Position numbers and translations under genes: made by a program | The notes under the pieces: model-generated | The model's input: the letters and a program-made list of their open reading frames with translations, nothing else | The model's database searches: none | Told to the model about the DNA's origin: nothing | NCBI GenBank assembly: GCA_900544985.1 | Contig: UQXK01000001.1 | Span: 13,459-77,458 of the forward strand | Length of the DNA: 64,000 nt | DNA from: an uncultured Eubacteriales bacterium | GTDB lineage: Bacteria; Bacillota; Clostridia; Oscillospirales; CAG-272 | Direction of reading: 5' to 3' | Shown: piece after piece, positions 1 through 64,000 of the stretch | Position numbering within the stretch: the first letter of the stretch is position 1 | Layout: every line of letters starts with the position of its first letter

Positions 1-1565
1 ATGTCATTGGCTCTTGCGAGTAGAGCTGTAAGGTCTGTGTTATAATCGGACCAATAAGCAAGCTGTGTTTCGAGCGATGTGTTGATTTTGCCAATGTCGG
101 CTGGTATAACAATCGCCGCTGTGTCCCAAAGCTCATATTGCCCCTGAATGCTTTGTTCGGCGGAATTCTTGATTTCGTGATAGCTTTCTCCAAGTTCGCT
201 GATTTTATCGATCGTATCTTGAATTTTTCCGACAGTATCAATGGCCTCTACTGTTACCTCATAGATTTTTGCCGCTTTTGTCGCAGAATAATATCCTGAC
301 GCTACCGCGTTTATCGCTTTTGTTAGATTGTTTTTGAATTTTTCAATCTTATCAACAGATTTTTGCAATATTTCGGAATTGACGCCATAGCCTTTTGCCG
401 CAGCTTCAACCGTAAGATAACCGTTGCGAACTGCATCAAGAGCATTTCGGAACTCTTTTGTGCTTTCAATGGTTTCCTCGGTGTCTTTTTCGCTCTGTTG
501 CATTGATTTTGAGTAAAGCCCCATCGCTTCAAGCATTTCGTTTTCTTTTCGAACACTGTTGTCATATTGTTTTTGAAGCTCACTTTGATCAAGTTCTGCT
601 CTTTTGATTTCAGCACGAGCGCTGTTAAGGGATTCTAAAAATGCTCCGTATTTTGCGTTAATCCAGCGAACCTCTCCCGGAGTCATATTGGGATTTATCT
701 CTTCTTGCAACTTTTTATTTGTGGAACTATTTAGTAATTCGTTATATTTTTCTTGCGCAGCAGCAGTATTTGCTTTTGCGATAGCAAGTTCTTTTTCAAA
801 TTCGAGTTCTTGCTCTACTGCTTTATAATAGTCCTCATAATTTTGCTCGTATTTTTTGCGGGCAATTTCAGCTTCCACTACATTGCGAATTGCTTCGGAA
901 GTAGAATTCAAGGCACCGGTTACCTTATCGTAAGAAAGTCCCAGTGTCGGAAGTCGGTCATTTAATTGATTGACAAGCGCAAGCATTTGCTCTTTTTCGG
1001 CTTCTGTTTTACTCGTCTGTGATTCGAGCTTTTCAAGACGACCAACAAGCGCGAGAACGACATCTTCTTCATTATTGATCGCGTTAATGCTTGCCTCGTG
1101 ACTGGCAACAAAATCTTCGTAAGATGATATTGAATTTTCTACTTGTTTGTTGAAATCATCCATTGTCATTTTAGAGGCTTCGAAATCCTCTTCCAATAAC
1201 AGCAATTCACCATGTAGAGCTCTTGCTTCATCAGAACTCTCACCGTACAATCTGCACGTTTCCTCATATTCAGCATTAAGCTCTTGAATTTTATCATATT
1301 GCTTTTGTGAAGTGTTGGTCAGCTTATTGGTTTCATCGGACTGGGATTTTATGGCACCGGCAAGTGCGATAACGCTTACTGTTAGCGCGGCAACGCCTGC
1401 GGCGATAAGCCCCACGGGATTTGCCATCATCGTGGCATTTAATTCCGCTTGCGCTATGGTTTCTTTTTTTGTGAGCGCTTCGCTTATAACTTTTAAAGCG
1501 TTTGATGTCTTCTTTATTGCAACATAAGAACCATAAACGCCGACGAATGTTGCGGCTCCTGCCGA
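1..1565 (-). CDS. Tail tape measure protein, C-terminal continuation (partial; -1 frame relative to 1514..2824; runs off window start)
   Basis: From my own minus-strand translation, a stop-free frame runs from 1655 down to position 1. It is absent from the ORF track because it has no in-window stop. It reads ..SAGAATFVGVYGSYVAIKK..MMANPVGLIAAGVAALTVSVIALAGAIKSQ.., a hydrophobic TMP-type segment, followed by >400 aa of Q/E/K/L-rich coiled-coil-like sequence. Confidence 0.7.
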
Positions 1566-2824
1566 ACAATGGTTCGGTCTCCTGCCGTTATAGCGATCAA
1601 GGATTTTACGATGGCAGGATTTTCTTCGGCAAACTTCGTGACATCTGCGAGCATTTCATTCCAAATCTTTAAAAGATTTGTCATTTCGGGAGCATACGCA
1701 TTGCCGACGGTGTTTTTCAAGGCGGTTATATTGTTCTTTTGAATTTGCAGTTCATCGTCAAGAGCCATAGCACTTGACAACATCTTGTCATTCATAATAT
1801 AACCGGCTTTTTCTGCCATTTGAGTATACTCATTCATGACGCCGGAGCCAGCGGCGATCAAGGTATTGATTTGCTGTGCACTTCTGCCGAGAAGCTCCAT
1901 AGCGACCGCATCTCTTTCGCTCGCATTTTCCATATTGCCCAGAGCATCAATAACATTCCAATATACATCTTCGCTATCGCGGAGTGATCCATCGGCGTTG
2001 GTTACAGAAACTCCAAGTTTCTCATACGCTTCGACATAGCGCGCCGTTCCGTCTTGTGCATAAGACATAGCGCGGACGTTCCTCGCCATTGTTGACGTAA
2101 GCGTTTCTACACTGACATCAACAAGTTCGGCGGCATAATAATATGCTTGCAAATCTTTTGCTGCGATCCCGTATTGAACAGAAACCGTACCGATTTCATC
2201 GGCATAAGCCGCCGCCCCTACAACGCAATCAGCGTAAAGCCGATAAATTTCTTGTAATCCTTTTGCAATCCCTGCCGCCACCAATGCATTTCCGACAGCA
2301 GAAAATGCATTAGATCCCTCTGTTCCGAAGCGAGATGCTTCATCAGCTGCTTTCTCTTCTTTATCCTTTAATGATTCTATTTCTTCATTAAGCCTTTGGC
2401 TTTCCGAAGATAGATTTTCTACATCAACACCGGAGTCAGATAGAGCGTTGCGCATTCTGCTCAAAGCTTCCGTTTTTTGTTCGAGAGATCTTTTTGTATC
2501 TTCTATACGTTGTTGTAAATCCAACTCTTTATTTGAAAGAGACGAATTTAATCCAGTTGATTCGGATAATTCTTGCTGTACATTTTTCAGTTGTTGCTGA
2601 TATATATTAAGCTTATTGTTTATCGCATCAACCGATTGCTGCTGTTTTGCATAAGAAGATATATCTGCCTGTGTTTTGTTGAGTGATTGCAATTCTTTTT
2701 GCGTTGCGGCGAGCGTCTTTTTTGCGGAGGAAAATGTTCCGTCAAAATTTTGACCGAGCTGCGCACTCAACTTGAACAGCATTTCATATTCATTTCGCGA
2801 CGCCGTATAAATCACTCCATTCAA
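1514..2824 (-). CDS. Tail tape measure protein, N-terminal part (frame ends prematurely at 1514)
   Basis: 436-aa ORF directly downstream of the tail chaperone genes. It has long coiled-coil Q/L/E/K repeats (LNIYQQQLKNVQQELSES..) and a central TMP-like region (..AELVDVSVETLTSTMARNVRAMS..). The last ~25 aa (DRTIVRQEPQHSSAFMVLMLQ) look out of frame. It uses a TTG start at 2824. Confidence 0.8.
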   Translation of the reverse strand: MNGVIYTASRNEYEMLFKLSAQLGQNFDGTFSSAKKTLAATQKELQSLNKTQADISSYAKQQQSVDAINNKLNIYQQQLKNVQQELSESTGLNSSLSNKELDLQQRIEDTKRSLEQKTEALSRMRNALSDSGVDVENLSSESQRLNEEIESLKDKEEKAADEASRFGTEGSNAFSAVGNALVAAGIAKGLQEIYRLYADCVVGAAAYADEIGTVSVQYGIAAKDLQAYYYAAELVDVSVETLTSTMARNVRAMSYAQDGTARYVEAYEKLGVSVTNADGSLRDSEDVYWNVIDALGNMENASERDAVAMELLGRSAQQINTLIAAGSGVMNEYTQMAEKAGYIMNDKMLSSAMALDDELQIQKNNITALKNTVGNAYAPEMTNLLKIWNEMLADVTKFAEENPAIVKSLIAITAGDRTIVRQEPQHSSAFMVLMLQ

Positions 2825-3339
2825 TCATTTTTTGCGTTCTTGTTCTTCGATAAGTTCGTTGCTGTCTCTGATCCATGCGGAAAAATTTGAAATTTTTTCA
2901 CCAAGCCAGAAAGAGGCAGGGGTATGATAATTTTGAGAAAGAATCATACATTGACGCCTATACCACTTACCGCCGTCATTTACGACTACTCTTGCATAAT
3001 TAAAAAATTTCGCGCACGACTCTTTATTGTTTCATAATCTTTTAGAGAAATAAGATCAAATAAGTCAATGCCTATTACCTCTGTGCAAGCTCTTGCCGCC
3101 ATACGAACGATATAATCTCCCGACAATGCGGGGACCATAGTGGCTCTGCCGAGACGGGCGATTTCGTTTTCTATCGCTAAGGCATCACGTCCCGTGAGTT
3201 TGTCAAAATCAAAAGATAATTCTTCATATCTTTTTCCGTTGTATTCAATAGGTTTTCTCAATTTTACAAAAACCTGAGCGCTGTCGTTTTTTGCTTCTTC
3301 TATTGCGGTGTCAAATTCTTTTTCATCAATAGCATTCAT
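2825..3339 (-). CDS. Tail assembly chaperone -1 frameshift fusion product (gpE+E' / G-T type)
   Basis: The -1 frame is open for 58 codons from the slippery site at 3001..3007 to a TGA at 2825..2827 (..NFFNYARVVVNDGGKWYRRQCMILSQNYHTPASFWLGEKISNFSAWIRDSNELIEEQERKK). That TGA sits directly before the tape-measure start at 2824. Confidence 0.6.
2986..3339 (-). CDS. Tail assembly chaperone (P2 gpE / XkdN-like), frame-0 product
   Basis: Located between the tube and tape measure genes. The sequence KLRKPIEYNGKRYEELSFDFDKLTGRDALAIENE is typical of gpE/XkdN chaperones. The ATG at 3339 is preceded by AAAGGAG at 8 nt; the track start at 3357 is less likely. Confidence 0.75.
   Translation of the reverse strand: MNAIDEKEFDTAIEEAKNDSAQVFVKLRKPIEYNGKRYEELSFDFDKLTGRDALAIENEIARLGRATMVPALSGDYIVRMAARACTEVIGIDLFDLISLKDYETIKSRARNFLIMQE
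3001..3007 (-). promoter_or_regulatory. Candidate -1 programmed frameshift slippery heptamer T TTT TTA
   Basis: The minus strand reads cga aaT TTT TTA att atg caa gag tag. This is an X XXY YYZ heptamer in the correct phase, 5 codons before the frame-0 stop. P2 E/E' uses T TTT TTG at the equivalent place. Confidence 0.6.
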
Positions 3340-3401
3340 AATTAGGGCTCCTTTCAAATAGCAGAGAGAGCGTTATTATAACGCTCTCTCTTTTTTGTTT
3401 T

Positions 3402-3914
3402 TTATTTTCCGAGCGCAGAACGAACATCTGCAAGTTTATCGATCCCGGATGAATCGATGTCTATGTAATTTATCGGATCATAGTGACGAACGAGTTTTCC
3501 GTCTATATAGTCTTTTATAGACAAACAACTATATTCGCCCGAAGCGGCTTGTGCCGCCGACGGAGCGACTGTTCCATCTCCAAGACTTTTTGGAATTACT
3601 TCAAGTATATGCTTATATGCAACGACCTTTATTGTTCCCGTTGTGGAATCATAAGTTTCATGTGCCGCGCGAATATCCAGTGTGTGCTTGCGTTCTTCGG
3701 CGAGCGTGTAAGCTGCCTCGGGAGCGTCTATAAATTGTATAGTGACACTCATAGCATCTGCGTGTCCCTTGACGGGAATGTCAACATCGCCGGCAATGCC
3801 TGCTCCGTTAACTGTAAAAGTCTTTTTTGTGACCTGGGGCAAGTTTACGCTTGCTATTCCCATGTAATTGGTGCCGTTTTCGTAAACTTCAAAATTGATT
3901 ATTCCTGCATTCAT
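3402..3914 (-). CDS. Tail tube protein (P2 FII / XkdM-like)
   Basis: 170 aa. The N-terminus NFEVYENGTNYMGIASVNLPQVTKKTF..GAGIAGDVDIP and the C-terminus DPINYIDIDSSGIDKLADVRSALGK follow the P2 FII pattern. It lies immediately downstream of the sheath gene. Confidence 0.8.
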   Translation of the reverse strand: MNAGIINFEVYENGTNYMGIASVNLPQVTKKTFTVNGAGIAGDVDIPVKGHADAMSVTIQFIDAPEAAYTLAEERKHTLDIRAAHETYDSTTGTIKVVAYKHILEVIPKSLGDGTVAPSAAQAASGEYSCLSIKDYIDGKLVRHYDPINYIDIDSSGIDKLADVRSALGK

Positions 3915-3929
3915 AAATTTGGTCCTCCT

Positions 3930-5363
3930 TTATGCGCTAAAAGCAGACGTGAGAATTTCCATGTCAAATTCGGCATACATATCTATTTCTTGTGCCGGAA
4001 CAGGCGAGGCTATTTTTGTATCAAGTCTGAATTTACCTGCTATGAGATTATCAGTGGAATTGTTATCATTCACATATTCAATCTGTCCGCCGCAAAGTTT
4101 GCCGTCGTGTGTAAGCCCATCAAGCCATGAGTTAAAGCTGTTGACTATTGCATCGATCATCACTCTTGTAAGAGGACGGTCGATGTAAGACCAAAACATA
4201 TTGACGAATGTGTTGCAGACAAAATCCATCATGCGATTTGTACAAATAAAGTGTTTAGAGACATCTTTATTATCAGGCCAGCAAGCTGTGTAATTTCCCC
4301 ATGCCTTCCAACCATCAAAATTGATAGCAGTAACAACGCCAGCGGAATAACTGATAATATCTGCTTGGTGTGTGGAAAGATTTATTTCATTTCCGGCTTT
4401 ATCGCAAAGACCTGTGATAGGAATACTCTTGTTGGAAGGGGATTCATAAGGACAAGCACCGTTGCCGGAATCTACACTTGCGATCAAACCGCATAAGATA
4501 ACGGAATAGTCGAAAATGTAATCTCCGACCTTTGCAAGCGGCCAGCAAACTATCATGTTTTCGTCTATATATCCATTCTCGTTTTTGTAATCAAATACTT
4601 TCGAATAAATATCGGCGCCATTACTTGAATCTGTATCAAGATCGACAACAGGCTTGCCTTTAAACAATCCGTTTATACTCTGAGCTTTGACAGCCATGAC
4701 AGCTGCAACAGAAGGTGTCTGGCTCCAACCAGGACAGCATATGAGGTCGGGAACGATTCCGAACAATGTCTTGCATTCCTCGATTTTTTCAATGGCTGCC
4801 TCAATATCAGTAGCCGTTATAGAGCTAATATCAGCTTCATCGTAAGAAACTGTAATACTTGTTGCTTTGTACGCAGAGCCACTTTCAAGAAGTTCTACAA
4901 CACAAGAGTCATCATTGTAGTAGATTTCATAATCTTTATTTTTTTCAAGAGTGGTAGCTTCGTTTTTTACAATAAGATTGTCATTGTCGATTGCGTCGCC
5001 CGTAATGACTGCAATATGATCAACTATTGCTACATCTTTATCTGATATTGATGTCTTGTGCTTAGTGGGGTCGAATATGTTGTAAAATATTGCAGGACCC
5101 ATTTTGAATAGCTTAAAATGAGAATACATTGCCTGACAAAGATTCCATTTTGGATTTCCGTTCTCGTCGCGCCATTCTTTCGAATACCCGCCGATTTTTA
5201 CTGCTTCGCCGAAATTAGTAGCTATTTGTGGCTTGTTTACAAATCCGTCAACGGTATGGCAGGGCCATGCACCGACAAAGAACGGAATGCCGACAACAGC
5301 ATTTTGCACGGATGCAAAGTTTGTGTCGGATTTATAGGTGTTTATGCCATGATTAAGAGACAT
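3930..5363 (-). CDS. Contractile tail sheath protein
   Basis: 477 aa. The N-terminus MSLNHGINTYKSDTNFASVQNAVVGIPFFVGAWP is typical of sheath proteins, and the gene sits upstream of the tube gene. Confidence 0.9.
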   Translation of the reverse strand: MSLNHGINTYKSDTNFASVQNAVVGIPFFVGAWPCHTVDGFVNKPQIATNFGEAVKIGGYSKEWRDENGNPKWNLCQAMYSHFKLFKMGPAIFYNIFDPTKHKTSISDKDVAIVDHIAVITGDAIDNDNLIVKNEATTLEKNKDYEIYYNDDSCVVELLESGSAYKATSITVSYDEADISSITATDIEAAIEKIEECKTLFGIVPDLICCPGWSQTPSVAAVMAVKAQSINGLFKGKPVVDLDTDSSNGADIYSKVFDYKNENGYIDENMIVCWPLAKVGDYIFDYSVILCGLIASVDSGNGACPYESPSNKSIPITGLCDKAGNEINLSTHQADIISYSAGVVTAINFDGWKAWGNYTACWPDNKDVSKHFICTNRMMDFVCNTFVNMFWSYIDRPLTRVMIDAIVNSFNSWLDGLTHDGKLCGGQIEYVNDNNSTDNLIAGKFRLDTKIASPVPAQEIDMYAEFDMEILTSAFSA

Positions 5364-5366
5364 AGC

Positions 5367-5636
5367 TTATTCCTCCTTAGTTTTTATGTCGGAAATAACT
5401 CTGTAAGCGTTGCTCAAAGAGTTGCCGCCGACTTTGATTTTTTTCTTCGCGGAAATGATTTCAAAATCCGCAACAATCAGCTGCTCGATTTTTGGGTGTT
5501 TATCAATCGCAAAAGAAAGGGAAGCAATGACTTTTTCGCGCGAGCCGCGATATATACTTCCTTGCTGAATCACACCTTTTATCGACGGACCGATATAAAC
5601 AAAAACACCGTCTTTTACGGTGATTTTTTTAGCCAT
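5367..5636 (-). CDS. Hypothetical virion-module protein
   Basis: 89-aa ORF packed between the neck genes and the sheath gene, with an 8-nt overlap with the upstream gene. No family was recognised. Confidence 0.5.
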   Translation of the reverse strand: MAKKITVKDGVFVYIGPSIKGVIQQGSIYRGSREKVIASLSFAIDKHPKIEQLIVADFEIISAKKKIKVGGNSLSNAYRVISDIKTKEE

Positions 5637-6117
5637 AGAAAACCTCTCTTTCTGTTGGGGGCATTAGAACCGTACACATAATCTCGCCGGCATAATATGG
5701 CGCGGTATCATCCGGATAAACAAGGCTTTCCACTTCCGCATCGGTATCGACTTTAAAGCGCGGACTTATGAGGACGTTTTTCATTATAGCGATACGCACC
5801 GTTTCCATAAGATTTAACAACGAGAGCGCCCCCTCTTCCTCGTCATTTCCATATACAGCAAAAACCAGACGAATCACGGCGTGAGATTGGCTTTGTTGAG
5901 AGTGCTTTTGAAAATCTTTTCCCGTAAGATATTGAACAATGATATAAGGTGCTTTCTTTTTTGCATCTTCACTGTTTGGAAGTCGCATTTTATGTATTTC
6001 TGGTGCGCGAAATATTTGTTCAGTATCTCCGCGTTGTATTGCGGTAGGTAGAGAAAAATTCCTTGTGGCATTCTCAATAAACAACTTAAAATCGTCAAGC
6101 AGATCTATTTTTGTCAT
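5629..6117 (-). CDS. Putative neck/tail-completion protein
   Basis: The ATG at 6117 is preceded by GGGAGG and lies 2 nt after the upstream stop. Its position between head-completion genes and the sheath gene suggests the role. The family assignment is positional only. Confidence 0.45.
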   Translation of the reverse strand: MTKIDLLDDFKLFIENATRNFSLPTAIQRGDTEQIFRAPEIHKMRLPNSEDAKKKAPYIIVQYLTGKDFQKHSQQSQSHAVIRLVFAVYGNDEEEGALSLLNLMETVRIAIMKNVLISPRFKVDTDAEVESLVYPDDTAPYYAGEIMCTVLMPPTEREVFYG

Positions 6118-6119
6118 GC

Positions 6120-6731
6120 TTAGCCTCCCCAACCATTAAGCACACGTGTGATTTCGTGTTCTATACGTTTGTCAAATGTCTCTCTGATATGATTTGCTAT
6201 ATCCTCTGAAACGTCATCATTTGAGTCCATCATCTGTGTGGTTGCCGGTCCCCAAAATTGGCGAATAGGGAAGCGGTCATCACCGATTCTCTCGTAAATG
6301 CCAAGGCGATCTTTTTTTACAATAAAAGCATTTTCAAGAGTTTGTTTTGCAGAGCCTCTTTTTACTCTGACGGCTATTTTCCCGTCTTTACCGAAAGATG
6401 TGTCAAATCTTATCAACGGAATGTGGTAACCATGGAATTGAATACTGATTTCGGTAGCTCCCGATGCGTCGGTGACTATATGACGTATTTTTGATGTCGT
6501 ATATTCCTTGTAATCAGAAGCTTTTACAAGATATTCTTTGCGAACGGCTCTGGCAGCATAAGCTTCACCGCTTGACGAGGCTCTCTTCAAAGCAGAACCT
6601 ACTGCTTTTTTTACTCCTCCGGGAATTCCTGCAAGCAGTTTTTTTGCACGTTCAATAGTATCGCTTCCAACGTCATCTACCCGAAAATTGATTAACTCAT
6701 TATTTGCGCTAAGATAAATGTCATTCATCAT
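6120..6731 (-). CDS. Putative head-tail joining / minor structural protein
   Basis: ORF in the connector block. ATG ATG at 6731/6728 overlaps the stop of the upstream gene. No confident family call. Confidence 0.45.
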   Translation of the reverse strand: MMNDIYLSANNELINFRVDDVGSDTIERAKKLLAGIPGGVKKAVGSALKRASSSGEAYAARAVRKEYLVKASDYKEYTTSKIRHIVTDASGATEISIQFHGYHIPLIRFDTSFGKDGKIAVRVKRGSAKQTLENAFIVKKDRLGIYERIGDDRFPIRQFWGPATTQMMDSNDDVSEDIANHIRETFDKRIEHEITRVLNGWGG

Positions 6732-7095
6732 ATGCCTCCAATTCAAGGCTTACCATTCCGCTCGAACAAGTTGATGTTGCAATCTTATAACGGACAAAAA
6801 ATTTTTTGCCCAAAGCTTCGCCGTCGTCAATGGAAATTATTTGACCTTGTTCGGGTATTTTTCCGCCGATGTCCGATAATGCGATATGCAGTTTTGCCTG
6901 CACTCCGAAAATACCTTCGGCGTTTTGTATCGGCTTTTCAAGTTCTTTGACTTTAATATACAGGACGGGAATTCCGTCATGTTCTAAACCGTCATATGTT
7001 TCACCGTTATAAACGATTGTGTGTTTGTCCGCAAATTCTCCGTCGTTTAAAAAAACACCGAGAACATCGGATGTTAACATGTCTTTAAAACTCAT
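6721..7095 (-). CDS. Putative head-tail connector (head-closure) protein
   Basis: 124 aa with a 4-nt overlap with the upstream gene. Its position is equivalent to the lambda FII/head-closure genes. Confidence 0.45.
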   Translation of the reverse strand: MSFKDMLTSDVLGVFLNDGEFADKHTIVYNGETYDGLEHDGIPVLYIKVKELEKPIQNAEGIFGVQAKLHIALSDIGGKIPEQGQIISIDDGEALGKKFFVRYKIATSTCSSGMVSLELEAYDE

Positions 7096-7526
7096 ATTTT
7101 TACCGGATTTCCTGCCGACAGGATAAGAGAAAGTTCTATGGCGCCGAAATATTCATCAAGCGCGGCGATCATATCGGATTTTGACATTCCGACTTTAAAA
7201 GTTATGCCAACATCTTTTGCTATTGCTCGCAAATCTGAAACAGAAGACGTTGAATCATATTTGGGAATATCAATATCGTTGTTGTTAAAATCGTTCTTTG
7301 CAAGGATTTCTTTTTCGATAGTGCTATCACCGATTTTTTTATTTACTGTGTGATTTTCAAGCGTTGCAACCGTTGTCTTTTCGGCATATTTGGCAATTCC
7401 AAGTTCTATAATGCGATTTGCTTCTACATCGTCTAATTCAAATGCCACATCATCTATACCTTTGGCGCGAATGCCGTTGTTGGTTTTTAACCCGTAAAAT
7501 CCTTTTATTATTTTTACAAGTGCCAT
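7092..7526 (-). CDS. Hypothetical head-associated protein with C-terminal HeH/Rho_N-like motif
   Basis: 144 aa directly after the capsid gene. The C-terminal SDLRAIAKDVGITFKVGMSKSDMIAALDEYF resembles the Rho-N/SAP (HeH) motif. Confidence 0.45.
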   Translation of the reverse strand: MALVKIIKGFYGLKTNNGIRAKGIDDVAFELDDVEANRIIELGIAKYAEKTTVATLENHTVNKKIGDSTIEKEILAKNDFNNNDIDIPKYDSTSSVSDLRAIAKDVGITFKVGMSKSDMIAALDEYFGAIELSLILSAGNPVKI

Positions 7527-7553
7527 AGAGTCTCCTTTCTTTTATCTTTCGTT

Positions 7554-8624
7554 TTAGCCGACCACTTTTTGAGCGTAAATGTAAGGACAGTAATTTTTCG
7601 GAGCAGCGAGAGGTCTTGCGCCAAGACGCAGTTTGCGAATATCTCTATCCTGATCCAATACAAATTTCGGAACGCGTTTTGCTGCATATGTTGCAAAATT
7701 TTCAGAACCGTAATCGATCTGTGTGATCTGACCATACATCATATGACCACAGCCAGGAGCTGTAACCATAGCAGATGTCGCAGGGAAATACGGAGTATCT
7801 GCTCCATTCTCATTTTCATAGCTTTCAGAAACAGCCCAAAGCGTAAGCATAAAACCGCCGAAGTTAAGAACACCCATGCGAACAACGCCGGGGTAAGAGA
7901 TTGTCTGATTGATCTCTCCAACAATAATGCCAGAGTTTTTATCAAGCAAATCACGAACTTTCGATATTTCAAGAATTGCATCTGCGGCATCTATTCCAAG
8001 AACGAGATCGGCGGCAGGCAACCCGCGTCTTGCGAGTATATTGCACATCGCTCTGACATCTCCGAAGAAATCACTGTTAGCAGCATCCCATTTTGTGCCA
8101 ACTGTATATGTGTGTTCGGATGTCCCGTCATAGAATTGAACGAGATTTACATCTCCCTTTGTGTCAGCGTCTATATACTCTTCCATAGTGCAAGCGTTGT
8201 TGATCATTGTTTGAACCGCCATCCATTCTTCTCGGCGTTGAATGCGTCGGTCAAGATCTGTCAAATCGTCAAGCTGCAAACGAGCCGCGCGCTGTGCAGG
8301 AGTGCTTCCGGGATAAAATGCTTCTCCGAAACCGCGTTTTGTAAGATCATCTATCGTGAGAAGACGAGACGGGGCAATATATGCAGGCTGATATTCGTGA
8401 ATTTCATATCCTCTGCGTTCAACAGGAATATCACCGGCGCGCGGTGCTACAAAGCACGCCATTTTTCTATCACCTTTGCGATACTCTGTCAACACTTTAT
8501 CACAGGCGAAAATGTCATTTGCACCTGTCGGGAAATAACGATCGCGGAAGAACGTTGCTTGGGGGACAATTTCTTCCGTAATCGCCATAAGCATATAGTT
8601 ATCAAAAAAGTTAAGTTCGGGCAT
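7554..8624 (-). CDS. Major capsid protein (lambda gpE-like family)
   Basis: 356 aa. The N-terminus MPELNFFDNYMLMAITEEIVPQATFFRDRYFP..DKVLTEYRKGDRKMACFVAPRAGDIPVERRGY matches the gpE-family signature. It follows a gpD-like gene. Confidence 0.9.
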   Translation of the reverse strand: MPELNFFDNYMLMAITEEIVPQATFFRDRYFPTGANDIFACDKVLTEYRKGDRKMACFVAPRAGDIPVERRGYEIHEYQPAYIAPSRLLTIDDLTKRGFGEAFYPGSTPAQRAARLQLDDLTDLDRRIQRREEWMAVQTMINNACTMEEYIDADTKGDVNLVQFYDGTSEHTYTVGTKWDAANSDFFGDVRAMCNILARRGLPAADLVLGIDAADAILEISKVRDLLDKNSGIIVGEINQTISYPGVVRMGVLNFGGFMLTLWAVSESYENENGADTPYFPATSAMVTAPGCGHMMYGQITQIDYGSENFATYAAKRVPKFVLDQDRDIRKLRLGARPLAAPKNYCPYIYAQKVVG

Positions 8625-8640
8625 TATGTATATACCTCCT

Positions 8641-9039
8641 TTATTTAGATACGGCTTTGAAAACTATGCCGTATTTTCTGAGCGTGTCATAATCATTAGC
8701 TGTGAGCTCATATTCGCTCTTAACTACGATTTTGTCAGGATTGAAGCATCCAGCTGTGTAAACAGGAACATTTACATCATTTTCTGTGCCGACAGGCACA
8801 TCATCGCAGAGAATGCAGTCGGGTGTAAGCGTTTCATTGCTTTTTGCTGTTTCTCCAAGCACAACGAGTTTGCCATCTCCGGCTGTTCCTGAACTTATTG
8901 CAAGAACGGTTCCTTTAACAAGAACGCTCTCTTTATCGAGTTTTCGAATTGTCTTTCCGCGTACTTCGGTTTTCGGGGTGATATCTGTTATGAAACTATC
9001 AAAATCCATATTCCCGATTTTTTTAGAAAGATTTGCCAT
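8641..9039 (-). CDS. Head decoration protein (lambda gpD-like)
   Basis: 132 aa located between the protease/scaffold and capsid genes. The sequence ..GTVLAISSGTAGDGKLVVLGE..VPVYTAGCFNPDKIV is typical of the decoration protein D family. Confidence 0.8.
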   Translation of the reverse strand: MANLSKKIGNMDFDSFITDITPKTEVRGKTIRKLDKESVLVKGTVLAISSGTAGDGKLVVLGETAKSNETLTPDCILCDDVPVGTENDVNVPVYTAGCFNPDKIVVKSEYELTANDYDTLRKYGIVFKAVSK

Positions 9040-9041
9040 AA

Positions 9042-10271
9042 TTAGCCCTCCTTGTTCACGAGCAAAGCTTTAACAGATCCGCGAGCTTCGTTCATACGCT
9101 CTTCGGAAGTTTTCTCTTTGCCTTCTTCCAAAACGCCCGGATTTGCGGAAACATTGTTCGCACCAGACATTTTATTGTCTTTAAGCGCATTTGTCATAAA
9201 CGCGCTACCGCTTCTTGCTGCTTTGGTGGCAGCGCGAAAAGCCATTTCCTGAGCAGTACAGGGATGCTCTCCATATTTAGCTTCGCGTACAGTTTCATCA
9301 TCAAATAAATGTGCTATCTCATCAATTTCAGAAAGTCTGTTGCGCTCCGCTTCTGTCGCATTGTTGACAGCGGTGGTATTTTCGTCTGACAAAGCAGCTC
9401 TCACATCGCTTTCAACCTGTGTTGCGAGCTCCGGATTTTCTGTTCGGAGCTCTTCAAGATTTCTTGCCATAGGGGTTCCTCCTTCGTTGCTGTCGGTGTC
9501 AGCCGACGTATTATTTATAACTGCCGCTTGTGCGGTTGTTACTGTTGGTATAATATCGGGCGCGACTATGCCGTGCGCCAAGTGCATTTGACGACCTTTT
9601 ACAAATAAGGTTTTTCTATCTGCGCTTGCGGCGATAGATATTTCGTTTTCTTCCGAAAGCTCGTCCGCAAACCCCTTATCAACTGCTTCTTTGCCGGTCA
9701 TATATGTTGTTTCGGACATCATATGAGAAATAACGGTGTCTGAAAGTCCGCACTTTCGATTGTAAATACTGATTTGCGCCTGATCCCAAGCGTCGTTTTG
9801 TTTCGCCGCGGCTCTCAAATCATCGGCATTGTAGCCTCCGAAAATAAATGACCAGCATTTATGAATCATTACAAGGCTTGATGGATTTACAATTACATGA
9901 TCGCATGCGCACATTATGAGAGAGCCTCCGGACATTGCTACTCCGTCAACGATACAAGTCAATTCCACTCCGCTCTGTGCAAGTTCGCGAAGCCTGTTGT
10001 GGATTAGAATAGAAACGCCGGCATCGCCGCCGAGCGAGTTCATGCGAAGTTTTAGCTTCTTCGCTCCGGAAGATACTATTGTATTAAGGTCATTCAAAAA
10101 TTCATCTTGAATGATATATGAACCATCAATCGGCTCATCTGTCCACCAATCACGCGGCTGCGCTTCCACAATTTCGCCATACATAGTAATTTCCGCGCTA
10201 TCATTCTCGATACTTGCCATTGTGTAGCAAGGACGTTTTATGTTAATTGGTGTGAAGTTATTCTTCGCCAT
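9042..10271 (-). CDS. Prohead protease (ClpP/S49-like) fused to scaffold-like C-terminal region
   Basis: 409 aa. The N-terminal half has ClpP-type motifs (MNSLGGDAGVSILIHNRLR..VDGVAMSGGSLIMCACDHVIVNPSSLVMIHKCW). The C-terminal half is an acidic, helical scaffold-like sequence. Confidence 0.85.
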   Translation of the reverse strand: MAKNNFTPINIKRPCYTMASIENDSAEITMYGEIVEAQPRDWWTDEPIDGSYIIQDEFLNDLNTIVSSGAKKLKLRMNSLGGDAGVSILIHNRLRELAQSGVELTCIVDGVAMSGGSLIMCACDHVIVNPSSLVMIHKCWSFIFGGYNADDLRAAAKQNDAWDQAQISIYNRKCGLSDTVISHMMSETTYMTGKEAVDKGFADELSEENEISIAASADRKTLFVKGRQMHLAHGIVAPDIIPTVTTAQAAVINNTSADTDSNEGGTPMARNLEELRTENPELATQVESDVRAALSDENTTAVNNATEAERNRLSEIDEIAHLFDDETVREAKYGEHPCTAQEMAFRAATKAARSGSAFMTNALKDNKMSGANNVSANPGVLEEGKEKTSEERMNEARGSVKALLVNKEG

Positions 10272-11817
10272 TATTGATATCTCCTTCTTTTTGTGCCGTT
10301 TTCATTGACATTCCGAAACGGTCTGTTTCTTGGATTATTGTCTCGGCATTATTTTCCCAATCCCCACCGTAATACTCTCTTGTTATTTGCTCGTTTGTCT
10401 TCCAGCCATGAGCAACAAGCATTTCGTTCGCGGTTGCTTCTTTGACAGGATCAAGATGTGTTTGCGCCGGACCGTCCCATCGAGCGCAAGACCATGCGGC
10501 GCGTACAAGCGGATTATCAAAAAATCCAGGTGCTTTGATGCGCCCGATGGCAACCGCTTCCGCAAGCCAACATTCATATATAGGTTGACAGAAATCGTTT
10601 ATAAACCACGAGCGACGCATTTTGAATGCTTCCCATGCTTCTTCAAGGGCACCTTTGGCGGCGCTGTAAGATGAATTGAATTCTTTAATCAAAACATCAT
10701 AGGGAAGCTCTGATGACGCGCCGACCATCTTGCAAATTGTTTTTACAAAGTTTTCAAATCCCGCTGTTGGTATATTTGGATTGCCTAATGTTACACTTTC
10801 ACCGGGAGCAAGATGATTTATCACGCCCGGTCCCATTTCGTATTCATTGGCGCTTTCGCTTATATTATCAGGCTGATCTCCCGGTATGCCATCTATATCC
10901 CCGCTTCCAGTTTCGTTTAAAGGAAAATCGGTGTTGTCCGTTTCTGTCGTAATCCATGCCGTGAGAAATGATTGTACGAGCGCCGCCATGAGCTCGCTTT
11001 CAGTGTAACGTCTTAGTTGCAATAATGTTTCGATATTTGGAGCAAGATATGTAACTCCGCGATATTGGTCTGGGCGTTCCGCATCCATTACTTGCAGAAT
11101 ATTCGGAAGCCCTGTTAGTTTACCTCGCGCCTCAACTCGTTGCCAGGTTTTATCCTCCGAAGTTGTTTGCCCAGGATAAACGTTGCTTATATGATAAGCA
11201 ACGACCTTTCCGTCTTTATTAACTTCAACACCGTCGTAGATTTTGTTTCCGTTATCGGTGTTTTCGCCGTTGGTCAAGCTGGGGGCAAATCCCCTTAAAA
11301 ACTCTGTTGGCGTACTTATCCTATCAGCTTCAACAAGATGGATTCTTAAAGTGTAAGGATTGAGCTGTGTTTTATCGTATCGCTTCATTACGGCGAATAT
11401 ATCTCCGGACATTAACCATGACTTTATAGCAAGCTGTTGAAGCTCGTAAAAATTATTCATGCCAAGCGCGTCGCAGTTATCTTTTTGCTCAGCCCACATT
11501 TTCCACTCTGCTTCTGTTTTTCGTTGCCAATCTCTCGCGGCTTCATCTGATAGCCCTAAAATATCGCGATTGATCGCGCATTTCATGTGCAATCCCGGAC
11601 CTACTACCTTTGTGCGATTTGTATTTATGGCGGCGGAAGCAATCGGCGATGCCATATATAGCATTCTTCCGCGTTGACGTAAAGTTTTATTATTAAAATC
11701 AATATCCTCGTTGGGTGCTCCGCTTTGGGCAATGAATCCTTTTAGAGCTCGCTTTGTAAGGCTTGCCCCGGCATCGCTATATCCTTTAACTTTGGGAATA
11801 TTCTTTTTTTCTATCAT
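10258..11817 (-). CDS. Portal protein (lambda gpB family)
   Basis: Large ORF located between the gpW-like gene and the protease gene. The ATG at 11817 has GGAG 7 nt upstream. The track start at 11889 (GTG) would run into the hicA promoter and is less likely. Confidence 0.85.
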   Translation of the reverse strand: MIEKKNIPKVKGYSDAGASLTKRALKGFIAQSGAPNEDIDFNNKTLRQRGRMLYMASPIASAAINTNRTKVVGPGLHMKCAINRDILGLSDEAARDWQRKTEAEWKMWAEQKDNCDALGMNNFYELQQLAIKSWLMSGDIFAVMKRYDKTQLNPYTLRIHLVEADRISTPTEFLRGFAPSLTNGENTDNGNKIYDGVEVNKDGKVVAYHISNVYPGQTTSEDKTWQRVEARGKLTGLPNILQVMDAERPDQYRGVTYLAPNIETLLQLRRYTESELMAALVQSFLTAWITTETDNTDFPLNETGSGDIDGIPGDQPDNISESANEYEMGPGVINHLAPGESVTLGNPNIPTAGFENFVKTICKMVGASSELPYDVLIKEFNSSYSAAKGALEEAWEAFKMRRSWFINDFCQPIYECWLAEAVAIGRIKAPGFFDNPLVRAAWSCARWDGPAQTHLDPVKEATANEMLVAHGWKTNEQITREYYGGDWENNAETIIQETDRFGMSMKTAQKEGDINNGEE

Positions 11818-11882
11818 AAAAAATCTCCGAATACGTGTTTTTGCACGTAACAAATTGTTAACAAATAAATTTTGAAAAACCG

Positions 11883-11911
11883 TTGACACGTATAAAAATA
11901 CGTGTTATAAT
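11883..11911 (+). promoter_or_regulatory. hicAB promoter with embedded operator palindrome
   Basis: TTGACA (11883-11888), a 17-nt spacer, then TGT-TATAAT (11906-11911). The spacer is the perfect inverted repeat ACACGTAT-AAAA-ATACGTGT (11886-11905). A further ATACGTGT half-site within ACGTG-N6-CACGT lies at 11831-11848. Confidence 0.6.
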
Positions 11912-11934
11912 ATAAATGTAAGGAGGACGGGAAA

Positions 11935-12132
11935 ATGAAAAGCTATTCTTCGAAAGAAGTAATCAAAATCTTACAAGACGATGGTTGGTATGAAGTACAC
12001 TGCGTCGGAGATCATCACCAATTCAAGCATCCGGCAAAACCCGGAAGAGTGACCGTCACTCACCCAGTAAAGGATATTCCGATCAAAACACTAAAAAGCA
12101 TTGAAAAGCAAGCAGGGCTTAAAATTAAATAA
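11935..12132 (+). CDS. hicA: HicA mRNA-interferase toxin
   Basis: 65 aa. SSKEVIKILQDDGWYEVHCVGDHHQFKHPAKPGRVTVTHPVKDIPIKTLKSIEKQAGL matches the HicA/YcfA pattern. Confidence 0.9.
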   Translation: MKSYSSKEVIKILQDDGWYEVHCVGDHHQFKHPAKPGRVTVTHPVKDIPIKTLKSIEKQAGLKIK

Positions 12133-12169
12133 GCCCTGCTCTCAAAAAACATAAGAAAGGAACTGTTGT

Positions 12170-12571
12170 ATGAAAAATCGTTATTTATTTCCGGCTATTT
12201 TTACACCAGATGAAAAAGGTATCTCTATTGAATTTCCAGACCTTCCCGGTTGTCTTCCTTGCGCTGAAACAATGGAAGAGGGAATGAAAAATGCTCATGA
12301 AGCTCTCGGTCTTCATTTATACGGTATGGAAGAAGATCATGAATCTATTCCCGAACCCTCCAATATTTCTTCTATAAAAGTGCCGGCAGGAAGTACGCTT
12401 TGCATGATTGAAGTATTTATGCCGATTTTTCGCGAAAACATTCGTAGTTCATCCGTCAAAAAAACTCTTACTATTCCATACTGGTTGAACGCCGAAGCTG
12501 AAAAAATGGGAATCAATTTTTCGCAAGTTTTACAGGAAGCTTTAAAAAATCAAATCTATCATTCTATTTAA
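12170..12571 (+). CDS. hicB: HicB antitoxin
   Basis: 133 aa. YLFPAIFTPDEKGISIEFPDLPGCLPCAETMEEGMKNAHEALGLHL is the HicB N-terminal fold signature. The C-terminal SVKKTLTIPYWLNAEAEKMGINFSQVLQEALK is RHH-like. Confidence 0.85.
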   Translation: MKNRYLFPAIFTPDEKGISIEFPDLPGCLPCAETMEEGMKNAHEALGLHLYGMEEDHESIPEPSNISSIKVPAGSTLCMIEVFMPIFRENIRSSSVKKTLTIPYWLNAEAEKMGINFSQVLQEALKNQIYHSI

Positions 12572-12596
12572 AAAAAGAGCCGAAAGGCTCTTTTTT
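12571..12596. terminator. Bidirectional intrinsic terminator after hicB
   Basis: AAAAAA-GAGCC-gaaa-GGCTC-TTTTTT immediately after the hicB stop codon. Confidence 0.7.
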
Positions 12597-12677
12597 ATAG
12601 CAAAAAACGGATATGGGACAGTAAAAGGAGCGAATACTGTTCCATCTCCGTAGCACAGCCGAAAGGCTTGTACTCAA

Positions 12678-12935
12678 TTAAAAATCTCTCGGCACTACGC
12701 CGACAGACTTGCGCGGACTTCTGCCATTCATTATAGCTTCGTACTCCGCTTGCTTTCTTACAGCTTTATCAATTTCCGCTGTAAGAGTATCTATGTCAAA
12801 GCGCGTAAGGCTTCGACCGTCGATTGTATATGATTTAACACCGCCATCAAGCAGTTTCAGCTTTGCTTCGGTGAGTTTTTCAATAAGTTTGCAATAATAT
12901 TCATAAAGGGCTTTTGCCTGCGTTCTGCTTATCAT
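12678..12935 (-). CDS. Head-tail joining protein (lambda gpW-like)
   Basis: 85 aa directly downstream of the GpA-type terminase gene. KSYTIDGRSLTRFDIDTLTAEIDKAVRKQAEYE is typical of the gpW family. Confidence 0.8.
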   Translation of the reverse strand: MISRTQAKALYEYYCKLIEKLTEAKLKLLDGGVKSYTIDGRSLTRFDIDTLTAEIDKAVRKQAEYEAIMNGRSPRKSVGVVPRDF

Positions 12936-12942
12936 TATTTAC

Positions 12943-14862
12943 CTACCATTCGTCGTAATATTTTTTCGCGGACGGCTTTTTCTTCTGAATGGACTTTTTA
13001 GAAGCTATTTGAGGCGTTGCAACCGTTGTGTTTCCGCTCGCGGTTATTGATTTTAGTCTTCTTTCCAACGCGTCATAATTAGGCTGTAAGGCTTTTGCTG
13101 CTGCAAGCGCATAGTCTCGGCAATCAAGAGGCTCGTTTCGTTCATGCCCGGGAATTTTTTCCCATTGCCAAGGATTTCTTCGTCCTGATTTATACACGAG
13201 ATGTTCGGATAAAAGACCGCGAAAATATGGCGCATCGTAATCGTCCCTGCGCGGGAAATGACAATATTTAGGACCGGGCTTTTGTACACGCAAATTGTCC
13301 ATTATTAAAGATTTTCCGGCGTCAACTCCGATTTCAAAAACCCAGCATGTTCCCACCGCCCGACCGTTTATTACAATTTTTTGTTTTTTTGGCGGGGAAG
13401 TATAAGGTACACCATCGCCGCCACGACCTTTGATAGGGAACATCTTTTTACCTTGTCTTTCACGGCAGCGCATACGAACATCTTGCGTAAAGTGACCGCC
13501 TTCGTCGATAAATGTCATTGATATCGGCAATCCGATTCCGTTTTCAAATCGATAAATATGATTGACAACATCATCAAGAGCGTTCCAAGCTTCGTCTGTG
13601 TCAGGTCGTCCCATTATAATGCCTTTTTGAATTCCCCACGTTTCTCCGAAATGACCGTGTCCGACAACTTCATATTCAAATCTGTCGTCCTGTGTATCAA
13701 CACCGCAAGTCAAACAAAGAACGCCGTCTGGCAATTCCGCTTTGTATTCCTCGCGACGAGACATTACGCTATCTTCATCTTCGAGATCTCCGCGGTCCTC
13801 CCAAAGCAATCCGAAACGTGTGTTATAAACGACCTGCATTTTTTTCGAATTTCCGATTGCTTTCAGATAAAGAATGATAGTGGATTTCCATGACGCCCAC
13901 GGCGAGATCCACGACGACAGCCAAAACGAGCGTGTCCCGTGTTGTTCGTAAGCACTGGGATTTTCTGCAACCCATTTAGAGGGCTGTTTTTTCATATCGC
14001 TTTCAGATGATATTCCGCCGCATAAAGGGCAAACATAAAAAAGACTTGTTATTTTATATGTCTTTTCATTTCCGACAATGGTTTCTTCTTTCTCGAAACG
14101 GATGTTATCAAATGTTATCTCGCTGTATTCACCACAATGAGGGCATTGGGTCTTCCATCTCTCCATTGTGCCATTAGCGTATGCATCCTCAATTGCGGAA
14201 GCCCCTCTTATTGTAGGCGTTGATACTTCCACCGATTTTGCATTATAAAAAGTAATCTGCCTTGCCGTTGCAAGTTCCCACGGGTCGCCCTCGTTTCCCG
14301 CACTCGTTGCCCAGCGATCACGCTCATCGCCAAATATGTATCTAATAGGCTTTGATGCCAAAGCATGAGCTTCGGTCGAACCGCACATGGTCAGAATGCC
14401 GCCGGGATATGATTTTTGCAAAATAGTGTTTGCGCTGTCCCTGCTTTTCGGGTCAGCCACTTTTGCTTTTAATGATTTGCAATCGCGTATCATTGGAGCG
14501 ATTCGGAGTTTAGAATATTCCTTCGCGTCTATCGTTGTCGGATGAACGAAAAGTATTGACCCCGGATCTTGGTCTATGATATAGCCGAGCATGTTATTGA
14601 TTGTCTCAGATTTTCCGACCTGTGAGGAAGAAACAAGAACTATATGACGAACTTTTGGGTCATTAAACGCGTCCATCGGTTCTTTGAGATAGGGAGTGCG
14701 ACTGGTGCGCCATGGTCCGACTTCCGCTGAACTTTCAGGGGAAAGCCGACGTTTTTTATCTGCCCACTCGGAAACGGTCAGCTTCTCGGGCGGACGCATG
14801 GCGGCTATCGATTTTGATATGGCGGCATTCAGACGAATCTCATCATTCTTCTTCGTCATCAT
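12943..14862 (-). CDS. Terminase large subunit (lambda GpA family)
   Basis: 639 aa. LTVSEWADKKRRLSPESSAEVGPWRTSRTPYLKEPMDAF..LVSSSQVGKSE is the GpA N-terminal signature including the Walker A-like motif. Confidence 0.9.
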   Translation of the reverse strand: MMTKKNDEIRLNAAISKSIAAMRPPEKLTVSEWADKKRRLSPESSAEVGPWRTSRTPYLKEPMDAFNDPKVRHIVLVSSSQVGKSETINNMLGYIIDQDPGSILFVHPTTIDAKEYSKLRIAPMIRDCKSLKAKVADPKSRDSANTILQKSYPGGILTMCGSTEAHALASKPIRYIFGDERDRWATSAGNEGDPWELATARQITFYNAKSVEVSTPTIRGASAIEDAYANGTMERWKTQCPHCGEYSEITFDNIRFEKEETIVGNEKTYKITSLFYVCPLCGGISSESDMKKQPSKWVAENPSAYEQHGTRSFWLSSWISPWASWKSTIILYLKAIGNSKKMQVVYNTRFGLLWEDRGDLEDEDSVMSRREEYKAELPDGVLCLTCGVDTQDDRFEYEVVGHGHFGETWGIQKGIIMGRPDTDEAWNALDDVVNHIYRFENGIGLPISMTFIDEGGHFTQDVRMRCRERQGKKMFPIKGRGGDGVPYTSPPKKQKIVINGRAVGTCWVFEIGVDAGKSLIMDNLRVQKPGPKYCHFPRRDDYDAPYFRGLLSEHLVYKSGRRNPWQWEKIPGHERNEPLDCRDYALAAAKALQPNYDALERRLKSITASGNTTVATPQIASKKSIQKKKPSAKKYYDEW

Positions 14863-15466
14863 CTGTATGCTCGGTTGTTTCGAGCTTCAATCTTTCGCGT
14901 ACTTTTTCTTGATATTTTGCCGCATCGTATTTATAGTTAGACAATTCCTCCATCACCTTATAAACTTCGCACTCTATAATAGAAGACGCCTCTGCGGAAT
15001 CTTTTGCAGAAACAACATCAACGGCAAGTCTGCCGGGCAAAGCAAGCAAGGCACTACGAATAGCAAAAATTAAATCCTCTGTCATTGCTGCCACATCTTC
15101 GGAACGGTGCATTTTTCCGAGGCGCTCTTTTGCTTCGAGCGACGCAACCGTTGCTTTTGCCTGCTTAAATGTTGCCTCGGCTTTTCGTTTGATTGCTTCG
15201 ATCTCTTGCTCCTTATCATTCTTTTCTTCCGAGCGAGCATCAAGCATTTCAATATAGGAGCGAATTGTAGATGACAATTCGTACAAAGCACCATGTGGTG
15301 TTTGCTTCTTATAAAGAATACCTTGACTCGTCAGCTGTCCAATCCATTGATTGCTTTTTCCTGTTATCGCACAAATATCAGCTGTTTTTAAATATATAGG
15401 TGTGCCCGGTTGCAATACGTATATTGAATCGTCTTTAATGTCTGCAACCGATTTTGATTTCGCCAC
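14843..15466 (-). CDS. Terminase small subunit (Nu1-like)
   Basis: 207 aa overlapping the terL start by 20 nt. It has an N-terminal HTH-like LKTADICAITGKSNQWIGQLTSQGIL, comparable to the Nu1 winged HTH, followed by a coiled coil. GTG start with AAAGGAG 9 nt upstream. Confidence 0.7.
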   Translation of the reverse strand: MAKSKSVADIKDDSIYVLQPGTPIYLKTADICAITGKSNQWIGQLTSQGILYKKQTPHGALYELSSTIRSYIEMLDARSEEKNDKEQEIEAIKRKAEATFKQAKATVASLEAKERLGKMHRSEDVAAMTEDLIFAIRSALLALPGRLAVDVVSAKDSAEASSIIECEVYKVMEELSNYKYDAAKYQEKVRERLKLETTEHTDDDEEE

Positions 15467-15489
15467 AACAAATCGCTCCTTTCATTGTG

Positions 15490-15539
15490 AAAAAATAGCG
15501 GGCGGCTACCACCATTTTACGCTACTTATCAACCGCCCG
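15490..15539. other. GC-rich dyad CGGGCGG-N27-CCGCCCG upstream of terS (candidate cos region; alternatively a weak terminator)
   Basis: The plus strand reads aaaaaatagCGGGCGGCTACCAccattttacgctacttatcaaCCGCCCGg. GGGCGGCTACCA matches 10 of 12 positions of the lambda cohesive end GGGCGGCGACCT. It lies 25-70 nt upstream of a Nu1/GpA-type terminase operon. Confidence 0.4.
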
Positions 15540-15589
15540 GAGTTTTTCGCAACCCGCTTAAAATAGATGGCGGGATATTTATAAAGGTT

Positions 15590-15811
15590 TCAAGATTTAC
15601 TTTTACCGTATTTATCAACATGGAAAGTGTCTTCCCAATTACGGTATCTATCGCGCTCAACCACATCGGGAGTGCATTGTTTGTTACATCGTTTATTATT
15701 TCGCATGCAAATACATAAATTTTTTCCGTCTTTATTGTCAATAAAGACTTTTATGTATTCAATGCCAAGCTTCTCATTCAAAACCTCTCCTCCTGTGGTT
15801 GTATTTTTCAA
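15590..15811 (-). CDS. Hypothetical small protein
   Basis: 73-aa ORF with a 4-nt ATGA overlap with the upstream ORF 15808..15990. Cys-rich (CICMRNNKRCNKQC). No family recognised. Confidence 0.35.
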   Translation of the reverse strand: MKNTTTGGEVLNEKLGIEYIKVFIDNKDGKNLCICMRNNKRCNKQCTPDVVERDRYRNWEDTFHVDKYGKSKS

Positions 15812-15990
15812 TTAAAGTTCCCGATTTTTCCTTCGGTAACTGAGTGAAATTTGGGGTCGACGAGCCCGCAAGGTTTTCCAAGTCTTTCACAGTACCTTGA
15901 CAGGCAGAGCCGCCGATTGCAACGCGACGAATTGCCCCGAAGAGAGTTTTTGGAATTGTCCGAGAAGGATAACTCGATATAATTCTTCAT
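15808..15990 (-). CDS. Hypothetical small protein
   Basis: 60-aa ORF, 26 nt downstream of the IbrB-like gene, coupled to the next ORF. Confidence 0.3.
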   Translation of the reverse strand: MKNYIELSFSDNSKNSLRGNSSRCNRRLCLSRYCERLGKPCGLVDPKFHSVTEGKIGNFN

Positions 15991-16016
15991 ACGCTCTACG
16001 GGGCTATAAGTGTATC

Positions 16017-16535
16017 TTAAAGTTTGGTGAGCAATTCGGCATTGCTATGTTTTGTCATTCCTTTGCTCATCATGGCAAGGAAATCATCTTTTGAAAAGTC
16101 GGACAGTCGGAATACTTCTTCGGGTTTCATTCCGAGCTGCTTGCTGATCTCGTCTACCGATTTGTTTTCGTCCATCAATCTTTTAACGATGGCTTTCATT
16201 GGTTCGAGAAGATGAGTTCCGCGAGCGCGGTTATGCGTTACAGTTCCGTATATATCTTCCGACTTGTCTTTGTGATCTACGATTACCACGGGAACTTTAC
16301 CGTTTAACATAGAAAGAAGAGGTTCTTCTCCCGATACCGTCCATCTGTGGAATCCATCTATGATCGTATAATCAGGACGTACAACAATTGGTAGAGTCCA
16401 TCCATTTGTTAATATTGATTGAGCAAGCAGTTTGAGATTTTCTTTGCTAACCTTGTTTGGGTTGTAATCATTAGGGTGTAACAGATTTCTATCAACCCAT
16501 TGTAATGATCCTAAGGGCGCGAATATATCAGCCAT
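16017..16535 (-). CDS. ParB-N (sulfiredoxin-fold) domain protein, IbrB-like
   Basis: 172 aa. LLHPNDYNPNKVSKENLKLLAQSILTNGWTLPIVVRPDYTIIDGFHRW is a ParB/Srx N-terminal domain signature. It overlaps the IbrA-like gene by 8 nt. Confidence 0.8.
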   Translation of the reverse strand: MADIFAPLGSLQWVDRNLLHPNDYNPNKVSKENLKLLAQSILTNGWTLPIVVRPDYTIIDGFHRWTVSGEEPLLSMLNGKVPVVIVDHKDKSEDIYGTVTHNRARGTHLLEPMKAIVKRLMDENKSVDEISKQLGMKPEEVFRLSDFSKDDFLAMMSKGMTKHSNAELLTKL

Positions 16536-17682
16536 TTATCTCGCCTCCTTTCTGGAAGCGTTTGCTGTCTTCTACATAATGGCAGAAGACATCTTGAAAA
16601 ACGGCGCGCAATGTTCTTGTCTTGGGATCTCCCGCAAGCAGACCATCATAAAGTTTTCTATAATCACGTGGTCGTGCCATGCCCTCAATTTTTATAAGGG
16701 CTCTTCGATATTGTTCAGCAACATGCTTTTGATGATCCGTATGAAAATACTTACCGGGATTCTTGATGAGCATATCGATAAGCTCGGATTTGTAGTCTCT
16801 ATCGTCGCGCTTTTCCAATGACTGACGGTTGCGTGTGCTACGTCCGAACATTTCGCTATCCCAATATAAAGCGGCAAGGTAGGCGTTTGGCTCTCTCCTT
16901 ATTACGCGTTCCATAAGGTCAGGATAGTATTCGTTCATTCGTACAAGACACGCAGCCGTGTCAGAAGAAAAGAATTGTGACACACGGAGTTGTCCTTTTC
17001 CAATTCCTGCTTGCCACATATAAAGATAAATACTCGGTATCTCTATATGTTCTTCTTTGAGATATAACCATACATCGCTTGTCTTCCAGTCATAGATTGG
17101 ATAGATCTGTCTGTTCCCCGTGATGCCTTTGGCGCCCATATTTAAGGCCGCCATATATTGAAGACGCTGTATGGATTCAGCCGCTCTCACGCCTGTCATC
17201 ATTATCCCGCCTTTTGTAACTCTCGGCAGGAACGCTTGATAGTTATCTGCACGAGGTTTTAGAAGCGGGTGTGATCTCACAGCGAATGGCGGCGGTTGTC
17301 TTACCCAAACGTCGCTTTTGGTACTATCCCAACAGATAAATGATTCATCTGACGTCAGCTGGTTAAAGCAGTTGAAGTGTCGGACTTCAAGACAGTACCA
17401 ATCAAATTTTGTGCCGGCAAGAAGAAATTTCTTACGCCATGTTTTCACAGTTTCTTCGATGCAGGGAAATATAGCCTCTTCATCAATGAATAATACTGTG
17501 AGCTGAGAAGCGTTTATTTCGCCAGAGCACAGTAGGGAATAGACAAGCTGCGCAATGCACAAACTGTCTTTTCCTCCGGAGAATGACATATATACAGGCA
17601 AGCCGTTTGCAAATACATTTTTGATTCGCTTTTTTGCCGCTGTAACGACATCCATATCAGATTTAACGCGCTTTACAGCCAT
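16528..17682 (-). CDS. PAPS-reductase-family PP-loop protein, IbrA-like (long C-terminal extension)
   Basis: 384 aa with the PP-loop motif YMSFSGGKDSLCIAQLV. The architecture, with a ~150-aa helical C-terminal extension, resembles IbrA-type proteins. Confidence 0.85.
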   Translation of the reverse strand: MAVKRVKSDMDVVTAAKKRIKNVFANGLPVYMSFSGGKDSLCIAQLVYSLLCSGEINASQLTVLFIDEEAIFPCIEETVKTWRKKFLLAGTKFDWYCLEVRHFNCFNQLTSDESFICWDSTKSDVWVRQPPPFAVRSHPLLKPRADNYQAFLPRVTKGGIMMTGVRAAESIQRLQYMAALNMGAKGITGNRQIYPIYDWKTSDVWLYLKEEHIEIPSIYLYMWQAGIGKGQLRVSQFFSSDTAACLVRMNEYYPDLMERVIRREPNAYLAALYWDSEMFGRSTRNRQSLEKRDDRDYKSELIDMLIKNPGKYFHTDHQKHVAEQYRRALIKIEGMARPRDYRKLYDGLLAGDPKTRTLRAVFQDVFCHYVEDSKRFQKGGEING

Positions 17683-18320
17683 ATTTTTTCACCGCATTTC
17701 GGACAGACAACAAAACTTCTGCCGGAATTTTCCTCTCTGCGGTTGTTGTCAACATTACTATCGGCAATATACTGCGATGCTTGCGGTGTGTACTGTTGTT
17801 CGTAAATAGCTTGCTGTGTATGATTGTTAGGCGCTTCGTATTTCATGCTTGCGTTTCTAATATTTTCAGCTTCTTCCTCATCTATCTTGCCATATTCCGA
17901 AAGTACTTCGGTCATATCGCTGTTATCCATGAGAAGAGATTTAAGAAAATCGTCGTCATAACCAGGTATATCCAAGTCTTCGCTTAATTCTGCTAAAATT
18001 TCATCAAATGCTGATATATTGTCAACGCCAAGATTAAAGATTCGATTGTCAGCGATCATAAGTTTTTTCTTATCATTTTCGCTTAAATCTGTTATCTTGT
18101 TGCAAAACGCCTCGGTCCATCCCAAAGCCATCATTGCCATATACATACCATTACCGGTAAGGATGACATTGTTTTCATCTATGGTTAAAGGTTTTACCTG
18201 TTTGAATTTTTGTAAAGAACGCTTATATTCTTTGATTTGCGCTTCGGGGTGTGTGCGAACGTTCTTTTCTGATGGTTTTAGGTCTGCAAGTTTGAATTTT
18301 TCAATTTTCAATTTCGTCAC
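17673..18320 (-). CDS. ParB-N nuclease-like domain protein with C-terminal zinc ribbon
   Basis: 215 aa. FKLADLKPSEKNVRTHPEAQIKEYKRSLQKFKQVKPLTIDENNVILTGNGMYMA is a ParB-N signature. It has an acidic linker and ends in VVCPKCGEKIWL. Confidence 0.75.
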   Translation of the reverse strand: MTKLKIEKFKLADLKPSEKNVRTHPEAQIKEYKRSLQKFKQVKPLTIDENNVILTGNGMYMAMMALGWTEAFCNKITDLSENDKKKLMIADNRIFNLGVDNISAFDEILAELSEDLDIPGYDDDFLKSLLMDNSDMTEVLSEYGKIDEEEAENIRNASMKYEAPNNHTQQAIYEQQYTPQASQYIADSNVDNNRREENSGRSFVVCPKCGEKIWL

Positions 18321-19102
18321 CTCCTTTCTTCAAGGAAGCGGCGAGCGCTTTCTATTTTTATCGCGGCATTCTCAACGATAGACGGGTCAATATTATAGAC
18401 TTCGCTCCATCCGTTTTCTATACTTCCACACCATTGCCTTGCAGGCCACGGGTGCGTGCCGCATAAATATCCGTTCTTCCAATCATAAATAGGGGGAACA
18501 GGAATATTGTTGTAGTGAATATATGCAAGGATATGCTCGTGTTTCCAATCAGCAAGAGGGCTATATCGTAGAACACCCTTGCCGTCTGTATACTCATTAC
18601 CTTTCCCGGTGTAATTTCCGTCTGCGTGTCTACGACCAAGAATTAAAACATCAAGATTTTGTTTCTTATAGTAAATGCGCTGTGCGGTATGCTGTACTAT
18701 TGAAAACCACCTGGCAGCTTTGACGCTGTTTTTGGGAAATAGCATATCGAGATGACGGGAGAGCCAGTCAAGCCCAAGCTCAATGCGAACAATCTCGCAT
18801 TCTTTCGGCTTATTTAGTTCAATCCACGTCATAAACGCGGGATATTCGAAATCGCATACCCCGATCATACTTTGATGAATCCCTGCAATTTCGCAAAGTT
18901 TTCCAAGGACTATGCTGTCCTTGCCACCGCTCCAAGCGTACGCGGCGTTTTTGTCTTTAACAAAATTGGTTATTTGCGAAATTGTTTCAACAGCCAACTC
19001 ATCTATTTCGGATTTGCTGACAGTTTCCTCTATATGTTTGATTGCTTCGAGCCAGTCATCGTTTTTGATAGACTGTTTTCTTCCAAGCGGTTTTATTGGC
19101 AT
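18317..19102 (-). CDS. PAPS-reductase-family PP-loop protein (second paralog)
   Basis: 261 aa with the PP-loop AYAWSGGKDSIVLGKLCE. Its ATG lies inside the last codons of the transporter gene (10-nt overlap), with AAGGAGG 7 nt upstream. Confidence 0.8.
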   Translation of the reverse strand: MPIKPLGRKQSIKNDDWLEAIKHIEETVSKSEIDELAVETISQITNFVKDKNAAYAWSGGKDSIVLGKLCEIAGIHQSMIGVCDFEYPAFMTWIELNKPKECEIVRIELGLDWLSRHLDMLFPKNSVKAARWFSIVQHTAQRIYYKKQNLDVLILGRRHADGNYTGKGNEYTDGKGVLRYSPLADWKHEHILAYIHYNNIPVPPIYDWKNGYLCGTHPWPARQWCGSIENGWSEVYNIDPSIVENAAIKIESARRFLEERR

Positions 19103-20469
19103 TTCATCGCCTCCTTTTTAGAGACAATGAGTGCTACAATCCCGCTGATAAATACAGTTGCGAGACTTCCAATCGTTTTGTAAAGGGCAATTCCTAAAAT
19201 GTTGCCATATGCAAAAATCGGTAATCCGATAATTGCAGATGCCAAAATTCCGTAAAAAACACCGTTTGCCGATATTCTTTTCCCGAGAAGCGTCATAACG
19301 GTAGGGAGTAATGTTGTTGCTCTGATTGTGCAATAAAACAGAAACAGATGCGTAACCGTAAGACCTGGAATATTCGCTATGCCGATGCCGAACAATAACA
19401 AAATTAGCATACTTCCTTTTGCGACTTTGATGTTTCCTCCAAAATCACTTGTAAGAGAAGCTACTGCGCAAAGATTACTGTCAACAGTAGAAAGAAGTCC
19501 CGAAATAACCATGAACAGAAAGGGAAGCATCACCCATTTTGGAAACAGATTTGTAATCAATTCAAAATTAACCATTCCCGTGTCTGTTGCAACATATCCG
19601 GAACCTGCGGCAATGTAGCCGAGAATTCCCATAGAGAGCGGGGCGATAGCAAACATCAACGCGCCGAGCACAAATGCTTTTCCTATTTTATTTTTTTTGA
19701 TAGAGAAAGCACGTTGCCAAAAACATTGATCTCCAAAAGGACCTGCAATCAATCCAATGGCTGTTGGAATACCGAATGACAACAGAACGGAAATGCCGTT
19801 CCCGTCAAAAAGACTCTTAAATTCTCCACTAATACCGCCCAATCCGTTTATAAGATTTGAAACACCGCCATCTACCGATAATGCCCACGGTACGAATACC
19901 GCGCAGGCGGCAAGCATGAGAATCATTTGAAGCGCGTCCGTTATAACAGAGGCTTTTATCCCCGAAAATTGAGAGTAGGAAAAGGCAATGACCGCGAGAA
20001 TTATTGTCATTACCCAAAATGGAATGCCTGTAATTGATGAAAGAATCTTACCGCCAGCGAGCAGTTGTACGCCCGTCGATAAGATCGAGAGTAGGGAAAG
20101 CTGACCGAGATATGCGTATCTTACTTTTTCGGATTTGTATTGAGTTGCCATAAAGTTCGAAAGTGTAATGCCCTCGGGCATTCGCTCCCTTATCCTTTTG
20201 GCAAAAGGCACGAATAGGATTAGACACGCCACGTTCGGTATAAGGAACCAAAACAGTCCCGGAATACCGTTTGAATATGCCTTTTCCGCCGATGTGAATA
20301 GTGCCGGTGCCCAAATCCAAGTAGCCGCAATGCTCATAGCCGCCTGCCACATTCCAAGTTTTCTGTTAGCTACGTGAAAGTTATCGGCGTCTTTACTTTT
20401 TCGCGAAAATAAAAAAGTTGCGCCGAGCATTATCGCCGTATATACGACGAGTACAATGATACCATACAT
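19093..20469 (-). CDS. Sodium:solute symporter (SSF) family transporter
   Basis: 458 aa with a polytopic membrane profile throughout. The N-terminus LGATFLFSRKSKDADNFHVANRKLGMWQAAMSIAATWIWAPALF is typical of SSF transporters. AAAGGAGGAG lies 6 nt before the ATG. Confidence 0.85.
   Translation of the reverse strand: MYGIIVLVVYTAIMLGATFLFSRKSKDADNFHVANRKLGMWQAAMSIAATWIWAPALFTSAEKAYSNGIPGLFWFLIPNVACLILFVPFAKRIRERMPEGITLSNFMATQYKSEKVRYAYLGQLSLLSILSTGVQLLAGGKILSSITGIPFWVMTIILAVIAFSYSQFSGIKASVITDALQMILMLAACAVFVPWALSVDGGVSNLINGLGGISGEFKSLFDGNGISVLLSFGIPTAIGLIAGPFGDQCFWQRAFSIKKNKIGKAFVLGALMFAIAPLSMGILGYIAAGSGYVATDTGMVNFELITNLFPKWVMLPFLFMVISGLLSTVDSNLCAVASLTSDFGGNIKVAKGSMLILLLFGIGIANIPGLTVTHLFLFYCTIRATTLLPTVMTLLGKRISANGVFYGILASAIIGLPIFAYGNILGIALYKTIGSLATVFISGIVALIVSKKEAMKCQ
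20313..20333. repeat. 21-nt exact direct repeat, copy inside the transporter CDS
   Basis: AAATCCAAGTAGCCGCAATGC on the plus strand. The same 21-mer occurs at 20525-20545. Confidence 0.95.
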
Positions 20470-20524
20470 GGTATCTCCTCCTTTTATTGTGATTTGTTAG
20501 CTTTCTGTTGGCGTACAGATGGCT

Positions 20525-20545
20525 AAATCCAAGTAGCCGCAATGC
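20525..20545. repeat. 21-nt exact direct repeat, copy in the transporter 5' leader
   Basis: AAATCCAAGTAGCCGCAATGC, identical to 20313-20333. In the mRNA sense its 5' end forms the 3' arm of a leader hairpin GUCGCAAUG-N10-CAUUGCGGC. Confidence 0.95.
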
Positions 20546-20581
20546 AAGGAGCAACATTGCGACAAATACCTCCTCCCGCGC

Positions 20582-20612
20582 ATAAAAATACCGCCCGGCT
20601 ATTGCCGGACGG
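20582..20612 (-). terminator. Intrinsic terminator between the late-regulator gene and the transporter operon
   Basis: The minus strand reads CCGTCCGGC-aata-GCCGGGCGG followed by TATTTTTAT. This is a 9-bp stem with one G-U pair. Confidence 0.6.
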
Positions 20613-20673
20613 TTGCTTGATAGAATTTTACGATAGTATTATAACACATACAGTCGGGACATTTGGGACAACT

Positions 20674-21084
20674 TTATTTTTTACCTTTTTCTGAACGATT
20701 CAAAAAACGATAGCACGCTTTTTTTACACTGTCATCGGTATTTCCGCCTCCGATAGACAACGCAATTTGATTCCATGTCATTAAATCTATAAATCTGTAT
20801 GACAATATCAATCGCATTTGATAGTCATCCACTGAGCTTATGTAAGCGTCAATATTTTTGCGTTCTGATATGTATTTTATCTGCTCGTTCTTGATTCTAT
20901 CTTTGAGTTCTACAATTAAAGGAACAAGTTCTTCAATTATATTCTTTGACGAAGACCCGCGAGGCATGCCACTGATATTCATTCCACCTGGTTCTAATTT
21001 TGATTCAAGATCCGCCAGCCTTAAACTATCTCTTTCTATCAGCTTGTTTAAATAATACAGTTTACTGAGTTCGCGTAATGTCAT
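20674..21084 (-). CDS. Phage late-gene transcriptional regulator (sigma-70 region-4-like; DUF1492/ArpU/RinA-type)
   Basis: MTLRELSKLYYLNKLIERD...DYQMRLILSYRFIDLMTWNQIALSIGGGNTDDSVKKACYRFL is a pattern typical of small Firmicutes phage activators. Likely start is the ATG at 21084. Confidence 0.6.
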   Translation of the reverse strand: MTLRELSKLYYLNKLIERDSLRLADLESKLEPGGMNISGMPRGSSSKNIIEELVPLIVELKDRIKNEQIKYISERKNIDAYISSVDDYQMRLILSYRFIDLMTWNQIALSIGGGNTDDSVKKACYRFLNRSEKGKK

Positions 21085-21493
21085 TATTTTCCTCCTCATC
21101 TATATAGTTTCGACCAAATATGCAATGGAAGTCTGCAATGGTCAAGTTGTATTTTTTCATAGCTATTTTTTGTGTCTCTTTTTGCAGCTCTCTGCATATT
21201 TCAGCATTTTTATGTACGGCATTATCTCCGAAAATATGGCAACTGAAATGGTGAAGATATACCGTCAGACCATATTTTTCGGATTTCTGCCTGTATGGAC
21301 CGAAGAATATATGGTGCTTGTCCAAAGGATCTGTTCCTGTTCCGTATCTGCCGCAGATATAACATCTGCGGCTGTCTTTTTGAATAATACTTTTAGCCAT
21401 TAAAATCTCCAAAATTTTATTATTTATTTGTATTTTGTGTGGATAGATTTTTTTTGCACTCTCAAAATCAACTCGATTAAATCTCTTTTTCAT
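21062..21493 (-). CDS. Cys/His-rich phage protein (HNH-like/zinc-binding), function unknown
   Basis: Contains RRCYICGRYGTGTDPLDKHHIFFGPYRQKSEKYGLTVYLHHFSCHIFGDNAVHKN. The start was trimmed to the ATG at 21493 because the upstream part overlaps a better small gene. Confidence 0.45.
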   Translation of the reverse strand: MKKRFNRVDFESAKKIYPHKIQINNKILEILMAKSIIQKDSRRCYICGRYGTGTDPLDKHHIFFGPYRQKSEKYGLTVYLHHFSCHIFGDNAVHKNAEICRELQKETQKIAMKKYNLTIADFHCIFGRNYIDEEENNDITRTQ

Positions 21494-21653
21494 ACCGCGG
21501 AGTATATTTTTGGCAGTCTCTCGGCTCCCCTCCGCGCATTTTTCCCGTATCGAGTAAATAATGACATACATTTATGCCGAATTTGTCGCTCTTTCCTGCA
21601 TGGCGAAGTTTGCGCCAATAGCGACATCCTCGGCATGTTCCCGGTCGTTTCAT
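21477..21653 (-). CDS. Small Cys-rich phage protein (58 aa)
   Basis: MKRPGTCRGCRYWRKLRHAGKSDKFGINVCHYLLDTGKMRGGEPRDCQKYTPRYEKEI. The CxxCxYW..C.Y.LDTGK.RG..P..C..Y pattern recurs in Firmicutes prophages. It starts 8 nt after the MTase stop. Confidence 0.45.
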   Translation of the reverse strand: MKRPGTCRGCRYWRKLRHAGKSDKFGINVCHYLLDTGKMRGGEPRDCQKYTPRYEKEI

Positions 21654-21661
21654 TTTTATTG

Positions 21662-22729
21662 TCAACCTCCTATCTTCCAATCGTCTTTTCGTACCGAAAA
21701 CGCATCTCCGCACTGTATAATGTCGGGGGAATTGCTATTCGCAATTTTTATCGCAAACTTGTCGATTTCGTAAGCAAAATACTTAACATTTGTAAATCCC
21801 ATTTTGTCAAGGCAATAACGACCTGTGCCGATACCATCGTACATGGAAAGACATAGTATATCTTCGTCCCTCGGCACATTCTTAAATGCACCGTTCAGAA
21901 TATGTATGATAACCTCAGCAGTCCAGCCGTTGCCAAGTCCCTTATATCTTTGCATGTTGCTGACCGATGCCGTATATCCATCTGGCAATGTTTGCAGACG
22001 TTCACATTCAACTGGGGTCAGCTTTCTGATAATATAACATCCGTCGGGCAGATTGATAGAATATACACGCCCTTTCACCTCGATCAATCCGTTTTTGACC
22101 TCATAAACCCTTTTAATGCTTTCTTTGTCTTTCCCCGATCCTGTAAACGGCGTTGGATGTTCGTCTGTCTTTATAGCAACACCACTTGCGCCATATGTCG
22201 AATCATAACAACAAATATTCTGAACACTTGTGAAACTGTATTGCGCTTTCAATGTTTGCGATTTTCCATCGGATGTTGTGTTGATCGGAACATATACAAG
22301 TGTTCTGACATGCTTCGATAAGTTATGTTCTAATGTACTTCCTTTTTGTTCAGTAGCAGTCAAACAGTAAGACTTTGATTGACAGCATACACCGCTTTCA
22401 AGAATATCCGCAAGAAGTATTCCACGATCATGCGGTTGATCGACTTTCCAATTAAAGGCATAGAATCGTTGTCGGTTTTGAGCGGATACAAGCGCGGAAT
22501 TTATGTACATCAAATCAGCGCCAAGTTCTTTTGATATTTCATCTTTTATCGGTTGGGCAGCGCTCTTGTTGTTTTCATACAAGAAGAAGTCAGGTTTGAA
22601 TTTTTCTTTTGCAATTACATAATTGCGAAAAAGCTCCCAACCTATACCGCTCGGCTCCGTTTCACGGTTGTTCTTTTGTGCTATACTCCATTTTGTACAT
22701 GGCGAGCCGCCAATCAAAAGTTTTATCAT
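21662..22729 (-). CDS. DNA (cytosine-5) methyltransferase, circularly permuted motif order (IV-X then I-III)
   Basis: Starts MIKLLIGGSPCTKWS (motif IV). FFLYENNKSA is motif VI, INSALVSAQNRQRFY is motif VIII, LQTLPDGYT is in the TRD/IX region, and GLGNGWTAEVIIHIL is motif X. Only after these come ILCLSMYDGIGTGRYCL (motif I), FAYEIDKFAIKIA (motif II) and QCGDA (motif III), and then the stop. ATGA overlap with the upstream ASCH gene at 22726-22729. Confidence 0.8.
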   Translation of the reverse strand: MIKLLIGGSPCTKWSIAQKNNRETEPSGIGWELFRNYVIAKEKFKPDFFLYENNKSAAQPIKDEISKELGADLMYINSALVSAQNRQRFYAFNWKVDQPHDRGILLADILESGVCCQSKSYCLTATEQKGSTLEHNLSKHVRTLVYVPINTTSDGKSQTLKAQYSFTSVQNICCYDSTYGASGVAIKTDEHPTPFTGSGKDKESIKRVYEVKNGLIEVKGRVYSINLPDGCYIIRKLTPVECERLQTLPDGYTASVSNMQRYKGLGNGWTAEVIIHILNGAFKNVPRDEDILCLSMYDGIGTGRYCLDKMGFTNVKYFAYEIDKFAIKIANSNSPDIIQCGDAFSVRKDDWKIGG

Positions 22730-23385
22730 CTCAACTCCTCTACATAACACCAGCTTTGAGGCGGACGGGTAAGTGTTTTTCTTTTGTTGGCTCCGCACCT
22801 TGTATATCCATTTATTGGATCATCATCAAAACAAAGATAACGGCAGTTTTTGCATGTTTTGTCCGTTGCATAGCCCGTTCCTTTGCAGAATGTTGCAAAA
22901 TCCGAAAGTTCTCGCGGTTTATCATAGATTACAATGTCAGATATGTGCCAGCCGTAAATTGTTTTACCTTTTGCATAAATGTTAATATCTTCTCGTTCGA
23001 GCTGAGTTTCCAAAAGGCTGTCATCATCTATATCTGTTCCGTCACAGTAGTCGTATGGATATTCGATAATATTGTCACACACAAACTCGCCGATTACTTT
23101 GCCCTCTGCGAGATAAGCATTGTACCGATATGCAGGCAAGTGGGGGTTTACATCAACGACATCTTTTCCGCTTCGCCAGTTACCAGTAACACCAAACTCT
23201 TTTCGCCCATATCCGCTATTGACATAAAGGTGTAGAGCGTTTTTGCGATTATCATGTGTGCAGTAAATATAACACTTAAACGGCGTCTCTATCTTCGGTC
23301 TTGTTTTTCTGACTTCAATTGTCTTTTTGACCGAAGCTATCAGTTCGCACCATTTCGGTTGTATGCTTGTCAGTACAGAGTTCAT
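22726..23385 (-). CDS. ASCH (PUA-like) domain protein
   Basis: MNSVLTSIQPKWCELIASVKKTIEVRKTRPK and the C-terminal LTRPPQSWCYV are characteristic of phage ASCH proteins. ATGA overlap at 23382-23385. Confidence 0.75.
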   Translation of the reverse strand: MNSVLTSIQPKWCELIASVKKTIEVRKTRPKIETPFKCYIYCTHDNRKNALHLYVNSGYGRKEFGVTGNWRSGKDVVDVNPHLPAYRYNAYLAEGKVIGEFVCDNIIEYPYDYCDGTDIDDDSLLETQLEREDINIYAKGKTIYGWHISDIVIYDKPRELSDFATFCKGTGYATDKTCKNCRYLCFDDDPINGYTRCGANKRKTLTRPPQSWCYVEELR

Positions 23386-23630
23386 TTCAAATACCCACAT
23401 TTCTTCATTTCTTGGCATCTTATCTGCACATCATTCCAGTCTTTTAAGGCGAGATACGCAGATTTGAATTGCTCCATACCGCCTCTACCGCAGACAGGGC
23501 AATACGCTTCAAAATAAGTGTTAGGCTTTCCTCCGCATACTTTAAGTTGCGGCATTCCGTAATACACGCTGTCGCCGCTGTTCGGCTCATGGTCGCAACA
23601 CACACAAGGTAGAATTTTATCAACTTTCAT
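23382..23630 (-). CDS. Lar-like restriction-alleviation family protein (putative)
   Basis: 82 aa with the pattern CVCCDHEP....YCPVCGRGG....AYLALKDWNDV (two Cys pairs followed by WN). ATGA overlap with the YopX gene. Confidence 0.5.
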   Translation of the reverse strand: MKVDKILPCVCCDHEPNSGDSVYYGMPQLKVCGGKPNTYFEAYCPVCGRGGMEQFKSAYLALKDWNDVQIRCQEMKKCGYLK

Positions 23631-24136
23631 TTGCAACAATCTCCTTTCAGCAATTCGGGGGTGTCGTAAATATTGCCGATGACTTCTGCCACTTCAAGAG
23701 GTTCATCATCTTGATGATAATTCCACCACAATTCCCAAATAGAGATGAAATTATCATTAAAGCAGAAATAAGCGTTGTTCTGGAACGGTATTTTGCTATC
23801 AAGTAAATCGTAATCTATCTGCTGCGTTGTTGCGATTCCAAACGCTCCGCACTCTTGAACGATTTTTCCACGCATATCGAAAAGCTCTACTATATCCCCC
23901 TCGAAAATCTTCTTACCGTTCTTGTCGGTCAAGCCTGTGTACTGACTGATTGTTTTATAATCAATTTCTATACTCTTGATGCCATTTGTGTTAGTCATTT
24001 CAGTAGGTAAATTTTCAAAGCGTTCATCGTATAACCGTGTTACTAATCCGTACACCCAATCGCCATTTTTATAGTTTGTTATGTAAAATCCCTTGTCGCG
24101 ATTTATTGCTTTTCCTCTGAACAAAATTTCTCTCAT
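23627..24136 (-). CDS. YopX family protein
   Basis: MREILFRGKAI...DKNGKKIFEGDIVE...VIGNIYDTPELLK is the YopX signature. ATGA overlap with the upstream gene. Confidence 0.8.
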   Translation of the reverse strand: MREILFRGKAINRDKGFYITNYKNGDWVYGLVTRLYDERFENLPTEMTNTNGIKSIEIDYKTISQYTGLTDKNGKKIFEGDIVELFDMRGKIVQECGAFGIATTQQIDYDLLDSKIPFQNNAYFCFNDNFISIWELWWNYHQDDEPLEVAEVIGNIYDTPELLKGDCCK

Positions 24137-25076
24137 TGTTTCTCCTCCATTAACATCTTCCACCTGAATTTTCGATTTGTTGGCACTTTACTCTCATCTT
24201 CGGCTCGAAAGCGGATGTCAAAGTCATGAACAGTATGCCCGTCCGGATGAAATGTCACGGGACTGTCATTGTCCCACTTTAAGAGCAAAGCCCACAACTC
24301 GGGATAGTTTCTGCGGAGTAGTCGGAGCCGGTCGATTCCTTGATTATGACAAAACCAACACCCGCCACGGGCTGATGTGGTGTAAATCGGGCTGAGAAGG
24401 TTATTCTCTTCGCACCATTTGCGACAATACGCTTCATCCCAACCGATCATCACAAGAGGGAGCATTTTGCCGGGAACAGAATGTCGTTTGATTCGTTCCG
24501 GCTCATCTGCGGCGATACCGAGATATTGAACAGTATTTATCTTTGCCCCCTGTTCAATGGGGCAAGAGGAAAACTCTCTTTTTGAGTTGTGTGTTGCACC
24601 AAATGCCGCGAATGATTGGAAATCCGTATATATTGGTCGAGGGCACTCGCTTTGAGCCTGCTTTGGCAGAACGGCATTGTCCTTCTCGGAAAACCGTATC
24701 GAATCCAATATCGCTCTCTGTTTGAGTTTTGAGTTGCAATGTGGGTGCCACATTGTTGGGAATCCTTCGATTGCTCTCTCTCTCTCCGTTTGGGCACATG
24801 GTAAAAAATTTTTTCGTATGTAAGTTTTTCGCCGTTTTTCATGGCACAAATATGTTCAACCTCAACACCATATCTCTCCTTGATGATCTTGTCGGCTTTC
24901 TTTTTGAACTCTACCATGGGCGGTAAATCTGCCGGAATACTATCGGTCGCCCACACCTCGGCGTGTACGATACGGTCGAGAGGCAGTCCGAGAAGCCGGA
25001 TAGCTTCAAGGCAAGCGAGGCTATCTTTGCCGTATGATAAAGATAGTACATATTGTGTGTTTGAATCACTTGTCAT
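24133..25076 (-). pseudogene. PAPS-reductase-family PP-loop protein (third paralog), split by a frameshift inside a (GA)6 tract
   Basis: The N-terminal part is ORF 24537..25076, with the PP-loop LSLSYGKDSLACLEAI up to ..YHVPKRRER. The C-terminal part is ORF 24133..24849, in the -1 frame, from ..RERAIEGFPTMWHPHCNSKLK to the end. The two frames meet at GGAGAGAGAGAGAGC. Removing one GA unit joins them into one ~313-aa protein. Confidence 0.75.
24774..24786. repeat. Dinucleotide tract (CT)6C on the plus strand, (GA)6G in the gene sense
   Basis: Plus strand 24773-24788 reads gCTCTCTCTCTCTCcg. It sits exactly at the frame change of the PAPS-reductase gene. Confidence 0.95.
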
Positions 25077-25695
25077 TTTCTTCTCCCTTAAACTCTTTGT
25101 AGTCTACTTCATTCGGTGTGTCAATGTTGATGATTATAGCCTTTGAGAATGCTCTTTCTGCCACTTCATTGAGATAACTTTCTAACGTAGCTTCGCTCTT
25201 CTTGTTGGCGTTATACTGCTCGATTGTTATTTTGCCTTGTTCAAGCGCGACTTCATTGAAGCGCGGGTCATATCCAAACTTCTCACAGAGCGCCTCATCG
25301 TTATGGTCGTAGTAATCTTCCTTAAATTCCTCACATTCGTCATAATAGCGTTCGTTGTAGCACGCATATTCTCCGACGCTGACACTTCCAATCGACGCAA
25401 GCCATCTTCCATAGTCCTCGTACACAACATCGCTATCTACCATAGCCACAATTGGCAATGTCGGATTTTCTGCGACTATCCTCAAAAGAGTTTCGGTGTT
25501 TCTTTCAGTATTAAGTTCCATTTCAGTTTCCTCCTGTGATTCAAATTTTTTTCCGCCACAATGGTAAAATGCGTCATCTGGTTGCCAGTCTTCTATAACG
25601 ATGTCGTTGGTGAGGTCGCACATATATCCACCTTCTCCCAAGTACACGCAATGCTCGCATTCATAGCAATCTTTTCTTTCGGGCGGCATCTTCAT
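25066..25695 (-). CDS. Hypothetical protein (N-terminal Cys cluster, acidic)
   Basis: 209 aa with CYECEHCVYLGEGGYMCD at the N-terminus. It is coupled to its neighbours by overlaps at both ends. Confidence 0.5.
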   Translation of the reverse strand: MKMPPERKDCYECEHCVYLGEGGYMCDLTNDIVIEDWQPDDAFYHCGGKKFESQEETEMELNTERNTETLLRIVAENPTLPIVAMVDSDVVYEDYGRWLASIGSVSVGEYACYNERYYDECEEFKEDYYDHNDEALCEKFGYDPRFNEVALEQGKITIEQYNANKKSEATLESYLNEVAERAFSKAIIINIDTPNEVDYKEFKGEENDK

Positions 25696-25868
25696 TTTTC
25701 TTCCTCCCCATCTCGATAATAAATTCCCTCAATTCTGTCAACCAAAAGAGTAAGTTCCACTCCATCAGGCATCAATGCTCTGAAAATACCGTTTTCGGCG
25801 TTTTGCAGATGAATTACTCCGGATATGAATACCATATCGCCGTGTCTGTTTTGGTAATGCACCGTCAT
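25692..25868 (-). CDS. Hypothetical small protein (58 aa, below the ORF-track cutoff)
   Basis: My own translation gives MTVHYQNRHGDMVFISGVIHLQNAENGIFRALMPDGVELTLLVDRIEGIYYRDGEEEK. The stop forms an ATGA overlap with the start at 25695. Confidence 0.35.
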   Translation of the reverse strand: MTVHYQNRHGDMVFISGVIHLQNAENGIFRALMPDGVELTLLVDRIEGIYYRDGEEEK

Positions 25869-25874
25869 CTTTGT

Positions 25875-26072
25875 TCACCCTCCATTCTTGCTACGAATGT
25901 ATTTTTCTCCCTCCACTCGTTCTTTTATTTTGTTGATGTCAATTTCAATTCGCGCCATTGATTCGGGATAATATACAGACAAAAGGATCTTTTGCGGCTC
26001 ATGTTTGTCCGAGAGAAGAAAAGCCGCAAGCTCTCTTGATATTTGCTCCTTTATAATCTCATTTTGCGTCAT
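25875..26072 (-). CDS. Hypothetical small protein
   Basis: 65-aa ORF with a 4-nt overlap with the upstream ORF. Confidence 0.4.
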   Translation of the reverse strand: MTQNEIIKEQISRELAAFLLSDKHEPQKILLSVYYPESMARIEIDINKIKERVEGEKYIRSKNGG

Positions 26073-26308
26073 TTTCTTTCCCCCGCTTCCTTGGAAGCCG
26101 TTATATTCGTTCCATTCGTGCGGTAGGTTGCTATGTAGTAATTTCGCTTATCTTCTGAAAGATTTATAAGGCGTTGGTCCGCCCGCTCTCTGCCCGCGAC
26201 AAGCTCTTTGGGCGTTTTATAAAAAGAGCATTTTTCACACTCTTTTTCCCGAAGCGCGCCGCATATCGCTTCACCCTTGTCAAATGCACATTTTGCGTTT
26301 TTGCTCAT
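26069..26308 (-). CDS. Hypothetical small Cys-containing protein
   Basis: 79 aa containing CAFDKGEAICGALREKECEKCSFYK. 4-nt overlaps on both sides. Confidence 0.4.
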   Translation of the reverse strand: MSKNAKCAFDKGEAICGALREKECEKCSFYKTPKELVAGRERADQRLINLSEDKRNYYIATYRTNGTNITASKEAGERK

Positions 26309-26505
26309 AGTCTTGTCCTTGAAGAAAAAGAAAAGCTCTTCTTTTTCTCTTCCTCTTTCCAGATCTCGTATCTTTGACGGACATCTGGGTGCTCGTCGAA
26401 AAACTTATAGTGTTTCGAAAGAGACTTGTCCACCATATCGAAAAGCTCTGCAAGCTGTTCGTTTTTTCTCTTCTCTTCGAGATATGCTTCATATAGTACG
26501 TTCAT
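26305..26505 (-). CDS. Hypothetical small protein
   Basis: 66-aa ORF in the same coupled chain. Confidence 0.4.
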   Translation of the reverse strand: MNVLYEAYLEEKRKNEQLAELFDMVDKSLSKHYKFFDEHPDVRQRYEIWKEEEKKKSFSFSSRTRL

Positions 26506-26543
26506 CTTTTACTCCTTTTATGATAGATAGTTTTTATTTTCAT

Positions 26544-27431
26544 TTATGTTTCTTGTCCTTTATCTGCCAAATCAAGGTTTGCCGCAGCTTGTTCGAAATA
26601 ACTCTTTTTAAGTTCAATTCCAATGTGTCTGCGATTCATTTTAAGTGCCTGATACCCAGTCGATCCGATACCGTCAAATGGATCAAGTACGATTTCGCCC
26701 TCTCGGCTCCACAATTCAATACATCGTTCAATCACCGGTAACTGCAATGGGCAGATATGGCGTTCATCTTTTTCGCTTCGGGCACTTTTTCTCTGTAATG
26801 TTGCACTTTGATTTATGTCCCACCATACTGGCGTTGCATATTCATCCCACACAGGGGAGGCTATCTGTTGCCAATGTGATACAGGGTATTCTTCGGGTTC
26901 ATGACAAAGCGGCTCCGGATTTGTCCCGGGTTTTCTAAAAGTACAGATAAAATCCGGTATGCCTTGTCTGCTCATAGCAGAGTCTTTTTTTAGTTGTTTC
27001 CACAAAAGACCGAGAGCTTTTGTGCGCTGCATTGCTGTTACGGGATTTTTCCAAATACATACCTCAGAATGATAGATGAATCCGAGCGACTGCATCCAGC
27101 GAATTACATCGCCGCGGAAGTCTCTTATTCCTATTACGCCATCTTTTTCTTTTGATGTAGGCAAGTTCATACAATGGATCGAGACAAGACGTCCCGGCAT
27201 CATGACACGGAACCATTCAGTACCGAGAAATTTATAGTGTTCCGCGAATTCGTCATATGTTCTGCTATTTCCCATATCCCTATCGCTATTTGAATATGTA
27301 TAAAGTGATGCGAAAGGAATAGAAGTAATGCAGTAGTGAATACTGTTAGATGGAATTCCCGCAAGTACCTCACAAGAATCGCCATTATATAACACATAAT
27401 TATTTCCTCTGACTTGATCTAAAACTTTCAT
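26544..27431 (-). CDS. DNA methyltransferase, beta-class (N6-adenine or N4-cytosine)
   Basis: 295 aa. The catalytic-type motif CITSIPFASLY is near the N-terminus and the AdoMet motif VLDPFDGIGSTGYQALKMNRRHIGIEL is near the C-terminus. ATGA overlap with the SNF2 gene. Confidence 0.85.
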   Translation of the reverse strand: MKVLDQVRGNNYVLYNGDSCEVLAGIPSNSIHYCITSIPFASLYTYSNSDRDMGNSRTYDEFAEHYKFLGTEWFRVMMPGRLVSIHCMNLPTSKEKDGVIGIRDFRGDVIRWMQSLGFIYHSEVCIWKNPVTAMQRTKALGLLWKQLKKDSAMSRQGIPDFICTFRKPGTNPEPLCHEPEEYPVSHWQQIASPVWDEYATPVWWDINQSATLQRKSARSEKDERHICPLQLPVIERCIELWSREGEIVLDPFDGIGSTGYQALKMNRRHIGIELKKSYFEQAAANLDLADKGQET

Positions 27432-28801
27432 ACAGCATATCCTCCTTCAATTACCCATTCCGGAATGAACATATCAATTCTCGGTTCGTATGCTTCCGTC
27501 ATGCGGACGGTTGCCCTAATTTCATTTGATAATATATCTTTAGTGTGTTTCACCATTTCGGCAATCATCTGCTTGCATTGCTCGTTCTTGCGTTCGATGT
27601 TGTCCCGTACGGCACCCTCTGCTGTGGATATTATGATATACACGTTTACAGTATGCTTTTGTCCAAAACGCCAGCAACGTCGGATTGCCTGATAGAGCAA
27701 TTCATAGCTATCTGATAGTCCTACAAATACCATGTTATAACAGCCTTGCCAGTTAAGTCCGAATCCCGCGATACTTGGCTTGGTAATAAGCCTTTGGAAT
27801 AGACGTTCGGAAAATGCCGCAAGTCGTATTTCTTTACGTTCCGAAGTATCGGATCCTCTAACCTCTCGTGCTCCCGGAATCACTCTTCTGAGTTCTTCTG
27901 CTTCGTCGTTAAGGTCACACCATATCAGCCATTGTGCATCAGGATCAGTATCTGTGATTCTTTTGGCTGCCTTGCATCTTGCTAATAGGCTTAAACGTCT
28001 GGCATCGTGTCTTTCCGAAAGAGTGGAAGCAATCGGCGCATTACTCTTTACCTCTATATACTTGATATTGAGCTTAGGTAAATCGTATCCGGTGCTGTCA
28101 TATCCGAGATCAGCGGGAGTGGTCAAGACGACTGCCCAACTTGTGAGCCATTTCCAAAAGTCTTTTTCAGCATGACCTTTAAGTCTCCATTTGCTTGTGT
28201 CCCCGCCGTCATGCACAAAAAATTCGGCAAGCATTTCGGTGCGTTTCATTACTCCAAGAAATTCAGCTTGGTTGCCAAGCTCCATATAGTCATTCGGTGC
28301 CGGCGTTGCAGTACAAGAGAGTTTATATGGAATATCAGCACAACTTTCTATGATCTGCGTGCGGAGTTTTCCGCTGTATTGTTTCAGTATTGAACTTTCA
28401 TCCAATGCCACGCCACCGAATATAGTCAAATCAAAGTGATCGAGCATTTCATAGTTTGTGATGTTGATACCTTGAACAACGTCTTTCTGTGATCGGCAGA
28501 TATTCACATCGTATCCGAATTTGAAACCCTCTCGCCTTGTCTGCTTTGATACAGCAAGCGGCGCAATGATGATCGTCGGTCTTTCGGTATGATTGGAAAT
28601 AAGCTTGCACCATTCTAGTTGCTGTATCGTCTTTCCAAGTCCACAATCTTCAAATAGTGCCGCCTTGCCTTTTTTTAGCGCCCATGCGACAATATCCTTT
28701 TGCCATTCGAACATTTTTGAATTCATATCAGCTTTTTCAAAAGAGAATCCGCAACACGGAATCGCTACTGCTTTTTTCTGTAAAAATTCATCGTAATTCA
28801 T
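27428..28801 (-). CDS. SNF2-family helicase/ATPase
   Basis: Contains EDCGLGKTIQQLEW (motif I) and VALDESSILK (motif II), with C-terminal helicase motifs ..VGLSDSYELLYQAIRRCWRFGQ. The start was set to the ATG at 28801, which has AAAGGAG 5 nt upstream. Confidence 0.85.
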   Translation of the reverse strand: MNYDEFLQKKAVAIPCCGFSFEKADMNSKMFEWQKDIVAWALKKGKAALFEDCGLGKTIQQLEWCKLISNHTERPTIIIAPLAVSKQTRREGFKFGYDVNICRSQKDVVQGINITNYEMLDHFDLTIFGGVALDESSILKQYSGKLRTQIIESCADIPYKLSCTATPAPNDYMELGNQAEFLGVMKRTEMLAEFFVHDGGDTSKWRLKGHAEKDFWKWLTSWAVVLTTPADLGYDSTGYDLPKLNIKYIEVKSNAPIASTLSERHDARRLSLLARCKAAKRITDTDPDAQWLIWCDLNDEAEELRRVIPGAREVRGSDTSERKEIRLAAFSERLFQRLITKPSIAGFGLNWQGCYNMVFVGLSDSYELLYQAIRRCWRFGQKHTVNVYIIISTAEGAVRDNIERKNEQCKQMIAEMVKHTKDILSNEIRATVRMTEAYEPRIDMFIPEWVIEGGYAV

Positions 28802-28853
28802 CGTTTCTCCTTTTGTCCGTGCGGGTGGATATCCCCCCCGCCGAGCAGATTTG

Positions 28854-30368
28854 TTATTTACCCAAGACTTCACCCAATTTCTTTTTAAGAAGCGCATCGA
28901 AATCATCTTCGGTTTCTTCGATGACTTCCTCAATTTCGTCGGTCTCGGTGTCTATTGCCTCATCCCCGGACTTTTTGTAAAGCGGGTGTGTCCCGTTTAA
29001 CATATGTTTTTCCTCATCGGACATTTCATATCCGAGAACACAAAGCCCTTGATACAGGCTTTTAAGTTTGGGATTTTCACGGTAATTGCCGCTCCAATCG
29101 ACACAGTTGTTATTGAAGCTATCGCACCATTGCGCATATACGTTCATCAGAAGAGCTTTTTCCGGGTGTTTATCTATGAATTCCGCAACCTTAGCCCAAT
29201 CATCATTATTTTTGATATCAAACAGTTCCTTGAACCTATCTATGCTTGCTTGTACGGTGGAGTATCCAGAAAACAGTCCCTGGCTCATCATCGATACAAT
29301 CTCGCGCAAACACATCCAGTCAGAAATTTTCTCGATATTTTTCTTACTGTCTCTATGTGAGTAATTTTTAATGAAGTTAAATCTTAACCAGAATGCACTT
29401 TTGGAAAGTTCGGAAAGTTGCTCTCTTCTTGTGCGTTCTTCATCGCGCCTTTTCTGCTCCTCGCGCTCTGATCCTTCGGTTTCTTCGGTCATTACTTTAT
29501 CGGCGCGAATGTATGGTATATCGTTGTAGCCCCATGCAAAGTAGAGCTTATCGTGGCTTTTTGCATATTCTGCAATCTTTTCATTGCTTGGCTCACCGTC
29601 AAGATAACCGAGAGATTTATACTGCTCATTCCAGATATCGTTGTATGAGATTTCCTCCATACCAAATGTTTCAAATATCTTTTGCCATTCTAATTTTCTC
29701 TTTTTCCCGTTTTGCGCGTTGAGTGCTTTTTGAAACTCTCGGTTGAAGTTGTTGGTTCCAATTTCGCAGAGGACTTTGTTTCTTGTATCAATATCCTCAA
29801 TTTGAGAGAGCATATCATAATCCATTAGCGAGGCCTGTCGTCCGGATACATTTTTCAGTGTTTCTCCGTCCAATTCTGCTATTTTCAATCGGCGGCGAAT
29901 AGTGGATTTTGAAAATCCTGTTTTTTCGGCAACAGCATCAATACTATCGCCAAAATCCATCATCATTTGGAATCCCTGTGCTTGCTCATAAATTGTTAGG
30001 TCTTCTCGTTGCATATTTTCCAAAAGCATGGTTTGAACCTGTTCGGCAGGAGTCATCTTGGCAATGACGCAGGGAAGCGTTTTTAGTCCTGCCGCCTTTG
30101 CTGCTTCAAGACGTCTATTTCCTATTACAACAAGATATCCAATTTCAGCTTGCTGTTTCGGATCGTCGCATCCCACCCCAGTCGTTTGAAACCAAAAAGG
30201 AACGACTGTTAGATTTTGCAAAACACCTTTTGCCTTTATGCTTTCCGTGAGTTCTGTCAAGTCTCCTAAACTCTTACGCGGATTGTCGTGATGATGGTGT
30301 AGCAGACTAACGGGTATATTGACTATTTCTCCCGTGACTTCTTCTGTGTATACAAACTTATTTTCCAT
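28854..30368 (-). CDS. ParB-N domain protein with long C-terminal extension
   Basis: 504 aa. IPVSLLHHHHDNPRKSLGDLTELTESIKAKGVLQNLTVVP...VVIGNRRLEAAKAAGLKTLPCVI is a ParB/Spo0J N-terminal signature, followed by HTH-like FSKSTIRRRLKIAEL. Confidence 0.8.
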   Translation of the reverse strand: MENKFVYTEEVTGEIVNIPVSLLHHHHDNPRKSLGDLTELTESIKAKGVLQNLTVVPFWFQTTGVGCDDPKQQAEIGYLVVIGNRRLEAAKAAGLKTLPCVIAKMTPAEQVQTMLLENMQREDLTIYEQAQGFQMMMDFGDSIDAVAEKTGFSKSTIRRRLKIAELDGETLKNVSGRQASLMDYDMLSQIEDIDTRNKVLCEIGTNNFNREFQKALNAQNGKKRKLEWQKIFETFGMEEISYNDIWNEQYKSLGYLDGEPSNEKIAEYAKSHDKLYFAWGYNDIPYIRADKVMTEETEGSEREEQKRRDEERTRREQLSELSKSAFWLRFNFIKNYSHRDSKKNIEKISDWMCLREIVSMMSQGLFSGYSTVQASIDRFKELFDIKNNDDWAKVAEFIDKHPEKALLMNVYAQWCDSFNNNCVDWSGNYRENPKLKSLYQGLCVLGYEMSDEEKHMLNGTHPLYKKSGDEAIDTETDEIEEVIEETEDDFDALLKKKLGEVLGK

Positions 30369-30420
30369 GTTTTGCTCCTTTTTTATGTGACCGTATTATC
30401 CAGCGCGGTCCCGCTTTATT

Positions 30421-30837
30421 TTAGATTGTTGCAATTTGCAAGATGATCTCCGTGTGGGGATTATCTGAATAAAATTTTCTAACTTGTGCATCAACGATAC
30501 ACTTGTCGTCGTCGTAGGCAACGCCGTTGAGTGCATCTGCTATCAGTTTGCCTATATTGTCAAAGTCTGGTTTGACTATCGGTCGTATTTCACCGTTCTG
30601 CATTTTCTGCTGAACGGTTTTAGATTTGCTTTTGGGAATAGGGAAGTATGCCAAAACACGCATATCCACATATGTACCTTTGGGAAAACGGTATGCTCCA
30701 CAGGCTTCTTTGTACGCCCACGCGACTAATGCTTCTTGTGTTCGTGTCTGTTCTTGGGTGTACTTTGCTCCTGTTTTTCGATTATAGCCTGTGCGCTGCC
30801 ATCCTTTTGGATCGCCGGGAACGGTGAAGCGTATCAT
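30421..30837 (-). CDS. rusA: RusA-family Holliday junction resolvase
   Basis: 138 aa. MIRFTVPGDPKGWQRTG...KPDFDNIGKLIADALNGVAYDDDKCIVDAQVRKFY is the RusA signature. Confidence 0.85.
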   Translation of the reverse strand: MIRFTVPGDPKGWQRTGYNRKTGAKYTQEQTRTQEALVAWAYKEACGAYRFPKGTYVDMRVLAYFPIPKSKSKTVQQKMQNGEIRPIVKPDFDNIGKLIADALNGVAYDDDKCIVDAQVRKFYSDNPHTEIILQIATI

Positions 30838-31487
30838 TTCTTATCCTCCAAAAGATTTGCTTTTTTAGGTGTATCAAGCTCTTTATATGCCTGCCCTGAG
30901 ATAAGTTCCCATTTTTTATCTTCTTTCCTGCGGATATTTTGCACTTCCAATAGGAAAGAGTCTGTTTCTGGGTAGAGTTGGCGGACTTTTCTTATCGAAG
31001 AAGACAGCGCCGCGGGGAGCGCCGCTGTTTGCATCTCTCTCTCATATGTGGGTTTGTAAAGGTCCATAAACGCCACTTTATCCATGCCGTCTTTATTGCC
31101 TGCATAACTGCCTCGGTGGAGTTCCCAAAGGGTATGCCATCCGATAGTTTCCACGACACGTTCGATAAGTGGAGGAAAAGTCGGGCGTCCCCAAGAGGAT
31201 TCTCCCGTTGCATGCATAACATCCATTACTGCCATCCATGCAATATCGGGCGGTATCAGTTCGGGATGGAGTATTTCAGCCATGGATTCTCTGATTTCCG
31301 CTATGCTTGGTGGCCATTTGTTGCTCGCTATGTGCTTTGTAACCGCAAGCTCAACAGCGCTTTTGTCATCGTCTTTGAAGAATGCGTACCAAGCTGTTAC
31401 CATTCCTGGTATGCTTTCCTCTTTGAAGCGATCGGGATATGACATCACAATAACCGTTACAATGTCGAGCAATTCATTCTTTGTCAT
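30834..31487 (-). CDS. Putative replicative-helicase loader (G40P-loader-like)
   Basis: MTKNELLDIVTVIVMSYPDRFKEE..MVTAWYAFFKDDDKSAVELAVTKHIASNKWPPSIAEIRE resembles the loader/inhibitor of G40P family. It lies next to the replisome organizer gene. Confidence 0.55.
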   Translation of the reverse strand: MTKNELLDIVTVIVMSYPDRFKEESIPGMVTAWYAFFKDDDKSAVELAVTKHIASNKWPPSIAEIRESMAEILHPELIPPDIAWMAVMDVMHATGESSWGRPTFPPLIERVVETIGWHTLWELHRGSYAGNKDGMDKVAFMDLYKPTYEREMQTAALPAALSSSIRKVRQLYPETDSFLLEVQNIRRKEDKKWELISGQAYKELDTPKKANLLEDKK

Positions 31488-32628
31488 CTCCACACTCCTC
31501 TCGCATTTTCGCAAGAACTCCGAGCGCCCCTGTCAAGGGAAGTTCCTTTGAATCTGTCGAAGTTCGGTTGTCATACTTGTGTTCGAGAATTTTTGAGAAA
31601 TTCGAGGGCTTCATCATCCAGTCGAAATCAGCCACCCAATTCCTGTCATTTTGACCTTTAAGAAAAGATGACGCTTGCGCGATTTGGAATAATTCCTTAA
31701 AAGTACCAAGTGAGTTGTATGTTCGCCATCGTGCTGCTACTGCCTTTCGTCTGTTTCCGTCGATAGCTTTGATTTTTGGATAAGAGACGCAGATTTCGTG
31801 ATATAAATCTCTGATTTTTGAAAACGGGCATTGCAACTCTGACTGCGAAGCAGATAGAGTAGTAATATCTTCCTCTTCATCTCTAATATCTATATCTCTA
31901 TTATCTTTATATCTATTATCTGGGTGGAAATTTTCCACCTCTATTTCCACCTTATTTCCACTTGTTTGAGTAGAATGATTGTGAATTTGTTCCAGCAGTC
32001 CGCTGTGTACTTTTGCATGACAGCTACGACATAAAATATATAGGTCATCTACGTCATTGCTGTAACCATTTCCATGATGAATACAAAGATTTTCTTGACT
32101 GCCACAATTTTCACAAACGCCTTGCGCAAGATCAAAAGCTTTCATACCATTGCCACCATATCGTTTTTCATCGACATATTGTATCTCACCAGATGGGAGT
32201 AACAGCGTTTCGCGATTGAGACGTTTGCAAGTGCCGAGTTTAGGAGCTCGTATTTGCTGCTGATTTCGCTTTTGAATTGCCCAATTTGTTTCGCTCCCAA
32301 CAAGAGTTTGATGATCTGTGAGGACAAGGACACCATCCTTATCCTCGTAAATAAGACCAAAAGATTTGTAGAGATTAAGAGCAATTCGGATAGTGTCCGT
32401 CGAAAACCATTTGCAGTCTCGTTGTATTTTTTCTACGTCGTACGGGATTATTATTTCTCCTATTTGGCGAGAAAGTTTTCCATCGGTGTTTATGGTTTTC
32501 AAGCAAAGCATTTGATACAATACAACATAATTCGCGCCATTGGGTTGACTCATGAAGTAGTCGATTGTATCAGAAGTCATAAATGACTCTTTTAGCTTCA
32601 TCCAGTAATATCTTTTTCCTGTTGCCAT
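31474..32628 (-). CDS. Phage replisome organizer with internal HNH motif
   Basis: The N-terminus YYWMKLKESFMTSDTIDYFMSQPNGANYVVLYQMLCLKTINTDGKL is the replisome-organizer N-domain pattern. The central CENCGSQENLCIHHGNGYSNDVDDLYILCRSCHAKVH is an HNH motif. The C-terminal part is DnaD-like. Confidence 0.7.
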   Translation of the reverse strand: MATGKRYYWMKLKESFMTSDTIDYFMSQPNGANYVVLYQMLCLKTINTDGKLSRQIGEIIIPYDVEKIQRDCKWFSTDTIRIALNLYKSFGLIYEDKDGVLVLTDHQTLVGSETNWAIQKRNQQQIRAPKLGTCKRLNRETLLLPSGEIQYVDEKRYGGNGMKAFDLAQGVCENCGSQENLCIHHGNGYSNDVDDLYILCRSCHAKVHSGLLEQIHNHSTQTSGNKVEIEVENFHPDNRYKDNRDIDIRDEEEDITTLSASQSELQCPFSKIRDLYHEICVSYPKIKAIDGNRRKAVAARWRTYNSLGTFKELFQIAQASSFLKGQNDRNWVADFDWMMKPSNFSKILEHKYDNRTSTDSKELPLTGALGVLAKMREECGDDKE

Positions 32629-32650
32629 TCATTATCTCTCCTTTATCCAT

Positions 32651-33070
32651 TCAAAAGGGAAGATCTTCATCAGGTGGTATTTCTTCAAAATTCGGTATTG
32701 TTTGAGATGTTACATTTGGCATTAAGCCGCTTTGTTCAGAGCTTGATTTGCTTTCAACAAAACTTGCTTCATCTGCGACAACCTCGGTTGCATATCGTTT
32801 ATTGCCATGTTGATCTTCCCAGGAACGTGTTTGAATCGTTCCGACTATACAGATTGGAGATCCTTTGCGGAAGTAGTTAGTTATAAAATCCGCGGTGTGG
32901 CGCCAAGCCACAACGTTTATAAAATCTGTCTTTTTTTCTGCTTCTTTGGAGGTTTTACGGTCAACAGCCAAAGAGAACGAAGTAACAGTTATTTGATTTG
33001 TCGTCATTTTTAATTCAGGGTCAGCTGTCAAACGCCCTGCAAGAATGACTTTGTTCAGATTAAGACTCAT
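32651..33070 (-). CDS. ssb: Single-stranded DNA-binding protein
   Basis: MSLNLNKVILAGRLTADPELK..FINVVAWRHTADFITNYFRKGSPICIVGTIQTRSWED with the acidic tail ending DEDLPF. Confidence 0.9.
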   Translation of the reverse strand: MSLNLNKVILAGRLTADPELKMTTNQITVTSFSLAVDRKTSKEAEKKTDFINVVAWRHTADFITNYFRKGSPICIVGTIQTRSWEDQHGNKRYATEVVADEASFVESKSSSEQSGLMPNVTSQTIPNFEEIPPDEDLPF

Positions 33071-33110
33071 TTGTTAATTATCCTTTCTGTGGTATTCGTA
33101 TCATGCTGTA

Positions 33111-33635
33111 TTATTTTTGTTTACAGCATCTTCTGTTTTGGTTTTGCTCTATAATTGTTGCCCATCGACAATTTGAGGGGGTATAATTTCCATTTACATC
33201 AATTCGGTCTATGGTCAATTTATCGTTGTAGCCATTTTCCATTGACCAGTGGTAGAATGACATAAAATCAGTTTTCCATTCATTGCAAACTGTAATTCCA
33301 CGACCTCCATATAATGGGTATTTTTCTCCCTTAACATAGTCACATCTTCTCTTCATTCCTAACCATATTCGATATAACCGACTATGTGTCAGTCCATGAG
33401 TTGTTTGAAATCTTGATTTTTTGCTATTTTCCAAAAAATGCTTACGTCCAAGACATCCACAGCTTGTAGTGTGACCGCTTTTCAGATGAGATAATGTTGT
33501 TAAAGTTGTTTTCCCGCAATTACATTTGCATAGCCACAATGAGTTCTTTTTTGATTTATCGGAACCTTGTCTTTCAATCACAGTCAGAATTCCGAAATGT
33601 TTCCCGATAATGTCATTTCTTGTTTTCCCATTCAT
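33111..33635 (-). CDS. Conserved phage protein with N-terminal Cys cluster and C-terminal DNA-binding-like region (AP2/HNH-associated type)
   Basis: Contains WLCKCNCGKTTLTTLSHLKSGHTTSCGC and YRIWLGMKRRC...YGGRGITVCNEW...IDRIDVNGNYTPSNCRW. The family name is uncertain. Confidence 0.4.
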   Translation of the reverse strand: MNGKTRNDIIGKHFGILTVIERQGSDKSKKNSLWLCKCNCGKTTLTTLSHLKSGHTTSCGCLGRKHFLENSKKSRFQTTHGLTHSRLYRIWLGMKRRCDYVKGEKYPLYGGRGITVCNEWKTDFMSFYHWSMENGYNDKLTIDRIDVNGNYTPSNCRWATIIEQNQNRRCCKQK

Positions 33636-34140
33636 GTATCAGCAAGCTCCTTTCTTGTTCTGATAGTACGACAATTCCTACGGATTCTGCATCTTGCAAG
33701 ACATTATCAAGCAGCCTACTCATTTCCTTTGTGTTGTAGGTAGAACTACCATGATATGCAAAGACCAATTTATATCCTTCCAATTTGCTATCATCAACAA
33801 TTTCCGTAAACCAGCCAATACCATGAGATGACCATATTCTGTCAAATTCTTCAACGGCATCACATTTTATTGGGAGCGGTGTGTATTTTCCAATTTGGCG
33901 AATTTCATCTCGATAAACATCTTCTTTCGTTGAGTTGATTTTATTTGCGATTTTTTCGCAAAACGCCCACATCATAGCATTAGCATCCTTTGATCTTCGC
34001 GCTCTGTGCTTTTTGATTTCAATATCGACATCGCAATCTTTCAACGAGTCAAATTCTTCCGTGTAATCACTCTTTGTAGAAAAGCTTATAATCTGCTCGC
34101 CTGAACGTGTAAAAGTAATGTCTTTTAACTTACCTATCAT
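33613..34140 (-). CDS. NinB/Orf-like recombination mediator (putative)
   Basis: RSKDANAMMWAFCEKIA and SSTYNTKEMSRLLDNVLQDAESVGI parallel the lambda NinB segments RSLDQNRKLWACLGDVS and STSRMRVGEFAELLELIQAFG, recalled from memory. Confidence 0.4.
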   Translation of the reverse strand: MIGKLKDITFTRSGEQIISFSTKSDYTEEFDSLKDCDVDIEIKKHRARRSKDANAMMWAFCEKIANKINSTKEDVYRDEIRQIGKYTPLPIKCDAVEEFDRIWSSHGIGWFTEIVDDSKLEGYKLVFAYHGSSTYNTKEMSRLLDNVLQDAESVGIVVLSEQERSLLIHEWENKK

Positions 34141-34751
34141 TTTGCCACCCACTTTGATTTATAGATATCAAGCAATTTCATCGCTTCAAGCGATTCGAGA
34201 AATTCCTTTGCGATATCTTCAAATGGCCTACTGTTTTTTCTCGTGTAGCATTCCGTATACAGATCCTCGCCATCGGAAACGAGATATTTGAATTCCTGCG
34301 CTTCCGGTACTATGAAAAAGTATGTCGGGTGTTGCGGAGAGTCGAGATATTTCCCAGCAAGTTCAGCAGAGCCGAATCCCTTATTGCTGAATTTTACATC
34401 AAAAATCGTGCCTGCTTTCAACGCGTCCAAAACGCCGTAAACAAGCAAATTCATCGAGCCAATAGTCAACTCGCGTTGTGCGGTTACTTGCACGGGCGCG
34501 CCTTTTATAAGTGTTGCAACAGCATTTATGCCGTTCTCCCATTTGTGATGAGCGGAGCGGGGAATACCCGCCGCCGCTTTATAAACCTCATTTTCAAAAT
34601 CTATGCCGTTCTGCATTTCGGGTGTTGTATCTTTGGGAATACGGTTTAATGTATTCAAAAAGTCGTTATATGCACTTTCCTGACTTTCTTCACGGCATTG
34701 GTGCAAATAGTTCCACGAGCTGATTAACGATTGTGTCATAAGATAGCTCAT
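34137..34751 (-). CDS. Putative PD-(D/E)XK-type nuclease
   Basis: 204 aa. VYGVLDALKAGTIFDVKFS is a D..(D/E)xK-like core. It sits between the Sak4-like ATPase and the NinB-like gene, in the recombination module. Confidence 0.4.
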   Translation of the reverse strand: MSYLMTQSLISSWNYLHQCREESQESAYNDFLNTLNRIPKDTTPEMQNGIDFENEVYKAAAGIPRSAHHKWENGINAVATLIKGAPVQVTAQRELTIGSMNLLVYGVLDALKAGTIFDVKFSNKGFGSAELAGKYLDSPQHPTYFFIVPEAQEFKYLVSDGEDLYTECYTRKNSRPFEDIAKEFLESLEAMKLLDIYKSKWVAK

Positions 34752-34752
34752 A

Positions 34753-35700
34753 TCACTTTGTCTCCTTTACTTTGTACTCCTTGCTTTCCTTGTCCCATAT
34801 AAAACCAAGTTCCTTGACTTTTGCAGAAAGCAAAGCACTCGCTTCTTTCTTTGATGTAAGGGCGTGTTTAAGAGAAGGAAGAGAGGTGACCGCAGAATTT
34901 GCGTCTTCAACAGTTTTGATATCATTAACAATTTTTGCGACTTCTGACATTGTTTTGTCATACTGTTCCTTCATAGGCGTAAATGCTTTAACATCCGCGG
35001 CAATGTTATCACGTGCCTTTTCAAATAATTTGGTGAGAAAGTCGTTATTGTCTGTCGGACCGATAGCGGGAACATTAAACTGTCCTTCGATTCCATAACA
35101 GCCTTTTGCAAAAAACTCCTGTGTGGGCGTGAATGTCACGACGCGACTGTTTCCTATCATTTGAACATATCCGCCAAAGTCACAAGGTTGCCATACGATA
35201 TTTCTTGCCGCTCCCTCGCATAAAAGCCTTTGCTGAGGATTTCCGTCTTTGTCCTTTTGTTCGTCGGAATGGAATACATAAATGACATTTTTGTTAAGCA
35301 CGTCGCGGACGTGATTTGTAAAGCGTTGGAATTCTTGTTTGACGGCGCCGAATCCTTTCAAGGAAAGCGCACCGTTCTTTTGGCGGTTTGTGGCGGGGTT
35401 GTCTCTCATTGCCCAGTCTTGCAAATAACTTACAAAGCTACCGCCCGTGTCGATGATAATTGTTTCGCAATCTCTGACTTCGGGAGATTCGATATCGGAG
35501 AGTACTTCTTCGTATGTAGTGCAAACTATCGTCGGCTTTCTGTGATACGCTTTAACACGCGATACGCCGCGGTCGAAGTCAATAAGAATTGGATTGGGCG
35601 CGGACAAGGCGAGCGTGGTTTTGCCGACACCAGGCGCTCCATAGATAATCATTGAGAATTTTTTATCGGAAAATATAAGTTCATTAGGTTGTTTAATCAT
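34753..35700 (-). CDS. AAA/RecA-like ATPase (Sak4-type recombination protein)
   Basis: 315 aa. Walker A in FSMIIYGAPGVGKTTLALSAPNPILIDFDRG and Walker B in IIIDTGG, matching the AAA_24-like pattern. Confidence 0.75.
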   Translation of the reverse strand: MIKQPNELIFSDKKFSMIIYGAPGVGKTTLALSAPNPILIDFDRGVSRVKAYHRKPTIVCTTYEEVLSDIESPEVRDCETIIIDTGGSFVSYLQDWAMRDNPATNRQKNGALSLKGFGAVKQEFQRFTNHVRDVLNKNVIYVFHSDEQKDKDGNPQQRLLCEGAARNIVWQPCDFGGYVQMIGNSRVVTFTPTQEFFAKGCYGIEGQFNVPAIGPTDNNDFLTKLFEKARDNIAADVKAFTPMKEQYDKTMSEVAKIVNDIKTVEDANSAVTSLPSLKHALTSKKEASALLSAKVKELGFIWDKESKEYKVKETK

Positions 35701-35736
35701 TTTGTTTTGCTCCTTTTTATTAGCATTTTTGTATTT

Positions 35737-36150
35737 TTATCCCTCAATCATAAGCTGTTGCTTTTGATAGAGTTGATATATTGTTTGACCTTGACTGTTC
35801 ATCATATATGGTAGGAATATTTCGTCCATTTGCACCATTGCGCTTTCGAGGATCGCCATCTGAGATTCAACCCAGTCTTTGACAATGCGCCAAGCAACTT
35901 TTTCCGCGTGTTCTCTGTCGCATTTTACTTTTTGCTTTGATAAAACGCATTGCACGCCTTCGACGTTGGAAGGAAGCCGTATTCCTCTTTGACCGTTCGG
36001 AGTATCAATGAGAAAGCATACGGCGGTTATGCGTCCCTTGTCATCGTAATCTGTAACAATTTTTTTTGCACCGTGTTTAACAAGCGAGCTTTGAATAGAA
36101 GCTATTGTCGTAAAGACATCTACATTTGTGGTGTAATTTTTTATCGGCAT
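35737..36150 (-). CDS. Hypothetical protein
   Basis: 137-aa ORF in the early operon. No family recognised. Confidence 0.45.
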   Translation of the reverse strand: MPIKNYTTNVDVFTTIASIQSSLVKHGAKKIVTDYDDKGRITAVCFLIDTPNGQRGIRLPSNVEGVQCVLSKQKVKCDREHAEKVAWRIVKDWVESQMAILESAMVQMDEIFLPYMMNSQGQTIYQLYQKQQLMIEG

Positions 36151-36165
36151 TTTCCTTACTCCTTA

Positions 36166-36396
36166 TTACTCTACAAAAGAGAAGTAGCAATGAGGGCAGC
36201 CTGTGATAAGAGTTTTTCCTGCTTGTTCAACCGTGATTCCCGAAACGCTACCGTCTTTGTGTTCAATTCGTTCGTAGATATTGCTACCACACCGATAGCA
36301 TTTTCCGTCAAGAGTAGGCGAGAAATTCGGTAACTCATTATTTGCACAATATCGAGACTGCGCTTCAATCGCTAACTTCGTGTTGTATTCATCCAT
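36166..36396 (-). CDS. Hypothetical small zinc-ribbon protein
   Basis: 76 aa with CYRCGSNIY...GCPHCYFSF. Confidence 0.4.
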   Translation of the reverse strand: MDEYNTKLAIEAQSRYCANNELPNFSPTLDGKCYRCGSNIYERIEHKDGSVSGITVEQAGKTLITGCPHCYFSFVE

Positions 36397-36913
36397 TCTT
36401 TTGCGATCCTTTCTTCAAATAGTTTCTTATAATCCAAGTGAGCCAGGCTTGCATGGTGTCAAACCCGTCTTCCTTGATACGTTTAACAAGAGCCGCATAT
36501 TCGTCGTCTTCGAGTCGGCACATTACTTTACATTTGAGTCGGTGGCATCCATCTCGACGATGTTTTTCTTTGGCAAGCAACTCAGGTGCGTATTTTTCAA
36601 GCAGAGCATCCATTGCTTTTAGCTTGATATCAATGCCGTATTCATCGCCATGCTCGCATTTGCTTTGTAACATTTTGTCGTATTTCGGAAACAGGGCGCG
36701 AACAGTGAGAACCATTTCTTTTGCCGGGATATTTTTAGATATGCGAAGATCTCTTAACTGATTGATATTGCTTTTTTCGGATTTTTGAGATATACTAATA
36801 GGGGATTTAGATTTCGTGTCTTTCCCTGGATCGTTCTGATTGGTGTCGGGCGATCCTTTTTCTTTTTTATCTCCTGGGTCTACCCCCGAACCAAATATTT
36901 TGTTTTTTTTCAT
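36389..36913 (-). CDS. Putative DNA-binding early protein
   Basis: The start was trimmed to the ATG at 36913, which has AAAGGAG 7 nt upstream. It has a low-complexity basic N-terminus, an HTH-like middle part and a C-terminal RLEDDEYAALVKRIKEDGFDTMQAWLTWII. Confidence 0.4.
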   Translation of the reverse strand: MKKNKIFGSGVDPGDKKEKGSPDTNQNDPGKDTKSKSPISISQKSEKSNINQLRDLRISKNIPAKEMVLTVRALFPKYDKMLQSKCEHGDEYGIDIKLKAMDALLEKYAPELLAKEKHRRDGCHRLKCKVMCRLEDDEYAALVKRIKEDGFDTMQAWLTWIIRNYLKKGSQKNG

Positions 36914-36938
36914 ATTTTTGCTCCTTTCGATTTGTTTT

Positions 36939-37169
36939 TTATTCGGATGCTTGTAAAAGCGATTCGATAACTTCGTCAAGTGTGTCGGATGCATCGTTGA
37001 GATTGCTAAGAGCCTCATCTGCTCGCTCATAGCGTTCGGAATTTTGAAGATTTTCGGGTATGTTATCTATGTATTCCTGTTCTTCCTCTGCAATTATCTC
37101 CAATTCTTCTTTGAGCTCGGAGAGCTTGTCAGAGAGATTTATGATTCTTTTTCTTCTTACATTGTTCAT
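36939..37169 (-). CDS. Hypothetical small acidic coiled-coil protein
   Basis: 76-aa ORF in the early operon. Confidence 0.35.
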   Translation of the reverse strand: MNNVRRKRIINLSDKLSELKEELEIIAEEEQEYIDNIPENLQNSERYERADEALSNLNDASDTLDEVIESLLQASE

Positions 37170-37181
37170 TTTTTGCTCCTT

Positions 37182-37451
37182 TCAGTCGTCTACATTATCA
37201 CATGGAATCATTGATTCGAAGTACGCGGCGGTTTTGAGTTCGTAGCGATCATCTTCTGGATAATGCTTCGTGCTTTTACTCCAATCTTCAAAACACTTGG
37301 CACACATATAATGATTGAGCACCGGCACGAGATATCCTTTTGATTCAAAATCTCCACAATCGTCGCAAATTCCCAAGCCGCCAAGTAAGCAGGTTTCTGA
37401 TGCGGTCGCTTCATAATAGATCAAGCCGTTTGAGAGTCTTCCTTTTTTCAT
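37182..37451 (-). CDS. Hypothetical small Cys-rich protein
   Basis: 89 aa with CDDCGDF...MCAKCFEDW. Confidence 0.4.
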   Translation of the reverse strand: MKKGRLSNGLIYYEATASETCLLGGLGICDDCGDFESKGYLVPVLNHYMCAKCFEDWSKSTKHYPEDDRYELKTAAYFESMIPCDNVDD

Positions 37452-37461
37452 TTTTTATTCC

Positions 37462-37674
37462 TCATTTCGCGTGTTCTGCGTCAAATTTTAATCGTTCCTC
37501 TTTGGTTAACAGAGAGGCACGCTTTCCCTCTGGTGTTTTTCTCCATTCTTCAAGTTTTTTTCTGTTTTCTGGATCTTGATAGAATTTTCGTATACTTTTG
37601 GAGATGATTCGACATCCCGCTTCAATAATTCCGTCGGGAATATCATTGAAATTGATTTTTAGTTTTGTTTCCAT
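37462..37674 (-). CDS. Hypothetical small protein
   Basis: 70 aa. Shares a FYQDPENRKKLEEWR-type segment with the next ORF (FIEDPENEKMIEKRAEE). Confidence 0.35.
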   Translation of the reverse strand: METKLKINFNDIPDGIIEAGCRIISKSIRKFYQDPENRKKLEEWRKTPEGKRASLLTKEERLKFDAEHAK

Positions 37675-37721
37675 TTTGTGCTCCTTTAAATACCGTTATT
37701 TGAATCGATTTATAAAACCGT

Positions 37722-37910
37722 TCAAGATTCTGGTGATGTCGATTCCTTTCTTTCCTTATTGCGTATTTCTTCCGCGCGTTTCTCAATCATCTTCTCGTTT
37801 TCGGGATCCTCAATGAATTTCATATAGGCGTTATAGAACGCTCTGCCGATTGCTCGTCCGCGGTATAATGAAATTTTTGATGTGTCAATTGTAATTTCTT
37901 TACTTGACAT
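37722..37910 (-). CDS. Hypothetical small protein (weak paralog of 37462..37674)
   Basis: 62 aa. AFYNAYMKFIEDPENEKMIEKRAEEIR compares with SIRKFYQDPENRKKLEEWRK in the neighbouring ORF. Confidence 0.35.
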   Translation of the reverse strand: MSSKEITIDTSKISLYRGRAIGRAFYNAYMKFIEDPENEKMIEKRAEEIRNKERKESTSPES

Positions 37911-37937
37911 TCGTTTACTCCTTTTAGTTGCATTAGT

Positions 37938-38165
37938 TTAATCTTCGTCTGGCAACTCTGCTTCAATTTCTTCAACCATTTTCCTACCTTTGTTTCTAAG
38001 CCAACGGTATTGATAAAGTCTTTTTTTGTCTGGATCGATGGGTCTCCGAAGACTTTTCGTTGCCAATTTGACATATGGATCTTTTTTTAAACTTTCAAGT
38101 TCTGCTTTTTCTGACGGTGTTAGCATGGATTCCCCCTTTTCTCTTAGTTCAATCATTTTGAACAA
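37938..38165 (-). CDS. Hypothetical small early protein
   Basis: 75-aa ORF overlapping the Cro-like gene end by 13 nt. Confidence 0.35.
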   Translation of the reverse strand: MFKMIELREKGESMLTPSEKAELESLKKDPYVKLATKSLRRPIDPDKKRLYQYRWLRNKGRKMVEEIEAELPDED

Positions 38166-38371
38166 ATGTCGTAAAAAAATTTTACAATATCGTTTCCTGA
38201 TATATCAAGTATTTTGCATGCTTTTAAAATATCATCTTGACTCCAACAAGCTTTGTTATTTAGTTTTAGCGAAATTGTTCTCCCTGAAATGCCCATTTTC
38301 TTCGCAAACATACCTAATGTACCACACTTCTCGATTATTTTTCCGCGTAATTTTGAATAATCAAATGCCAT
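38153..38371 (-). CDS. Cro-like HTH protein (first gene of the early leftward operon)
   Basis: 72 aa. GTLGMFAKKMGISGRTISLKLNN is an HTH. It is transcribed divergently from the CI-like repressor. Confidence 0.65.
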   Translation of the reverse strand: MAFDYSKLRGKIIEKCGTLGMFAKKMGISGRTISLKLNNKACWSQDDILKACKILDISGNDIVKFFYDICSK

Positions 38372-38391
38372 TTTATTTCCTCCATCTTTAT

Positions 38392-38518
38392 TATTTGTTC
38401 AAATCAATTGAACAAATATATAATACTACACATTTTATCTCCTGTCAACCCTTTCAAGAAAAAAAGTTCAATTTTTTTGAGCAAAACTGTTGATTTTCTG
38501 ATGTATATGACATATAAT
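38392..38518. promoter_or_regulatory. Immunity switch region: face-to-face promoters and two operator-like dyads
   Basis: - O1: ATTTGTTCAA-atcaa-TTGAACAAAT (38392-38416).
- O2: GTTCAA-ttttt-TTGAGC (38466-38482).
- Minus-strand promoter: TTGACA (38447-38442), 17-nt spacer, TATTAT (38424-38419).
- Plus-strand promoter 1: TTGTTC (38394), 18-nt spacer, TATAAT (38418).
- Plus-strand promoter 2: TTGATT (38490), 17-nt spacer, TATAAT (38513). Confidence 0.6.
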
Positions 38519-38526
38519 AAAAAGGG

Positions 38527-39105
38527 GTGATTAATGTGAAAGTTTCAAGCACATCAGAAAGATTACGGCTTATTATGGATGCTCACGAGTTGCGTCAGGT
38601 AGATATTTTGGATGCATGTGCTCCATACTGCAAGATGTATAATGTGAAAATTGGTAGAAATGACCTTTCTCAATATGTATCGGGAAAGGTCGAACCAAAA
38701 CAAGATAAGCTCGCTATCATTTCGATGGCTTTAAATGTGTCTGAAGCGTGGCTCATGGGATATGATGTTCCCATGGCAAGAGACATAAAAAGTGACACAT
38801 GGTCAGATGATTTTAGAAAATCACTCAAGCATGAAATTGATAATGGAGTTTGGGATACAACGGAACCAGAAAGCAATGTTGCTTTCGAAGAGGCTGAGCG
38901 TCTTTTAGAAAGTAACTCGCCTATTTCTTTATCAGAAGCTTGCAGTATGGCTGATTCTTTTGGTTTTTCCTTAGATGACGCTGTTGGGCTTGATCGACAC
39001 ACATTACCTCCCAAAACAAAGGAATTTGTGGAGTTATTTTCAGAATTAACAGAGGAACAGCAAAAAATGCTAGTATTGCAAATGAAAGGATTGCTTGCAA
39101 AATAA
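38527..39105 (+). CDS. XRE-family CI-like repressor (paralog 1)
   Basis: N-terminal HTH (SERLRLIMDAHELRQVDILDA..DLSQYVSGKVEPKQDKLAIISMALNVSEAWLMG). The C-terminal tail is KEFVELFSELTEEQQKMLVLQMKGLLAK. The true start may be the GTG at 38536. Confidence 0.75.
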   Translation: MINVKVSSTSERLRLIMDAHELRQVDILDACAPYCKMYNVKIGRNDLSQYVSGKVEPKQDKLAIISMALNVSEAWLMGYDVPMARDIKSDTWSDDFRKSLKHEIDNGVWDTTEPESNVAFEEAERLLESNSPISLSEACSMADSFGFSLDDAVGLDRHTLPPKTKEFVELFSELTEEQQKMLVLQMKGLLAK

Positions 39106-39129
39106 TAAAAATACAATAAATCGAGAGAA

Positions 39130-39573
39130 GTGGCTGTCATGACGATATATGAAAGAATAAAAAATCTTCGTTTGACTCTGGGCATGAGTCAGACAGAGCT
39201 TGCTAAGAGAGTTGGATATGAAGGAAGATCTGCTATATCAAAAGTTGAAAATGGAGAACGCGATATAAGCCAGTCTATGATTGAAAAGTATGCAAAAGCT
39301 TTAAATGTATCACCTACTTATTTGCTCTATGGTAATAATTACAAAGATTTTAATGATGAATGGTTATCATCGTCGTCAAGCGGAGAAGTACACATTTCTC
39401 TTTTTGAAGCGTGTAATATAGCAGATGCAATCGGCACATCGCTTGATTATATGGTCGGGCTTAAACAGATTGATAGTAAAACTCTCGAATTTATTAATCT
39501 TTTCGCCCAGCTCACGATGGAACAACAATCTCTTGTGATTTCCCAGATAAAAGGAATATTATCAAATCAATAA
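39130..39573 (+). CDS. XRE-family repressor (paralog 2)
   Basis: HTH IYERIKNLRLTLGMSQTELAKRVGYEGRSAISKVENGERDISQSMIEKYAKALNVSPTYLLYG. The C-terminal half is collinear with paralog 1 (SLFEACNIADAIGTSLDYMVGL...LEFINLFAQLTMEQQSLVISQIKGIL). Confidence 0.75.
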   Translation: MAVMTIYERIKNLRLTLGMSQTELAKRVGYEGRSAISKVENGERDISQSMIEKYAKALNVSPTYLLYGNNYKDFNDEWLSSSSSGEVHISLFEACNIADAIGTSLDYMVGLKQIDSKTLEFINLFAQLTMEQQSLVISQIKGILSNQ

Positions 39574-39603
39574 GTACAATTTTCACAAGAAAGAAAGCCG
39601 TAT

Positions 39604-40227
39604 ATGGAGTGTGTATGTTATGATAGAAAAAAGGAATATGGAAGATGTCGCTTTCTGCGAGATTGGAATGATTGGCAGAAATCTACACATGAGCGTGAAG
39701 ATCAAATTTTAAGACAAGGTAGAGCCATGACATATCCGTTTGCATTCGAAATAAATCACAAAAAAGAAAAGGGGGTTTTTTCAAGCACAACGGATCTACC
39801 ATATTATGAAACCACATTAACAAACTGTACTTGCTATGATTTCCAAGAAAGACATTTGCCTTGCAAACATATATATAGACTTGCGGTAGAATTGGGTTTA
39901 ATCGAGATTTTTAATAGACCGTCACACAATAAAAAATTATTAGCGGAAGTTAAGGCATCATCGGATATTGATAAACATCCAGAGCAACTTAAAAGAATCG
40001 AAAGTTCTAAAAACGTAAAATGCACCCCCATATCGATAGACTACGAAAATCAAAGTGCTATTTTTTCGGGTTCGGGGAAAAGTCCATATCTAACGACCAT
40101 AGACACTTGCACTTGTAGAGATTATTTTATTCGACATCTCCCATGTAAACATATATATCGTTTGAGAGATGAACTTAAAAAAACTAATAATACAGGTCTT
40201 AAACTGAAAGAGTCGGAAAAGTATTGA
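39604..40227 (+). CDS. Double SWIM zinc-finger protein
   Basis: Two internal repeats each end in a SWIM CxCx(n)CxH motif: TTLTNCTCYDFQERHLPCKHIYRLAVELG and TTIDTCTCRDYFIRHLPCKHIYRLRDEL. The true start may be the internal M at about 39727. Confidence 0.7.
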   Translation: MECVCYDRKKEYGRCRFLRDWNDWQKSTHEREDQILRQGRAMTYPFAFEINHKKEKGVFSSTTDLPYYETTLTNCTCYDFQERHLPCKHIYRLAVELGLIEIFNRPSHNKKLLAEVKASSDIDKHPEQLKRIESSKNVKCTPISIDYENQSAIFSGSGKSPYLTTIDTCTCRDYFIRHLPCKHIYRLRDELKKTNNTGLKLKESEKY

Positions 40228-40328
40228 ACAAAAATTATCACAGAAAAAGATTTTTTAGAAATAATAAAAAATACCCAAAGACAATCAATAAAAATCATCT
40301 CCGGGCATCTTTTGCTTATTTTTTATAA

Positions 40329-40481
40329 TTATTTATCTGATAATAGGCTTTTCACTAAAACTATTATCATATCTTGTGCTTGGGGCGGAATTCTCATAAA
40401 AAGCTCAGTGGCTTCGATTAACCTTTTGTTTTTTTGTTCATCTGTCGTTTTGTTCGGATATGCAGTTTTTGCTTCTTTCAT
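40329..40481 (-). CDS. Small protein (50 aa) homologous to the C-terminal tail of the two XRE repressors
   Basis: My own translation gives MKEAKTAYPNKTTDEQKNKRLIEATELFMRIPPQAQDMIIVLVKSLLSDK. AAAGGAA lies 8 nt upstream and TATAAT further upstream on the minus strand. It aligns with KEFVELFSELTEEQQKMLVLQMKGLLAK and LEFINLFAQLTMEQQSLVISQIKGILS. Confidence 0.4.
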   Translation of the reverse strand: MKEAKTAYPNKTTDEQKNKRLIEATELFMRIPPQAQDMIIVLVKSLLSDK

Positions 40482-40603
40482 ATTGCCTTGTTCCTTTCGT
40501 CAGAATTTCTAATTTCGCTACAACCATTATAATACAATTAAATAGAACTACTTCAATTTTGTTATTTTATAACAAATATATGAATAAGCAAGGAGGCGAG
40601 CTC

Positions 40604-42271
40604 ATGGCACGCAAACGAATAAACACACCAGAAGCGACAGGTGTCATATACGCTCGTTTTTCTTCGCACAATCAGCGTGAGGAGAGCATAGAACAACAAG
40701 TTGCCGAATGCAATACTTTTGCTTTGGCTTCCGGAATTAAAATAGTGGGTGTTTATTCTGATAGTGCAAAGACTGGAAGAACCGACCGTAGACCTCAATT
40801 TCAGAAGTTGCAACGCGAGGCACAGAAGGGTGAGTTCGATTATATTATTGCATACAAATCGAACCGTATAGCGCGAAATATCCTCAATGCGCTTATGTTT
40901 GAAAACGAGATGGAAAAACTCGGAATCAAGGTCGTATATGCAAAGGAAGAGTTCGGCAACAATGCCGCAGGACGCTTTGCACTACGCACTATGATGAATG
41001 TAAACCAATTCTTCTCGGAAAATATGGCAGAAGATATCAAGCGCAACCAAGCCGACAATGCCTTGAATTGCCGTGCAAATGGTCCCGCTCCATATGGATA
41101 TAAAACAGGAGCAGATGGTAAGTTTGTCATAGATGAAATGAGAGCACCTATTGTGCAGGAAATCTTTAATCGCACAGCGAATGCCGAGAAGTTTGTAGAA
41201 ATCAGCGAAGATCTAAATAGACGTGGTATCAAGACCAAGAACGGCAACGAATGGGGGAAAAGCAGTTTCTTCACGATTCTCCATAACGAACGGTACACAG
41301 GCGTTTATATATTTAACGATGTGCGAATTGAAGGCGGAATGCCTGTAATCATAGAAAGGAGCCTATTTGATAGGGTGCAAAAAATTATGAAAACAAAGAA
41401 AAATCCACAGGGACGCAAAAGAGCCGACGACGGCATCTACCTATTGACAGGCAAGCTGTTCTGCGGAAAGTGCAAATCCCATATGATAGGAATGTCAGGG
41501 ACGAGCAAGAATGGCGATAGCCACTATTACTATATCTGCAACGAAAAACGCACAAACGGAACATGCGACAAAAAAGCTGTTCGCCGAAACTTTTTGGAGA
41601 ATGAGATAGCAAAGGCTATCCGTCGTTATATTCTCCAACCGAATGTGATGGAGTGGATCGTGCAGCAGGTTCTTAGCTTCCAAAAGGGAGATGTTAGGCA
41701 AGTTGAGATAGCGAATATGCAAGAGAGACACAAAGAGGTAAAAAAGGCGATAGCGAATGTCATGATCGCCATCGACCAAGGCATCATCACCGCCTCCACG
41801 AAAGAGCACTTGCAAGATCTTGAATCCGAACGCGCGCAGCTCGACGCTCGTATATTGGTTGCACAGTCAGAGGCAGGGAAGGCAGTTACAAGAGAATCAT
41901 TGCTTGCCTACTTAGAGCATTTCAGAGCCGCAAACGTGGAGGATAAGGAATGCCAAAAGGAATTGTTTGACACCTTCGTAAAAGCTGTGTATCTTTATGA
42001 CGACCACATCACGCTTATCTTCGATATTAACGATGGAACTACTGAGGATGTTGAAATCAGCATGGATGAAGTAGAACAGAGTTTATGCGAAAATGTTCGC
42101 TTAAACTCTGTTGTGGGTCACCAAATTGAACAAGACGAACACGTTTTTATGTGTTTGTCTTATTTTTTTTGTCTTTTGCAAGGACATTCCAAACTATTGA
42201 TAACTACTTTTAGTTATGATATAATACTATCGGAAGTTCTAAGTGTTTATATTGATAATGAGTATTTATGA
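40604..42271 (+). CDS. Large serine recombinase (integrase)
   Basis: ATG at 40604 after AAGGAGG. The N-terminal resolvase domain is GVIYARFSSHNQREESIEQQ...RTDRRPQFQKLQ. It has a recombinase domain, a zinc ribbon CGKCKSHM...YYICNEKRTNGTCDKK and a coiled coil. The last ~40 aa look non-native (see findings). Confidence 0.9.
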   Translation: MARKRINTPEATGVIYARFSSHNQREESIEQQVAECNTFALASGIKIVGVYSDSAKTGRTDRRPQFQKLQREAQKGEFDYIIAYKSNRIARNILNALMFENEMEKLGIKVVYAKEEFGNNAAGRFALRTMMNVNQFFSENMAEDIKRNQADNALNCRANGPAPYGYKTGADGKFVIDEMRAPIVQEIFNRTANAEKFVEISEDLNRRGIKTKNGNEWGKSSFFTILHNERYTGVYIFNDVRIEGGMPVIIERSLFDRVQKIMKTKKNPQGRKRADDGIYLLTGKLFCGKCKSHMIGMSGTSKNGDSHYYYICNEKRTNGTCDKKAVRRNFLENEIAKAIRRYILQPNVMEWIVQQVLSFQKGDVRQVEIANMQERHKEVKKAIANVMIAIDQGIITASTKEHLQDLESERAQLDARILVAQSEAGKAVTRESLLAYLEHFRAANVEDKECQKELFDTFVKAVYLYDDHITLIFDINDGTTEDVEISMDEVEQSLCENVRLNSVVGHQIEQDEHVFMCLSYFFCLLQGHSKLLITTFSYDIILSEVLSVYIDNEYL

Positions 42272-42323
42272 AAAGAGAAAAGATATCATATAATGGAGAT
42301 ACTTTGTTACAAAGGGCAACATT

Positions 42324-43001
42324 ATGAAATATAACGGGGGATTATTTCAAAACAGAAAGTTTATAGAGCAAAAATTGCTCTTGTATGGTTTTTCTTTTGA
42401 AAAAGAGCGATATGTCTATTCTGTCGGTCTTATGCACAGTGATTTCAGAATGGATATATCAATCGACAAAGAAGAAAATATTGAAATAATTGTATCCGAA
42501 TCGGAAAGTGGAGAAGAATATACACTCATATACGCCAAAAATGCCGTGGGAAGCTTCCTCGGAGAAATTCGCAAACAGTATGAGGATATTTTATCGGACA
42601 TATGCGAAAAATGCACCGAAAAGCAAGTTTTCAAGAGCGATCATGCAAAAAATATAATACGCTATATAAAGCAAAAATATGGGACAGAGCCAGAATATTT
42701 GTGGGATAAATTTCCGAATAACGTTGTTTTCAGAAACGGAAAGAGCGCAAAATGGTATGCCGCGATATTGACGACGGAAAAGAAAAATCTCGGTCTTTAT
42801 GAAGAGGGAACAGAAGAGATCTTGAATCTTAAAGCGCGCCCGGAGCGAGTTTGCGATTTTTTGAATGATAAAAACTGTTTTCCCGCTTATCATATGAACA
42901 AAAAACATTGGTATACCGTGCGTCTGAACGGAGAAATGCCGATAGAGAATATATATTCTCTTATAGATGAAAGCTATGAAACGGTCGGAAGAGCAAAATA
43001 A
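42324..43001 (+). CDS. MmcQ/YjbR family DNA-binding protein
   Basis: 225 aa. PEYLWDKFPNNVVFRNGKSAKWYAAIL...HMNKKHWYTVRLNGEMP is the MmcQ/YjbR signature. Confidence 0.8.
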   Translation: MKYNGGLFQNRKFIEQKLLLYGFSFEKERYVYSVGLMHSDFRMDISIDKEENIEIIVSESESGEEYTLIYAKNAVGSFLGEIRKQYEDILSDICEKCTEKQVFKSDHAKNIIRYIKQKYGTEPEYLWDKFPNNVVFRNGKSAKWYAAILTTEKKNLGLYEEGTEEILNLKARPERVCDFLNDKNCFPAYHMNKKHWYTVRLNGEMPIENIYSLIDESYETVGRAK

Positions 43002-43003
43002 AA

Positions 43004-43028
43004 AGAGTGGAAAAACCACTCTTTTTTT
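43004..43028 (+). terminator. Intrinsic terminator
   Basis: AGAGTGG-aaaaa-CCACTCT followed by TTTTTT. Confidence 0.7.
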
Positions 43029-43132
43029 ATAAGTAATCTTTTATATTTTACGGCAAGTTAAAAGGCAACGGGAAGAGAACAAACGACGGCAATTTTCTCT
43101 TCTGTTTGCTATGGTAAAAATGCGATCCTTTT

Positions 43133-43624
43133 TTATATTATCTGCAAAATCAACGATATAAATATGAAGAGGAATATCGTTGCCAAAATGATGACAGAAA
43201 TGATATGTGCCGTGCTTCCTTTTTCTTCTGTCCTTTTATATTTTGGTTTTGTCAGAATTGCAAATATAATATAACCCGCAACGCATATGACGCTTCCTAT
43301 CATAAGAAAGGGAAGTTTTATGACGACGGATAGTATCGCGAAAATTACCGACAGTACAAGAAACATCACGGCGATAAAATACATTTTTTCGCTCCTCTTT
43401 TTGTCAAGCAATTTTTTGTTTTCTATATCATCGTCGGAGAGAAGTTCATCTATTTTCATCTGAAACAAGTCCGCGATGAGTTTTAAGCTTTCGAGCGACG
43501 GATAGCCGTTTCCTGTTTCCCATTTTGACACCGCCGTTCTTGTTACGAATATTTTTTCCGCAAATTCCTCTTGCGTAAGGTTATTGTCTTTGCGTAATTT
43601 TTTTAATTTATCACAAAAATCCAT
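43133..43624 (-). CDS. XRE-family HTH regulator with C-terminal transmembrane segments
   Basis: LKKLRKDNNLTQEEFAEKIFVTRTAVSKWETGNGYPSLESLKLIADLF, followed by three hydrophobic helices. Confidence 0.75.
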   Translation of the reverse strand: MDFCDKLKKLRKDNNLTQEEFAEKIFVTRTAVSKWETGNGYPSLESLKLIADLFQMKIDELLSDDDIENKKLLDKKRSEKMYFIAVMFLVLSVIFAILSVVIKLPFLMIGSVICVAGYIIFAILTKPKYKRTEEKGSTAHIISVIILATIFLFIFISLILQII

Positions 43625-43885
43625 TTGTCTTTCCTCCTTTACGCTTATATTTTATCATTAAAGTGAGAAAAAGTCACGACACTGTCTCTCACATATGCAT
43701 ATTTGAAACAATAAAATGATTTATATTTCAAATGATAGAAAATTTATTGCTTTTTTCTATGTATCAAAATTTGCTTTACGCTGGACTTTTTATAACATAA
43801 ATGATATATTATAAGATAGTAACGGACGTTTTTTAACATTGAATTTTAAACACAAAAGTGTTTATATAAATAAAAGGAGCTTTTT

Positions 43886-44617
43886 ATGAAAAAAATTTTG
43901 GCGATAGGAAACAGCTTTTCGCAGGACGCTACAAGATATTTACAGGAAATTGCCGCTTCCGCGGGAGAGGAACTTTTTGTAAGAAATCTGTACATAGGCG
44001 GTTGCAGTCTTGCTCTTCACGCGGAGAATGTACGCACGAATGCGACAGCTTATCAATATGAAGAGGATACGAGAAAGCTTTGCATGATATCCATTCCCGA
44101 CGCGCTCAAAGCGGAGGACTGGGATTTTGTCACGATTCAGCAGGCGAGCCACGATTCCGGAATGCCGGAAACATATGATCCGCACATGAGCTTTTTGATA
44201 GATACGATAAAAGAGGCTTTGCCGAACGCTAAAATTGCTTTTCACCGCACATGGGCGTATGAGATAAACTCCGGACACAACTGTTTTGTAAGATACAACA
44301 AGAGCCAGCTTGAAATGTACGGCGCTATTGTCGCCGCGTCCACTTATTTTGCGGCAAAACACGGCATACCCGTAATAAGAACGGGAGATTTTATTCAGGT
44401 GCTCCGCGGAATTTCTCCGTTTGATTTCAAAAACGGAGGGACATCTCTTTGCCGTGACGGGTTCCATTTGTCTTTGGATTACGGCAGATTTGCCGCGGCT
44501 GTATGCTGGTTTAAATTTTTCATGGGAAGAAGCGCGGAGGATATTATCTTTGCTCCCGAAGGAACAGAGAAGGACTATATCGACGTAATAAAGAAAACAG
44601 CAGACATGATGCTTTAA
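43886..44617 (+). CDS. DUF4886-like (SGNH-hydrolase-fold) protein
   Basis: MKKILAIGNSFSQDATRYLQEIA..LYIGGCSL pattern. Confidence 0.65.
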   Translation: MKKILAIGNSFSQDATRYLQEIAASAGEELFVRNLYIGGCSLALHAENVRTNATAYQYEEDTRKLCMISIPDALKAEDWDFVTIQQASHDSGMPETYDPHMSFLIDTIKEALPNAKIAFHRTWAYEINSGHNCFVRYNKSQLEMYGAIVAASTYFAAKHGIPVIRTGDFIQVLRGISPFDFKNGGTSLCRDGFHLSLDYGRFAAAVCWFKFFMGRSAEDIIFAPEGTEKDYIDVIKKTADMML

Positions 44618-44736
44618 ATGCTGTTTTGAGTAAAATCTACAAGCGGATATGGATTTTTTTGTCTAAAAACAACGTTTATAAATGTGTTGTTGTATGATAT
44701 AATATATACACAGCAGAATTGTTTTTGGAGGTACAT

Positions 44737-45201
44737 ATGAAAAAATTGCGCATTATTTCGCTTGTGCTTGTTGTTTTGATGACAATGTGCCTGTTTTCCT
44801 GCGGGAAAAATAAAACAGAGGATTTTTATCCTGAATATAACGGGGATTTCGACGAGATGTTTATCAGTATCGAGTCTTCCGACGGTCGTCTTGATAAGAT
44901 AGTTAACGACAAAGGCGATATAGAAAGAGTTGTCAATTATTTGAACAATACTAAATTTAAAGCTGATGATGTGTACAATATCCGTTCCGATTCAATGGAA
45001 AAAACTTCTGTAACTGTTATTTTTTTTAGGGATGGCGCAGCTAAATGTTGGATGTATTATTATCCCAGTGGCAGTGTGGATTTTGGATATAGAAGGGGAC
45101 TGAGCGCCGACGAAAATTTTGAAAAAGGCTTGTTTGAATTATATAAGTCAATAGATGCACCGGAAGGTAAAAATCTGATAAAACATTTTGTTTTGACTTA
45201 A
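44737..45201 (+). CDS. Lipoprotein (tandem paralog 1)
   Basis: The signal peptide with lipobox is MKKLRIISLVLVVLMTMCLFSCGK. The RBS/start context TTGGAGGTACATATGAAAAA is shared with the next gene. Confidence 0.7.
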   Translation: MKKLRIISLVLVVLMTMCLFSCGKNKTEDFYPEYNGDFDEMFISIESSDGRLDKIVNDKGDIERVVNYLNNTKFKADDVYNIRSDSMEKTSVTVIFFRDGAAKCWMYYYPSGSVDFGYRRGLSADENFEKGLFELYKSIDAPEGKNLIKHFVLT

Positions 45202-45257
45202 ATGTGTTTTGCGCAAAAAATAATTTATATACACAAAAAACATCTTTGGAGGTACAT

Positions 45258-45713
45258 ATGAAAAAGATACGAATTATTTCTCTTGCAATCGTTATTTTGA
45301 TGACAATGTGCTTATTTTCCTGCGGAAAGAAAGACGAGGTCGATTTTTCCAAGCCTGTATATGGTGAATGCGAGAAGATAGAGTTTATCGTCAGCAAAAC
45401 CGATTCTCAAACAGCTGATGTTGTGAAAAAGGTGATAACAGACAAAGACGACATCGCAAAAATTGTAAACTACATGAATAACGCGGAGCTTACTCCTGCA
45501 AAAGAGCTTTACACCGGAAATCCGGTAGGCGGATATTCGGTATCGGTTTCTTTCTCCGGAAAAGACGGGGAATACCGTTCCTTTAAAATTTCGGGAGAGA
45601 AAACGATATACACCAACGACAATGTTCCGTTTTACACGAGCGAGACTTTTGAAAAAGATATGTTGGATCTGTACAATTCGATAGACGCGGAAGAACAAGT
45701 TGTAAATAAGTGA
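45258..45713 (+). CDS. Lipoprotein (tandem paralog 2)
   Basis: MKKIRIISLAIVILMTMCLFSCGKK. It also shares internal segments (DKDDIAKIVNYMNN vs DKGDIERVVNYLNN) and the C-terminal FEKDMLDLYNSIDA vs FEKGLFELYKSIDA. Confidence 0.7.
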   Translation: MKKIRIISLAIVILMTMCLFSCGKKDEVDFSKPVYGECEKIEFIVSKTDSQTADVVKKVITDKDDIAKIVNYMNNAELTPAKELYTGNPVGGYSVSVSFSGKDGEYRSFKISGEKTIYTNDNVPFYTSETFEKDMLDLYNSIDAEEQVVNK

Positions 45714-45733
45714 AAATAAAGATATGAAAAATA

Positions 45734-45914
45734 AAAAAGCACGGCATTGCCGTGCTTTTTTGTATATGCATTAGATGTTGGGGCTATCCGCCCCAAACCC
45801 GGACACAAGGGACTTTTCGAGAAAAGTTTCTTGGAACTTCAAAAGCTTCGCCAAAGTAAATTGGTGTGCTCGGTGTGAAGTTCTTTGGCTTACCTTTCTT
45901 TCAAGAAAGGTAAG
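45734..45914 (-). repeat. REP/MITE-like composite element, copy A (inverted orientation), includes terminator hairpin
   Basis: Contains the terminator AAAAAAGCACGGCATTGCCGTGCTTTTTT (45734-45762). Also has the reverse complement of the core GAAGCTTTTGA.GTTCCAAG.AACTTTTCTCGAAAAGTCCCTTGTGTCCGGGTTTGGGGCGG, and the end hairpin CTTACCTTTCTT-tca-AAGAAAGGTAAG (45888-45914). Confidence 0.85.
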
Positions 45915-48900
45915 TTAGTCTTCGTACATCTTTGCAAGTTTTGTAAGGCGTTCGTATTTAGCCTTTGCCTGTTCTTCTGCTTCCGTGAAGAGAACCTGTG
46001 CTCTTTCCGGGAATGCCTGTTCAAGGCGACTGTAACGAGTTTCGCTCTTAATGAAGTCGATGTAGCTTGCTACCGGAGGCTTGCTGTCTATTGTGAGCGG
46101 ATTCTTGCCCTCTGCTTTGAGTTCGGGGTTGAATCTGAACATCTGCCAGTAACCTGCTTCAACAGCTCTCTTCATTTCGCTCTGGCAGTTACCCATACCG
46201 CCCTTTACACCGTGCATTTCGCAGGGAGCGTAGCCGATGATAAGGGAAGGACCGTGGTAAGCTTCTGCTTCTGCCATAGCCTTTATTGTTTGGTTCATAT
46301 CAGCGCCCATAGCAACCTGTGCAACGTAGATATAACCGTAAGACATAGCGATATTTGCGAGGTCTTTCTTCTTTGTAGCTTTTCCGGCAGCTGCAAACTG
46401 TGCAACCTGACCGATCTGAGAAGCCTTGGAAGCCTGACCGCCTGTGTTGGAGTAAACTTCTGTGTCGAATACCATGATGTTTACATCAGCGCCGGAAGCG
46501 AGTACGTGATCGAGACCGCCGAAGCCTATATCATAAGCCCAACCGTCGCCGCCGAATATCCATACGGACTTCTTTGCGAGGTAATCTTTTTCAGCGAGTA
46601 TCTTGTCTTTGAGTTCGTTCTGGCAATCGCAAGCGGAGAGCATATCAACAAGAGCGTTTGCCGCAGGTGTGTTTGCTTTTCCGTCTTCAACAGTGTTGAG
46701 ATAGTTATCTATAACAGCTGCCTTTGCGTCGTCTGTAACTGTTTCGCGAAGAGCTTTTACATATCCGATGAGTTTTTCACGGATCGTCTTCTGACCGAGG
46801 TATATACCGAGACCGTGCTCTGCGTTATCCTCGAAGAGGGAGTTAGCCCAAGCCGGACCCTTGCCGCTGTCTTTGTTGACAGTGTAAGGAGTAGCGGGAG
46901 CGGAACCGCCCCAAATGGAGGAACAACCGGTAGCGTTGGAGATATACATTCTTTCACCGAAGAGCTGTGTTATAAGGCGCGCATAAGATGTTTCTGCGCA
47001 GCCTGCACAAGAACCGGAGAATTGGAGGAGCGGCTGGTTGAACTGGCTGCCCTTAACTGTTGTTTCTGCGAAAGGAAGATCCTTCTTCGATACGTTTTCA
47101 ACAGCATAATCGAATACAGCCTGCTGATCCTGCTGTGTAGCCTGAGGAACCATTTCGAGCGCTCTCTTTTCGGGCTTTGTGGGACATACTTTTACGCAGA
47201 GTCCGCATCCCATACAATCGAGAGGAGAAATAGCGATAGAGAATTTATAGTCTTCGCAGCCTTTGCCTGTCATCTTTGCCGTGAACTTTGTAGCAGCGGG
47301 AGCGTTTGCGGCTTCGTCTGCGTTCATAGCGTAAGGACGGATCGTAGCATGAGGGCATACGTAAGAACACTGGTTACACTGGATACAGTTTTCGGGATGC
47401 CATACGGGAACGTCAACGGCAACACCGCGTTTTTCATAAGCGGAAGCGCCCTGGGGCATTGTGCCGTCTGCACGGGAACCTGCAAATGTGGAAACGGGAA
47501 GAGAATCGCCCTGCATTTTTGCAACGGGGAGAACGATATCGTTTACGAATTTTACAAGATCGTCTCTCTTGCCTGTTGCGGCGTCGTTTTTAACTTCGGC
47601 AACAGCGTTCTTCCAATCTGCGGGAACATCTACTTTTACAAGTGCGTCAACGCCGGCATCGATAGCTTTGTAGTTCATCTCTACGACAGCTTCGCCTTTT
47701 TTGAGGTAGGACTTCTTTGCCATGTACTTCATGTAGTCAACAGCTTCTGCGATGGGCATGATCTTTGCAAGAGCGAAGAATCCGGATTGGAGGATAGTGT
47801 TTGTTCTCTTGCCCATACCGATTTCGCGGGCTTTGTCGATAGCGTCGACTATATAGAAGTTGATATTGTTGTCAGCGATATATTTCTTTACGGAAGCGGG
47901 AAGATTTTCGGAAAGTTCTTCGGGTTTCCACTGGCAGTTGAGAAGGAATGTGCCGCCCGGTTTAACGTCCTCTACTATCTTGTAGCCTTTGAGCATATAG
48001 GAGGGGTTATGGCAAGCAACAAAGTCTGCCTTTGTTATATAATAAGAAGATTTTATCGGTTTGTCGCCGAAACGGAGGTGGGATATTGTAACGCCGCCTG
48101 TCTTCTTGGAGTCATACTGGAAGTATGCCTGAATGTATTTGTCCGTATGGTCGCCGATGATTTTGATAGAGTTCTTGTTTGCACCGACTGTACCGTCGCC
48201 GCCAAGACCCCAGAATTTGCAGGATATCGTGCCTTCGGGAGCTGTATCGGGAGCGGCGGTCTCTTCGAGAGAACGATGAGTTACGTCGTCTACGATACCG
48301 ATAGTAAAGCCGTTCTTAGGCTCGTCCTTGCTGAGGTTTTCGTATACTGCGAAAACAGAAGCAGGTGTTGTATCTTTGGAGCCGAGACCGTATCTGCCGC
48401 CTACAACTTTAACACCGTTTACGCCGTTTTCGGCAAGAGCCGTAACAACGTCGAGGTAAAGAGGTTCGCCGAGAGAGCCGGGCTCTTTTGTACGGTCGAG
48501 AACAGCGATCTTTTTAGCTGTTGCGGGGATAGCTTCGATGAGCTTGTCCGCACGGAAAGGACGGTAAAGACGAACTTTTACAAGACCGACTTTTTCGCCT
48601 TTTGCCATCATATAATCGATAACTTCTTCTGCTACGTCGCAGATGGATCCCATTGCTACGATAACGCGTTCTGCGTCGGGAGCACCGTAGTAGTTGAAGA
48701 GTTTGTAGTTTGTTCCGATCTTTGCGTTGACCTTGTCCATGTATTCTTCAACGATTTCGGGAAGTGCATCGTAATATTCGTTGCATGCTTCTCTGTGCTG
48801 GAAGAATATATCTCCGTTTTCGGCAGAGCCGCGAAGAACAGGATGGTTCGGGTTGAGAGCGCGTGCGCGGAATGCCGCGATAGCGTCTTTGTCGACCATT

Positions 48901-49478
48901 TCTTCAAGATCTTTGTAATCCCATACTTCGATCTTCTGGATCTCGTGAGATGTACGGAAGCCGTCGAAGAAGTTGATGAACGGAACGCGTCCCTTTATTG
49001 TGGAAAGGTGAGCGACAGCGCCGAGATCCATAACTTCCTGAGGGTTGGATTCGCAGAGCATAGCAAATCCTGTCTGACGGCAGGCATATACGTCGGAATG
49101 ATCTCCGAAAATATTGAGCGCGTGAGAAGCTACGCAGCGCGCGGAAACGTGAATTACGCAGGGAAGAAGTTCGCCTGCAATTTTATACATATTGGGGATC
49201 ATAAGGAGAAGTCCCTGAGATGCCGTATATGTCGTTGTGAGAGCGCCGGCTGCAAGAGAACCGTGAACTGTTCCCGCAGCGCCTGCTTCGGACTGCATCT
49301 CCATTACTTTAACATTCTCGCCGAATATGTTTTTGAGTCCTGTGGCAGACCAGGAGTCTGTGAGTTCCGCCATTACACTTGACGGAGTGATGGGGTAGAT
49401 AGCAGCTACTTCCGTAAACGCATATGAGACATGCGCGGCGGCGGTGTTGCCATCCATGGAAATTTTATTTCTTGCCAT
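45915..49478 (-). CDS. nifJ: Pyruvate:ferredoxin (flavodoxin) oxidoreductase
   Basis: ~1187 aa from the ATG at 49478 (MARNKISMDGNTAAAHVSYAFTEVAAIYPITPSS). It has two 4Fe-4S ferredoxin motifs (CIQCNQCSYVCPHA and CMGCGLCVKVCP) and a TPP-binding GDGWAYDIGFGGLDHV. Confidence 0.95.
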   Translation of the reverse strand: MARNKISMDGNTAAAHVSYAFTEVAAIYPITPSSVMAELTDSWSATGLKNIFGENVKVMEMQSEAGAAGTVHGSLAAGALTTTYTASQGLLLMIPNMYKIAGELLPCVIHVSARCVASHALNIFGDHSDVYACRQTGFAMLCESNPQEVMDLGAVAHLSTIKGRVPFINFFDGFRTSHEIQKIEVWDYKDLEEMVDKDAIAAFRARALNPNHPVLRGSAENGDIFFQHREACNEYYDALPEIVEEYMDKVNAKIGTNYKLFNYYGAPDAERVIVAMGSICDVAEEVIDYMMAKGEKVGLVKVRLYRPFRADKLIEAIPATAKKIAVLDRTKEPGSLGEPLYLDVVTALAENGVNGVKVVGGRYGLGSKDTTPASVFAVYENLSKDEPKNGFTIGIVDDVTHRSLEETAAPDTAPEGTISCKFWGLGGDGTVGANKNSIKIIGDHTDKYIQAYFQYDSKKTGGVTISHLRFGDKPIKSSYYITKADFVACHNPSYMLKGYKIVEDVKPGGTFLLNCQWKPEELSENLPASVKKYIADNNINFYIVDAIDKAREIGMGKRTNTILQSGFFALAKIMPIAEAVDYMKYMAKKSYLKKGEAVVEMNYKAIDAGVDALVKVDVPADWKNAVAEVKNDAATGKRDDLVKFVNDIVLPVAKMQGDSLPVSTFAGSRADGTMPQGASAYEKRGVAVDVPVWHPENCIQCNQCSYVCPHATIRPYAMNADEAANAPAATKFTAKMTGKGCEDYKFSIAISPLDCMGCGLCVKVCPTKPEKRALEMVPQATQQDQQAVFDYAVENVSKKDLPFAETTVKGSQFNQPLLQFSGSCAGCAETSYARLITQLFGERMYISNATGCSSIWGGSAPATPYTVNKDSGKGPAWANSLFEDNAEHGLGIYLGQKTIREKLIGYVKALRETVTDDAKAAVIDNYLNTVEDGKANTPAANALVDMLSACDCQNELKDKILAEKDYLAKKSVWIFGGDGWAYDIGFGGLDHVLASGADVNIMVFDTEVYSNTGGQASKASQIGQVAQFAAAGKATKKKDLANIAMSYGYIYVAQVAMGADMNQTIKAMAEAEAYHGPSLIIGYAPCEMHGVKGGMGNCQSEMKRAVEAGYWQMFRFNPELKAEGKNPLTIDSKPPVASYIDFIKSETRYSRLEQAFPERAQVLFTEAEEQAKAKYERLTKLAKMYED

Positions 49479-49613
49479 GTGTAAGAACCTCCGTAAAAAA
49501 TTTTGTGTTATATTATAATAAATAACATTAACCATAGATTATAATATCACTTAAAAGGTGAAAAGTAAATACAATAAGCGCAAAAAAACGTATTAAAAAT
49601 AAAAAAGCGAAGA

Positions 49614-49797
49614 ACACACCTTTCTTTCGGAGAAAGGTGACAGGAGAACTTTGCTCAAACACCCCACTTAATTTTTGCGAAGCTTTTGAGGTTCCAAGGG
49701 ACTTTTCCCGAAAAGTCCCTTGTGTCGGGGTTTGGGGCGACGCCCCGACTGATAATGCGCACGAAAAAACGCGGAGAAATCCGCGTTTTTTATTTTG
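49614..49797 (+). repeat. REP/MITE-like composite element, copy B
   Basis: End hairpin CACCTTTCT-ttcgg-AGAAAGGTG and core GAAGCTTTTGAGGTTCCAAGGGACTTTTCCCGAAAAGTCCCTTGTGTCGGGGTTTGGGGCGACGCCCC (49679-49750). Terminator AAAAAACGCGGAGAAATCCGCGTTTTTT (49764-49795). Confidence 0.85.
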
Positions 49798-50019
49798 TCA
49801 GGATATGTTGGAACTGCGTGAGGGGGCCTTGCTTCAAGAGGCTTTTTGTAAAAAGCCCCTTGAAAATCCGCAAAAACTTTCCTCGGCTACACCACTTCAT
49901 TTTAATGAAGCTTTTGAGATTCCAAAGGACTTTTCTCGAAAAGTCCCTTGTGTCAGGGTTTGGGGCAGACGCCCCAACTGTTAACGCACACAAAAAGCAC
50001 GGCATTGCCGTGCTTTTTA
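49798..50019 (+). repeat. REP/MITE-like element, linker module plus copy C
   Basis: Linker GTTGGAACTGCGT..GGCTTTTTGTAAAAAGCC..AAAACTTTCC, and core GAAGCTTTTGAGATTCCAAAGGACTTTTCTCGAAAAGTCCCTTGTGTCAGGGTTTGGGGCAGACGCCCC (49908-49980). The same terminator as copy A, GCACGGCATTGCCGTGC (49992-50019), abuts the stop of the gene at 50022. Confidence 0.85.
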
Positions 50020-50021
50020 TA

Positions 50022-50816
50022 TCAGTTTATTTTTGATAATTCTTTTTCTTCCTGTATTTTTATCGGTTTTGCCGCTTTTTTGTCTCTTATGTACCAGGGC
50101 AGATATGAAAGGAAAAACATAAGTGTTATAATCGATACGATGACAAGAAGACGAAGCGCAAAATTAGGCGGTAAAATATCGAGTATTGACGGTGTGCTTT
50201 CGGGTCTTGCGAGGAAGAGGTAGTTTGCGCCCGGTCCGATTATTATGTTTGCGCTGTATGCGACAACGGCAAGAACAAAAAGGGATACATATGACTTTAT
50301 TGCCGATTTTATCGTGGGACGCATTTTATGTACAAATATCATATAGAAAACAGAGATATATCCGAAAGTGTGTTCTATCCAAAACTGATAATATCTGAAC
50401 CTTGTGGGACCTGTGTATGTTATTACCGTCGGCGTAATAAGGGCGAATATCGTTCCCGCAAACAGCCAGAAATATGATATATCAAAAAGAGTCTGTGATT
50501 TTGCAACGACCATATAGCTGCAAAAAATCGCTACCCAGCCGCAAACGGTTATCGGCAAATGATCCACGGGATTTGGATTAAGTGAAGGAATGCTGATAAG
50601 GCGCCAGTAATAAGACATTTCCGAAATTATCATCGTGAAAGCAAGAATCCAACGTATTGTTTGCTCGTGCTTCCAAGTGCGTATTTTTTCGCGGTATCTG
50701 AATATTATGAATATTAAAGCAAGCGTTAAGATTATCGGCGCAAAATGAGCGAGTGTGAAATTGGTAAATTCAACTCTCTCTCCTTTGCCGAGAAAATATG
50801 AAAAGAATTTTTTCAT
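50022..50816 (-). CDS. Integral membrane protein, YwaF/TIGR02206-like
   Basis: 264 aa with ~7 TM helices. HLPITVCGWVAIFCSYMVV...YYQFWIEHTFGYISVFYMIFVHKMRPT resembles the YwaF family. Confidence 0.65.
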   Translation of the reverse strand: MKKFFSYFLGKGERVEFTNFTLAHFAPIILTLALIFIIFRYREKIRTWKHEQTIRWILAFTMIISEMSYYWRLISIPSLNPNPVDHLPITVCGWVAIFCSYMVVAKSQTLFDISYFWLFAGTIFALITPTVITYTGPTRFRYYQFWIEHTFGYISVFYMIFVHKMRPTIKSAIKSYVSLFVLAVVAYSANIIIGPGANYLFLARPESTPSILDILPPNFALRLLVIVSIITLMFFLSYLPWYIRDKKAAKPIKIQEEKELSKIN

Positions 50817-50892
50817 AATAACTCCAAAGTAGCTTCAAAGTATTAGTATTTTTTTATTGTATCACCTTGCATAGTCAAAATCAAGTGTTCGG

Positions 50893-51058
50893 AGAAGATG
50901 GACATAAGAACTTTGCTCAAACACAAAACTTTATTTTGCGAAGCTTTTGAGGTTCCAAAGGACTTTTCTCGAAAAGTCCCTTGTGCCGGGGTTTGGGGCG
51001 GAAGACCCAACTGACAACGCACACGAAAAAACGCGGAGAAATCCGCGTTTTTTATTTG
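50893..51058 (+). repeat. REP/MITE-like composite element, copy D
   Basis: AAGAACTTTGCTCAAACAC, followed by the core GAAGCTTTTGAGGTTCCAAAGGACTTTTCTCGAAAAGTCCCTTGTGCCGGGGTTTGGGGCGG (50939-51012). The terminator is identical to copy B (51025-51056). Confidence 0.85.
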
Positions 51059-51175
51059 TCAAAAAATGTTGGAACTGCGTTCCAAACCTTGCTTTAAGGG
51101 ACTTTTGAAAAAGTCCCTTAAAAATCCTCAAAACTTTCCCACCGAATATACCACTTTATTTTGGCAAAAATTTTA
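51059..51175 (+). repeat. REP/MITE-like element, linker module only (truncated next unit)
   Basis: GTTGGAACTGCGT..GGGACTTTTGAAAAAGTCCC..AAAACTTTCCC..CCACTTTATTTTGGC parallels 49806-49915 but stops where a core would start. Confidence 0.75.
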
Positions 51176-51324
51176 TATTTTATTGAGATAATTTTATATC
51201 TGCTACGACAAAAATATGAAAGCATACAGGAAAAAGCGCGAAAAGCTGCACGCGCTTTTTACGGGGGGGGGAGATGAGGTTCGAACATTTTCCCCGAGAA
51301 ATGCTTTCATGAATATTCATAAAC

Positions 51325-51355
51325 AAAAAGAACGTCAATAAAAGGCGTTCTTTTT
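51325..51355. terminator. Bidirectional intrinsic terminator
   Basis: AAAAA-GAACG-N11-CGTTC-TTTTT directly after the stop of the minus-strand ORF at 51362. Confidence 0.5.
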
Positions 51356-51361
51356 GCGGAT

Positions 51362-51826
51362 TTATCTGTAATATACGTAGTATGCTATGATTGTCCTGAT
51401 TTTTCCGTCGTGCATAAGGTCGGGTGCGGTCAGTATCGCCCCTTCCAGACTCATAAGCTCGGACGCTTGAAGTTCGGATATTTTCGCTTTGAATATGTGC
51501 TCTCCGCCGGCGCTTACCGTCATTATGCCGTCGCGGATTATAAAATCGCCGTCGCGCCCGATTATTATATCGGTGTCTCCTATCCTTTCGCTTACATATC
51601 TTATTCTGTGTTTCGATATTTTTTCCGCCATTTTTATGCGGAAGGAAACTTTGTCTTCCAATTTTTTCTTTTTAAAAAGTCCCAAATCAAAGCTCCTTTT
51701 TGCGGTATTTTTTTTGGCGCGGATATTTTTTATCGCGCCTTTATGTATATAATATAACAGATTTAAAAGTGAAAATCTATATATTCCGGTAAATATGTGT
51801 GCTTTTTTGAGCGTTTGCTCTTCCAA
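51362..51826 (-). CDS. Hypothetical protein (start uncertain; possibly 51631)
   Basis: 154-aa ORF. The C-terminal ~90 aa (MAEKISKHRIRYVSERIGDTDIIIGRDGDFIIRDGIMTVSAGGEHIFKAKISELQ..) look like a small beta-rich domain. No family recognised. Confidence 0.35.
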   Translation of the reverse strand: MEEQTLKKAHIFTGIYRFSLLNLLYYIHKGAIKNIRAKKNTAKRSFDLGLFKKKKLEDKVSFRIKMAEKISKHRIRYVSERIGDTDIIIGRDGDFIIRDGIMTVSAGGEHIFKAKISELQASELMSLEGAILTAPDLMHDGKIRTIIAYYVYYR

Positions 51827-51843
51827 TTATTATGTTAGTATGG

Positions 51844-51937
51844 TATAATAATCCCACAAATGCGAAGCGTTTGTGTTTTGCCATACAAAAAACAAGTACA
51901 AGCTTCAAAGGGATATAGCCTATCTGAAAATTTATGA
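51844..51937 (+). repeat. Tandem ~94-bp unit 1: extended -10 promoter plus hairpin/U-tract mini-module
   Basis: TGgTATAAT (51841-51849), then AATCCCACAAATGCGAAGCGTTTGTGTTTTGC. The 38-nt segment 51844-51881 is identical to 51938-51975. Confidence 0.85.
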
Positions 51938-52032
51938 TATAATAATCCCACAAATGCGAAGCGTTTGTGTTTTGCTTTATGAAAACCTGACGCAAAACCG
52001 AAAATGGATATAGATTTTATCAAGTTTTATGA
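51938..52032 (+). repeat. Tandem ~94-bp unit 2: extended -10 promoter plus hairpin/U-tract mini-module
   Basis: TGaTATAAT (51935-51943) followed by the identical CACAAA-tgcgaagcg-TTTGTG hairpin and TTTT. A third TGaTATAAT at 52030-52038 lacks the hairpin and leads into yfhO. Confidence 0.85.
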
Positions 52033-52111
52033 TATAATAAAAAAGTCTTAACGCACTTTTATAGTGCAGTATAAAAACAACGAAGTTAAATTTTTAATTT
52101 GGAGGAAACCG

Positions 52112-55100
52112 ATGAACAAGGATAGTATTATTCTTTCTCCTCTCGAAAAGGAAGAGAATACCGTTTTAAAACGCATAAAGCGCTTTTTCGGAAGAATAAA
52201 AACGAGCGAATATCTCTACCTTATCGCGGCATTTTTGCTGCCGTTTACGATAATGCTCGGAATATATGCGTGCATGGGCGTACACCCGTTCGGAAACAAT
52301 ACCGTGCTGATGCTCGATTTGCAGGCGCAGTACATCTATTATTATGAAGAAATACGCTCGCTTTTGACAGAGGGCGGCAGCTTCCTTTATTCATGGAAAC
52401 GCACGCTGGGCGGCGAGTTTATGGGTATTATTGCATATTACGGCGCAAGCCTCTTTAATCTTCTTTTCGTTGTTTTTCCGAAGAGCATGATAGCCGACGC
52501 GATGATGTTCATAAACCTTATGAAGATAGGTTCTATGGGACTTACTTTCGGTATTTATATCCATAAAACGCGTCATCCGGGAGAGATGAAAACGCTTGCC
52601 GTATCGGTAATGTATGCGCTTTGTGCGTATTCGGTCGTTCAGTCGATGAACCCGATGTGGCTGGATGCGCTCGTGTTCCTGCCGCTTCTTATGCTCGGTC
52701 TGGAACGTCTTATAAAAGAGAAAAAGATGATTCTTTACACGGTCATGCTTACTCTTATATTTATAGCAAACTACTATATCGGATATATGACGGGAATCTT
52801 CACGTTTATATATTTCCTCTATTACTATTTTTCAAACCGTTCCGAACTTATAGAGATGTATCCTCCAAAGGCAAAAGGGAATATATTCTCCCGTTTCTTC
52901 TCGATGCACGGCACGAGAACGTTTGCAAGATTTGCATTCGGAACGCTCGTAGCGCTTATGATAGCGTCGTTTATGCTTATTGCGGCGCTTTATTCGCTCT
53001 CATTCGGAAAGAATAATTTCCAACAGACAAACTGGACTTTTGCACTCCGTTTTGACTTTTTGGAGATAATATATAAGATGTTCATCGGCTCGTACGACAC
53101 GGTAAAACCGAACGGACTGCCTATGATTTACAGCGGAATGCTGGCGCTTATATGTCTTCCCGTATTCTACATGGCGCCGGGCGTAAAGCCTGCCAAAAAG
53201 ATCGGAGCGACTCTCGTTCTTCTCGCGCTCGTACTCAGCTTTATGATAAATCCCGTCGACCTTGTATGGCACGGTTTCAATCTTCCCAACTGGCTTAATT
53301 ACAGATATTCTTTCTTCTTCTCGTTTATGGCGGTGTCTATGACCGCGGACGCGCTCTGCGACATAAAAAAGATAAAGACGACGAGTATTCTCGGCGTGGG
53401 CGGAGTCCTTCTTGTTATCACCGCGATAATACAGAGAATGAAATTCCCGATAAACCCCGAAACGACGGGAGCGGAATATGCGAAGGCGAGCACAAAGACG
53501 CTCACTTTTGCGCTTGTAGCCGTACTTCTCATAGTTGCGTATATGATAATAATCTATCTTGTCTCTCATGAGAAAACGGAGAATGTCGGAGCTTTCGTGC
53601 TTGCCGCCGTCGTCTGCGTGGAGATGTTCGCCGGAGGGCTTATGAATCTGAGCGACGCGACGATGACAGACTCCGGTTCGGTACAATACGGCAGTTTTGT
53701 AGACAGCAAAGGACGTGAGGATTATACGGGATATAATTCCTCTATAAACAGAATAAAAGATGTTGTAAACGAAGTCCTTGAAAACGATAAATCATTTTAT
53801 CGCATGGAGAGCAAGGTATACCGCCGTGCGGGAGGCGAAAACGAGTGCATGGCTTTCGGTTTTAACGGAATATCCCATTCCACATCGACGCTCAATGCTT
53901 CGGTAATAAAACTGATGAACAATCTCGGATATACTTCGATATCGCATTATACTCAATACCGCGGAGGCACACCCGTTTCCGATGCCCTCCTCGGAATAAA
54001 GTATGTGATAACAAAAGACGAGCTTCTCGATCCCAATTTCTATACGTTGTATGCAAAACAGCAGGAGCATTACGATTTTGTGGCATCTTCGAGTACGATA
54101 TATGCCATGCAGAATATGAAAGCGCTCCCGATCGCTTACGGCGTAAGCAAAAATGCGATAACGCTTTTGGAAGATAAAGCACAGCCGCTTTTCCCGACGG
54201 GACTTGATACGCAGAACGAAATGATAGAGGCTTTCCTCTCCGAGACAGCTTACAACGGAACTATATTTAAGAAGATAGCCTGCTATCCTCATGCGACGGA
54301 TGTTACGACAGGCGCGTTCAGCCAGCCCTGCTACTATTTTGACGAGAACGGAGAACGTCAGACGCACTATGTTCCTTATACGAGCTATGTTGCAAAAGGC
54401 GATGATCCCAAGATAACATTCTCTTTCCACGCAAAGTCTGATTCTGCAATATATGCGCGTTTTGCGACGGACAACTTCGGCAAGGGCTGCGACGTATTCG
54501 TAAACGGCGTTCTCCTTTGCGAGAACTACGGAACGGGCGGCGGCAACGGCATACTTAATATAGGAACTTTCCATACGGGAGATTCCGTAGAGGTCGTTCT
54601 CGAACTTAACGACGCGTTCTATATTTCCCAGGAATCGGGTTCCAACGTTCATTTCTACTATATAGATTATGAAGCTGCAAACGAGGCTTTCTCATATCTT
54701 TCAAATGCCGCAATGAATGTTGAAGAGCATACGAATACAAAGATAAAAGGCAATATAACTCTCCCGAAAGGACAGGAGCTTATATTTACGACGATACCGT
54801 ACGACGAAGGCTGGAAGTGCTATATCGACGGAAAGAAAGTCGACGCTGTTAAAGTCATGGGCTCTCTTGTCGGCGTTCCCGCAACGGAAGGGTATCATGA
54901 AGTGGAATTCAGATATATGCCCACATGTTACGTTGTAGGATTTATAGTTTCCGCTCTCGGTGCTCTTATCCTCATTGCCATGATAGTAATACCGATAGTA
55001 AAGAAAAAACGCGCGCCGAAGCTCGCTACGGCAAATCCGTCGGATTCTGATGATGTTGCAAATAACGCTTCGGGCGATGAAATTGTTGATACCGAGATGT

Positions 55101-55315
55101 TCAGGGCATTTGGAATAGGCTATGGAAATAACAGCGCGGAAAATACCGCAAGCACCGAAAATATGGAAGATCTTATTCCGCCCGACGGAGGGGACATAAA
55201 CCAAGGCTCAAAGGGAGATATAGCCGAGGCTTTCAAAGAATCGGCGGTTGATGAAAACGGTGTCTCCAACACGGGAGATTCCGAAAACGGAAAAGATGGC
55301 GCTTCGGAAAAATAA
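52112..55315 (+). CDS. yfhO: YfhO-family polytopic membrane glycosyltransferase-like protein
   Basis: The ATG at 52112 follows GGAGGAAACC. It has many TM helices, the N-terminus YLYLIAAFLLPFTIMLGIYACMGVHPFGNNTVLMLDLQAQYIYYY typical of YfhO, and an acidic low-complexity C-terminal tail. Confidence 0.85.
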   Translation: MNKDSIILSPLEKEENTVLKRIKRFFGRIKTSEYLYLIAAFLLPFTIMLGIYACMGVHPFGNNTVLMLDLQAQYIYYYEEIRSLLTEGGSFLYSWKRTLGGEFMGIIAYYGASLFNLLFVVFPKSMIADAMMFINLMKIGSMGLTFGIYIHKTRHPGEMKTLAVSVMYALCAYSVVQSMNPMWLDALVFLPLLMLGLERLIKEKKMILYTVMLTLIFIANYYIGYMTGIFTFIYFLYYYFSNRSELIEMYPPKAKGNIFSRFFSMHGTRTFARFAFGTLVALMIASFMLIAALYSLSFGKNNFQQTNWTFALRFDFLEIIYKMFIGSYDTVKPNGLPMIYSGMLALICLPVFYMAPGVKPAKKIGATLVLLALVLSFMINPVDLVWHGFNLPNWLNYRYSFFFSFMAVSMTADALCDIKKIKTTSILGVGGVLLVITAIIQRMKFPINPETTGAEYAKASTKTLTFALVAVLLIVAYMIIIYLVSHEKTENVGAFVLAAVVCVEMFAGGLMNLSDATMTDSGSVQYGSFVDSKGREDYTGYNSSINRIKDVVNEVLENDKSFYRMESKVYRRAGGENECMAFGFNGISHSTSTLNASVIKLMNNLGYTSISHYTQYRGGTPVSDALLGIKYVITKDELLDPNFYTLYAKQQEHYDFVASSSTIYAMQNMKALPIAYGVSKNAITLLEDKAQPLFPTGLDTQNEMIEAFLSETAYNGTIFKKIACYPHATDVTTGAFSQPCYYFDENGERQTHYVPYTSYVAKGDDPKITFSFHAKSDSAIYARFATDNFGKGCDVFVNGVLLCENYGTGGGNGILNIGTFHTGDSVEVVLELNDAFYISQESGSNVHFYYIDYEAANEAFSYLSNAAMNVEEHTNTKIKGNITLPKGQELIFTTIPYDEGWKCYIDGKKVDAVKVMGSLVGVPATEGYHEVEFRYMPTCYVVGFIVSALGALILIAMIVIPIVKKKRAPKLATANPSDSDDVANNASGDEIVDTEMFRAFGIGYGNNSAENTASTENMEDLIPPDGGDINQGSKGDIAEAFKESAVDENGVSNTGDSENGKDGASEK

Positions 55316-55326
55316 TAAATACAAAA

Positions 55327-55351
55327 ATGCTGTGCATTGCACGGCATTTTT
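55327..55351 (+). terminator. Intrinsic terminator after yfhO
   Basis: ATGCTGTGC-att-GCACGGCAT followed by a T-run. Confidence 0.7.
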
Positions 55352-55625
55352 GACTTATACACGGCGGCGGGAAAATAAAAGACTTCCGGTGCCGGTTGTA
55401 AAATGCCGAAAGCTTTCCCGAGAAAATCCGCCTGCGCTTTAAAACGTCGGAATATGATAAAGCGCGTAGATTTGATTTTATGGCAACTTTATTTTTGTGA
55501 TTAAAAGCTTGCGGTATCAACAGAAAAAATCTGTTTTGATATCACGATAAACTTTGTTTGTCTTAAACACAATATATTGCGGTTTTAGACGATTTGATTT
55601 TTGATTTGCGGAGGATATATAAAAT

Positions 55626-57359
55626 ATGGCGTTTGACGCGGGATTTACGCGCGCTATGTGCGCTGAGCTCGAAGCGGAGCTTTCGGGCGCAAAGGTAGAA
55701 AGGGTTACCGAGCCGTCGCGCGACGAGATAGTTATACAATTTTACAAGGCGGGGAAAACAAAAAGGCTGTTTTTTTCCGCAAACCCGTCAAGGGCAAGAG
55801 TCTGCATAACGGAGCTGACATTTGAAAATCCCAAAGTTTCCCCCATGTTTTGTATGCTCTTGCGCAAACATCTTGCGGGGGCTTCTGTCAGTTCCGTGCG
55901 CCAAAACGGATTTGAACGCGCGATAGAGATAGACTTTGCCGCCTTTGACGATATGGGATTTTCAGTTACTCGAACGCTCGTTGCGGAGATAATGGGGAAG
56001 TGCAGTAACATCATGTTGCTCGACGATAAGAGGCGCATTATGGGCGTTTTGCGCTCTGTGGACTTCACTACAAGCGCCAAAAGGCAGGTCTTGCCCGGAA
56101 TGACGTATGAAGCGCCACCCGCGCAGGACAAAATATTGCCCGAAAATGAAAATTTCGAAGATTTTTCATCGCGTGCGAAAGCTTTTGATGAAAGCAAGAG
56201 CGCGGAGAGCTTTTTGCTTTCGACATATATAGGCTTGTCTCCGCTCGTTTCAAGGGAGATCGCGTTTCGCGCAGGCGCTCTCGGAGTCGAAATGAGAAAT
56301 GCCTATATCGGAAAATTATACGATTCGTTCGCGGTATATATATCTTCTTTGAAGCCGCCGTATGTTCCCACGCTTATTTCGGACGGAAAAAATCCCGTCG
56401 AATATTGCTTTTCCGATATTTTTCAGTACGGGGAATCATTAAACAAAACGCATTTCCCGTCGCTGTCCTCTTTGCTAGACGCTTTCTACGGAGAGCGGGA
56501 TAAGATAGCCATAATAAAGGCGAAAACGCACGATGTTTCCCAAATAGTGCAGAATGCAAAATCAAGATTATCCAAAAAGATAGTTTATATAAAACGCGAT
56601 CTTGCCGAATGCGAGGAGGCGGAAAAATATAAATTATGGGGCGATCTTATAACGTCGTCTCTGTATATGCTGTCGGGAAAAAGCTCTTATTGCGAGGTCA
56701 CGAATTTTTACAGCGACGACATGGAAAAGGTGAAAATACCGCTCGATGTAAAGCTTACGGCGTCCCAGAACGCGGCGAAATATTTTAAAAAGTATACAAA
56801 GTTAAAAAAGGCGAAGGAAATTCTTTCGGGACAGCTTTTATCCGCTTCTTCCGAGATAATGTATCTTGAAACGGTAGAGACGGCGATATCCCTTTCGGAA
56901 AACGAAAACGATATTACGCAGATAAAATCGGAGCTTCAAACGGCGGGATATATTTCGCACACAGTTCAGCAGAATACGAAAAAGCCGCAGAAAAAGCAGG
57001 ATATAGTGCCTCTTAAATTTACAAGTCCGGGAGGGCATACTGTTTTTTGCGGAAAAAACAATATCCAAAACGATTTTATTACGACAAAGCTCGGAAAAAA
57101 ATCCGATTGGTGGTTCCATGTGAAAAACAAGCCGGGTTCTCACGTTTTGCTCGTTTGCGATGACGGAGAAGACCCCAACGCCGGGGAATTTACATTTGCG
57201 GCAAGCACCGCGGCGTACTATTCGAGTCTTCGCGACGGAGAAAACGTGGCGGTTGATTACACGCTTTTGAAAAATGTGAAAAAACCGTCGGGTTCCTCTC
57301 CCGGTCACGTTGTATATTACACAAATTATACGGCTTTTGTAGATCCCAAAAAGCCCTAA
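55626..57359 (+). CDS. rqcH: NFACT-family ribosome quality-control protein (RqcH / FbpA)
   Basis: 577 aa. The N-terminus MAFDAGFTRAMCAELEAELSGAKVERVTEPSRDEIVIQF, a coiled-coil middle region and the C-terminal WWFHVKNKPGSHVLL match the NFACT-N, coiled-coil and NFACT-R architecture. Confidence 0.9.
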   Translation: MAFDAGFTRAMCAELEAELSGAKVERVTEPSRDEIVIQFYKAGKTKRLFFSANPSRARVCITELTFENPKVSPMFCMLLRKHLAGASVSSVRQNGFERAIEIDFAAFDDMGFSVTRTLVAEIMGKCSNIMLLDDKRRIMGVLRSVDFTTSAKRQVLPGMTYEAPPAQDKILPENENFEDFSSRAKAFDESKSAESFLLSTYIGLSPLVSREIAFRAGALGVEMRNAYIGKLYDSFAVYISSLKPPYVPTLISDGKNPVEYCFSDIFQYGESLNKTHFPSLSSLLDAFYGERDKIAIIKAKTHDVSQIVQNAKSRLSKKIVYIKRDLAECEEAEKYKLWGDLITSSLYMLSGKSSYCEVTNFYSDDMEKVKIPLDVKLTASQNAAKYFKKYTKLKKAKEILSGQLLSASSEIMYLETVETAISLSENENDITQIKSELQTAGYISHTVQQNTKKPQKKQDIVPLKFTSPGGHTVFCGKNNIQNDFITTKLGKKSDWWFHVKNKPGSHVLLVCDDGEDPNAGEFTFAASTAAYYSSLRDGENVAVDYTLLKNVKKPSGSSPGHVVYYTNYTAFVDPKKP

Positions 57360-57366
57360 TAAATGA

Positions 57367-57399
57367 AAACCTCCGATGTGATATCACATCGGAGGTTTT
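57367..57399. terminator. Bidirectional terminator between convergent genes
   Basis: Perfect palindrome AAAACCTCCGATGTGAT-ATCACATCGGAGGTTTT. Confidence 0.8.
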
Positions 57400-57408
57400 A
57401 TAATTTTG

Positions 57409-58176
57409 TTATTTGTTTTCGTCGTCGCTTTCTTTTTCTTTCTTTGTCTTTTTTCTGCGCGCCTCGAACGCGAGGGTCATTTCATGAAGATATTCGGAAA
57501 GCGGGCGCTCCGAACGGAACGAAAAGAAGAAATGATGTTTTTGTTTTCTTGCGTCCTGTCTTTGACGTATATTTGCTTTGAGCGTTTCGTATTTTACTAT
57601 GATATCGTTTTCGTCTGCGTATTTTTTGAGCCTTGAAATGATTTGCGCGGAATGGGCGATATCTATTATAAATACGCCGAAGAACATTCCCACAACGAAA
57701 GAGAAGGCGAGATTTCTCGACAGCCATTCGAGCGCATTCAATATGTAGGGATGTATGAGAAAATAATAGAGTGCGCCGAGTAATGCCCAGGCAAGAGAAA
57801 ATTTAGGGCAGATTATTCCCTGGATATTTCCCCATGCGCCGCTGTAATCCCAGAGCCTGACTTTGAATATTTTCAGAGAGATTATACCCGCGATATATTC
57901 TATTGCCGTCATGGATATCGCCATTATGACGAACAGCACAGCCTTGCGGAGCACATCGTTTTCTATTGTCAGGTTTCTTTCTATCGACGCTATGAGGTAT
58001 AGCGCGCAAAGCCCCAGACCGTAAAGCGGTATATACGGTCCTGTGCAGAATCCGGGATTTATCCATTTTCGCTCCGGATTCGCCGATGAAAAGAATCTTC
58101 GGAATATCACTTCGATTATCCAGCCGAGCATAGAGCCTATAAAAAATAAAAAAGCGAGAATCAAAAATAAATTCAT
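57409..58176 (-). CDS. Membrane protein, DUF1113 / putative ABC-transporter type IV (CmpB-like) family
   Basis: MNLFLILAFLFFIGSMLGWIIEVIFRRFF..WINPGFCTGPYIPLYGLG is the signature of this family. It has a basic C-terminal tail. Confidence 0.75.
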   Translation of the reverse strand: MNLFLILAFLFFIGSMLGWIIEVIFRRFFSSANPERKWINPGFCTGPYIPLYGLGLCALYLIASIERNLTIENDVLRKAVLFVIMAISMTAIEYIAGIISLKIFKVRLWDYSGAWGNIQGIICPKFSLAWALLGALYYFLIHPYILNALEWLSRNLAFSFVVGMFFGVFIIDIAHSAQIISRLKKYADENDIIVKYETLKANIRQRQDARKQKHHFFFSFRSERPLSEYLHEMTLAFEARRKKTKKEKESDDENK

Positions 58177-58434
58177 AAAAAATCACCCGTAAATATATTT
58201 TTTATAATTGTTTTTTGTATTTTACCGAAAAATCAGATATGAGAACAAAAACGGGAAACACTGTCGCGTTACAATTATACTGTGAAAAGAAAGCACGTGA
58301 TTGTTATTTGCAAGATGTTTCTTATTAAAATTCTGTTTTTCTATATAATACCACAAGAAAAGGCAAAAATAAAGTCTTTTTCTTTAAAATGCGCACGATA
58401 AAACAGTAAAATAGAACAAATGTTCGAAAAATAG

Positions 58435-58463
58435 TTGACAAAAGAACAATGCTGTGGTATAAT
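58435..58463 (+). promoter_or_regulatory. Consensus sigma-A-type promoter
   Basis: TTGACA (58435-58440), a 17-nt spacer, then TGgTATAAT (58455-58463). Every consensus position is matched. Confidence 0.75.
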
Positions 58464-58469
58464 ATGCTC

Positions 58470-58576
58470 AGGCAAGCGGGGAGGATATGATTATCCCACC
58501 GCTTGTCGTGGTATACTGTTAAACCGCATCGGAATCTGAAACGGGTGCTTCGACGTATAAAAAGCGAAGCTTTTTT
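58470..58576 (+). ncRNA. Candidate ~105-nt terminated leader/small RNA
   Basis: The predicted TSS is about 58470. Hairpin 58473-58505 is CAAGCGG..GGATA-tgat-TATCC..CCGCTTG. The terminator is GCTTCG-N12-CGAAGC followed by TTTTTT (58547-58576). No credible ORF is present. Confidence 0.35.
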
Positions 58577-58667
58577 CTGCGGTATCTGCGGAAAAGTTGC
58601 AATATTGAGCGGCTGTATTTTCCCGTTTGTATTATGAATGTTTCGGATGATAAAGAGAAATCTATAT

Positions 58668-58692
58668 ACCGGCTGTGCCGGTGCGATTTTTT
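58668..58692 (+). terminator. Second intrinsic terminator upstream of cluster 2
   Basis: ACCGGC-tgt-GCCGGT, then gcga, then TTTTTT. Confidence 0.5.
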
Positions 58693-58868
58693 CGGGAGCT
58701 TATATGTTTTTACTTTTTGCAAAGCGGCGGGGCTTTTTCGATAAGACGGTGAAAATCCGCTGTATAACTTGATTTTCAGACAATTTTACGGTAAAAAACG
58801 CTTATTTGATGCGGTATGAATTTGTTATCAAAAATAAAATATAAATTACAAAAAATTTTAAAGGAGGG

Positions 58869-59111
58869 ATTTATACGAATATATATATTTCGGCGACGGA
58901 GGACGATTTTTCCTCCGACGATGTTTGTTATGAAAGGAATGCTCGACGCATATTCTGCCATTGTGAGCACTGCGGCTCTGCAATATATTCTCCGAAGGAC
59001 GCGCTTATAGTCGATGGAAGCGGAGATGTGATACATTTGGAATGTTGGCGCGAATACGCGGAAGAACATATGTTTGATTTTGCACAAAAGGCAACGGAAG
59101 CCGTCGGTTGA
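58869..59111 (+). CDS. Small zinc-ribbon protein ORF lacking a canonical start codon
   Basis: The open frame reads ..NIYISATEDDFSSDDVCYERNARRIFCHCEHCGSAIYSPKDALIVDGSGDVIHLECWREYAEEHMFDFAQKATEAVG. AAAGGAGGG lies at 58861-58868, but only ATT/ATA codons are in frame before the first Cys. Confidence 0.3.
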   Translation: MYTNIYISATEDDFSSDDVCYERNARRIFCHCEHCGSAIYSPKDALIVDGSGDVIHLECWREYAEEHMFDFAQKATEAVG

Positions 59112-59137
59112 AATTTATTGCTTCGTATTTTTGAAAT

Positions 59138-59572
59138 TTGAGAAAAGACAAAAAAATATTTCCGGATGCCGAAGATTTTGCAGAGCGTGCAAAGCGTTAT
59201 TTTAAAGATTGCGACAGCTCGGTAATGTTCTCTCCCTCCTGCGAAAAATGCGCGGAGAAAGAGCGCGGCGCGTGCCTTGACTGCCGAAAAAAGAAAACAA
59301 GACCGTATACGCTTTCGGGTCTTTGCCTTTATCTGGGAATAAGCAAAAGAAAATTCAATCTGCTTAAAAACGACAAAACTTTTTGCGACGCGGTGGAGAT
59401 GGCGATGCTGAAAATAGAAACATATATAGAGGAAAACTGTATGTGCGGAAATTTCAACGGCACGTTCGCTCTTGCGATGCTTAAAGAATATTTCGGATTC
59501 GGAAAGGACAGCGACGAAGAGCATGATATAAATATCACGCTTTTGGGTGAAGTGAAGAAGCTTTCAAAATGA
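59138..59572 (+). CDS. Terminase small subunit
   Basis: 144 aa. PDAEDFAERAKRYFKDCD...RPYTLSGLCLYLGISKRKFNLL...AMLKIETYIEE is a typical TerS (Terminase_4-like) pattern. TTG start; 4-nt overlap with terL. Confidence 0.7.
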   Translation: MRKDKKIFPDAEDFAERAKRYFKDCDSSVMFSPSCEKCAEKERGACLDCRKKKTRPYTLSGLCLYLGISKRKFNLLKNDKTFCDAVEMAMLKIETYIEENCMCGNFNGTFALAMLKEYFGFGKDSDEEHDINITLLGEVKKLSK

Positions 59573-60894
59573 AAAAAATTTCTTTTGATATAGAGCCTTC
59601 GGAAAAGCAGATGGAGTTTTTTATGTCGGAAGCCAGATTTACGGCTTACGGCGGAGCGCGCGGAGGCGGCAAGAGCTGGGCTTTGAGGTATAAGCTGCTT
59701 CTTCTCTGCCTGAATTATCCGGGGATAAGGACGATAATAATACGACGCAGTTACCCCGAACTTTACGAAAACCACGTATTGCCGCTTCTGAAAATATTGG
59801 AGGGAACTTCTCTTGCTTCTTACAGTGAGGAGCATAAGGAATTTAAATTCGTGAACGGTTCGACAATAAAGCTCGGCTATCTTTCAAACGAAAAGGATCT
59901 TCTCAGATATCAGGGGCAGGAGTTCGATATAATAGCGATAGACGAGGCGACGCAGATAGTGGAAAATGCTTTCCGCATTCTTTGCGCGTCTTTGCGAGGA
60001 ACCAACGATTTTCCGAAGCGCGTCTATCTTACATGCAATCCCGGCGGGGTGGGGCACGGTTTTGTAAAGCGGCTTTTTATAGACAGAGCGTACAGAAAAG
60101 GAGAGCGCGCTGAGGACTACCGTTTTATACGCGCTCTCGCATACGACAACAAAGCGCTTCTCGGAAGCGACCCGGGGTATATAGACCGTCTGGAAGCTCT
60201 TCCCGAAAAATTGAGAAAGGCGTGGCTCTACGGGGAGTGGGACGTTTTCGAGGGGCAATTCTTTCCCGAATTCGATGTTTCGGTGCATACTTCGTTCAAC
60301 ATTGAAGTTCCGGAAAATTCGGTAAGATACTGTTCTATGGACTACGGGCTCGATATGCTGGCGTGTCTTTTTATTGCGGTCGATGAAAAAGGTCACGCAT
60401 ATGTGTATGATGAAATATATAAAAGCGACCTTGTCGTGAGCGAGGCGGCAAGGCTGATCAAAGACAAGGCAACGGGAGACATGATATTCATAGCGCCCGC
60501 GGACCTGTGGTCAAGGCAAAAGGACAGCGGAAAGAGCATAGCGGAGCTTTTTTCCGAAAACGGGGTATATCTTACAAAGCTTTTTCCGAACAGGGTATTC
60601 GGCTGGGCGGCGCTGAAAGAGTGGCTGAAAATAGAAAATGACAGCGGAAAACCGCGCATGATAATAGACAGAAAATGCGAAAATATAATACGCACGCTTC
60701 CGCTTCTTATGCATGACAGGAATGTGTGCGACGATGTCGCCGTAAATCCGCACGAGATAACCCATGCGCCCGACGCATTACGATATTTTGCGTCGTACCG
60801 CGCTTCTTTTGCAAAAGAGAGCACACCGCAATATCTTTTCCGAAATGCGGATGCCAAAAAGAAAAATATTCTGACAGGAGGTAATCTTTATTAG
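59569..60894 (+). CDS. Terminase large subunit (PBSX/Terminase_3-type)
   Basis: 441 aa. Walker A in FTAYGGARGGGKSWALRYKLL and Walker B in FDIIAIDEATQ, with a C-terminal nuclease region. Confidence 0.9.
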   Translation: MKKISFDIEPSEKQMEFFMSEARFTAYGGARGGGKSWALRYKLLLLCLNYPGIRTIIIRRSYPELYENHVLPLLKILEGTSLASYSEEHKEFKFVNGSTIKLGYLSNEKDLLRYQGQEFDIIAIDEATQIVENAFRILCASLRGTNDFPKRVYLTCNPGGVGHGFVKRLFIDRAYRKGERAEDYRFIRALAYDNKALLGSDPGYIDRLEALPEKLRKAWLYGEWDVFEGQFFPEFDVSVHTSFNIEVPENSVRYCSMDYGLDMLACLFIAVDEKGHAYVYDEIYKSDLVVSEAARLIKDKATGDMIFIAPADLWSRQKDSGKSIAELFSENGVYLTKLFPNRVFGWAALKEWLKIENDSGKPRMIIDRKCENIIRTLPLLMHDRNVCDDVAVNPHEITHAPDALRYFASYRASFAKESTPQYLFRNADAKKKNILTGGNLY

Positions 60895-60896
60895 AT

Positions 60897-62537
60897 ATGA
60901 ATTTTAAATTTTCCGAAAAGAGAAAAAATATAGACGAACATTTGTTCGATACAATAAAAAGCCGCGAGGATAATATAAAGGAACTTTTTGAAAAATCGGT
61001 TTCTTACAGGAGCGGCGCCGACAAATATTGGCGGAAAATGCGCTCGTATTACGACGGCACGCACGATACCGCAAGGAGAACGGGCGATTTTCTTGCCTTT
61101 GTCAATATTCCGTGGAAGCCCGCGGAGCTTCCCGACGGGTATATGCACGTGGAAAGCCAGGTCTCCCCGAAACTGCCCGATTTTGAATTTTCAGGCAGGA
61201 ACAGCGGAGACACCGACTATGCGAGAGCGCGCGAAAAGATCACAAGGTACATTTTCGATATAAACGATATGGAACGGAAAAATGCGACAAACGAACGCAG
61301 ACTCGGAATTTACGGGAGTGCGGTGTGGAAGCTTTCCGCATATGAGGACGTTTACGGACGCCCGGAGATAATGGTGGAAAATCCGTCTCCCGAAAGTATA
61401 TTTCCCGACCCGTGCGCCTCGAATATAGACGAATGCGAATATATAGGTCACGTTTACAGAATGAGCATTTTCCGTGCGGAGAGGATTTTTGCGGAAGATA
61501 TGAAAAGAAAGGGGATTACCTTCCGTGAGCTTTTGCGCGACGAAAAAGGCAAGAGCCTTTCCGGAGAAGAGGACACCGTAGAAGTGCTCGAATGGTGGTT
61601 CAGACAGCGTTCCGACGGAGAATATATAAACGCAAACGGGGAAAAGGCGTATTATTCGAGAGGAGACATAGCGCTTTCCGTTCTTATATGCGGAAAGGAA
61701 GTAAGATATATCCCAAAATTTTTTACAAAGACGAATTACAATTCTTTTCCGTTTGCGATATATTCGCGCATACCGAAAGACGGCAGTATATGGGGAAAGA
61801 GCGAGCTGGAAGAGATAATTCCTCTTATAGACGCGGCGGACAGACAGCTCGCTTTTGCGCAGTTGAATACGGCGTTTTCCGCAAACGATATAGTCGTATA
61901 TGAGGAGAATGCTTTCTCTCCCGACAGCTACCCCGACAACAGACCCGGTGCTGTGTGGAAGCTCCGTCCGGGAATGATGGACAAGGTTTCACGTCTCGGA
62001 GGGCTTGCGGGCGAGAGTCTTTCTCATTATGAAATCGTCGAAAAGTACAGGACGATGATAAAAGATGTGCTCGGAAACTATGATTATATGCAGGGGGACT
62101 ATTCTACCCGCGTAACTACCGCGACGGGGCTTGCGCTTCTTTCCGATCTTGCGGCAAGCCGTGCGAGCGTAAAGAACGTCTGCAAAAAAGCGGGATTTGC
62201 TTCTTTGTGCCACCTTTGCGATATATTCGCGCTCGAATTTTATACCGATGAGAAGATAGCGCTTATTTTCGACGGGGACGAAAAAGCGGCGGAATATCTT
62301 TCGAAGGTAAGGTCTGCGGATTATATTCCCGAGATAGACGTGAGGGTGAACATAGGCGAAGGCGTCGAAAATTCACGTTCGTTTACCATATCGGCGCTCA
62401 CGTCTCTGATAGACAAAGACGTGAACGAAGAGAACTATCCTCTTGTAAGGGCGTATATAAACGCTGTCGATATCCCCGAAAAAGCGGAGATAATTTCACA
62501 GCTCGATAAAAAATTCGGAGCTTGTGCGGTCCTATAA
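60897..62537 (+). CDS. Portal protein
   Basis: 546 aa located immediately after terL. Size and position are typical of portal proteins, and the conserved central region is portal-like. Confidence 0.8.
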   Translation: MNFKFSEKRKNIDEHLFDTIKSREDNIKELFEKSVSYRSGADKYWRKMRSYYDGTHDTARRTGDFLAFVNIPWKPAELPDGYMHVESQVSPKLPDFEFSGRNSGDTDYARAREKITRYIFDINDMERKNATNERRLGIYGSAVWKLSAYEDVYGRPEIMVENPSPESIFPDPCASNIDECEYIGHVYRMSIFRAERIFAEDMKRKGITFRELLRDEKGKSLSGEEDTVEVLEWWFRQRSDGEYINANGEKAYYSRGDIALSVLICGKEVRYIPKFFTKTNYNSFPFAIYSRIPKDGSIWGKSELEEIIPLIDAADRQLAFAQLNTAFSANDIVVYEENAFSPDSYPDNRPGAVWKLRPGMMDKVSRLGGLAGESLSHYEIVEKYRTMIKDVLGNYDYMQGDYSTRVTTATGLALLSDLAASRASVKNVCKKAGFASLCHLCDIFALEFYTDEKIALIFDGDEKAAEYLSKVRSADYIPEIDVRVNIGEGVENSRSFTISALTSLIDKDVNEENYPLVRAYINAVDIPEKAEIISQLDKKFGACAVL

Positions 62538-62554
62538 CACAGGAGAAAAAATCT

Positions 62555-63301
62555 ATGAACGAGAATAATGAAAAAAATACGGATCTTAAATCCGATGAAA
62601 TAAAAGAACAAAAAACGGAAGAGCTTTTCTTTGATAATTCACATTGCGAAGAGGCTCGCGTTTCCGAAAATGAAGCGGAGCTTACGCATGATGAATCGGA
62701 AATTTCTCAGAGCGGCGAAGAGGTGTCGGCGGAGGAAAAAAATATTTTATCCGTCGAAGATAAAGAAACGTACGGCGCGGCGGCTGACGGAAATGCAAAT
62801 GCGGAATCAGACGAGAACTTGGAAAATTCGTCTTTATCGGAAGAGAAGGATTTTACAGAAGAATTCGAAAACGGTGAATCGGAATCGACTAGTTTGGAAG
62901 AAGAAATCGGAAATGATAAATCGGAAGAAAAGCTTTCCGATACCGAAACGGTTCCCGAATACGAAAACGAAACGCTGTCCGATATTTCAGACGATGAAGA
63001 AGATTTTCGCATTTCCGACGAGGAATTTTCGAGAGCGCTCAAAAATCCGATGTTTCCGATGTTTTCAAGAGGAAGAAACGAGAGCGTGGAGCAGAGCGTC
63101 AGAAATTTTTGCAAGATGATCGCCGCGGGAAAAAATTCTGTTTCCGAAGAGGACAGAATACGTATGACGCCGTATTCCGGTTACGGTGTCGTTTCCGATA
63201 TAGCTCTTTCGGAAAGGCAGAAAAAAATAGCGAGGGAAGCGGGAATGTCGTACAGGGAATACTACGAGATAATAAAGTCGCTTCCCCAAAAATCAAAATA
63301 A
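62555..63301 (+). CDS. Scaffolding protein (highly acidic)
   Basis: ATG at 62555 after AGGAG. It has a long E/D/S-rich region followed by a conserved C-terminus, and lies between the portal and capsid genes. Confidence 0.6.
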   Translation: MNENNEKNTDLKSDEIKEQKTEELFFDNSHCEEARVSENEAELTHDESEISQSGEEVSAEEKNILSVEDKETYGAAADGNANAESDENLENSSLSEEKDFTEEFENGESESTSLEEEIGNDKSEEKLSDTETVPEYENETLSDISDDEEDFRISDEEFSRALKNPMFPMFSRGRNESVEQSVRNFCKMIAAGKNSVSEEDRIRMTPYSGYGVVSDIALSERQKKIAREAGMSYREYYEIIKSLPQKSK

Positions 63302-63318
63302 AAATGGAGGATTTTTAA

Positions 63319-64000
63319 ATGAATGATGTATATACATGGTCGGACGATATGTATCCGATCGTTAAAAAAAGTTTCGAGGAGAGATATTCTTCCCGTATAA
63401 ACGCCATAAGCCGAGTTGCGGGCGTTGTTAAACAGAATGAGCTTACTTATGATATAGAGGGGCTCGGCGGTTACGGTGCGCTTCCCGAATACAGCGCAAA
63501 AAATCTTTCCCGTGCGGACGGCACGAAAGGTTTTATAACAACGGTAACGCCGACAGAGAAGGCGTTAGCTTTCCCCGTATCTTATAAAAATGCCAAAAAC
63601 GATATCGTGGGCGAGGCGGAAAAAACGGGAATCCGTCTTGCGGATTCCGCGTATATGACTGTCCTTTGCGGATTTTATAAAATGTTTGAAAACGCATTTA
63701 CGGCAAAAGGCGCCGACGGTGTTTCATGGGCGTCCGAGGCTCACCCCGTAAATAACGAAAGTACGTCTACTACTTTTTCCAATGTAATAAAAAAGGCGCT
63801 TTCTCTTGACTCTGTTCTTGCGGCGCAAAAGCAGGCGAGCTCCTTTGTCACGAGCGACGGACTTCCTTTCGTTGCGGATTTCGATCTTCTTCTCGTAAGC
63901 CCCGAGCTTGAAGGCAAGGCGCGCGAGATATGCGGTAAAGACGCTTCGCTTTCTCCTGTATCAAACCCCGAAACGGGAATAGGCGCAAATCCCGTTTACG
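63319..64000 (+). CDS. Major capsid protein (partial, runs off window end)
   Basis: My own translation from the ATG at 63319, which follows GGAGG, gives MNDVYTWSDDMYPIVKKSFEERYSSRINAISRVAGVVKQNELTYDIEGLGGYGALPEY... It is stop-free to the window end. The position after the scaffold gene supports the call. Confidence 0.65.
   Translation, partial: MNDVYTWSDDMYPIVKKSFEERYSSRINAISRVAGVVKQNELTYDIEGLGGYGALPEYSAKNLSRADGTKGFITTVTPTEKALAFPVSYKNAKNDIVGEAEKTGIRLADSAYMTVLCGFYKMFENAFTAKGADGVSWASEAHPVNNESTSTTFSNVIKKALSLDSVLAAQKQASSFVTSDGLPFVADFDLLLVSPELEGKAREICGKDASLSPVSNPETGIGANPVY

Follow-up and report, generated by a model that had tools for sequence, protein, structure and literature searches.

C5-MTases are a textbook class of DNA methyltransferases with a fixed order of sequence motifs. 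In the window analysed here (64,000 nucleotides of a contig from an uncultured Eubacteriales bacterium), one ORF carries these motifs in the order IV-VI-VIII-TRD-IX-X-linker-I-II-III instead of the canonical order from I to X. This raises the questions of whether the ORF encodes a genuine enzyme and how such a chain arose. We consider it very likely that its product is an intact, genuine, and probably active orphan C5-MTase encoded by a myovirus-like prophage in the genome of a gut clostridium, and that it is circularly permuted.

The complete coding sequence (21662..22729) is on the minus strand, which the sequence-only reading had not specified. It starts with an ATG at 22729, ends with a stop codon at 21662-21664, and encodes 355 amino acids. 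The start codon is supported by a GAGGAG Shine-Dalgarno sequence 5 nt 5' of the ATG, read in the ribosome-binding region (22730..22749, minus strand), by an overlap of the ATG with the stop codon of the upstream ORF (ATGA), and by relatives whose N-terminus, MIKLLIGGSPC, is identical to that of the query. The overlap also suggests that translation of the MTase is coupled to that of the upstream ORF. An identical 355-aa gene call was present on an independent 58-kb gut metagenome scaffold. The PF00145 profile matched the translation in two stretches (E=2.5e-23, 83.5 bits against a cutoff of 22), with aa 2-279 aligned to profile positions 62-320. The NCBIfam model TIGR00675 scored below its cutoff (65.8 vs 100.65 bits), which was expected because this model has the canonical motif order. 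We assign the ORF, from the PF00145 match, which is far stronger than chance would give, as a predicted PF00145 cytosine-5 DNA methyltransferase of the EC 2.1.1.37 class.

Each motif string quoted in the sequence-only reading was located in the ORF: MIKLLIGGSPCTKWS at aa 1-15, YENN at 51-54, QNRQR at 84-88, TLPDGYT at 247-253, GNGWT at 266-270, LSMYDGIGTGR at 294-304, AYEID at 319-323, CGDA at 340-343, and DDWKIGG followed by the stop codon at 349-355. All of the following features are on the minus strand. Motif IV (LIGGSPCTKWS, aa 5-15, 22685..22717), with the catalytic Cys11, was assigned by alignment with motif IV of DNMT3A and by an AF2 strand at residues 2-8; it forms strand beta4 at the new N-terminus, which lies 4 residues before the motif. 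Motif VI (FFLYENNK, aa 48-55, 22565..22588) contains the catalytic Glu52 in an ENN variant of ENV, and motif VIII (VSAQNRQRFY, aa 81-90, 22460..22489) contains Arg86 and Arg88 within the invariant Q84 R86 R88. The variable region or TRD (aa about 100-234, 22028..22432) shows low conservation and was poorly modelled by AF2, with pLDDT <50 for residues 102-182. Motifs IX-X, RKLTPVECERLQTLPDGYT...YKGLGNGWTAEVIIHILN (aa 235-279, 21893..22027), align with DNMT3A 237-277 and M.HhaI 257-314. The new X-to-I linker, GAFKNVPRDED (aa 280-290, 21860..21892), joins the old C-terminus, namely the helix of motif X, to the old N-terminus. It is missing from the canonical relatives, which end in ...HIFKGI and a stop codon and begin with MNVLSLFDG in the alignment with the query. 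The relocated SAM-binding half (21698..21859) was delimited by alignment with DNMT3A 7-66, conservation, and the AF2 model, and comprises motif I (ILCLSMYDGIGTGR, aa 291-304), motif II (VKYFAYEID, aa 315-323), and motif III (DIIQCGDAF, aa 336-344). The SAM-binding motifs are present as YDGIGTG (297-303), E321, D342, and GNGW (266-269). The new C-terminal tail, SVRKDDWKIGG plus the stop codon (aa 345-355, 21662..21697), corresponds to the canonical III-to-IV loop.

Three lines of evidence bear out the permuted order, with motifs IV-X before I-III, that had been read from the letters: the Pfam stretches, phmmer matches to the PDB, and a de-permuted alignment. In the phmmer search, aa 289-347 matched DNMT3A residues 7-66 (motifs I-III), aa 3-94 matched residues 77-173 (IV-VIII), and aa 240-278 matched residues 237-277 (IX-X). 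Since these three segments occur in shuffled order relative to DNMT3A, the query represents a circular permutation of a solved canonical enzyme. When the last 71 residues were put first, the query could be aligned over its entire length with canonical phage MTases (45-46% identity), the comparison that the sequence-only reading had proposed as a check. Together with the DNMT3A match, this alignment established that the C-terminal segment is homologous to motifs I-III. The claim that the new termini fall at the III/IV linker also held: canonical enzymes read ...GDVTKWREWDIDWSSIDLLIGGSPC across this region, and the query ends with ...GDAFSVRKDDWKIGG and starts with MIKLLIGGSPC. The tail, which is variable across the family, aligns to ...TKWREWDIDWSS of the canonical enzymes, directly before IDLLIGGSPC, and the break point is in the loop that immediately precedes the strand "LLIGGSPC". 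The earlier concern that a separate ORF supplies motif I was not substantiated, as the upstream ORF (22726-23418) and the downstream ORFs have no MTase signal.

The N- and C-termini of canonical C5-MTases are adjacent, and, thus, the permuted chain should form the same Rossmann-type fold and active site. The chain opens with the catalytic half, which comprises the Pro-Cys nucleophile on beta4 (IV), the Glu of motif VI, and the Arg-x-Arg of motif VIII, followed by the variable target-recognition domain and then motifs IX-X. A linker of ~10 residues joins the helix of motif X to the SAM-binding half (I-III), which is normally the start of the protein, and the chain terminates in the loop that canonically leads into motif IV. 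The AF2 model (pTM 0.73) gave the order beta4-alpha-beta5-alpha-beta6-beta7 ... alphaX-beta1-alphaA-beta2-alphaB-beta3, with beta1-alphaA-beta2-alphaB-beta3 at residues 291-341 and pLDDT mostly 86-95, and a complete Rossmann core is predicted. The top Foldseek matches in the PDB were all C5-MTases with a probability of 1.00, the nearest being DNMT3, M.HhaI, and DRM. TM-scores were about 0.4, which we attribute to the permuted order and the poorly modelled TRD. In BFVD, Foldseek matched C5-MTases alone, again with low TM-scores, and found no model of the same topology.

DNMT3A/B/C, the closest solved relatives by sequence, act as oligomers. This leads to the possibility that the query is active only as a domain-swapped oligomer, in which one chain would supply the I-III half and another the IV-X half of each complete unit. 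The permuted order lacks a covalent connection from beta3 to beta4, which makes a swap topologically possible, and split C5-MTase fragments can complement each other in trans (PMC5944983). However, both halves form a single domain in the AF2 monomer model, the short linker after the motif X helix fits the adjacency of the canonical termini, and similar engineered single-chain permutants are active (PMC5944983). We regard an obligate swap as very unlikely and favor a permuted monomeric fold.

The MTase gene is located in the early/replication module of the prophage, the large terminase of which is encoded at 12943-14862. A 458-aa ORF at 19093-20469 was also considered as the terminase and rejected because it encodes a sodium:solute symporter. 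The neighbors of the MTase gene are phrog_3136 and phrog_7566 (both of unknown function), a late transcriptional regulator, and YopX. Among these neighbors, two of which are of unknown function, no nuclease match for a cognate restriction endonuclease was obtained, and the locus does not appear to qualify as a Type II R-M system. The permuted enzyme probably is active, given that the catalytic and SAM-binding residues are invariant and motifs I-III are constrained. We speculate that it flips the target cytosine, that Cys11 attacks C6, and that the methyl group of SAM is transferred to C5. The target sequence would be set by the variable domain, and methylation may shield phage and lysogen DNA from restriction. 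If so, the biological role is probably ordinary.

We also examined the possibility that a C5-MTase fold is used for other chemistry, with an RNA substrate, as in DNMT2, or with the transfer of another group that would initiate a hypermodification pathway. Throughout the family, motif IV reads PCT.WS rather than PCQ and motif VI reads ENN rather than ENV, which is unusual, and the prophage encodes further proteins resembling DNA modification enzymes (two PAPS-reductase-family proteins, ParB_N proteins, and an N6/N4 MTase). However, ENN and PCTxWSIAQ also occur in gut relatives with the canonical order, and, therefore, these variants are not tied to permutation. Moreover, a hypervariable TRD between VIII and IX is a hallmark of sequence-specific DNA MTases, the closest structures are those of DNA-bound DNA MTases, and no match to a TET/JBP-type oxygenase or glycosyltransferase was obtained among the adjacent genes scanned. 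Other chemistry is very improbable, and the query is best regarded as a putative DNA C5-MTase.

All 120 best database matches were permuted: their motif IV lies near aa 7, and some 60 aa separate motif I from the C-terminus. Species-representative genomes yielded 288 matching stretches, and 56 of the 80 best of these loci had the permuted topology, as did about 100 of the top 150 cluster representatives (50%-identity clusters). The carriers belong to the gut Clostridia, and some are cultured isolates, for example Butyricicoccus pullicaecorum DSM 23266. An assembly artefact or a one-off rearrangement was considered and rejected, since independent contigs and isolates both carry the gene. Motifs X and I lie 28 or 30 aa apart in 212 of the 215 permuted proteins, which share a P.DE signature, and motif IV sits at residue 7 in 150 of 189. 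The permuted order is an inherited trait of a large phage/prophage family in gut Clostridia and not of this gene alone; the family comprises hundreds of 50%-identity clusters in the prophages of many gut Clostridia. The sequence-only reading did not include this family-wide distribution. Permuted close matches span 346-580 aa because of the variable region/TRD. The query (355 aa) is among the shortest members, cluster representatives reach 853 aa, and some of the longest relatives have inteins; repeated TRD-like modules also occur among the relatives. Several TRDs in tandem within the variable region characterize the multispecific phage C5-MTases of the SPR / phi3T / rho11 type. The genomic loci L033, L062, and L079 carry frameshifted or truncated copies of the permuted gene.

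Across 73 family members, G7 G8 S9 P10 C11 T12 W14 S15, Y51 E52 N53 N54, and Q84 R86 R88 are invariant, as are G266, N267, D298, G299, and E321 in the family alignment, while D342 is at least 90% conserved. The proportion of columns with at least 90% conservation was 76% in motifs I-III, 68% in IV-VIII, 73% in IX-X, and 17% in the TRD, with the linker and tail drifting. Motifs I-III, although relocated, are conserved to the same degree as the catalytic core and are under strong constraint. It is extremely improbable that the gene is a decayed remnant, in which a 5'-truncated first MTase gene became fused to a 5' fragment of a second and the product is non-functional or keeps I-III as a neutral relic: the clade has tandem MTase genes and tandem fusions, and some genomic copies of the permuted gene are disrupted, as described above, but the same architecture, termini, and linker length recur in >200 permuted proteins from many species, I-III exceed the core in conserved columns while the linker and tail drift, the SAM-binding and catalytic residues are all kept, and no other nearby motif I-III is encoded for function in trans.

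The sequence-only reading had viewed these termini as the product of a tandem duplication trimmed at both ends and had proposed a search for the intermediate in relatives. Relatives of a suitable kind exist: the same clade contains two fused double MTases, P0133 and P0211. P0133, encoded on a 62-kb contig, is 962 aa long and reads I-X-linker-I-X within one ORF; each of its two units has PCTxWSIAQ and ENN, the hallmarks of the clade. In P0211, too, one polypeptide holds two tandem I-X units. In Croceibacter phage P2559Y, two tandem canonical MTase genes are separated by 1 nt. P0133, P0211, and the tandem phage genes represent the fusion states needed by the permutation-by-duplication model. We speculate that two tandem MTase genes were most likely fused in frame, after which the first unit lost motifs I-III and the second lost motifs IV-X. 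Neither IV-X of the first unit nor I-III of the second unit of P0133 is closer to the query, and P0133 illustrates the route rather than being the actual ancestor. The proposed origin is plausible: the fused double MTases show that such a route is available in this clade, and it may have been taken. Pseudoalteromonas phage H40/1 was considered as an intermediate with the order I-X plus I-III because its tblastn match continued beyond the stop codon of the MTase and into the in-frame ORF that follows. It was rejected: on translation, the locus proved to encode an ordinary canonical MTase and, after it, an ORF unrelated to it, and the continuation was a weak extension of the alignment.

The number of permutation events was also considered. 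A first NJ tree, re-rooted after midpoint rooting had given a meaningless monophyly test, suggested mixed clades and was contaminated by inteins. A 'PCF.AG plus 350-400 aa insertion' sub-type, present in both topologies, was considered as a sign of several permutation events. This was rejected; Pfam identified the insertion as an intein (Hint/LAGLIDADG) at the catalytic Pro-Cys, and, therefore, the sub-type reflects homing and not ancestry. In the cleaned NJ tree, the permuted set was fully monophyletic in just 16 of 60 bootstraps. Since this tree does not separate one origin from several, we relied on the uniform linker and termini instead. On balance, we lean towards the view that the enzymes permuted as IV-X|I-III are a natural class, undescribed in the literature searched, that arose essentially once by the fusion of tandem genes and trimming of both ends. 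A rare relative, P0251, has the order of a variable-region permutant (IX-X before I-VIII). If this view is correct, one clade preserves tandem genes, fused doubles, III/IV permutants, and a rare variable-region permutant, and it provides a natural counterpart to the directed-evolution pathway of the Tawfik laboratory. It would also overturn the published rule that natural C5-MTase permutations occur in the variable region only.

By sequence, the query belongs to the same clade as canonical phage/prophage 'DNMT3-like' C5-MTases, such as Pseudoalteromonas phage H40/1 gp22, Roseobacter phage CRP-9 gp12, and relatives in gut Clostridia that keep the canonical order. Both groups have INSALVSAQNRQR, LTPxECERLQTxPDxYT, RYKxLGNGWT, and SLFDG/SMYDG, and occupy the same position in phage early-gene modules; the motif VIII string INSALVSAQNRQR is identical in the H40/1 enzyme. 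In contrast, the canonical enzymes have the order I-II-III-IV...X, whereas the query has IV...X-linker-I-II-III, with its termini in the III/IV loop.

In plant DRM, motifs VI-X come before I-V and the break falls between V and VI. DRM and the query both have an X-to-I junction in one chain, and HMMER aligned aa 234-325 of the query collinearly, with no net indel, to residues about 174-262 of ntDRM/DRM2. DRM structures (PDB 4ONJ and 7L4C) were among the top Foldseek matches; with E-values of about 1e-3 to 1e-6, however, similarity at the sequence level was weak. DRM proteins are eukaryotic and carry UBA domains at the N-terminus. In the query, motifs IV and VI are both N-terminal, which does not conform to the DRM order. 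The two permutations are most likely of independent origin.

The sequence-only reading had stated that permuted C5-MTases with other break points exist, and the literature lists natural examples, M.BssHII, M.Alw26I, M2.Eco31I, M.Esp3I, and M2.BsaI, all broken in the variable region (PMC5944983). These zeta/Type H enzymes and the query both have motif X followed by motif I in one chain, and permutation-by-duplication explains both (PMC5944983). However, the Type H break is in the variable region, with IX-X before I-VIII, whereas that of the query is inside the large catalytic domain, between III and IV, and IV-VIII come before the TRD, which places the query outside the zeta/Type H class. Type H enzymes are part of Type IIS R-M systems, whereas the query is an orphan phage enzyme. 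The same or a neighboring topology, with the N-terminus just before IV and I-III at the C-terminus, has been obtained in the laboratory. M.HaeIII permutants starting between III and IV were active (Peisajovich, Rockah & Tawfik 2006, as described in PMC5944983), and 'Type B/C' permutants cpM.MpeI and cpM.SssI have been constructed (Slaska-Kiss et al. 2018; PMC5944983). Laboratory permutants of this kind were shown to be active and were made via tandem-fusion intermediates like P0133 (PMC5944983). The query matches the III/IV type in the de-permuted alignment, with a break in the III-to-IV loop and a linker of ~10 aa; however, the laboratory permutants are artificial and derived from unrelated parents, whereas the query family is natural, abundant, and diversified.

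A 2018 REBASE survey described natural permuted C5-MTases broken in the variable region only, with no natural III/IV counterpart, and concluded that evolution favors routes that keep both domains intact (PMC5944983). A topology classification from 2025 recognized just two m5C topologies. The III/IV-permuted layout in natural C5-MTases was not described in the literature searched and has so far been known as laboratory constructs. The present family suggests that a break inside the catalytic domain, between III and IV, is tolerated and successful in nature. With the tandem fusions in its clade, it may also provide a natural example of permutation-by-duplication, which for this topology was previously confined to the laboratory. 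The permuted proteins may serve as ready-made scaffolds for split or permuted MTase engineering. Phage nd4 has a permuted MTase labelled 'hypothetical protein', and models that depend on motif order, such as TIGR00675, under-score the family; thus, annotations of gut-phage methylomes and R-M systems may miss these enzymes.

The 355-aa product of the gene at 21662-22729 on the minus strand (the query; ATG at 22729, stop codon at 21662-21664) matched the Pfam profile PF00145 (C-5 cytosine DNA methylase; E=2.5e-23) in two stretches, with residues 2-279 corresponding to profile positions 62-320 of 324. In residue-level alignments to solved structures, query residues 289-347 corresponded to DNMT3A residues 7-66 (motifs I-III), 3-94 to 77-173 (motifs IV-VIII), and 240-278 to 237-277 (motifs IX-X). 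Together, these three segments give the motif order IV-VI-VIII-TRD-IX-X-I-II-III (TRD, target-recognition domain), a circularly permuted version of the canonical one. The sequence-only reading had noted that motifs IV-X precede I-III, and the strings that it quoted were all found in the ORF in the order given. This observation is confirmed by the mapping onto DNMT3A, and its interpretation as a IV-X / I-III circular permutation is supported.

We placed query residues 285-355 first and aligned the de-permuted sequence to canonical-order enzymes from an annotated phage collection (Pseudoalteromonas phage H40/1, Roseobacter phage CRP-9, Vibrio phages, and Croceibacter phage P2559Y). This comparison, which the same reading had proposed, gave a full-length, end-to-end match with 45-46% identity to the H40/1 and CRP-9 enzymes. 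The canonical enzymes read ...QLGDVTKWREWDIDWSSIDLLIGGSPCQ... across the III-IV junction, whereas the query ends with ...QCGDAFSVRKDDWKIGG before its stop codon and starts with MIKLLIGGSPCT... Since the canonical sequence is split between the end and start of the query, the termini lie in the loop that connects motif III to the motif IV strand beta4, with a few residues lost at most, in agreement with the earlier placement at the III/IV linker. The canonical enzymes start with MNVLSLFDG and end with ...GNGWTVDVIAHIFKGI at the stop codon; in the query, these old ends are bridged by approximately 10 extra residues (GAFKNVPRDED).

The gene is real and constrained, and the enzyme is very probably active. 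A GAGGAG Shine-Dalgarno motif, read from the sequence, lies 5 nt upstream of the ATG; the ATG itself and the stop codon of the preceding ORF overlap as ATGA. A 378-aa GTG-initiated version was rejected because it would overlap the upstream gene and relatives begin with MIKLLIGGSPC instead. The upstream 230-aa ORF (22726-23418, minus strand) is apparently translationally coupled to the methyltransferase gene through the ATGA overlap. Its sole match was phrog_3136 (unknown function), a Pfam scan returned no match, and its C-terminal part is Cys-rich; on visual inspection, the protein has an ASCH/PUA-like appearance.

When the query was aligned with 72 permuted relatives (65-90% identity), the catalytic/cofactor residues G7-G8-S9-P10-C11, E52-N53, Q84/R86/R88, G266-N267/W269, D298-G299-I300, and E321 were invariant, and D342 was conserved in at least 90%. 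The share of columns at least 90% conserved was 68% in IV-VIII, 73% in IX-X, and 17% in the TRD. In the relocated I-III segment it was 76%, versus 36% in the linker and 18% in the C-terminal tail, which disfavors the segment being a relic. This pattern is what would be expected of a working SAM-binding half at the C terminus. AlphaFold2 with the same alignment gave a pTM of 0.73 and confident Rossmann elements, in the order beta4 (2-8), helix (28-44), beta5 (48-54), helix, beta6, and beta7 (88-92) in the N-terminal half, and motif X helix (271-282), beta1 (291-296), alphaA, beta2 (315-320), alphaB, and beta3 (338-341) in the C-terminal half; the TRD (102-182) was poorly predicted. The top Foldseek matches in the PDB were all C5-methyltransferases (DNMT3A/B/C, M.HhaI, and ntDRM/DRM2; probability 1.00). 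Their TM-scores were only approximately 0.4, as expected because Foldseek depends on sequence order, the chain is permuted, and the TRD is poor.

The permutation is a trait of a large gut-phage family, of which the query is a representative. A search of 5.8 billion proteins yielded at least 8000 matches; in all of the best 120 (E 1e-220 to 1e-145), motif IV was at approximately residue 7, motif X was far downstream, and motif I followed X by approximately 30 residues. A hypervariable segment separating motifs VIII and IX accounts for the length range of these 120 (346-580 aa). Searching 1.84 billion 50%-identity representatives exhaustively recovered 8606 relatives at E<=1e-3, of which 1200 reached E<=1e-30. 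Among the best 150 of the 8606, roughly 100 were permuted, including fragments with a consistent order, and about 35 were canonical. PCTxWS(IAQ) and ENN, the motif variants that mark the permuted family, were also present in 23 of 42 canonical-order units examined from the same search and are therefore older than the permutation.

One-genome-per-species bacterial genomes encoded a relative in 288 stretches; 56 of the best 80 were clearly permuted, 12 were canonical, and the remainder were truncated or frameshifted. The hosts were overwhelmingly gut Clostridia (Oscillospiraceae, Acutalibacteraceae, Lachnospiraceae, Christensenellaceae, and Ruminococcus), with cultured isolates including Butyricicoccus pullicaecorum DSM 23266, Criibacterium bergeronii, Robinsoniella peoriensis, and Acutalibacter intestini. 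An independent gut metagenome scaffold of 58 kb encodes an identical protein with the same gene boundaries. Among annotated phages, Phage nd4 (locus L002:6001-7677) carries a permuted member, with the whole gene labelled "hypothetical protein". The members in Phage nd4 and at loci L008, L061, and L063 have an additional C-terminal extension of approximately 100-150 aa past motif III, which ends ...DIIALEYAIGALRR and had no Pfam match. At loci L033, L062, and L079, the permuted gene is broken into two ORFs by a frameshift or stop; these copies are probably pseudogenes or sequencing errors.

Natural permuted C5-methyltransferases listed in a 2018 study of engineered permutants are M.BssHII, M.Alw26I, M2.Eco31I, M.Esp3I, and M2.BsaI, with 22 more from a REBASE scan for motif X before motif I (PMC5944983). 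A 2025 topology classification of prokaryotic methyltransferases contains only two m5C classes, C (canonical) and F (Eco31I-like). We found no description of a natural III/IV-permuted C5-methyltransferase in the full-text literature searched; subscription journals and REBASE itself were outside this scope, and prior notice is possible. Plant DRM shares the X-to-I junction, across which HMMER aligned it to the query collinearly and with no net indel. However, the similarity is weak, and the DRM break lies between motifs V and VI, unlike that of the query. The topology, its abundance, and fusion "intermediates" are of interest for the evolution of methyltransferases and protein topology.

Regarding the origin, the permuted family would correspond to a tandem fusion of two methyltransferase genes that lost I-III from the first unit and IV-X from the second. 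In Croceibacter phage P2559Y, a single nucleotide separates two canonical genes of the clade that lie in tandem. The tandem-duplication intermediate envisaged in the earlier reading has counterparts in the clade: the representatives P0133 (962 aa) and P0211 (618 aa) each combine two complete motif sets in one polypeptide (I-X-linker-I-X). P0133 (L088:2043-4931) is encoded by one genuine ORF that lies midway along a 62-kb contig, with PCTYWSIAQ and ENN in both units. P0133 illustrates the duplication route but is not itself the ancestor; parts of the query show no preferential similarity to its "expected" units. In the second unit of P0133, the variable region is very long and TRD-like modules are repeated (AEPV...DKAYC...), suggesting multispecificity.

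P0251 (L089:560-1609), a complete 349-aa gene of the clade, has the order TRD-IX-X-I-II-III-IV-VI-VIII and, similar to M.BssHII, a break in the variable region. Based on this second permutation type, of which only one example was seen, fusions seem to have been trimmed in different ways. Neighbor-joining trees of core residues did not separate a single origin from several: complete monophyly of the permuted set occurred in 16 of 60 bootstraps, and the largest pure clade had a median of 71/84. Of 215 permuted proteins, 212 had an X-to-I spacing of 28 or 30 residues, with a common linker (...P.DE..(I/V)x(V/L)LSMYDG); motif IV started at residue 7 in 150 of 189, and the tail past motif I was mostly 58-60 residues. 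This uniformity is good, although not conclusive, support for one ancestral event followed by radiation.

Some relatives of both topologies carry an intein of approximately 350-400 aa (Hint and LAGLIDADG homing-endonuclease domains) that interrupts motif IV precisely at its catalytic Pro-Cys; the query has none. The carriers are P0142, P0175, P0200, and P0203 (permuted) and P0183, P0212, P0223, P0247, P0255, and P0263 (canonical), based on Pfam scans of P0142 and P0183 and motif spacing in the others. The permuted hosts have an N-extein of only approximately 10 residues (MKRILIGGSP), after which the catalytic Cys would serve as the +1 nucleophile.

The gene lies in a myovirus-like prophage (~1 to 42.3 kb, minus strand). 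Its structural genes (tape measure, sheath, major head protein, protease, and portal, in that order) and large terminase (12943-14862) are accompanied by a late transcriptional regulator (20674-21099), which is followed by the methyltransferase. Past the latter are YopX, an unrelated N6/N4 methyltransferase (26544-27431; PF01555 N6_N4_Mtase, E=4.8e-22), helicases, a 504-aa ParB-like protein (28854-30368; weak methyltransferase-family PHROG match), and a Sak4-like annealing protein, in that order; a large serine recombinase is at 40460-42271. The prophage therefore encodes at least two DNA methyltransferases. No restriction endonuclease was detectable among the genes adjacent to the query. The query is an orphan phage enzyme, and its place in the early module is the one classically associated with anti-restriction self-methylation. 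Family membership points to such a role and a 5mC product; both its chemistry and its role are probably ordinary.

The interval from the large terminase to the late regulator holds a cluster (16017-20469, minus strand) encoding a ParB_N protein (16017-16535), a PAPS-reductase-family protein (16528-17682; phrog_2302), a second PAPS-reductase-like protein (18317-19102) with a 215-aa ORF between the two, and a 458-aa sodium:solute symporter (19093-20469; PF00474, E=1.9e-23; full-length match to phrog_20720, E=1.5e-182). A prophage is an unusual place for a membrane transporter; the cluster also occurs on the independent scaffold L007. Host genes past the prophage include PFOR (45915-49535), YfhO (52064-55315), and NFACT/RqcH (55626-57359). 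A 1165-aa ORF (45885-49382, plus strand) antisense to PFOR had no Pfam match and is almost certainly a shadow ORF. Past these host genes is a second phage-like region (59569-62537, plus strand), with a large terminase (59569-60894) and P22-like portal (60897-62537).

Follow-up and report, generated by a model that had tools for sequence, protein, structure and literature searches.

How a gene can be carried in two overlapping pieces, and whether its product is nonetheless made whole, are the questions raised by a locus on the minus strand of the 64-kb window, the whole stretch of DNA analysed here. The gene is best explained as belonging to a Clostridia prophage and encoding a PP-loop ('PAPS-reductase-like') enzyme, and its two open reading frames (ORFs) overlap across a (GA)6 tract. 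A sequence-only reading of the same DNA had noted this arrangement and offered an ON/OFF switch, a fresh inactivating mutation or an assembly error as explanations. From comparison with relatives, the gene appears instead to be a three-position switch: the length of the repeat would pick one of three motif cassettes, and ribosomes would regain the frame of the C-terminal domain by slipping -1 or -2 at a downstream U-run, a reading that we hold with a probability of roughly 0.55. The split involves the following features.

25076..24133, minus strand: whole gene, comprising two overlapping ORFs.
24537..25076, minus strand: N-terminal ORF ('N frame'), 179 aa, ..YHVPKRREREQSKDS..; PP-loop domain (SLSYGKDS).
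24133..24849, minus strand: C-terminal ORF ('C frame'), -1 frame, ..TERERAIEGFPTMWHPHCNSKLK...
24775..24786, minus strand: (GA)6 simple-sequence repeat, the proposed frame selector, with length variants in relatives.

The two ORFs both pass through (GA)6, which is read as RERE in the N frame and as ERER in the C frame, and all three frames are stop-free there; the string GGAGAGAGAGAGAGC occupies 24773-24787, as previously reported except that its end had been placed at 24788. The N-terminal ORF stops at a TAA (24537-24539), 34 nt past the start of the U-run described below, and the conserved C-domain (GAKINTVQYLGIAADE... CxxxC ... GGCWFCHNQ ...) begins at 24549 within the C-frame ORF. Because the ORFs overlap by 313 nt (24537-24849), a frame change anywhere in that interval would fuse both, and the window sequence alone cannot place the split 'exactly at' the GA tract, as had been claimed; it is the relatives, in which length varies at the tract, that locate it there. 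The prediction that loss of one GA unit fuses the halves agrees with an in-silico (GA)5 allele, which yields a 313-aa ORF reading ..KRRERAIEGFP.., and addition of 4 nt does so too, an in-silico (GA)8 giving 315 aa.

The PP-loop motif lies near the N-terminus (residues 12-19; superfamily pattern SGGxDS) and is invariant in homologs. This motif, a match of PHROG 424 to the C part (E=4.9e-29) and the name phosphoadenosine-phosphosulfate reductase given by NCBI to homolog P0055 are all that speaks for the 'PAPS reductase' label of the sequence-only reading, and Pfam does not bear it out: neither half nor the fused protein matches PF01507 (PAPS_reduct) at the curated threshold, and there is no Pfam match even at E<=1. 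PHROG 2302 matches the N part (E=3e-5). The window's two other 'PAPS reductase' paralogs (16528-17682 and 18317-19102) do match PF01507; they are too distant to inform on the split gene, whose fused product retrieved no paralog when compared by phmmer with every ORF of the window. The CysH-type C-terminal motif ECGLH is absent from the translated sequence, the C-domain having CRKWC and GGCWFCHNQ instead, and a PDB sequence search returned no match for the split gene. As for a Rossmann-like PP-loop ATPase fold, an AF2 model of P0001 is confident at residues 1-92 and 184-320, and the best Foldseek matches, all weak (E ~2e-3, TM ~0.3), are the NcsA/TtuA [4Fe-4S] tRNA thiolases, MnmA, GMP synthase and QueC. 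The neighbours of the family are methyltransferases, ParB-like genes and SNF2 genes, and the family therefore probably acts in DNA modification or anti-restriction.

Variation among relatives identifies the tract as the place where length actually changes. Locus L249, encoding P0127, shares 97.3% DNA identity with the window gene, and the sole indel in the gene is the loss of one GA, so that the predicted fused allele (313 aa, with KRRERAIEGFP) exists in nature; relative to the window, L253 lacks 6 nt within the tract and L001 has 16 nt more. Loci L012 and L068 differ by one GA unit. The junction peptides of N-domains at least 94% identical fit tract lengths that cover all three frames – (GA)3 in P0124 (177 aa), (GA)4 in P0141 (172 aa), (GA)5 in P0127, (GA)6 in P0122 and P0123 as in the window, (GA)7 in P0142 and P0140, and (GA)9 in P0129 – with lengths 3, 5 and 6 confirmed in DNA and the others assigned by junction peptide. 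The proposal of a length-variable repeat is thus borne out, and among relatives the same site holds (GA)4.5-17 or poly-G (G7-11). By these sequence comparisons, repeat polymorphism and all three frame states are established in nature. Alternative-frame states are common: of the 115 distinct N-terminal ORFs in public data, at least 76 have a tail of the f1 or f2 type. Straight-through reading is found in 27 of 39 distinct multi-frame loci, frequencies that are biased because locus retrieval favoured full-length matches.

The (GA)6 split allele itself recurs in L002 and L003, and its exact 179-aa product is encoded on three contigs (NCBI, ENA); its presence in independent assemblies means that it is not a one-off assembly error. 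A more distant relative, L250, has 83% DNA identity to the window gene and the same (GA)6 without an indel, with dN/dS of 0.094 in the N-domain and 0.067 in the C-domain. Judged by this divergence, the split state is not decaying, contrary to the suggestion of a fresh inactivating mutation; among the relatives the tract is neither invariant nor accompanied by further decay. The split is kept, with no further indel or stop, in lineages up to 17% diverged in DNA, which speaks against a simple ON/OFF switch.

Downstream of the tract lie three 70-nt units, each with the family-invariant motif GFPx(5-8)CxxxLK and each in a different frame. Neither these units nor the U-run and hairpin that follow them formed part of the sequence-only reading.

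24721..24765, minus strand: unit U1, GFPTMWHPHCNSKLK, in the C frame (frame 2 relative to the ATG).
24651..24695, minus strand: unit U2, GFPRRTMPFCQSRLK, in the N frame (frame 0), decoded in the (GA)6 state of the window.
24581..24625, minus strand: unit U3, GFPIIRGIWCNTQLK, in frame 1, the most canonical copy.

The N-terminal ORF has U2 in frame and U1 and U3 out of frame, and the U3 frame is closed by a TGA at 24554-24556. The tract-length classes correspond to products of 313-317 aa (U1), 177-183 aa (U2) and 172-176 aa (U3 in frame). Detection of the units was by three-frame translation; Tandem Repeats Finder (24000-25200) reported only a 7-nt repeat, the units being too diverged in DNA for it. 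The positional ortholog of the single motif in short-form homologs is U3, whose own-frame conservation is 100% in both L250 and L253.

Several patterns of substitution establish, from sequence comparison, that purifying selection acts on each unit in its own frame. In an 11-sequence alignment built independently of the motif, the signal from third-position substitutions passes f0 -> f1 -> f2 -> f0 along the N-domain and U1, U2, U3 and the C-domain. Codon differences in U3 are synonymous at 54% in its own frame versus 12% and 4% in the other two, and indels within U3 are multiples of three. The L004 clade, which has no mutable tract after the array, shows clear own-frame purifying selection on U2 and U3. 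Over the ~200 nt between repeat and U-run, 20 of 30 loci keep all three frames stop-free, and in the remaining ten the open frames are exactly those bearing a unit; control regions of equal length contain ~7 alternative-frame stops. A diversity-generating retroelement was considered as the source of the units and rejected, since they differ at all base types and by indels and there is no template/variable repeat pair; the hairpin likewise does not fit such an element, because its loop is long and it is positioned after the U-run.

The array is followed by two further elements.

24569..24574, minus strand: G-UUUU-C run, a putative slippery site, read AGU UUU CCU in the N frame and GAG UUU UCC in the C frame.
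24545..24563, minus strand, extendable to 24543-24565: hairpin GCCCC-AUUGAACAG-GGGGC, with a 5-bp stem starting 5 nt past the U-run.

All 33 distinct relatives compared have the TTTT unchanged, which may in part reflect coding constraint, since the run also encodes a conserved Val-Phe in the U3 frame and Phe-Ser in the C frame. The slippery context in the window is only a U_UUU tetramer (GAG AGU UUU C), without a full X_XXY_YYZ heptamer, and in AGU UUU C only tRNA-Phe could re-pair perfectly; a canonical heptamer, G_GGU_UUU, is present in the L004 clade, where it lies in the f1 frame. The spacer between U-run and hairpin is 5 nt in 32 of 33 sequences. In a hand-extracted set, every one of 165 stem cells pairs (164 Watson-Crick and one G:U), with G:C/C:G swaps at stem pairs 1 and 5 in two sequences each, and a model-based alignment of 33 distinct sequences gives pairing in 100% of 163 stem cells, the middle pair being CG18/UA10/GC4/AU1. 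The covariation score was reached by none of 500 shuffles; the z-score of the single-sequence fold is weak (-1.5). The resulting covariance model has one match in the 64-kb window (24542-24579, minus strand, E=1.3e-9) and, among the loci scanned, matches multi-frame loci only; no Rfam 15 family reaches its gathering score anywhere in the window, nor does any match 24100-25100 at E<=1. An intrinsic terminator was rejected as an identity for the hairpin, because its U-run lies ahead of the stem and, on the opposite strand, no T-run follows.

Like the open frames and the hairpin covariation, the joint occurrence of all the parts is established at the level of sequence, here by a survey of homologs. 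Among 46 distinct long forms, 34 have the repeat, 36 out-of-frame units, 36 an in-phase TTTT and 33 the hairpin; for 145 distinct short forms the corresponding numbers are 5, 0, 3 and 1. The complete module of repeat, multi-frame units, U-run and hairpin is present in ~36 distinct relatives and in none of the 145 single-motif relatives, all of which are single N-motif-C polypeptides. Two to five stops across the array close the C frame of L175, L174 and L093, so that a full-length product requires a shift at or after the U-run; the units of L175 and L174 are in f1 and f2 only. L165, a 'fixed' relative with U3 in frame with the C-domain, has lost the signals, having neither repeat nor hairpin, which counts in favour of the three-position switch. 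A scan of metagenome contigs, which informed the family survey only, found no close relative, the nearest match having 63% identity.

We propose that these parts act together as follows. The stop-free hypermutable repeat – (GA)n in this gene and, in other lineages, poly-G of 7-11 – would change length by slipped-strand mispairing, and its length would set the frame across the array, with (GA)5 and 8 selecting U1, (GA)3, 6 and 9 selecting U2, and (GA)4 and 7 selecting U3. The C-domain would be held in one fixed frame, with G-UUUU-C and the conserved hairpin after the array as the point of return, where tRNA-Phe would re-pair with the C-frame UUU after slipping back by 1 nt (from the U2 frame) or by 2 nt (from the U3 frame), and the G ahead of the U-run would block further slippage. 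With (GA)6, as in the window, the predicted product of a -1 shift at AGU-UUU-C is a protein of 314 aa (...TTQKESF|SSCPIEQGAK...), for which the expected tryptic junction peptide is ESFSSCPIEQGAK; for (GA)4 and (GA)7 alleles the -2 route predicts VFSSCPIEQGAK. That the U-run and hairpin cause ribosomal frameshifting we infer from their layout and covariation, and that the cassettes change enzyme specificity is speculation. For -2 frameshifting we know of no documented bacterial case; the precedent known to us is arteriviral and requires a protein trans-activator. Two other routes through the array were discarded: translational bypassing from one of the units' repeated GGA codons to another would fail to regain the C frame, and three successive +1 shifts yielding a three-motif protein would call for slippery or stimulatory features that the unit junctions do not share.

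As a counterpoint to this model, fast DNA switching alone could preserve both halves. Pure phase variation at the DNA level, which we regard as unlikely but worth serious attention, would have only (GA)5 and (GA)8, with U1 in frame, make the enzyme and all other classes be OFF and truncated; U2 and U3 would persist through further indels or recombination that move units, and the hairpin would serve some other role. Repeat polymorphism is observed, 27 of the 39 multi-frame loci read straight through, and other indels have brought U2 (L166) or U3 (L165) into frame with both domains; in L164, the 3' arm of the hairpin contains another G7 tract, which could be a second mutational switch. However, such switching does not account for the stop-free alternative frames, nor for why a fixed U-run, a 5-nt spacer and a covarying hairpin occur only where there are multi-frame units; L175 and L174 lack any straight path, and in the L004 clade U2 and U3 are under own-frame selection without a mutable tract. 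That the split is instead a recent inactivating mutation or a sequencing or assembly error, as the frame broken at the repeat might suggest from the window alone, has a negligible chance of being right, given the same allele in several independent assemblies and its retention, free of further lesions, where the DNA has diverged by 17% and each half has a dN/dS below 0.1.

The remaining alternatives dispense with recoding or move it to transcription. The truncated N-terminal protein of the U2 and U3 states might be self-sufficient, or the C-domain might be made from an internal start and associate with it; N-terminal ORFs ending just past the array are very common in public data, and an ATG within U1 (..PTMWHPHC..) is preceded by GAAGGA and used by gene callers (P0126). 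This ATG is not conserved, L253 having GFPNKQHLHC at that place, and we have rejected it as a start for the C-domain; between U-run and C-domain the window has no canonical C-frame start codon, the 145 single-motif homologs each form one chain, and the hairpin covariation has no explanation, all of which makes either version quite improbable. We give only a slim chance to slippage of RNA polymerase on the repeat, chiefly on poly-G of 8-11, as a source of transcripts in all frames instead of or besides heritable switching. Elongation-phase slippage on dinucleotide (GA)n tracts is, to our knowledge, not established, heritable length variants are directly observed, and ribosomes would still have to regain the C-domain frame. 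Long poly-G does stand at the equivalent position in many lineages, and the paramyxovirus P gene, in which G insertion opens all three frames, is a precedent (PMC5009743).

If the three-position switch is correct, it represents a new logic of programmed variation, combining cassette choice by frame with translational return, and unites simple-sequence-repeat (SSR) phase variation with ribosomal frameshifting, which are usually studied apart; a gut prophage could swap three enzyme variants without recombination. The site would be the first in bacteria or phages, as far as we know, to converge -1 and -2 shifts on one frame, and the GFPx(5-8)CxxxLK loop would stand out as what probably determines specificity in an uncharacterised family of phage enzymes. 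In gut prophages of Oscillospiraceae and other Clostridia, 'split' or 'truncated' PP-loop enzyme genes number in the hundreds; these would probably be functional states and not pseudogenes, which would affect annotation pipelines, and many genes annotated as 'frameshifted' would be working alleles. Literature searches found no description of the architecture of repeat, multi-frame cassettes and return site, and we put at about even odds the claim that three motif versions in three frames, heritable choice by a repeat and a 'frame-convergent' recoding site make up a previously undescribed form of diversification.

Several known systems share features with the locus. Bacterial -1 cassettes – dnaX, IS transposases and the phage tail chaperone G/GT – make two products at a fixed ratio from one genotype, and share with this locus the 0/-1 overlapping ORFs, slippery run, 5-6 nt spacer and stem-loop, whereas here the upstream repeat, in its heritable state, would decide whether a shift is needed. 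In Type I R-M hsdS shufflons and other specificity-cassette switches, too, one version of the segment that sets the specificity of a modification enzyme is chosen reversibly, but by site-specific recombination or inversion of DNA cassettes; at this locus the reading frame would do the choosing, without DNA rearrangement. A parallel to the repeat is found in SSR contingency loci and phasevarions such as the Mycoplasma bovis Type III gene mod1, where an in-ORF hypermutable (AG)n likewise shifts the frame of a nucleic-acid-modifying enzyme and a second slippage site, an A5T motif giving compensatory -1 frameshifting, partly rescues out-of-frame states (bioRxiv 10.64898/2026.04.01.715767). Unlike mod1, this phage gene has in each frame its own homologous copy of the catalytic-core motif, each under purifying selection, and a downstream rescue site with a covarying hairpin that would take ribosomes from two frames.

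Among viruses of eukaryotes, the paramyxovirus P/V/W(D) genes resemble the locus in that slippage at a G-run opens three frames past a shared N-terminal part, with ~300 nt translated in all three frames in bovine PIV3 (PMC5009743); that slippage is transcriptional and leads to unrelated C-termini with no return to a common frame, whereas the three frames of this locus hold paralogous cassettes, with a common C-domain after them. In herpes simplex virus thymidine kinase, too, a homopolymer indel (the G7 'savior' indel) and low-level compensatory ribosomal frameshifting yield some functional enzyme (PMC5009743), but as an adventitious drug escape that lacks alternative cassettes and a dedicated signal downstream. 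The slippery sequence of arterivirus nsp2 (G_GUU_UUU), at which -2/-1 programmed frameshifting occurs (PMC4937337, PMC7939443), is almost identical to that considered here (G GUU UUC/U) and gives both shifts through tRNA-Phe re-pairing. There, one incoming frame leads to two outgoing frames under stimulation by a protein on a C-rich motif; at this bacterial site, two incoming frames would converge on one, with a putative hairpin stimulator 5 nt downstream.

The prophage PP-loop gene (25076..24133, minus strand) is divided between two overlapping reading frames, with the following features, all on the minus strand.

25076 (ATG) to 24537, minus strand: N-terminal ORF, 179 aa (N frame), PP-loop motif SLSYGKDS at start; reads ..YHVPKRREREQSKDS..
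24849..24133, minus strand: second ORF, -1 frame (C frame), with the conserved Cys-rich C-domain; reads ..TERERAIEGFPTMWHPHCNSKLK..
24775-24786, minus strand: (GA)6 tract, inside GGAGAGAGAGAGAGC (24773-24787)
24765, minus strand: GFP codon start of unit U1, GFPTMWHPHCNSKLK, C frame
24695, minus strand: GFP codon start of unit U2, GFPRRTMPFCQSRLK, N frame
24625, minus strand: GFP codon start of unit U3, GFPIIRGIWCNTQLK, third frame
24569-24574, minus strand: G-UUUU-C, the U-run
24559-24563 and 24545-24549, minus strand: arms of the hairpin stem GCCCC/GGGGC
24537-24539, minus strand: stop of the 179-aa ORF

ORF translation of the window confirmed the split across the GA tract and the -1 position of the C frame that the sequence-only reading had described; both ORFs do traverse the shared string, which ends at 24787 and not at 24788, the only coordinate error. 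In silico, (GA)5 gives a 313-aa ORF (..KRRERAIEGFP..) and (GA)8 one of 315 aa, in line with the fusion that had been predicted for removal of one GA unit or addition of 4 nt. The ORFs overlap by 313 nt, so the lesion cannot be placed at the tract from the window alone.

The predicted fused allele occurs naturally as P0127 (313 aa, again ..KRRERAIEGFP..), encoded by locus L249, which shares 97.3% DNA identity with the window and has a single indel in the gene, the loss of one GA. The exact 179-aa product is found on three public contigs, and the clusters of this product and of the C-ORF include P0122 (179 aa), P0123 (179 aa, diverged), P0124 (177 aa) and P0127; the N-terminal variant ANDTILADL is common to fused P0127 and split P0122. 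Relative to the window the tract is 6 nt shorter in L253 (encoding P0124) and 16 nt longer in L001, and (GA)6 is also present in L002 and L250. Further relatives, found by searching with the N-terminal ORF and having N-domains at least 94% identical, include P0141 (172 aa), which enters the third frame as KRRE/SNRRIP in agreement with the product predicted for (GA)4, the third-frame, (GA)7-like P0142 and P0140, and P0129 (181 aa, (GA)9-like). In another lineage, the near-identical L012 and L068 are one GA unit apart with the frame flipped. Tails of the f1 or f2 type are carried by at least 76 of the 115 distinct N-terminal ORFs found in public databases, and frequencies of the frame states are biased because locus retrieval favoured full-length matches. 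This comparison of tract length and frame across relatives, a check that had been proposed, shows at the sequence level that the repeat varies in length, that its length class sets which unit is in the N-domain frame, and that three frame states all exist in nature.

Directly after the tract lies the array of U1, U2 and U3, with GFP codon starts spaced exactly 70 nt apart, each encoding the family's invariant motif, GFPx(5-8)CxxxLK. In intact homologs (310-380 aa) a single unit serves as the motif, the rest being read as an out-of-frame 'linker', and the unit used differs among them (U1 in P0001 and P0004, U2 in P0011, U3 in P0006). AF2 predicts both domains of P0001 confidently and gives pLDDT <50 at residues 93-120 and 130-183, which correspond to the repeat and out-of-frame units.

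From repeat to U-run in L012, L077, L093, L174 and L175, the alternative frames each have their own last N-domain segment (K)LTYExxFY, linker and motif, and the alternative cassettes in these several lineages are ~50 aa rather than the 15-aa motif alone. A second GGTTTTC lies inside U2 (24689-24694; Y-G-F-P is TAC GGT TTT CCG), with no hairpin after it. Compared with L079, L015 has one more A in the A-run within EKLTYEK and lacks an A after the G9 tract (GGGGGGGGGATT versus GGGGGGGGGAATT); both differences combined place U1 and U2 in one frame, and homopolymer sequencing error is possible in L015, an older assembly.

When 11 nucleotide sequences from a single clade were aligned with no use of the motif, most substitutions fell in codon phase f0 for the N-domain and U1, f1 for U2, f2 for U3, and f0 once more for the C-domain. 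Synonymous changes account for 54% of differing U3 codon pairs in its own frame versus 12% and 4% in the others, the codon-pair set, unlike the clade alignment, being partly ascertained through the motif pattern; indels inside U3 are multiples of three. Between repeat and U-run (~200 nt) all three frames are stop-free in 20 of 30 loci, and in the other 10 the open frames are exactly those carrying a unit; same-length control stretches have ~7 alternative-frame stops. By these substitution and stop-codon measures, every unit is shown to be selected in its own frame.

All multi-frame loci contain [G]TTTT[C/T], which the C frame decodes as xxG UUU UCN, and in 32 of 33 distinct sequences a 5-nt spacer separates this run from a G+C-rich stem of 5 bp whose loop measures 6-12 nt. 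The stem is paired throughout a hand-extracted set that was itself selected by a stem requirement (164 Watson-Crick cells and one G:U), with G:C/C:G swaps at pairs 1 and 5 in 2 sequences each; in the model-based alignment the middle pair varies among C:G (18), U:A (10), G:C (4) and A:U (1). The observed covariation score was reached by 0 of 500 shuffles, the paired fraction falls to 35-63% in slid controls, and covariation falls on the third position of a Gly codon and on position 1 of a Pro/Ser/Thr/Ala codon. A covariance-model search, the less biased check, gave a single match in the window (24542-24579, minus strand, E=1.3e-9) and, among 100 sources, matches confined to multi-frame loci; an Rfam search found no family matching the element. 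The window hairpin belongs to the minimum-free-energy fold, with a single-sequence z-score of only -1.5. The slippery context in the window is minimal and TTTT also encodes conserved residues; the site in the L004 clade is the canonical G_GGU_UUU.

The survey drew 244 loci from collections of viruses, metagenomes and genomes; their hosts belong to the gut Clostridia, chiefly Oscillospiraceae. Short forms have one in-frame motif; long-form repeats are (GA)4.5-17 or G7-11, and in long forms lacking out-of-frame units two motifs are in frame and there is neither repeat nor hairpin.

Features of the distinct sequences compared (145 short and 46 long forms)
Simple repeat: short forms 5/145, long forms 34/46
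Motif unit(s) outside the C frame: short forms 0/145, long forms 36/46
In-phase TTTT upstream of the C-domain: short forms 3/145, long forms 36/46
TTTT and hairpin: short forms 1/145, long forms 33/46
N- and C-domains mutually out of frame: short forms 0/145, long forms 4/46

The near-identical viral contigs L045/L046 and L004/L005 are 1 nt apart at or after the C-domain start (gap 302 vs 303), a difference that throws the N- and C-domains out of frame; sequencing error is possible. In L164 (~2020-2035; P0002), the closest relative whose layout differs, one G7 precedes the array and a second makes up the hairpin's 3' arm, where the window has AG5; this second tract alters U-run/C-domain phase and may be a second mutational switch. 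The diverged L016 (~1560-1600) and L241 (equivalent position) both read ..GTT CGG GGG TAA GAA ACT TAC.., where the N-domain frame meets TAA just after five Gs and the homologous sequence resumes in the +1 frame as GKKLTY... Either a conserved site for a +1 shift, of GGG_UAA type, or a short G-run prone to mutation may lie here, and a full-length product would take two frame changes.

The sequence-only reading had allowed for a fresh inactivating mutation or an assembly error. Both, and a pseudogene, are excluded by L250, which at 83.3% DNA identity to the window (167 substitutions) retains the same (GA)6, its gene free of indels and both halves free of stops; dN/dS between the two is 0.094 (dS 0.49) for the N-domain and 0.067 (dS 1.2) for the C-domain. 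Rapid DNA switching alone could keep both halves intact. In the recoding mechanism that we propose, U2-frame ribosomes would read xGU UUU C, with tRNA-Phe slipping -1 onto the C-frame UUU, and U3-frame ribosomes would read GUU UUC, from which tRNA-Phe would reach the same UUU by a -2 slip. The C frame would act as a sink because the preceding G is expected to disfavour more slippage, and the hairpin, 5-6 nt 3' of the putative A-site codon, would have the spacing typical of frameshift stimulators. In the (GA)6 state of the window, a -1 shift would yield a 314-aa protein (..TTQKESF/SSCPIEQGAK..). The C frame across the array is closed by 2-5 stops in L175, L174 and L093, which have no straight-through product, and L165, without a repeat and with U3 in the C-domain frame, has lost the hairpin. 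These closed frames, the hairpin loss and the f1/f2 tails lend the recoding model further support.

The protein has a PP-loop motif and matches PHROG 424/2302 ('PAPS reductase'), with weak structural matches to TtuA/NcsA/MnmA/QueC-type PP-loop enzymes; it is not matched by Pfam PF01507 and lacks the CysH ECGLH motif. Neighbours in the prophage block are a C5 methylase, an N6/N4 methylase, a ParB-like protein, an SNF2 helicase, two PF01507 paralogs and an SSF-type transporter, and a nucleic-acid modification role is plausible.

16528-17682, 18317-19102 and 19093-20469, minus strand, inside the prophage: two other PP-loop proteins matching Pfam PF01507, with a sodium:solute-symporter-family protein (PF00474) between them

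Neither PF01507 paralog has the multi-frame motif architecture. The short gap that separates the ParB-like gene (stop about 28854) from the SNF2 helicase gene contains an intergenic G7 (28833-28839, minus strand), ~30 nt upstream of the helicase gene's AAGGAG ribosome-binding site and ATG (about 28800); this G7 could be a second length-variable tract of the same module. A (GA)5 (31034-31043, minus strand) is read in frame as ..TYEREMQ.. within a G39P-like gene (ORF 30834..31514, minus strand), and, outside the block of phage replication and modification genes, an intergenic G9 (51263-51271, plus strand) directly follows a terminator-like hairpin (GCGCG..CGCGC TTTTT).

Modification genes under SSR phase variation are well known. 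Our literature search found no description of a three-frame cassette architecture with return to a common frame. None of the following systems pairs three-frame homologous cassettes with return to a shared downstream frame: frameshifted constructs of M. bovis mod1 (AG)n are reported to be partially restored through -1 shifting at an A5T motif (bioRxiv 10.64898/2026.04.01.715767, 2026 preprint), paramyxovirus P genes reach all three frames through G insertion and in HSV TK a G7 indel occurs together with compensatory frameshifting (both PMC5009743), and arteriviruses use -2/-1 frameshifting at G_GUU_UUU (PMC4937337, PMC7939443).

Follow-up and report, generated by a model that had tools for sequence, protein, structure and literature searches.

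Packaging operon I of the SaPI phage satellites is repressed by LexA, and prophage-like elements under SOS control are also known. In gut Clostridia, GTA-like packaging of 4-9-kb chromosomal fragments is common, and the locus is known only for Faecalibacterium (PMC12946183). This is FpGTA, the podovirus-like GTA of Faecalibacterium prausnitzii (Borodovich et al., Nat Commun 2026, PMC12946183), a paper that makes no mention of promoters or LexA. Expression of CcGTA in Caulobacter crescentus is controlled by GafY/IHF activation and GafZ antitermination (Tran and Le 2024, PMC11150451). We analysed a stretch of 64,000 nucleotides (hereafter the window) and favour, with somewhat better than even confidence, a reading in which positions 58414-58868 would be the control region of a small domesticated podovirus-type head and packaging cassette, LexA-controlled, vertically inherited in gut Clostridia and a candidate GTA. 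The on-switch of this cassette family can be read from sequence as a consensus promoter with predicted LexA control.

Cassette genes, host setting and inheritance

The CmpB/DUF1113 gene (57409-58176, minus strand) adjoins the control region of the cluster, and gene annotation bears out the remark in the initial annotation that the stretch between the two is free of integrase, repressor and replication genes. All cassette genes in the window are on the plus strand. The operon opens with a Zn-ribbon ORF (CxxC...HxxC; PHROG 4331, 6.7e-6), which together with its Shine-Dalgarno sequence AAAGGAGGG (58860-58868) occupies 58860-59111, followed by the small terminase subunit TerS (59138-59572; Pfam GP3_package, 1.3e-15; PHROG 606), the large terminase subunit TerL (59569-60894; Pfam Terminase_6N and Terminase_3; PHROG 979 at 6e-45), a portal (60897-62537; assigned from Pfam and PHROG, with Pfam matches to P22/SU10 families), an acidic scaffold-like protein (62522-63301) and the major capsid protein (63319-64000; PHROG 371 major head protein; weak Pfam match to Mu-like_gpT), which is cut by the window end. 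The scaffold-like protein has no family match in Pfam or PHROG and owes its assignment to its place between portal and capsid, in an order conserved across loci. The capsid is 304 aa long in L014, and the capsids of relatives match PF25209. Between the window and L014, the Zn-ribbon ORF has a dN of 0 and a dS of 0.14. In this species and in L018, no in-frame ATG, GTG or TTG precedes its CxxC motif; in all other clades a start codon lies 6-9 nt after the Shine-Dalgarno sequence. This missing canonical start codon had been overlooked at first, as had the box 1 LexA site described below.

The cassette sits between CmpB and pcrA in this species. The pcrA end is seen in L014, L072 and L073, which together with the window make up the four strains of the species compared here. 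The initial annotation had singled out the sequence past 64 kb as informative, and in these three strains three more genes are followed by pcrA, with the order capsid, adaptor-like protein, 801-aa protein and host pcrA. The whole cassette comprises eight genes over ~9.1 kb (Zn-ribbon, TerS, TerL, portal, scaffold, capsid, adaptor and a 600-800-aa protein), with no fibre gene among them. Adaptor homologues match SU10_adaptor weakly in five of six cases (Pfam), and for the adaptor and the 801-aa protein themselves a weak SU10_adaptor match to the adaptor is the only one in Pfam; neither has a PDB sequence-profile match, and protein-database searches with them returned near-identical sequences only. 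Single-sequence structure models (pLDDT 35 for the 801-aa protein and 53 for the Zn-ribbon protein) were too poor for fold searches. The 600-800-aa protein is a candidate for a tail or nozzle. The P22/SU10 portal matches and the weak SU10_adaptor matches speak for a podovirus type. PADLOC defence models gave no match.

Pfam annotation finds no phage gene upstream of the cassette, and the element ends after ~9 kb. There are no lysis or attachment genes, which GTAs often have at other loci, within 10 kb of the cassette in this species. Seven annotated relatives, in which host genes flank the cassette, have no integrase, replication or lysis genes. The cassette is a structural and packaging cluster devoid of replication, integration and lysogeny genes, which is one of the marks of a GTA. 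The impression that the cluster is more GC-rich than prophage 1 and similar to the flanking host genes held when it was computed, with GC values of 0.458 for the cassette coding sequence, 0.443 for host genes at 52-58 kb and 0.42 and 0.37 for prophage 1; the leader has a GC of 0.338.

For comparison we used ~30 related loci, which contain 27 distinct promoter regions upstream of the same cassette; the terL-based loci L001-L013 and L015-L017 have terL alone in common and are uninformative for the leader. Several genomes, down to an RqcH identity of 49%, carry the cassette at one and the same YfhO-(rSAM)-RqcH site. Its divergence runs in step with RqcH: eight loci with RqcH identities to the window of 98, 76, 71, 71, 54, 52, 51 and 49% have, in the same order, portal identities of 97, 74, 63, 62, 57, 58, 58 and 54%. 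Locus GC follows host GC from 38 to 64%. Every cassette gene has a dN/dS of 0.01-0.10, as low as host neighbours, with dS similar to the host flanks, and all eight genes are intact in the four strains. Vertical inheritance combined with purifying selection, a further mark of a GTA, is thus found here. The 50,697 GenBank phages searched include no close relative (at best 20% identity for the portal, and nothing for the capsid), and the portal has 372 homologues at E <1e-10, many of them on 100-700 kb contigs. The cassette family is widespread and fixed in the chromosome.

Loss of the adaptor and/or the large protein in L019 and L068 indicates that some cassette copies are decaying. Taken with the Zn-ribbon ORF lacking a canonical start here and with a leader insertion (see below) that changes at about the intergenic rate, these losses would fit a decaying, functionless prophage remnant in which the insertion is neutral and the terminators silence the operon. 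We regard this as very unlikely in view of the low dN/dS of all cassette genes, the eight intact genes in four strains, the retention of one site across such divergent genomes and the nearly base-for-base conservation of promoter and operator. A cf-PICI-like satellite that forms capsids, or an element that depends on a helper and borrows tails and lysis functions from a resident phage, for example prophage 1, would explain the heads-only gene set and the full prophage in the same window, and has a precedent for a LexA-controlled packaging operon in SaPI operon I. However, the genes and sites by which a PICI or cf-PICI is recognised (integrase, master repressor, primase-replicase and att sites) were not found in the annotated loci, and neither was alpA/stl; fixed chromosomal position and host co-divergence speak against mobility, and the adaptor and large distal protein suggest a cassette with its own short tail. 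Such an element is therefore highly improbable. Among the three alternatives that had been proposed for the cluster, a domesticated GTA-like locus under a host-type promoter is the one supported, by the pcrA end, the conserved site, the co-divergence with RqcH and the purifying selection; the lambdoid late operon is not supported, for reasons given with the leader.

Promoter P1 and predicted SOS control

The consensus promoter noted at the outset, P1 (58435-58463, plus strand; TTGACA-17-TGgTATAAT), matches at 12/12 positions and has an extended -10. A promoter scan of 57000-60500 returned no further such 12/12 site, and the predicted transcription start is A58470 or G58471. Of the 27 related promoters, 25 retain the -35, 26 the -10, all 27 the TG and 26 the 17-nt spacer. 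This comparison shows P1 as a sigma-A promoter of predicted maximal strength that is conserved family-wide.

The LexA motif of Firmicutes is GAAC-N4-GTTC (PMC4951493), and boxes were scored with this motif and not with the lexA/recA promoters of this genome. Box 1, a putative LexA (Cheo/SOS) box (GAACAAATGTTC, 58414-58425), lies 9 nt upstream of the -35 and is one of just three exact matches to GAAC-N4-GTTC that the 64-kb window contains. At this position, 9-10 nt upstream of the -35, the box is exact in 22 of the 27 promoters and has one mismatch in 4 more (26/27). Among 2.9 million IMG/VR contigs, a search for the composite of box 1 and a perfect P1 yields only 5 occurrences. A degenerate box 2 (GAACAATGCTGT, 3 mismatches, 58444-58455) is located inside the P1 spacer, its centre 30 nt or about three helical turns from that of box 1. 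It is better in relatives, for example GAACAAATGTGT or ACAAATGTTC, and has <=2 mismatches in 14/27 promoters. A second exact GAAC-N4-GTTC site lies inside the portal gene (60936-60947) and is present also in L014, L018, L019, L021, L068, L072 and L073; in the distant clades L055 and L071, a second promoter-like site with a LexA box lies close to the first gene.

Promoters of the Firmicute LexA regulon are recognised by a palindrome next to the promoter that is conserved in orthologous promoters, and this arrangement is found at P1. Putative LexA boxes at a fixed position in 26/27 promoters would also wire expression of the cassette into a host regulatory circuit, as is expected of a GTA. Because conserved putative LexA operators flank P1, the promoter is not regarded as constitutive, and the P1 region looks like an SOS operator-promoter rather than a constitutive PR'. 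As far as motif and position can tell, the LexA boxes are the main regulatory feature of the locus, one that the initial annotation had not seen. How strongly they would repress is uncertain, since box 1 does not cover the -35 but lies upstream of it, and this species has a poor box 2. Across the family, a poor box 2 is accompanied by long structured leaders or extra LexA boxes and a good box 2 by leaders of <=48 nt, a pattern that represents ~3-5 independent clades only.

The leader and its hairpins

Folding places a 5'-terminal transcript hairpin at 58471-58507 (plus strand; -22.3 kcal/mol, z = -5.3, 0/200 shuffles equally stable), beginning 0-1 nt from the predicted transcription start and in agreement with the 12-bp interrupted hairpin first described at 58473-58505. 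In its helix, every substitution among the four strains preserves pairing through G-U wobbles or swapped pairs, and the stable hairpin that L018 has in the same position differs in its apical sequence. For the 5' hairpins of seven loci, RNAalifold gave no usable covariation from a MAFFT alignment, which is not structure-aware. The hairpin is probably an mRNA 5' stabiliser.

It is followed by a lineage-specific non-coding 5' UTR insertion (58508-58811, plus strand; right border approximate, between 58811 and 58859) of ~300-375 nt, which carries both terminators T1 and T2. By blastn, the insertion has no homologue outside the species in any locus, and its flanks (58408-58483 and 58860-58940) match L018, L019 and L068. 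The leader measures 412 nt here versus 24-93 nt in relatives. The initial annotation had seen ~400 nt without a convincing ORF; indels among the four strains break every small ORF, which were therefore rejected, and with no conserved ORF left the leader is considered non-coding. Leader divergence between the window and L014 is ~7%, with 5.6% for neighbouring intergenic DNA, and amounts to about half of pS (0.06-0.20). Since the leader evolves like neighbouring intergenic DNA, these values do not demonstrate selection acting on the whole insertion. Positions 58508-58546 have zero substitutions in the four strains, and a 60-nt block directly upstream of the Shine-Dalgarno sequence (58791-58850, plus strand) is identical in all four.

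T1 (58547-58576, plus strand) is a weak terminator-like hairpin, GCTTCG-N12-CGAAGC-T6, that is found in the sequence, as originally reported, and in the minimum-energy fold. It was not called by the terminator scan, whose upper limit for loops is 8 nt, and its stem is weakened in L014 and L072 with no compensatory change. The alternative pairing proposed for the U-tract, UUUUCUGC-N7-GCGGAAAA at 58573-58595, folds too. T2 (58667-58692, plus strand), an intrinsic-terminator-like hairpin with a U-tract, was called by the scan with 7 pairs, 5 of them G-C, confirming a second terminator that had been placed at 58668-58692; its stem is preserved in the four strains, where one C-to-U change produces a G-U pair. 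T2 fits the intrinsic-terminator pattern of a G+C-rich stem, a 3-8-nt loop and a U-tract; T1 has a 12-nt loop, a 6-bp stem and U6.

When the leader was compared with known RNA families, as had been advised, Rfam 15 covariance models gave no gathering-score match in the whole window and chance-level matches only in 58100-59200 (E >=0.95). A blastn search of 58177-59600 against GenBank phages gave no match. No second copy of the leader exists in the window or in any locus, so that nothing points to a repeated mobile element. A phi29-like pRNA was rejected in view of the classical terminase nature of TerL and the lack of an Rfam match; a retron or tracrRNA-type RNA was rejected because the partner genes are absent. 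We have moderate confidence that the insertion is a lineage-specific attenuator. Taken alone, the terminated leader that was first described is peculiar to the species and of modest interest.

A maximal promoter followed by two terminator-like hairpins also brings to mind conditional antitermination, in which P1 transcripts would stop at T1/T2 unless RNA polymerase is modified. The modifier could be a cis-acting RNA, made of the 5' hairpin and the invariant 58508-58546 in a put-like manner, or a protein, either the Zn-ribbon product in a feed-forward loop or a factor of prophage 1 or the host, as with GafZ in CcGTA. The conserved structure of the 5' hairpin and the unsubstituted segment in four strains agree with this, as does the terminator-like hairpin found right after P1 in the distant loci L071, L063 and L055, and antitermination is known in GTA clusters (PMC11150451; bioRxiv 10.1101/2024.11.20.624540). 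Yet L018 has the 5' hairpin and no terminators, which makes the hairpin older than the terminators. Moreover, terminators are absent from most clades, T1 is weak and unstable among strains, no Rfam family matches, and the cassette contains no Q-, N- or LoaP-like gene. On balance we judge antitermination unlikely. The specific form suggested by the initial annotation, an antitermination-controlled late operon of a prophage with a distant end, is not supported: a far end and a Q-like gene are both missing, putative LexA boxes flank the promoter, and the terminated leader is restricted to the species.

A stand-alone SOS-induced sRNA of ~105 nt, running from P1 to T1, would require the cassette to be driven from an unrecognised promoter within 58791-58850. 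The 115-nt RNA folds with z = -3.5, the invariant 60-nt block could conceal a promoter or operator, and the second LexA-boxed sites of L055 and L071 lie near the first gene. Nevertheless, 58700-58860 contains no promoter with >=9/12 matches, the RNA body 3' of the hairpin is without homologues beyond the species and without an Rfam match, the T1 stem degrades among strains, and in at least 20 relatives P1 drives the cassette directly through a 24-93-nt leader. We consider an sRNA quite improbable.

Proposed regulation and comparison with known systems

In the preferred reading of a LexA-controlled, domesticated cassette, LexA dimers would hold P1 shut until DNA damage leads to RecA-stimulated cleavage of LexA and a burst of transcription, the transcript being stabilised by its 5'-terminal hairpin. 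In this species only, the ~300-375-nt insertion would put the weak T1 and the better T2 between P1 and the first gene and act as an attenuator damping leaky or basal transcription; with operator 2 degenerate here, we propose that full induction would be needed for sufficient read-through. The non-canonical start of the first gene may be an additional, translational brake. Lysis and fibre functions, if any, would have their genes at another locus, like operon II of FpGTA.

GTA particles carry random host DNA in fragments too short for the entire cluster. If particles are confirmed, the family would offer a testable link from DNA damage (antibiotics, inflammation) to gene exchange in the gut, and an example of one operon with lineage-specific second-layer controls, namely a second operator, downstream LexA boxes or terminators. 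A more far-reaching combination can be stated, though it is rather doubtful: the cassettes would be an undescribed, deeply vertical, LexA-triggered podovirus-type GTA family of gut Clostridia, distinct from FpGTA, and in this species the new terminator leader would be a second checkpoint passed only by dedicated antitermination through the 5' hairpin or the Zn-ribbon product. If true, such a family could explain GTA-like packaging in taxa without a known GTA locus; reported producers of this kind include HGM11616 sp900761075, QANA01 sp019420265, UBA1829, UBA11524, UMGS856, CAG-115, Onthomonas and Gemmiger.

The order of strong promoter, short structured RNA and terminators before head genes is shared with the PR'-6S RNA-tR' region of lambda with its Q protein and with the put RNA of HK022. 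The cassette differs from both in having no Q gene, putative LexA operators on the promoter, an incomplete prophage and a terminated leader that is lineage-specific and matches no RNA family; the set that defines lambdoid late control (a constitutive promoter, a Q-binding element, an upstream Q and a complete prophage) was not found. With SaPI, the cassette shares a Firmicute LexA box that gates an operon opening with terminase- or capsid-related genes. SaPI elements are mobile, carry integrase, Stl and a replicon and depend on helper capsid proteins, whereas the cassette is immobile and has terminase, portal and capsid genes of its own. CcGTA resembles the cassette in that promoter-proximal terminators limit expression, as proposed here, and in a regulatory element between the -35 and -10. 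It differs in a terminator after the first gene that consists of three 150-bp GC-rich repeats, and in using dedicated activators and not LexA; the cassette has no GafYZ-like genes, and terminators in the cassette family occur in one lineage only.

The closest known system is FpGTA, by likeness in gene order and setting, with homology not established. As a proxy for FpGTA sequences, the N4-gp56 NCBIfam model, which names the FpGTA capsid RCH50849.1, gave no match at E <=10 in five cassette-family capsids; the named relatives include no Faecalibacterium proteins, and cluster names show no FpGTA link. Operon I of FpGTA lies at 2536737-2546346 of CP030777 (F. prausnitzii ATCC 27766). FpGTA has ten ORFs and, unlike the cassette, a Prp-like gene between portal and capsid; its particles and DNA packaging have been demonstrated, whereas the cassette is known from its genes alone. 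Both are chromosomal operons of ~9-10 kb in gut Clostridia that lack replication and integration genes, have no fibre or lysis genes in the main operon and share the order TerS, TerL, portal, scaffold and capsid, after which FpGTA has its nozzle. Should particles be confirmed, the cassette would be a second podovirus-like GTA lineage beside FpGTA.

Boundaries and gene content of the cassette

The cassette, a head/packaging gene cluster that starts at about 58.4 kb and runs past the end of the window, has the surroundings and content that the initial annotation described: host genes for YfhO, RqcH/NFACT and CmpB/DUF1113 (minus strand) are followed by a Zn-ribbon ORF and by genes for TerS, TerL, a portal of P22/SU10 type, an acidic protein resembling a scaffold, and a capsid truncated where the window ends. 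Its by-eye impression of base composition was borne out by computation: GC is 0.458 in the cassette and 0.443 in neighbouring host genes, against 0.42/0.37 in prophage 1, the complete prophage elsewhere in the window. A perfect 15-bp palindrome bordered by runs of A and T (57366-57399) lies in the gap where RqcH and CmpB converge and is, judging from its sequence, an ordinary bidirectional terminator.

The continuation beyond the window was read from the same-species MAG L014 (94% identical over 51159-64000) and strains L072 and L073. In all three, the capsid gene is followed by genes for a ~200-aa adaptor-like protein and an 801-aa protein, and host pcrA/uvrD lies on the opposite strand, 176 nt past the latter. 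The earlier proposal that the cluster belongs to a prophage with a distant second end is refuted, because the element stops at pcrA/uvrD after about 9.1 kb (from the promoter P1 to the last stop codon) and no gene for an integrase, a repressor, replication, lysis or a fibre was found within it. A phage-inducible chromosomal island (PICI) was likewise rejected, as the cassette carries no integrase, replicon or att site. PDB sequence-profile and Pfam searches gave no identifying match for the 801-aa protein, and PADLOC defence models gave no match. The portal families, together with weak SU10_adaptor matches for five of six adaptors, point to a putative short-tailed particle. Beyond pcrA, L072 and L073 carry a VanY-type peptidase gene and a DUF5131 (phage Gp37/Gp68-like) gene (19741-21641), which could belong to a further phage-derived region or serve in lysis.

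Distribution and inheritance

The portal has 372 homologues at E < 1e-10, nearly all from Clostridia MAGs and many on contigs of 100-680 kb. The gene order Zn-ribbon, TerS, TerL, portal, scaffold, capsid, adaptor and 600-800-aa protein recurs in about 40 loci, and host genes flank the cassette in all annotated loci. In the window and in L014, L018, L019, L068, L069, L052, L040 and L023, it lies just downstream of YfhO-(radical SAM)-RqcH. Across these eight related loci, identity to the window is 98, 76, 71, 71, 54, 52, 51 and 49% for RqcH and 97, 74, 63, 62, 57, 58, 58 and 54% for the portal, so that divergence of cassette proteins runs parallel to that of RqcH. A comparison of the window with L014 gives dN/dS of 0.01-0.10 in the cassette and 0.06-0.07 in the neighbouring host genes at comparable dS; locus GC (38-64%) tracks the host genome. 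The cassette belongs to a widespread family that is fixed in the chromosome and shows deep vertical inheritance. GenBank phages include no close relative (best portal match 20% identical, no capsid match); a phage-like IMG/VR contig (L065) has the same gene order and a 34% identical portal, which suggests a probable podophage ancestor.

Distal genes have been lost in L019 (no adaptor or large protein, 13126 onward) and L068 (no large protein). L068 carries two HTH genes and a 524-aa sigma-70-like protein in place of the latter (13680-16021), and in L018 a HIT-family gene is inserted between scaffold and capsid (8473-8979). Three loci with differing upstream neighbours (L020, L069 and L070) share a gene set after the cassette, at positions ~15.6-21 kb of each locus, comprising an ECF sigma factor, two unknown ~200-aa proteins, an MBOAT acyltransferase and a DHHW protein, possibly an accessory or regulatory module linked to the cassette.

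Promoter, operators and leader

The consensus promoter noted in the initial annotation (P1, TTGACA-17-TGgTATAAT, 58435-58463) is the sole 12/12 match within 57000-60500. Upstream regions were aligned, giving 27 distinct promoter regions: the TG of the extended -10 is kept in all 27, TATAAT and the 17-nt spacer in 26 each, and TTGACA in 25. The Firmicutes LexA motif, GAAC-N4-GTTC (PMC4951493), lies 9-10 nt upstream of the -35, exactly in 22 regions and with one mismatch in four; the remaining promoter has a one-mismatch box within the spacer instead. The 64-kb window has three exact sites, and its copy of this upstream box (box 1, GAACAAATGTTC, 58414-58425) is among them. A second box with at most two mismatches occupies the spacer in 14/27 promoters (e.g., GAACAAATGTGT, ACAAATGTTC); the window's copy (box 2, 58444-58455) is the degenerate GAACAATGCTGT. 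The centre-to-centre distance of 30-31 nt, about three helical turns, would allow cooperative LexA binding. Box 1 combined with a perfect P1 is rare: 2.9 million IMG/VR contigs hold five cases, none of them beside the cassette. We conclude that P1 is a probable SOS operator-promoter, a maximal promoter held off by predicted LexA binding, which fits a cassette whose product would burden or kill the cell. Another exact palindrome of the LexA type (GAACATTTGTTC, 60936-60947) lies 40 nt inside the portal gene and is kept in place in L014, L018, L019, L021, L068, L072 and L073 despite poor conservation of the rest of the portal N-terminus; an internal operator or a roadblock is a possible role.

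The transcript, predicted to start at about A58470, opens with the interrupted hairpin originally described (58471-58507; -22.3 kcal/mol, z = -5.3). Of the two terminator-like hairpins reported downstream, T2 (58667-58692) was called by the terminator scan; T1 (GCTTCG-N12-CGAAGC-T6, 58547-58576) is present and in the minimum-energy fold but, with its 12-nt loop, was not called. The competing UUUUCUGC/GCGGAAAA hairpin, proposed as an alternative pairing of the U-tract, forms in the same fold alongside T1. By blastn, 58408-58483 (operator, promoter and hairpin start) and 58860-58940 (SD and 5' end of the Zn-ribbon ORF) are matched in relatives; the sequence between these stretches, which holds the insertion, has no homologue among related loci beyond the window's species, and no Rfam family matches the window or 58100-59200. 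The -10 and the first gene are 410-412 nt apart in this species only; the spacing is 93 nt in L018, L019 and L068, and most clades have 24-48 nt. A REP- or MITE-like repeat elsewhere in the window is unrelated to the insertion. This ~90-140-nt intergenic element with internal GC-rich hairpins has at least four copies in 6 kb, in both orientations (45787-45868, 49660-49768, 49889-49996, 50927-51029, also ~51933-52040).

In L018 (portal 74% identical) a stable 5' hairpin occupies the same position without terminators, so the hairpin is older than the insertion. Stem-loops at the 5' end protect Firmicute mRNAs, and this one is best read as a likely mRNA 5' stabiliser. Across four strains (the window, L014, L072 and L073), its pairing survives every substitution. 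T2 is retained, with one change to a G-U pair, and T1 loses stem pairs in L014 and L072 without compensation; 58508-58546 has no substitutions, its sole change being a single-base deletion in L072. All small leader ORFs are broken by indels. The insertion diverges by ~7% between the window and L014, against 5.6% in the adjacent intergenic region and pS of 0.06-0.20, and therefore constraint on it as a whole is not demonstrated. Directly upstream of the SD, a 60-nt AT-rich block (58791-58850) stands out from the variable leader around it by showing no change in any of the four strains; it holds no recognisable sigma-70-type promoter.

Additional control layers occur in other loci: L071, L063 and L055 have a terminator-like hairpin directly after P1, then more LexA boxes at a weaker promoter-like site, and L046, L047 and L049 have 280-440-nt structured leaders with extra LexA boxes beside the SD. 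Of 13 loci with a good box 2, 12 have a short leader, and of 14 with a poor one, 13 have a long or structured leader; these loci stand for only a few independent clades. Lineages losing the second operator may have compensated downstream, the window's species with terminators that would act as an attenuator. We regard the terminated leader as an addition peculiar to this species, its function uncertain but most likely that of an attenuator. Conditional antitermination past its terminators is possible and has a precedent in the Caulobacter gene transfer agent (CcGTA), where GafZ lets RNA polymerase through a promoter-proximal terminator (PMC11150451).

From the upstream stop to its CxxC motif, the Zn-ribbon ORF lacks any in-frame ATG, GTG or TTG (window 58860-58935, L014, L072, L073 and L018), despite dN = 0 between the window and L014; remaining clades have a canonical start 6-9 nt past the SD. 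The 63 nt from the SD on are identical in the window and L018, whose proteins are only ~75% identical, and contain a hairpin (CGGAGGA-N7-TCCTCCG) whose 3' arm could alternatively pair with the SD. This suggests that translation begins at a non-canonical codon, with AUU at 58869 and AUA at 58881 as candidates, that the stretch holds an RNA or DNA element, e.g., a translational switch or pac site, or both.

Comparison with known systems

Of the readings first offered, a lambdoid late operon of the PR'-tR' type is not supported; the GTA-like alternative is, sharpened by the conserved LexA boxes at P1 and deep vertical inheritance. The cassette family and its predicted SOS switch are of more interest than the leader. 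Among described systems the nearest is FpGTA of Faecalibacterium prausnitzii, a 9.6-10.5-kb operon of TerS, TerL, portal, scaffold, capsid and nozzle, whose fibre and lysis genes sit 125 kb off in a second operon; its 40-nm, tailless-looking particles each hold ~8.5 kb of random host DNA (PMC12946183). The same paper reports GTA-like packaging in several Clostridia without a found locus and is silent on promoters and LexA (PMC12946183). The cassette capsid does not match the N4-gp56 NCBIfam model, the name given to the FpGTA capsid, and no Faecalibacterium protein is among the named relatives of the cassette. On paper the cassette would work like FpGTA; among domesticated phage-like particle and GTA loci it is a candidate new member and may represent a new family.
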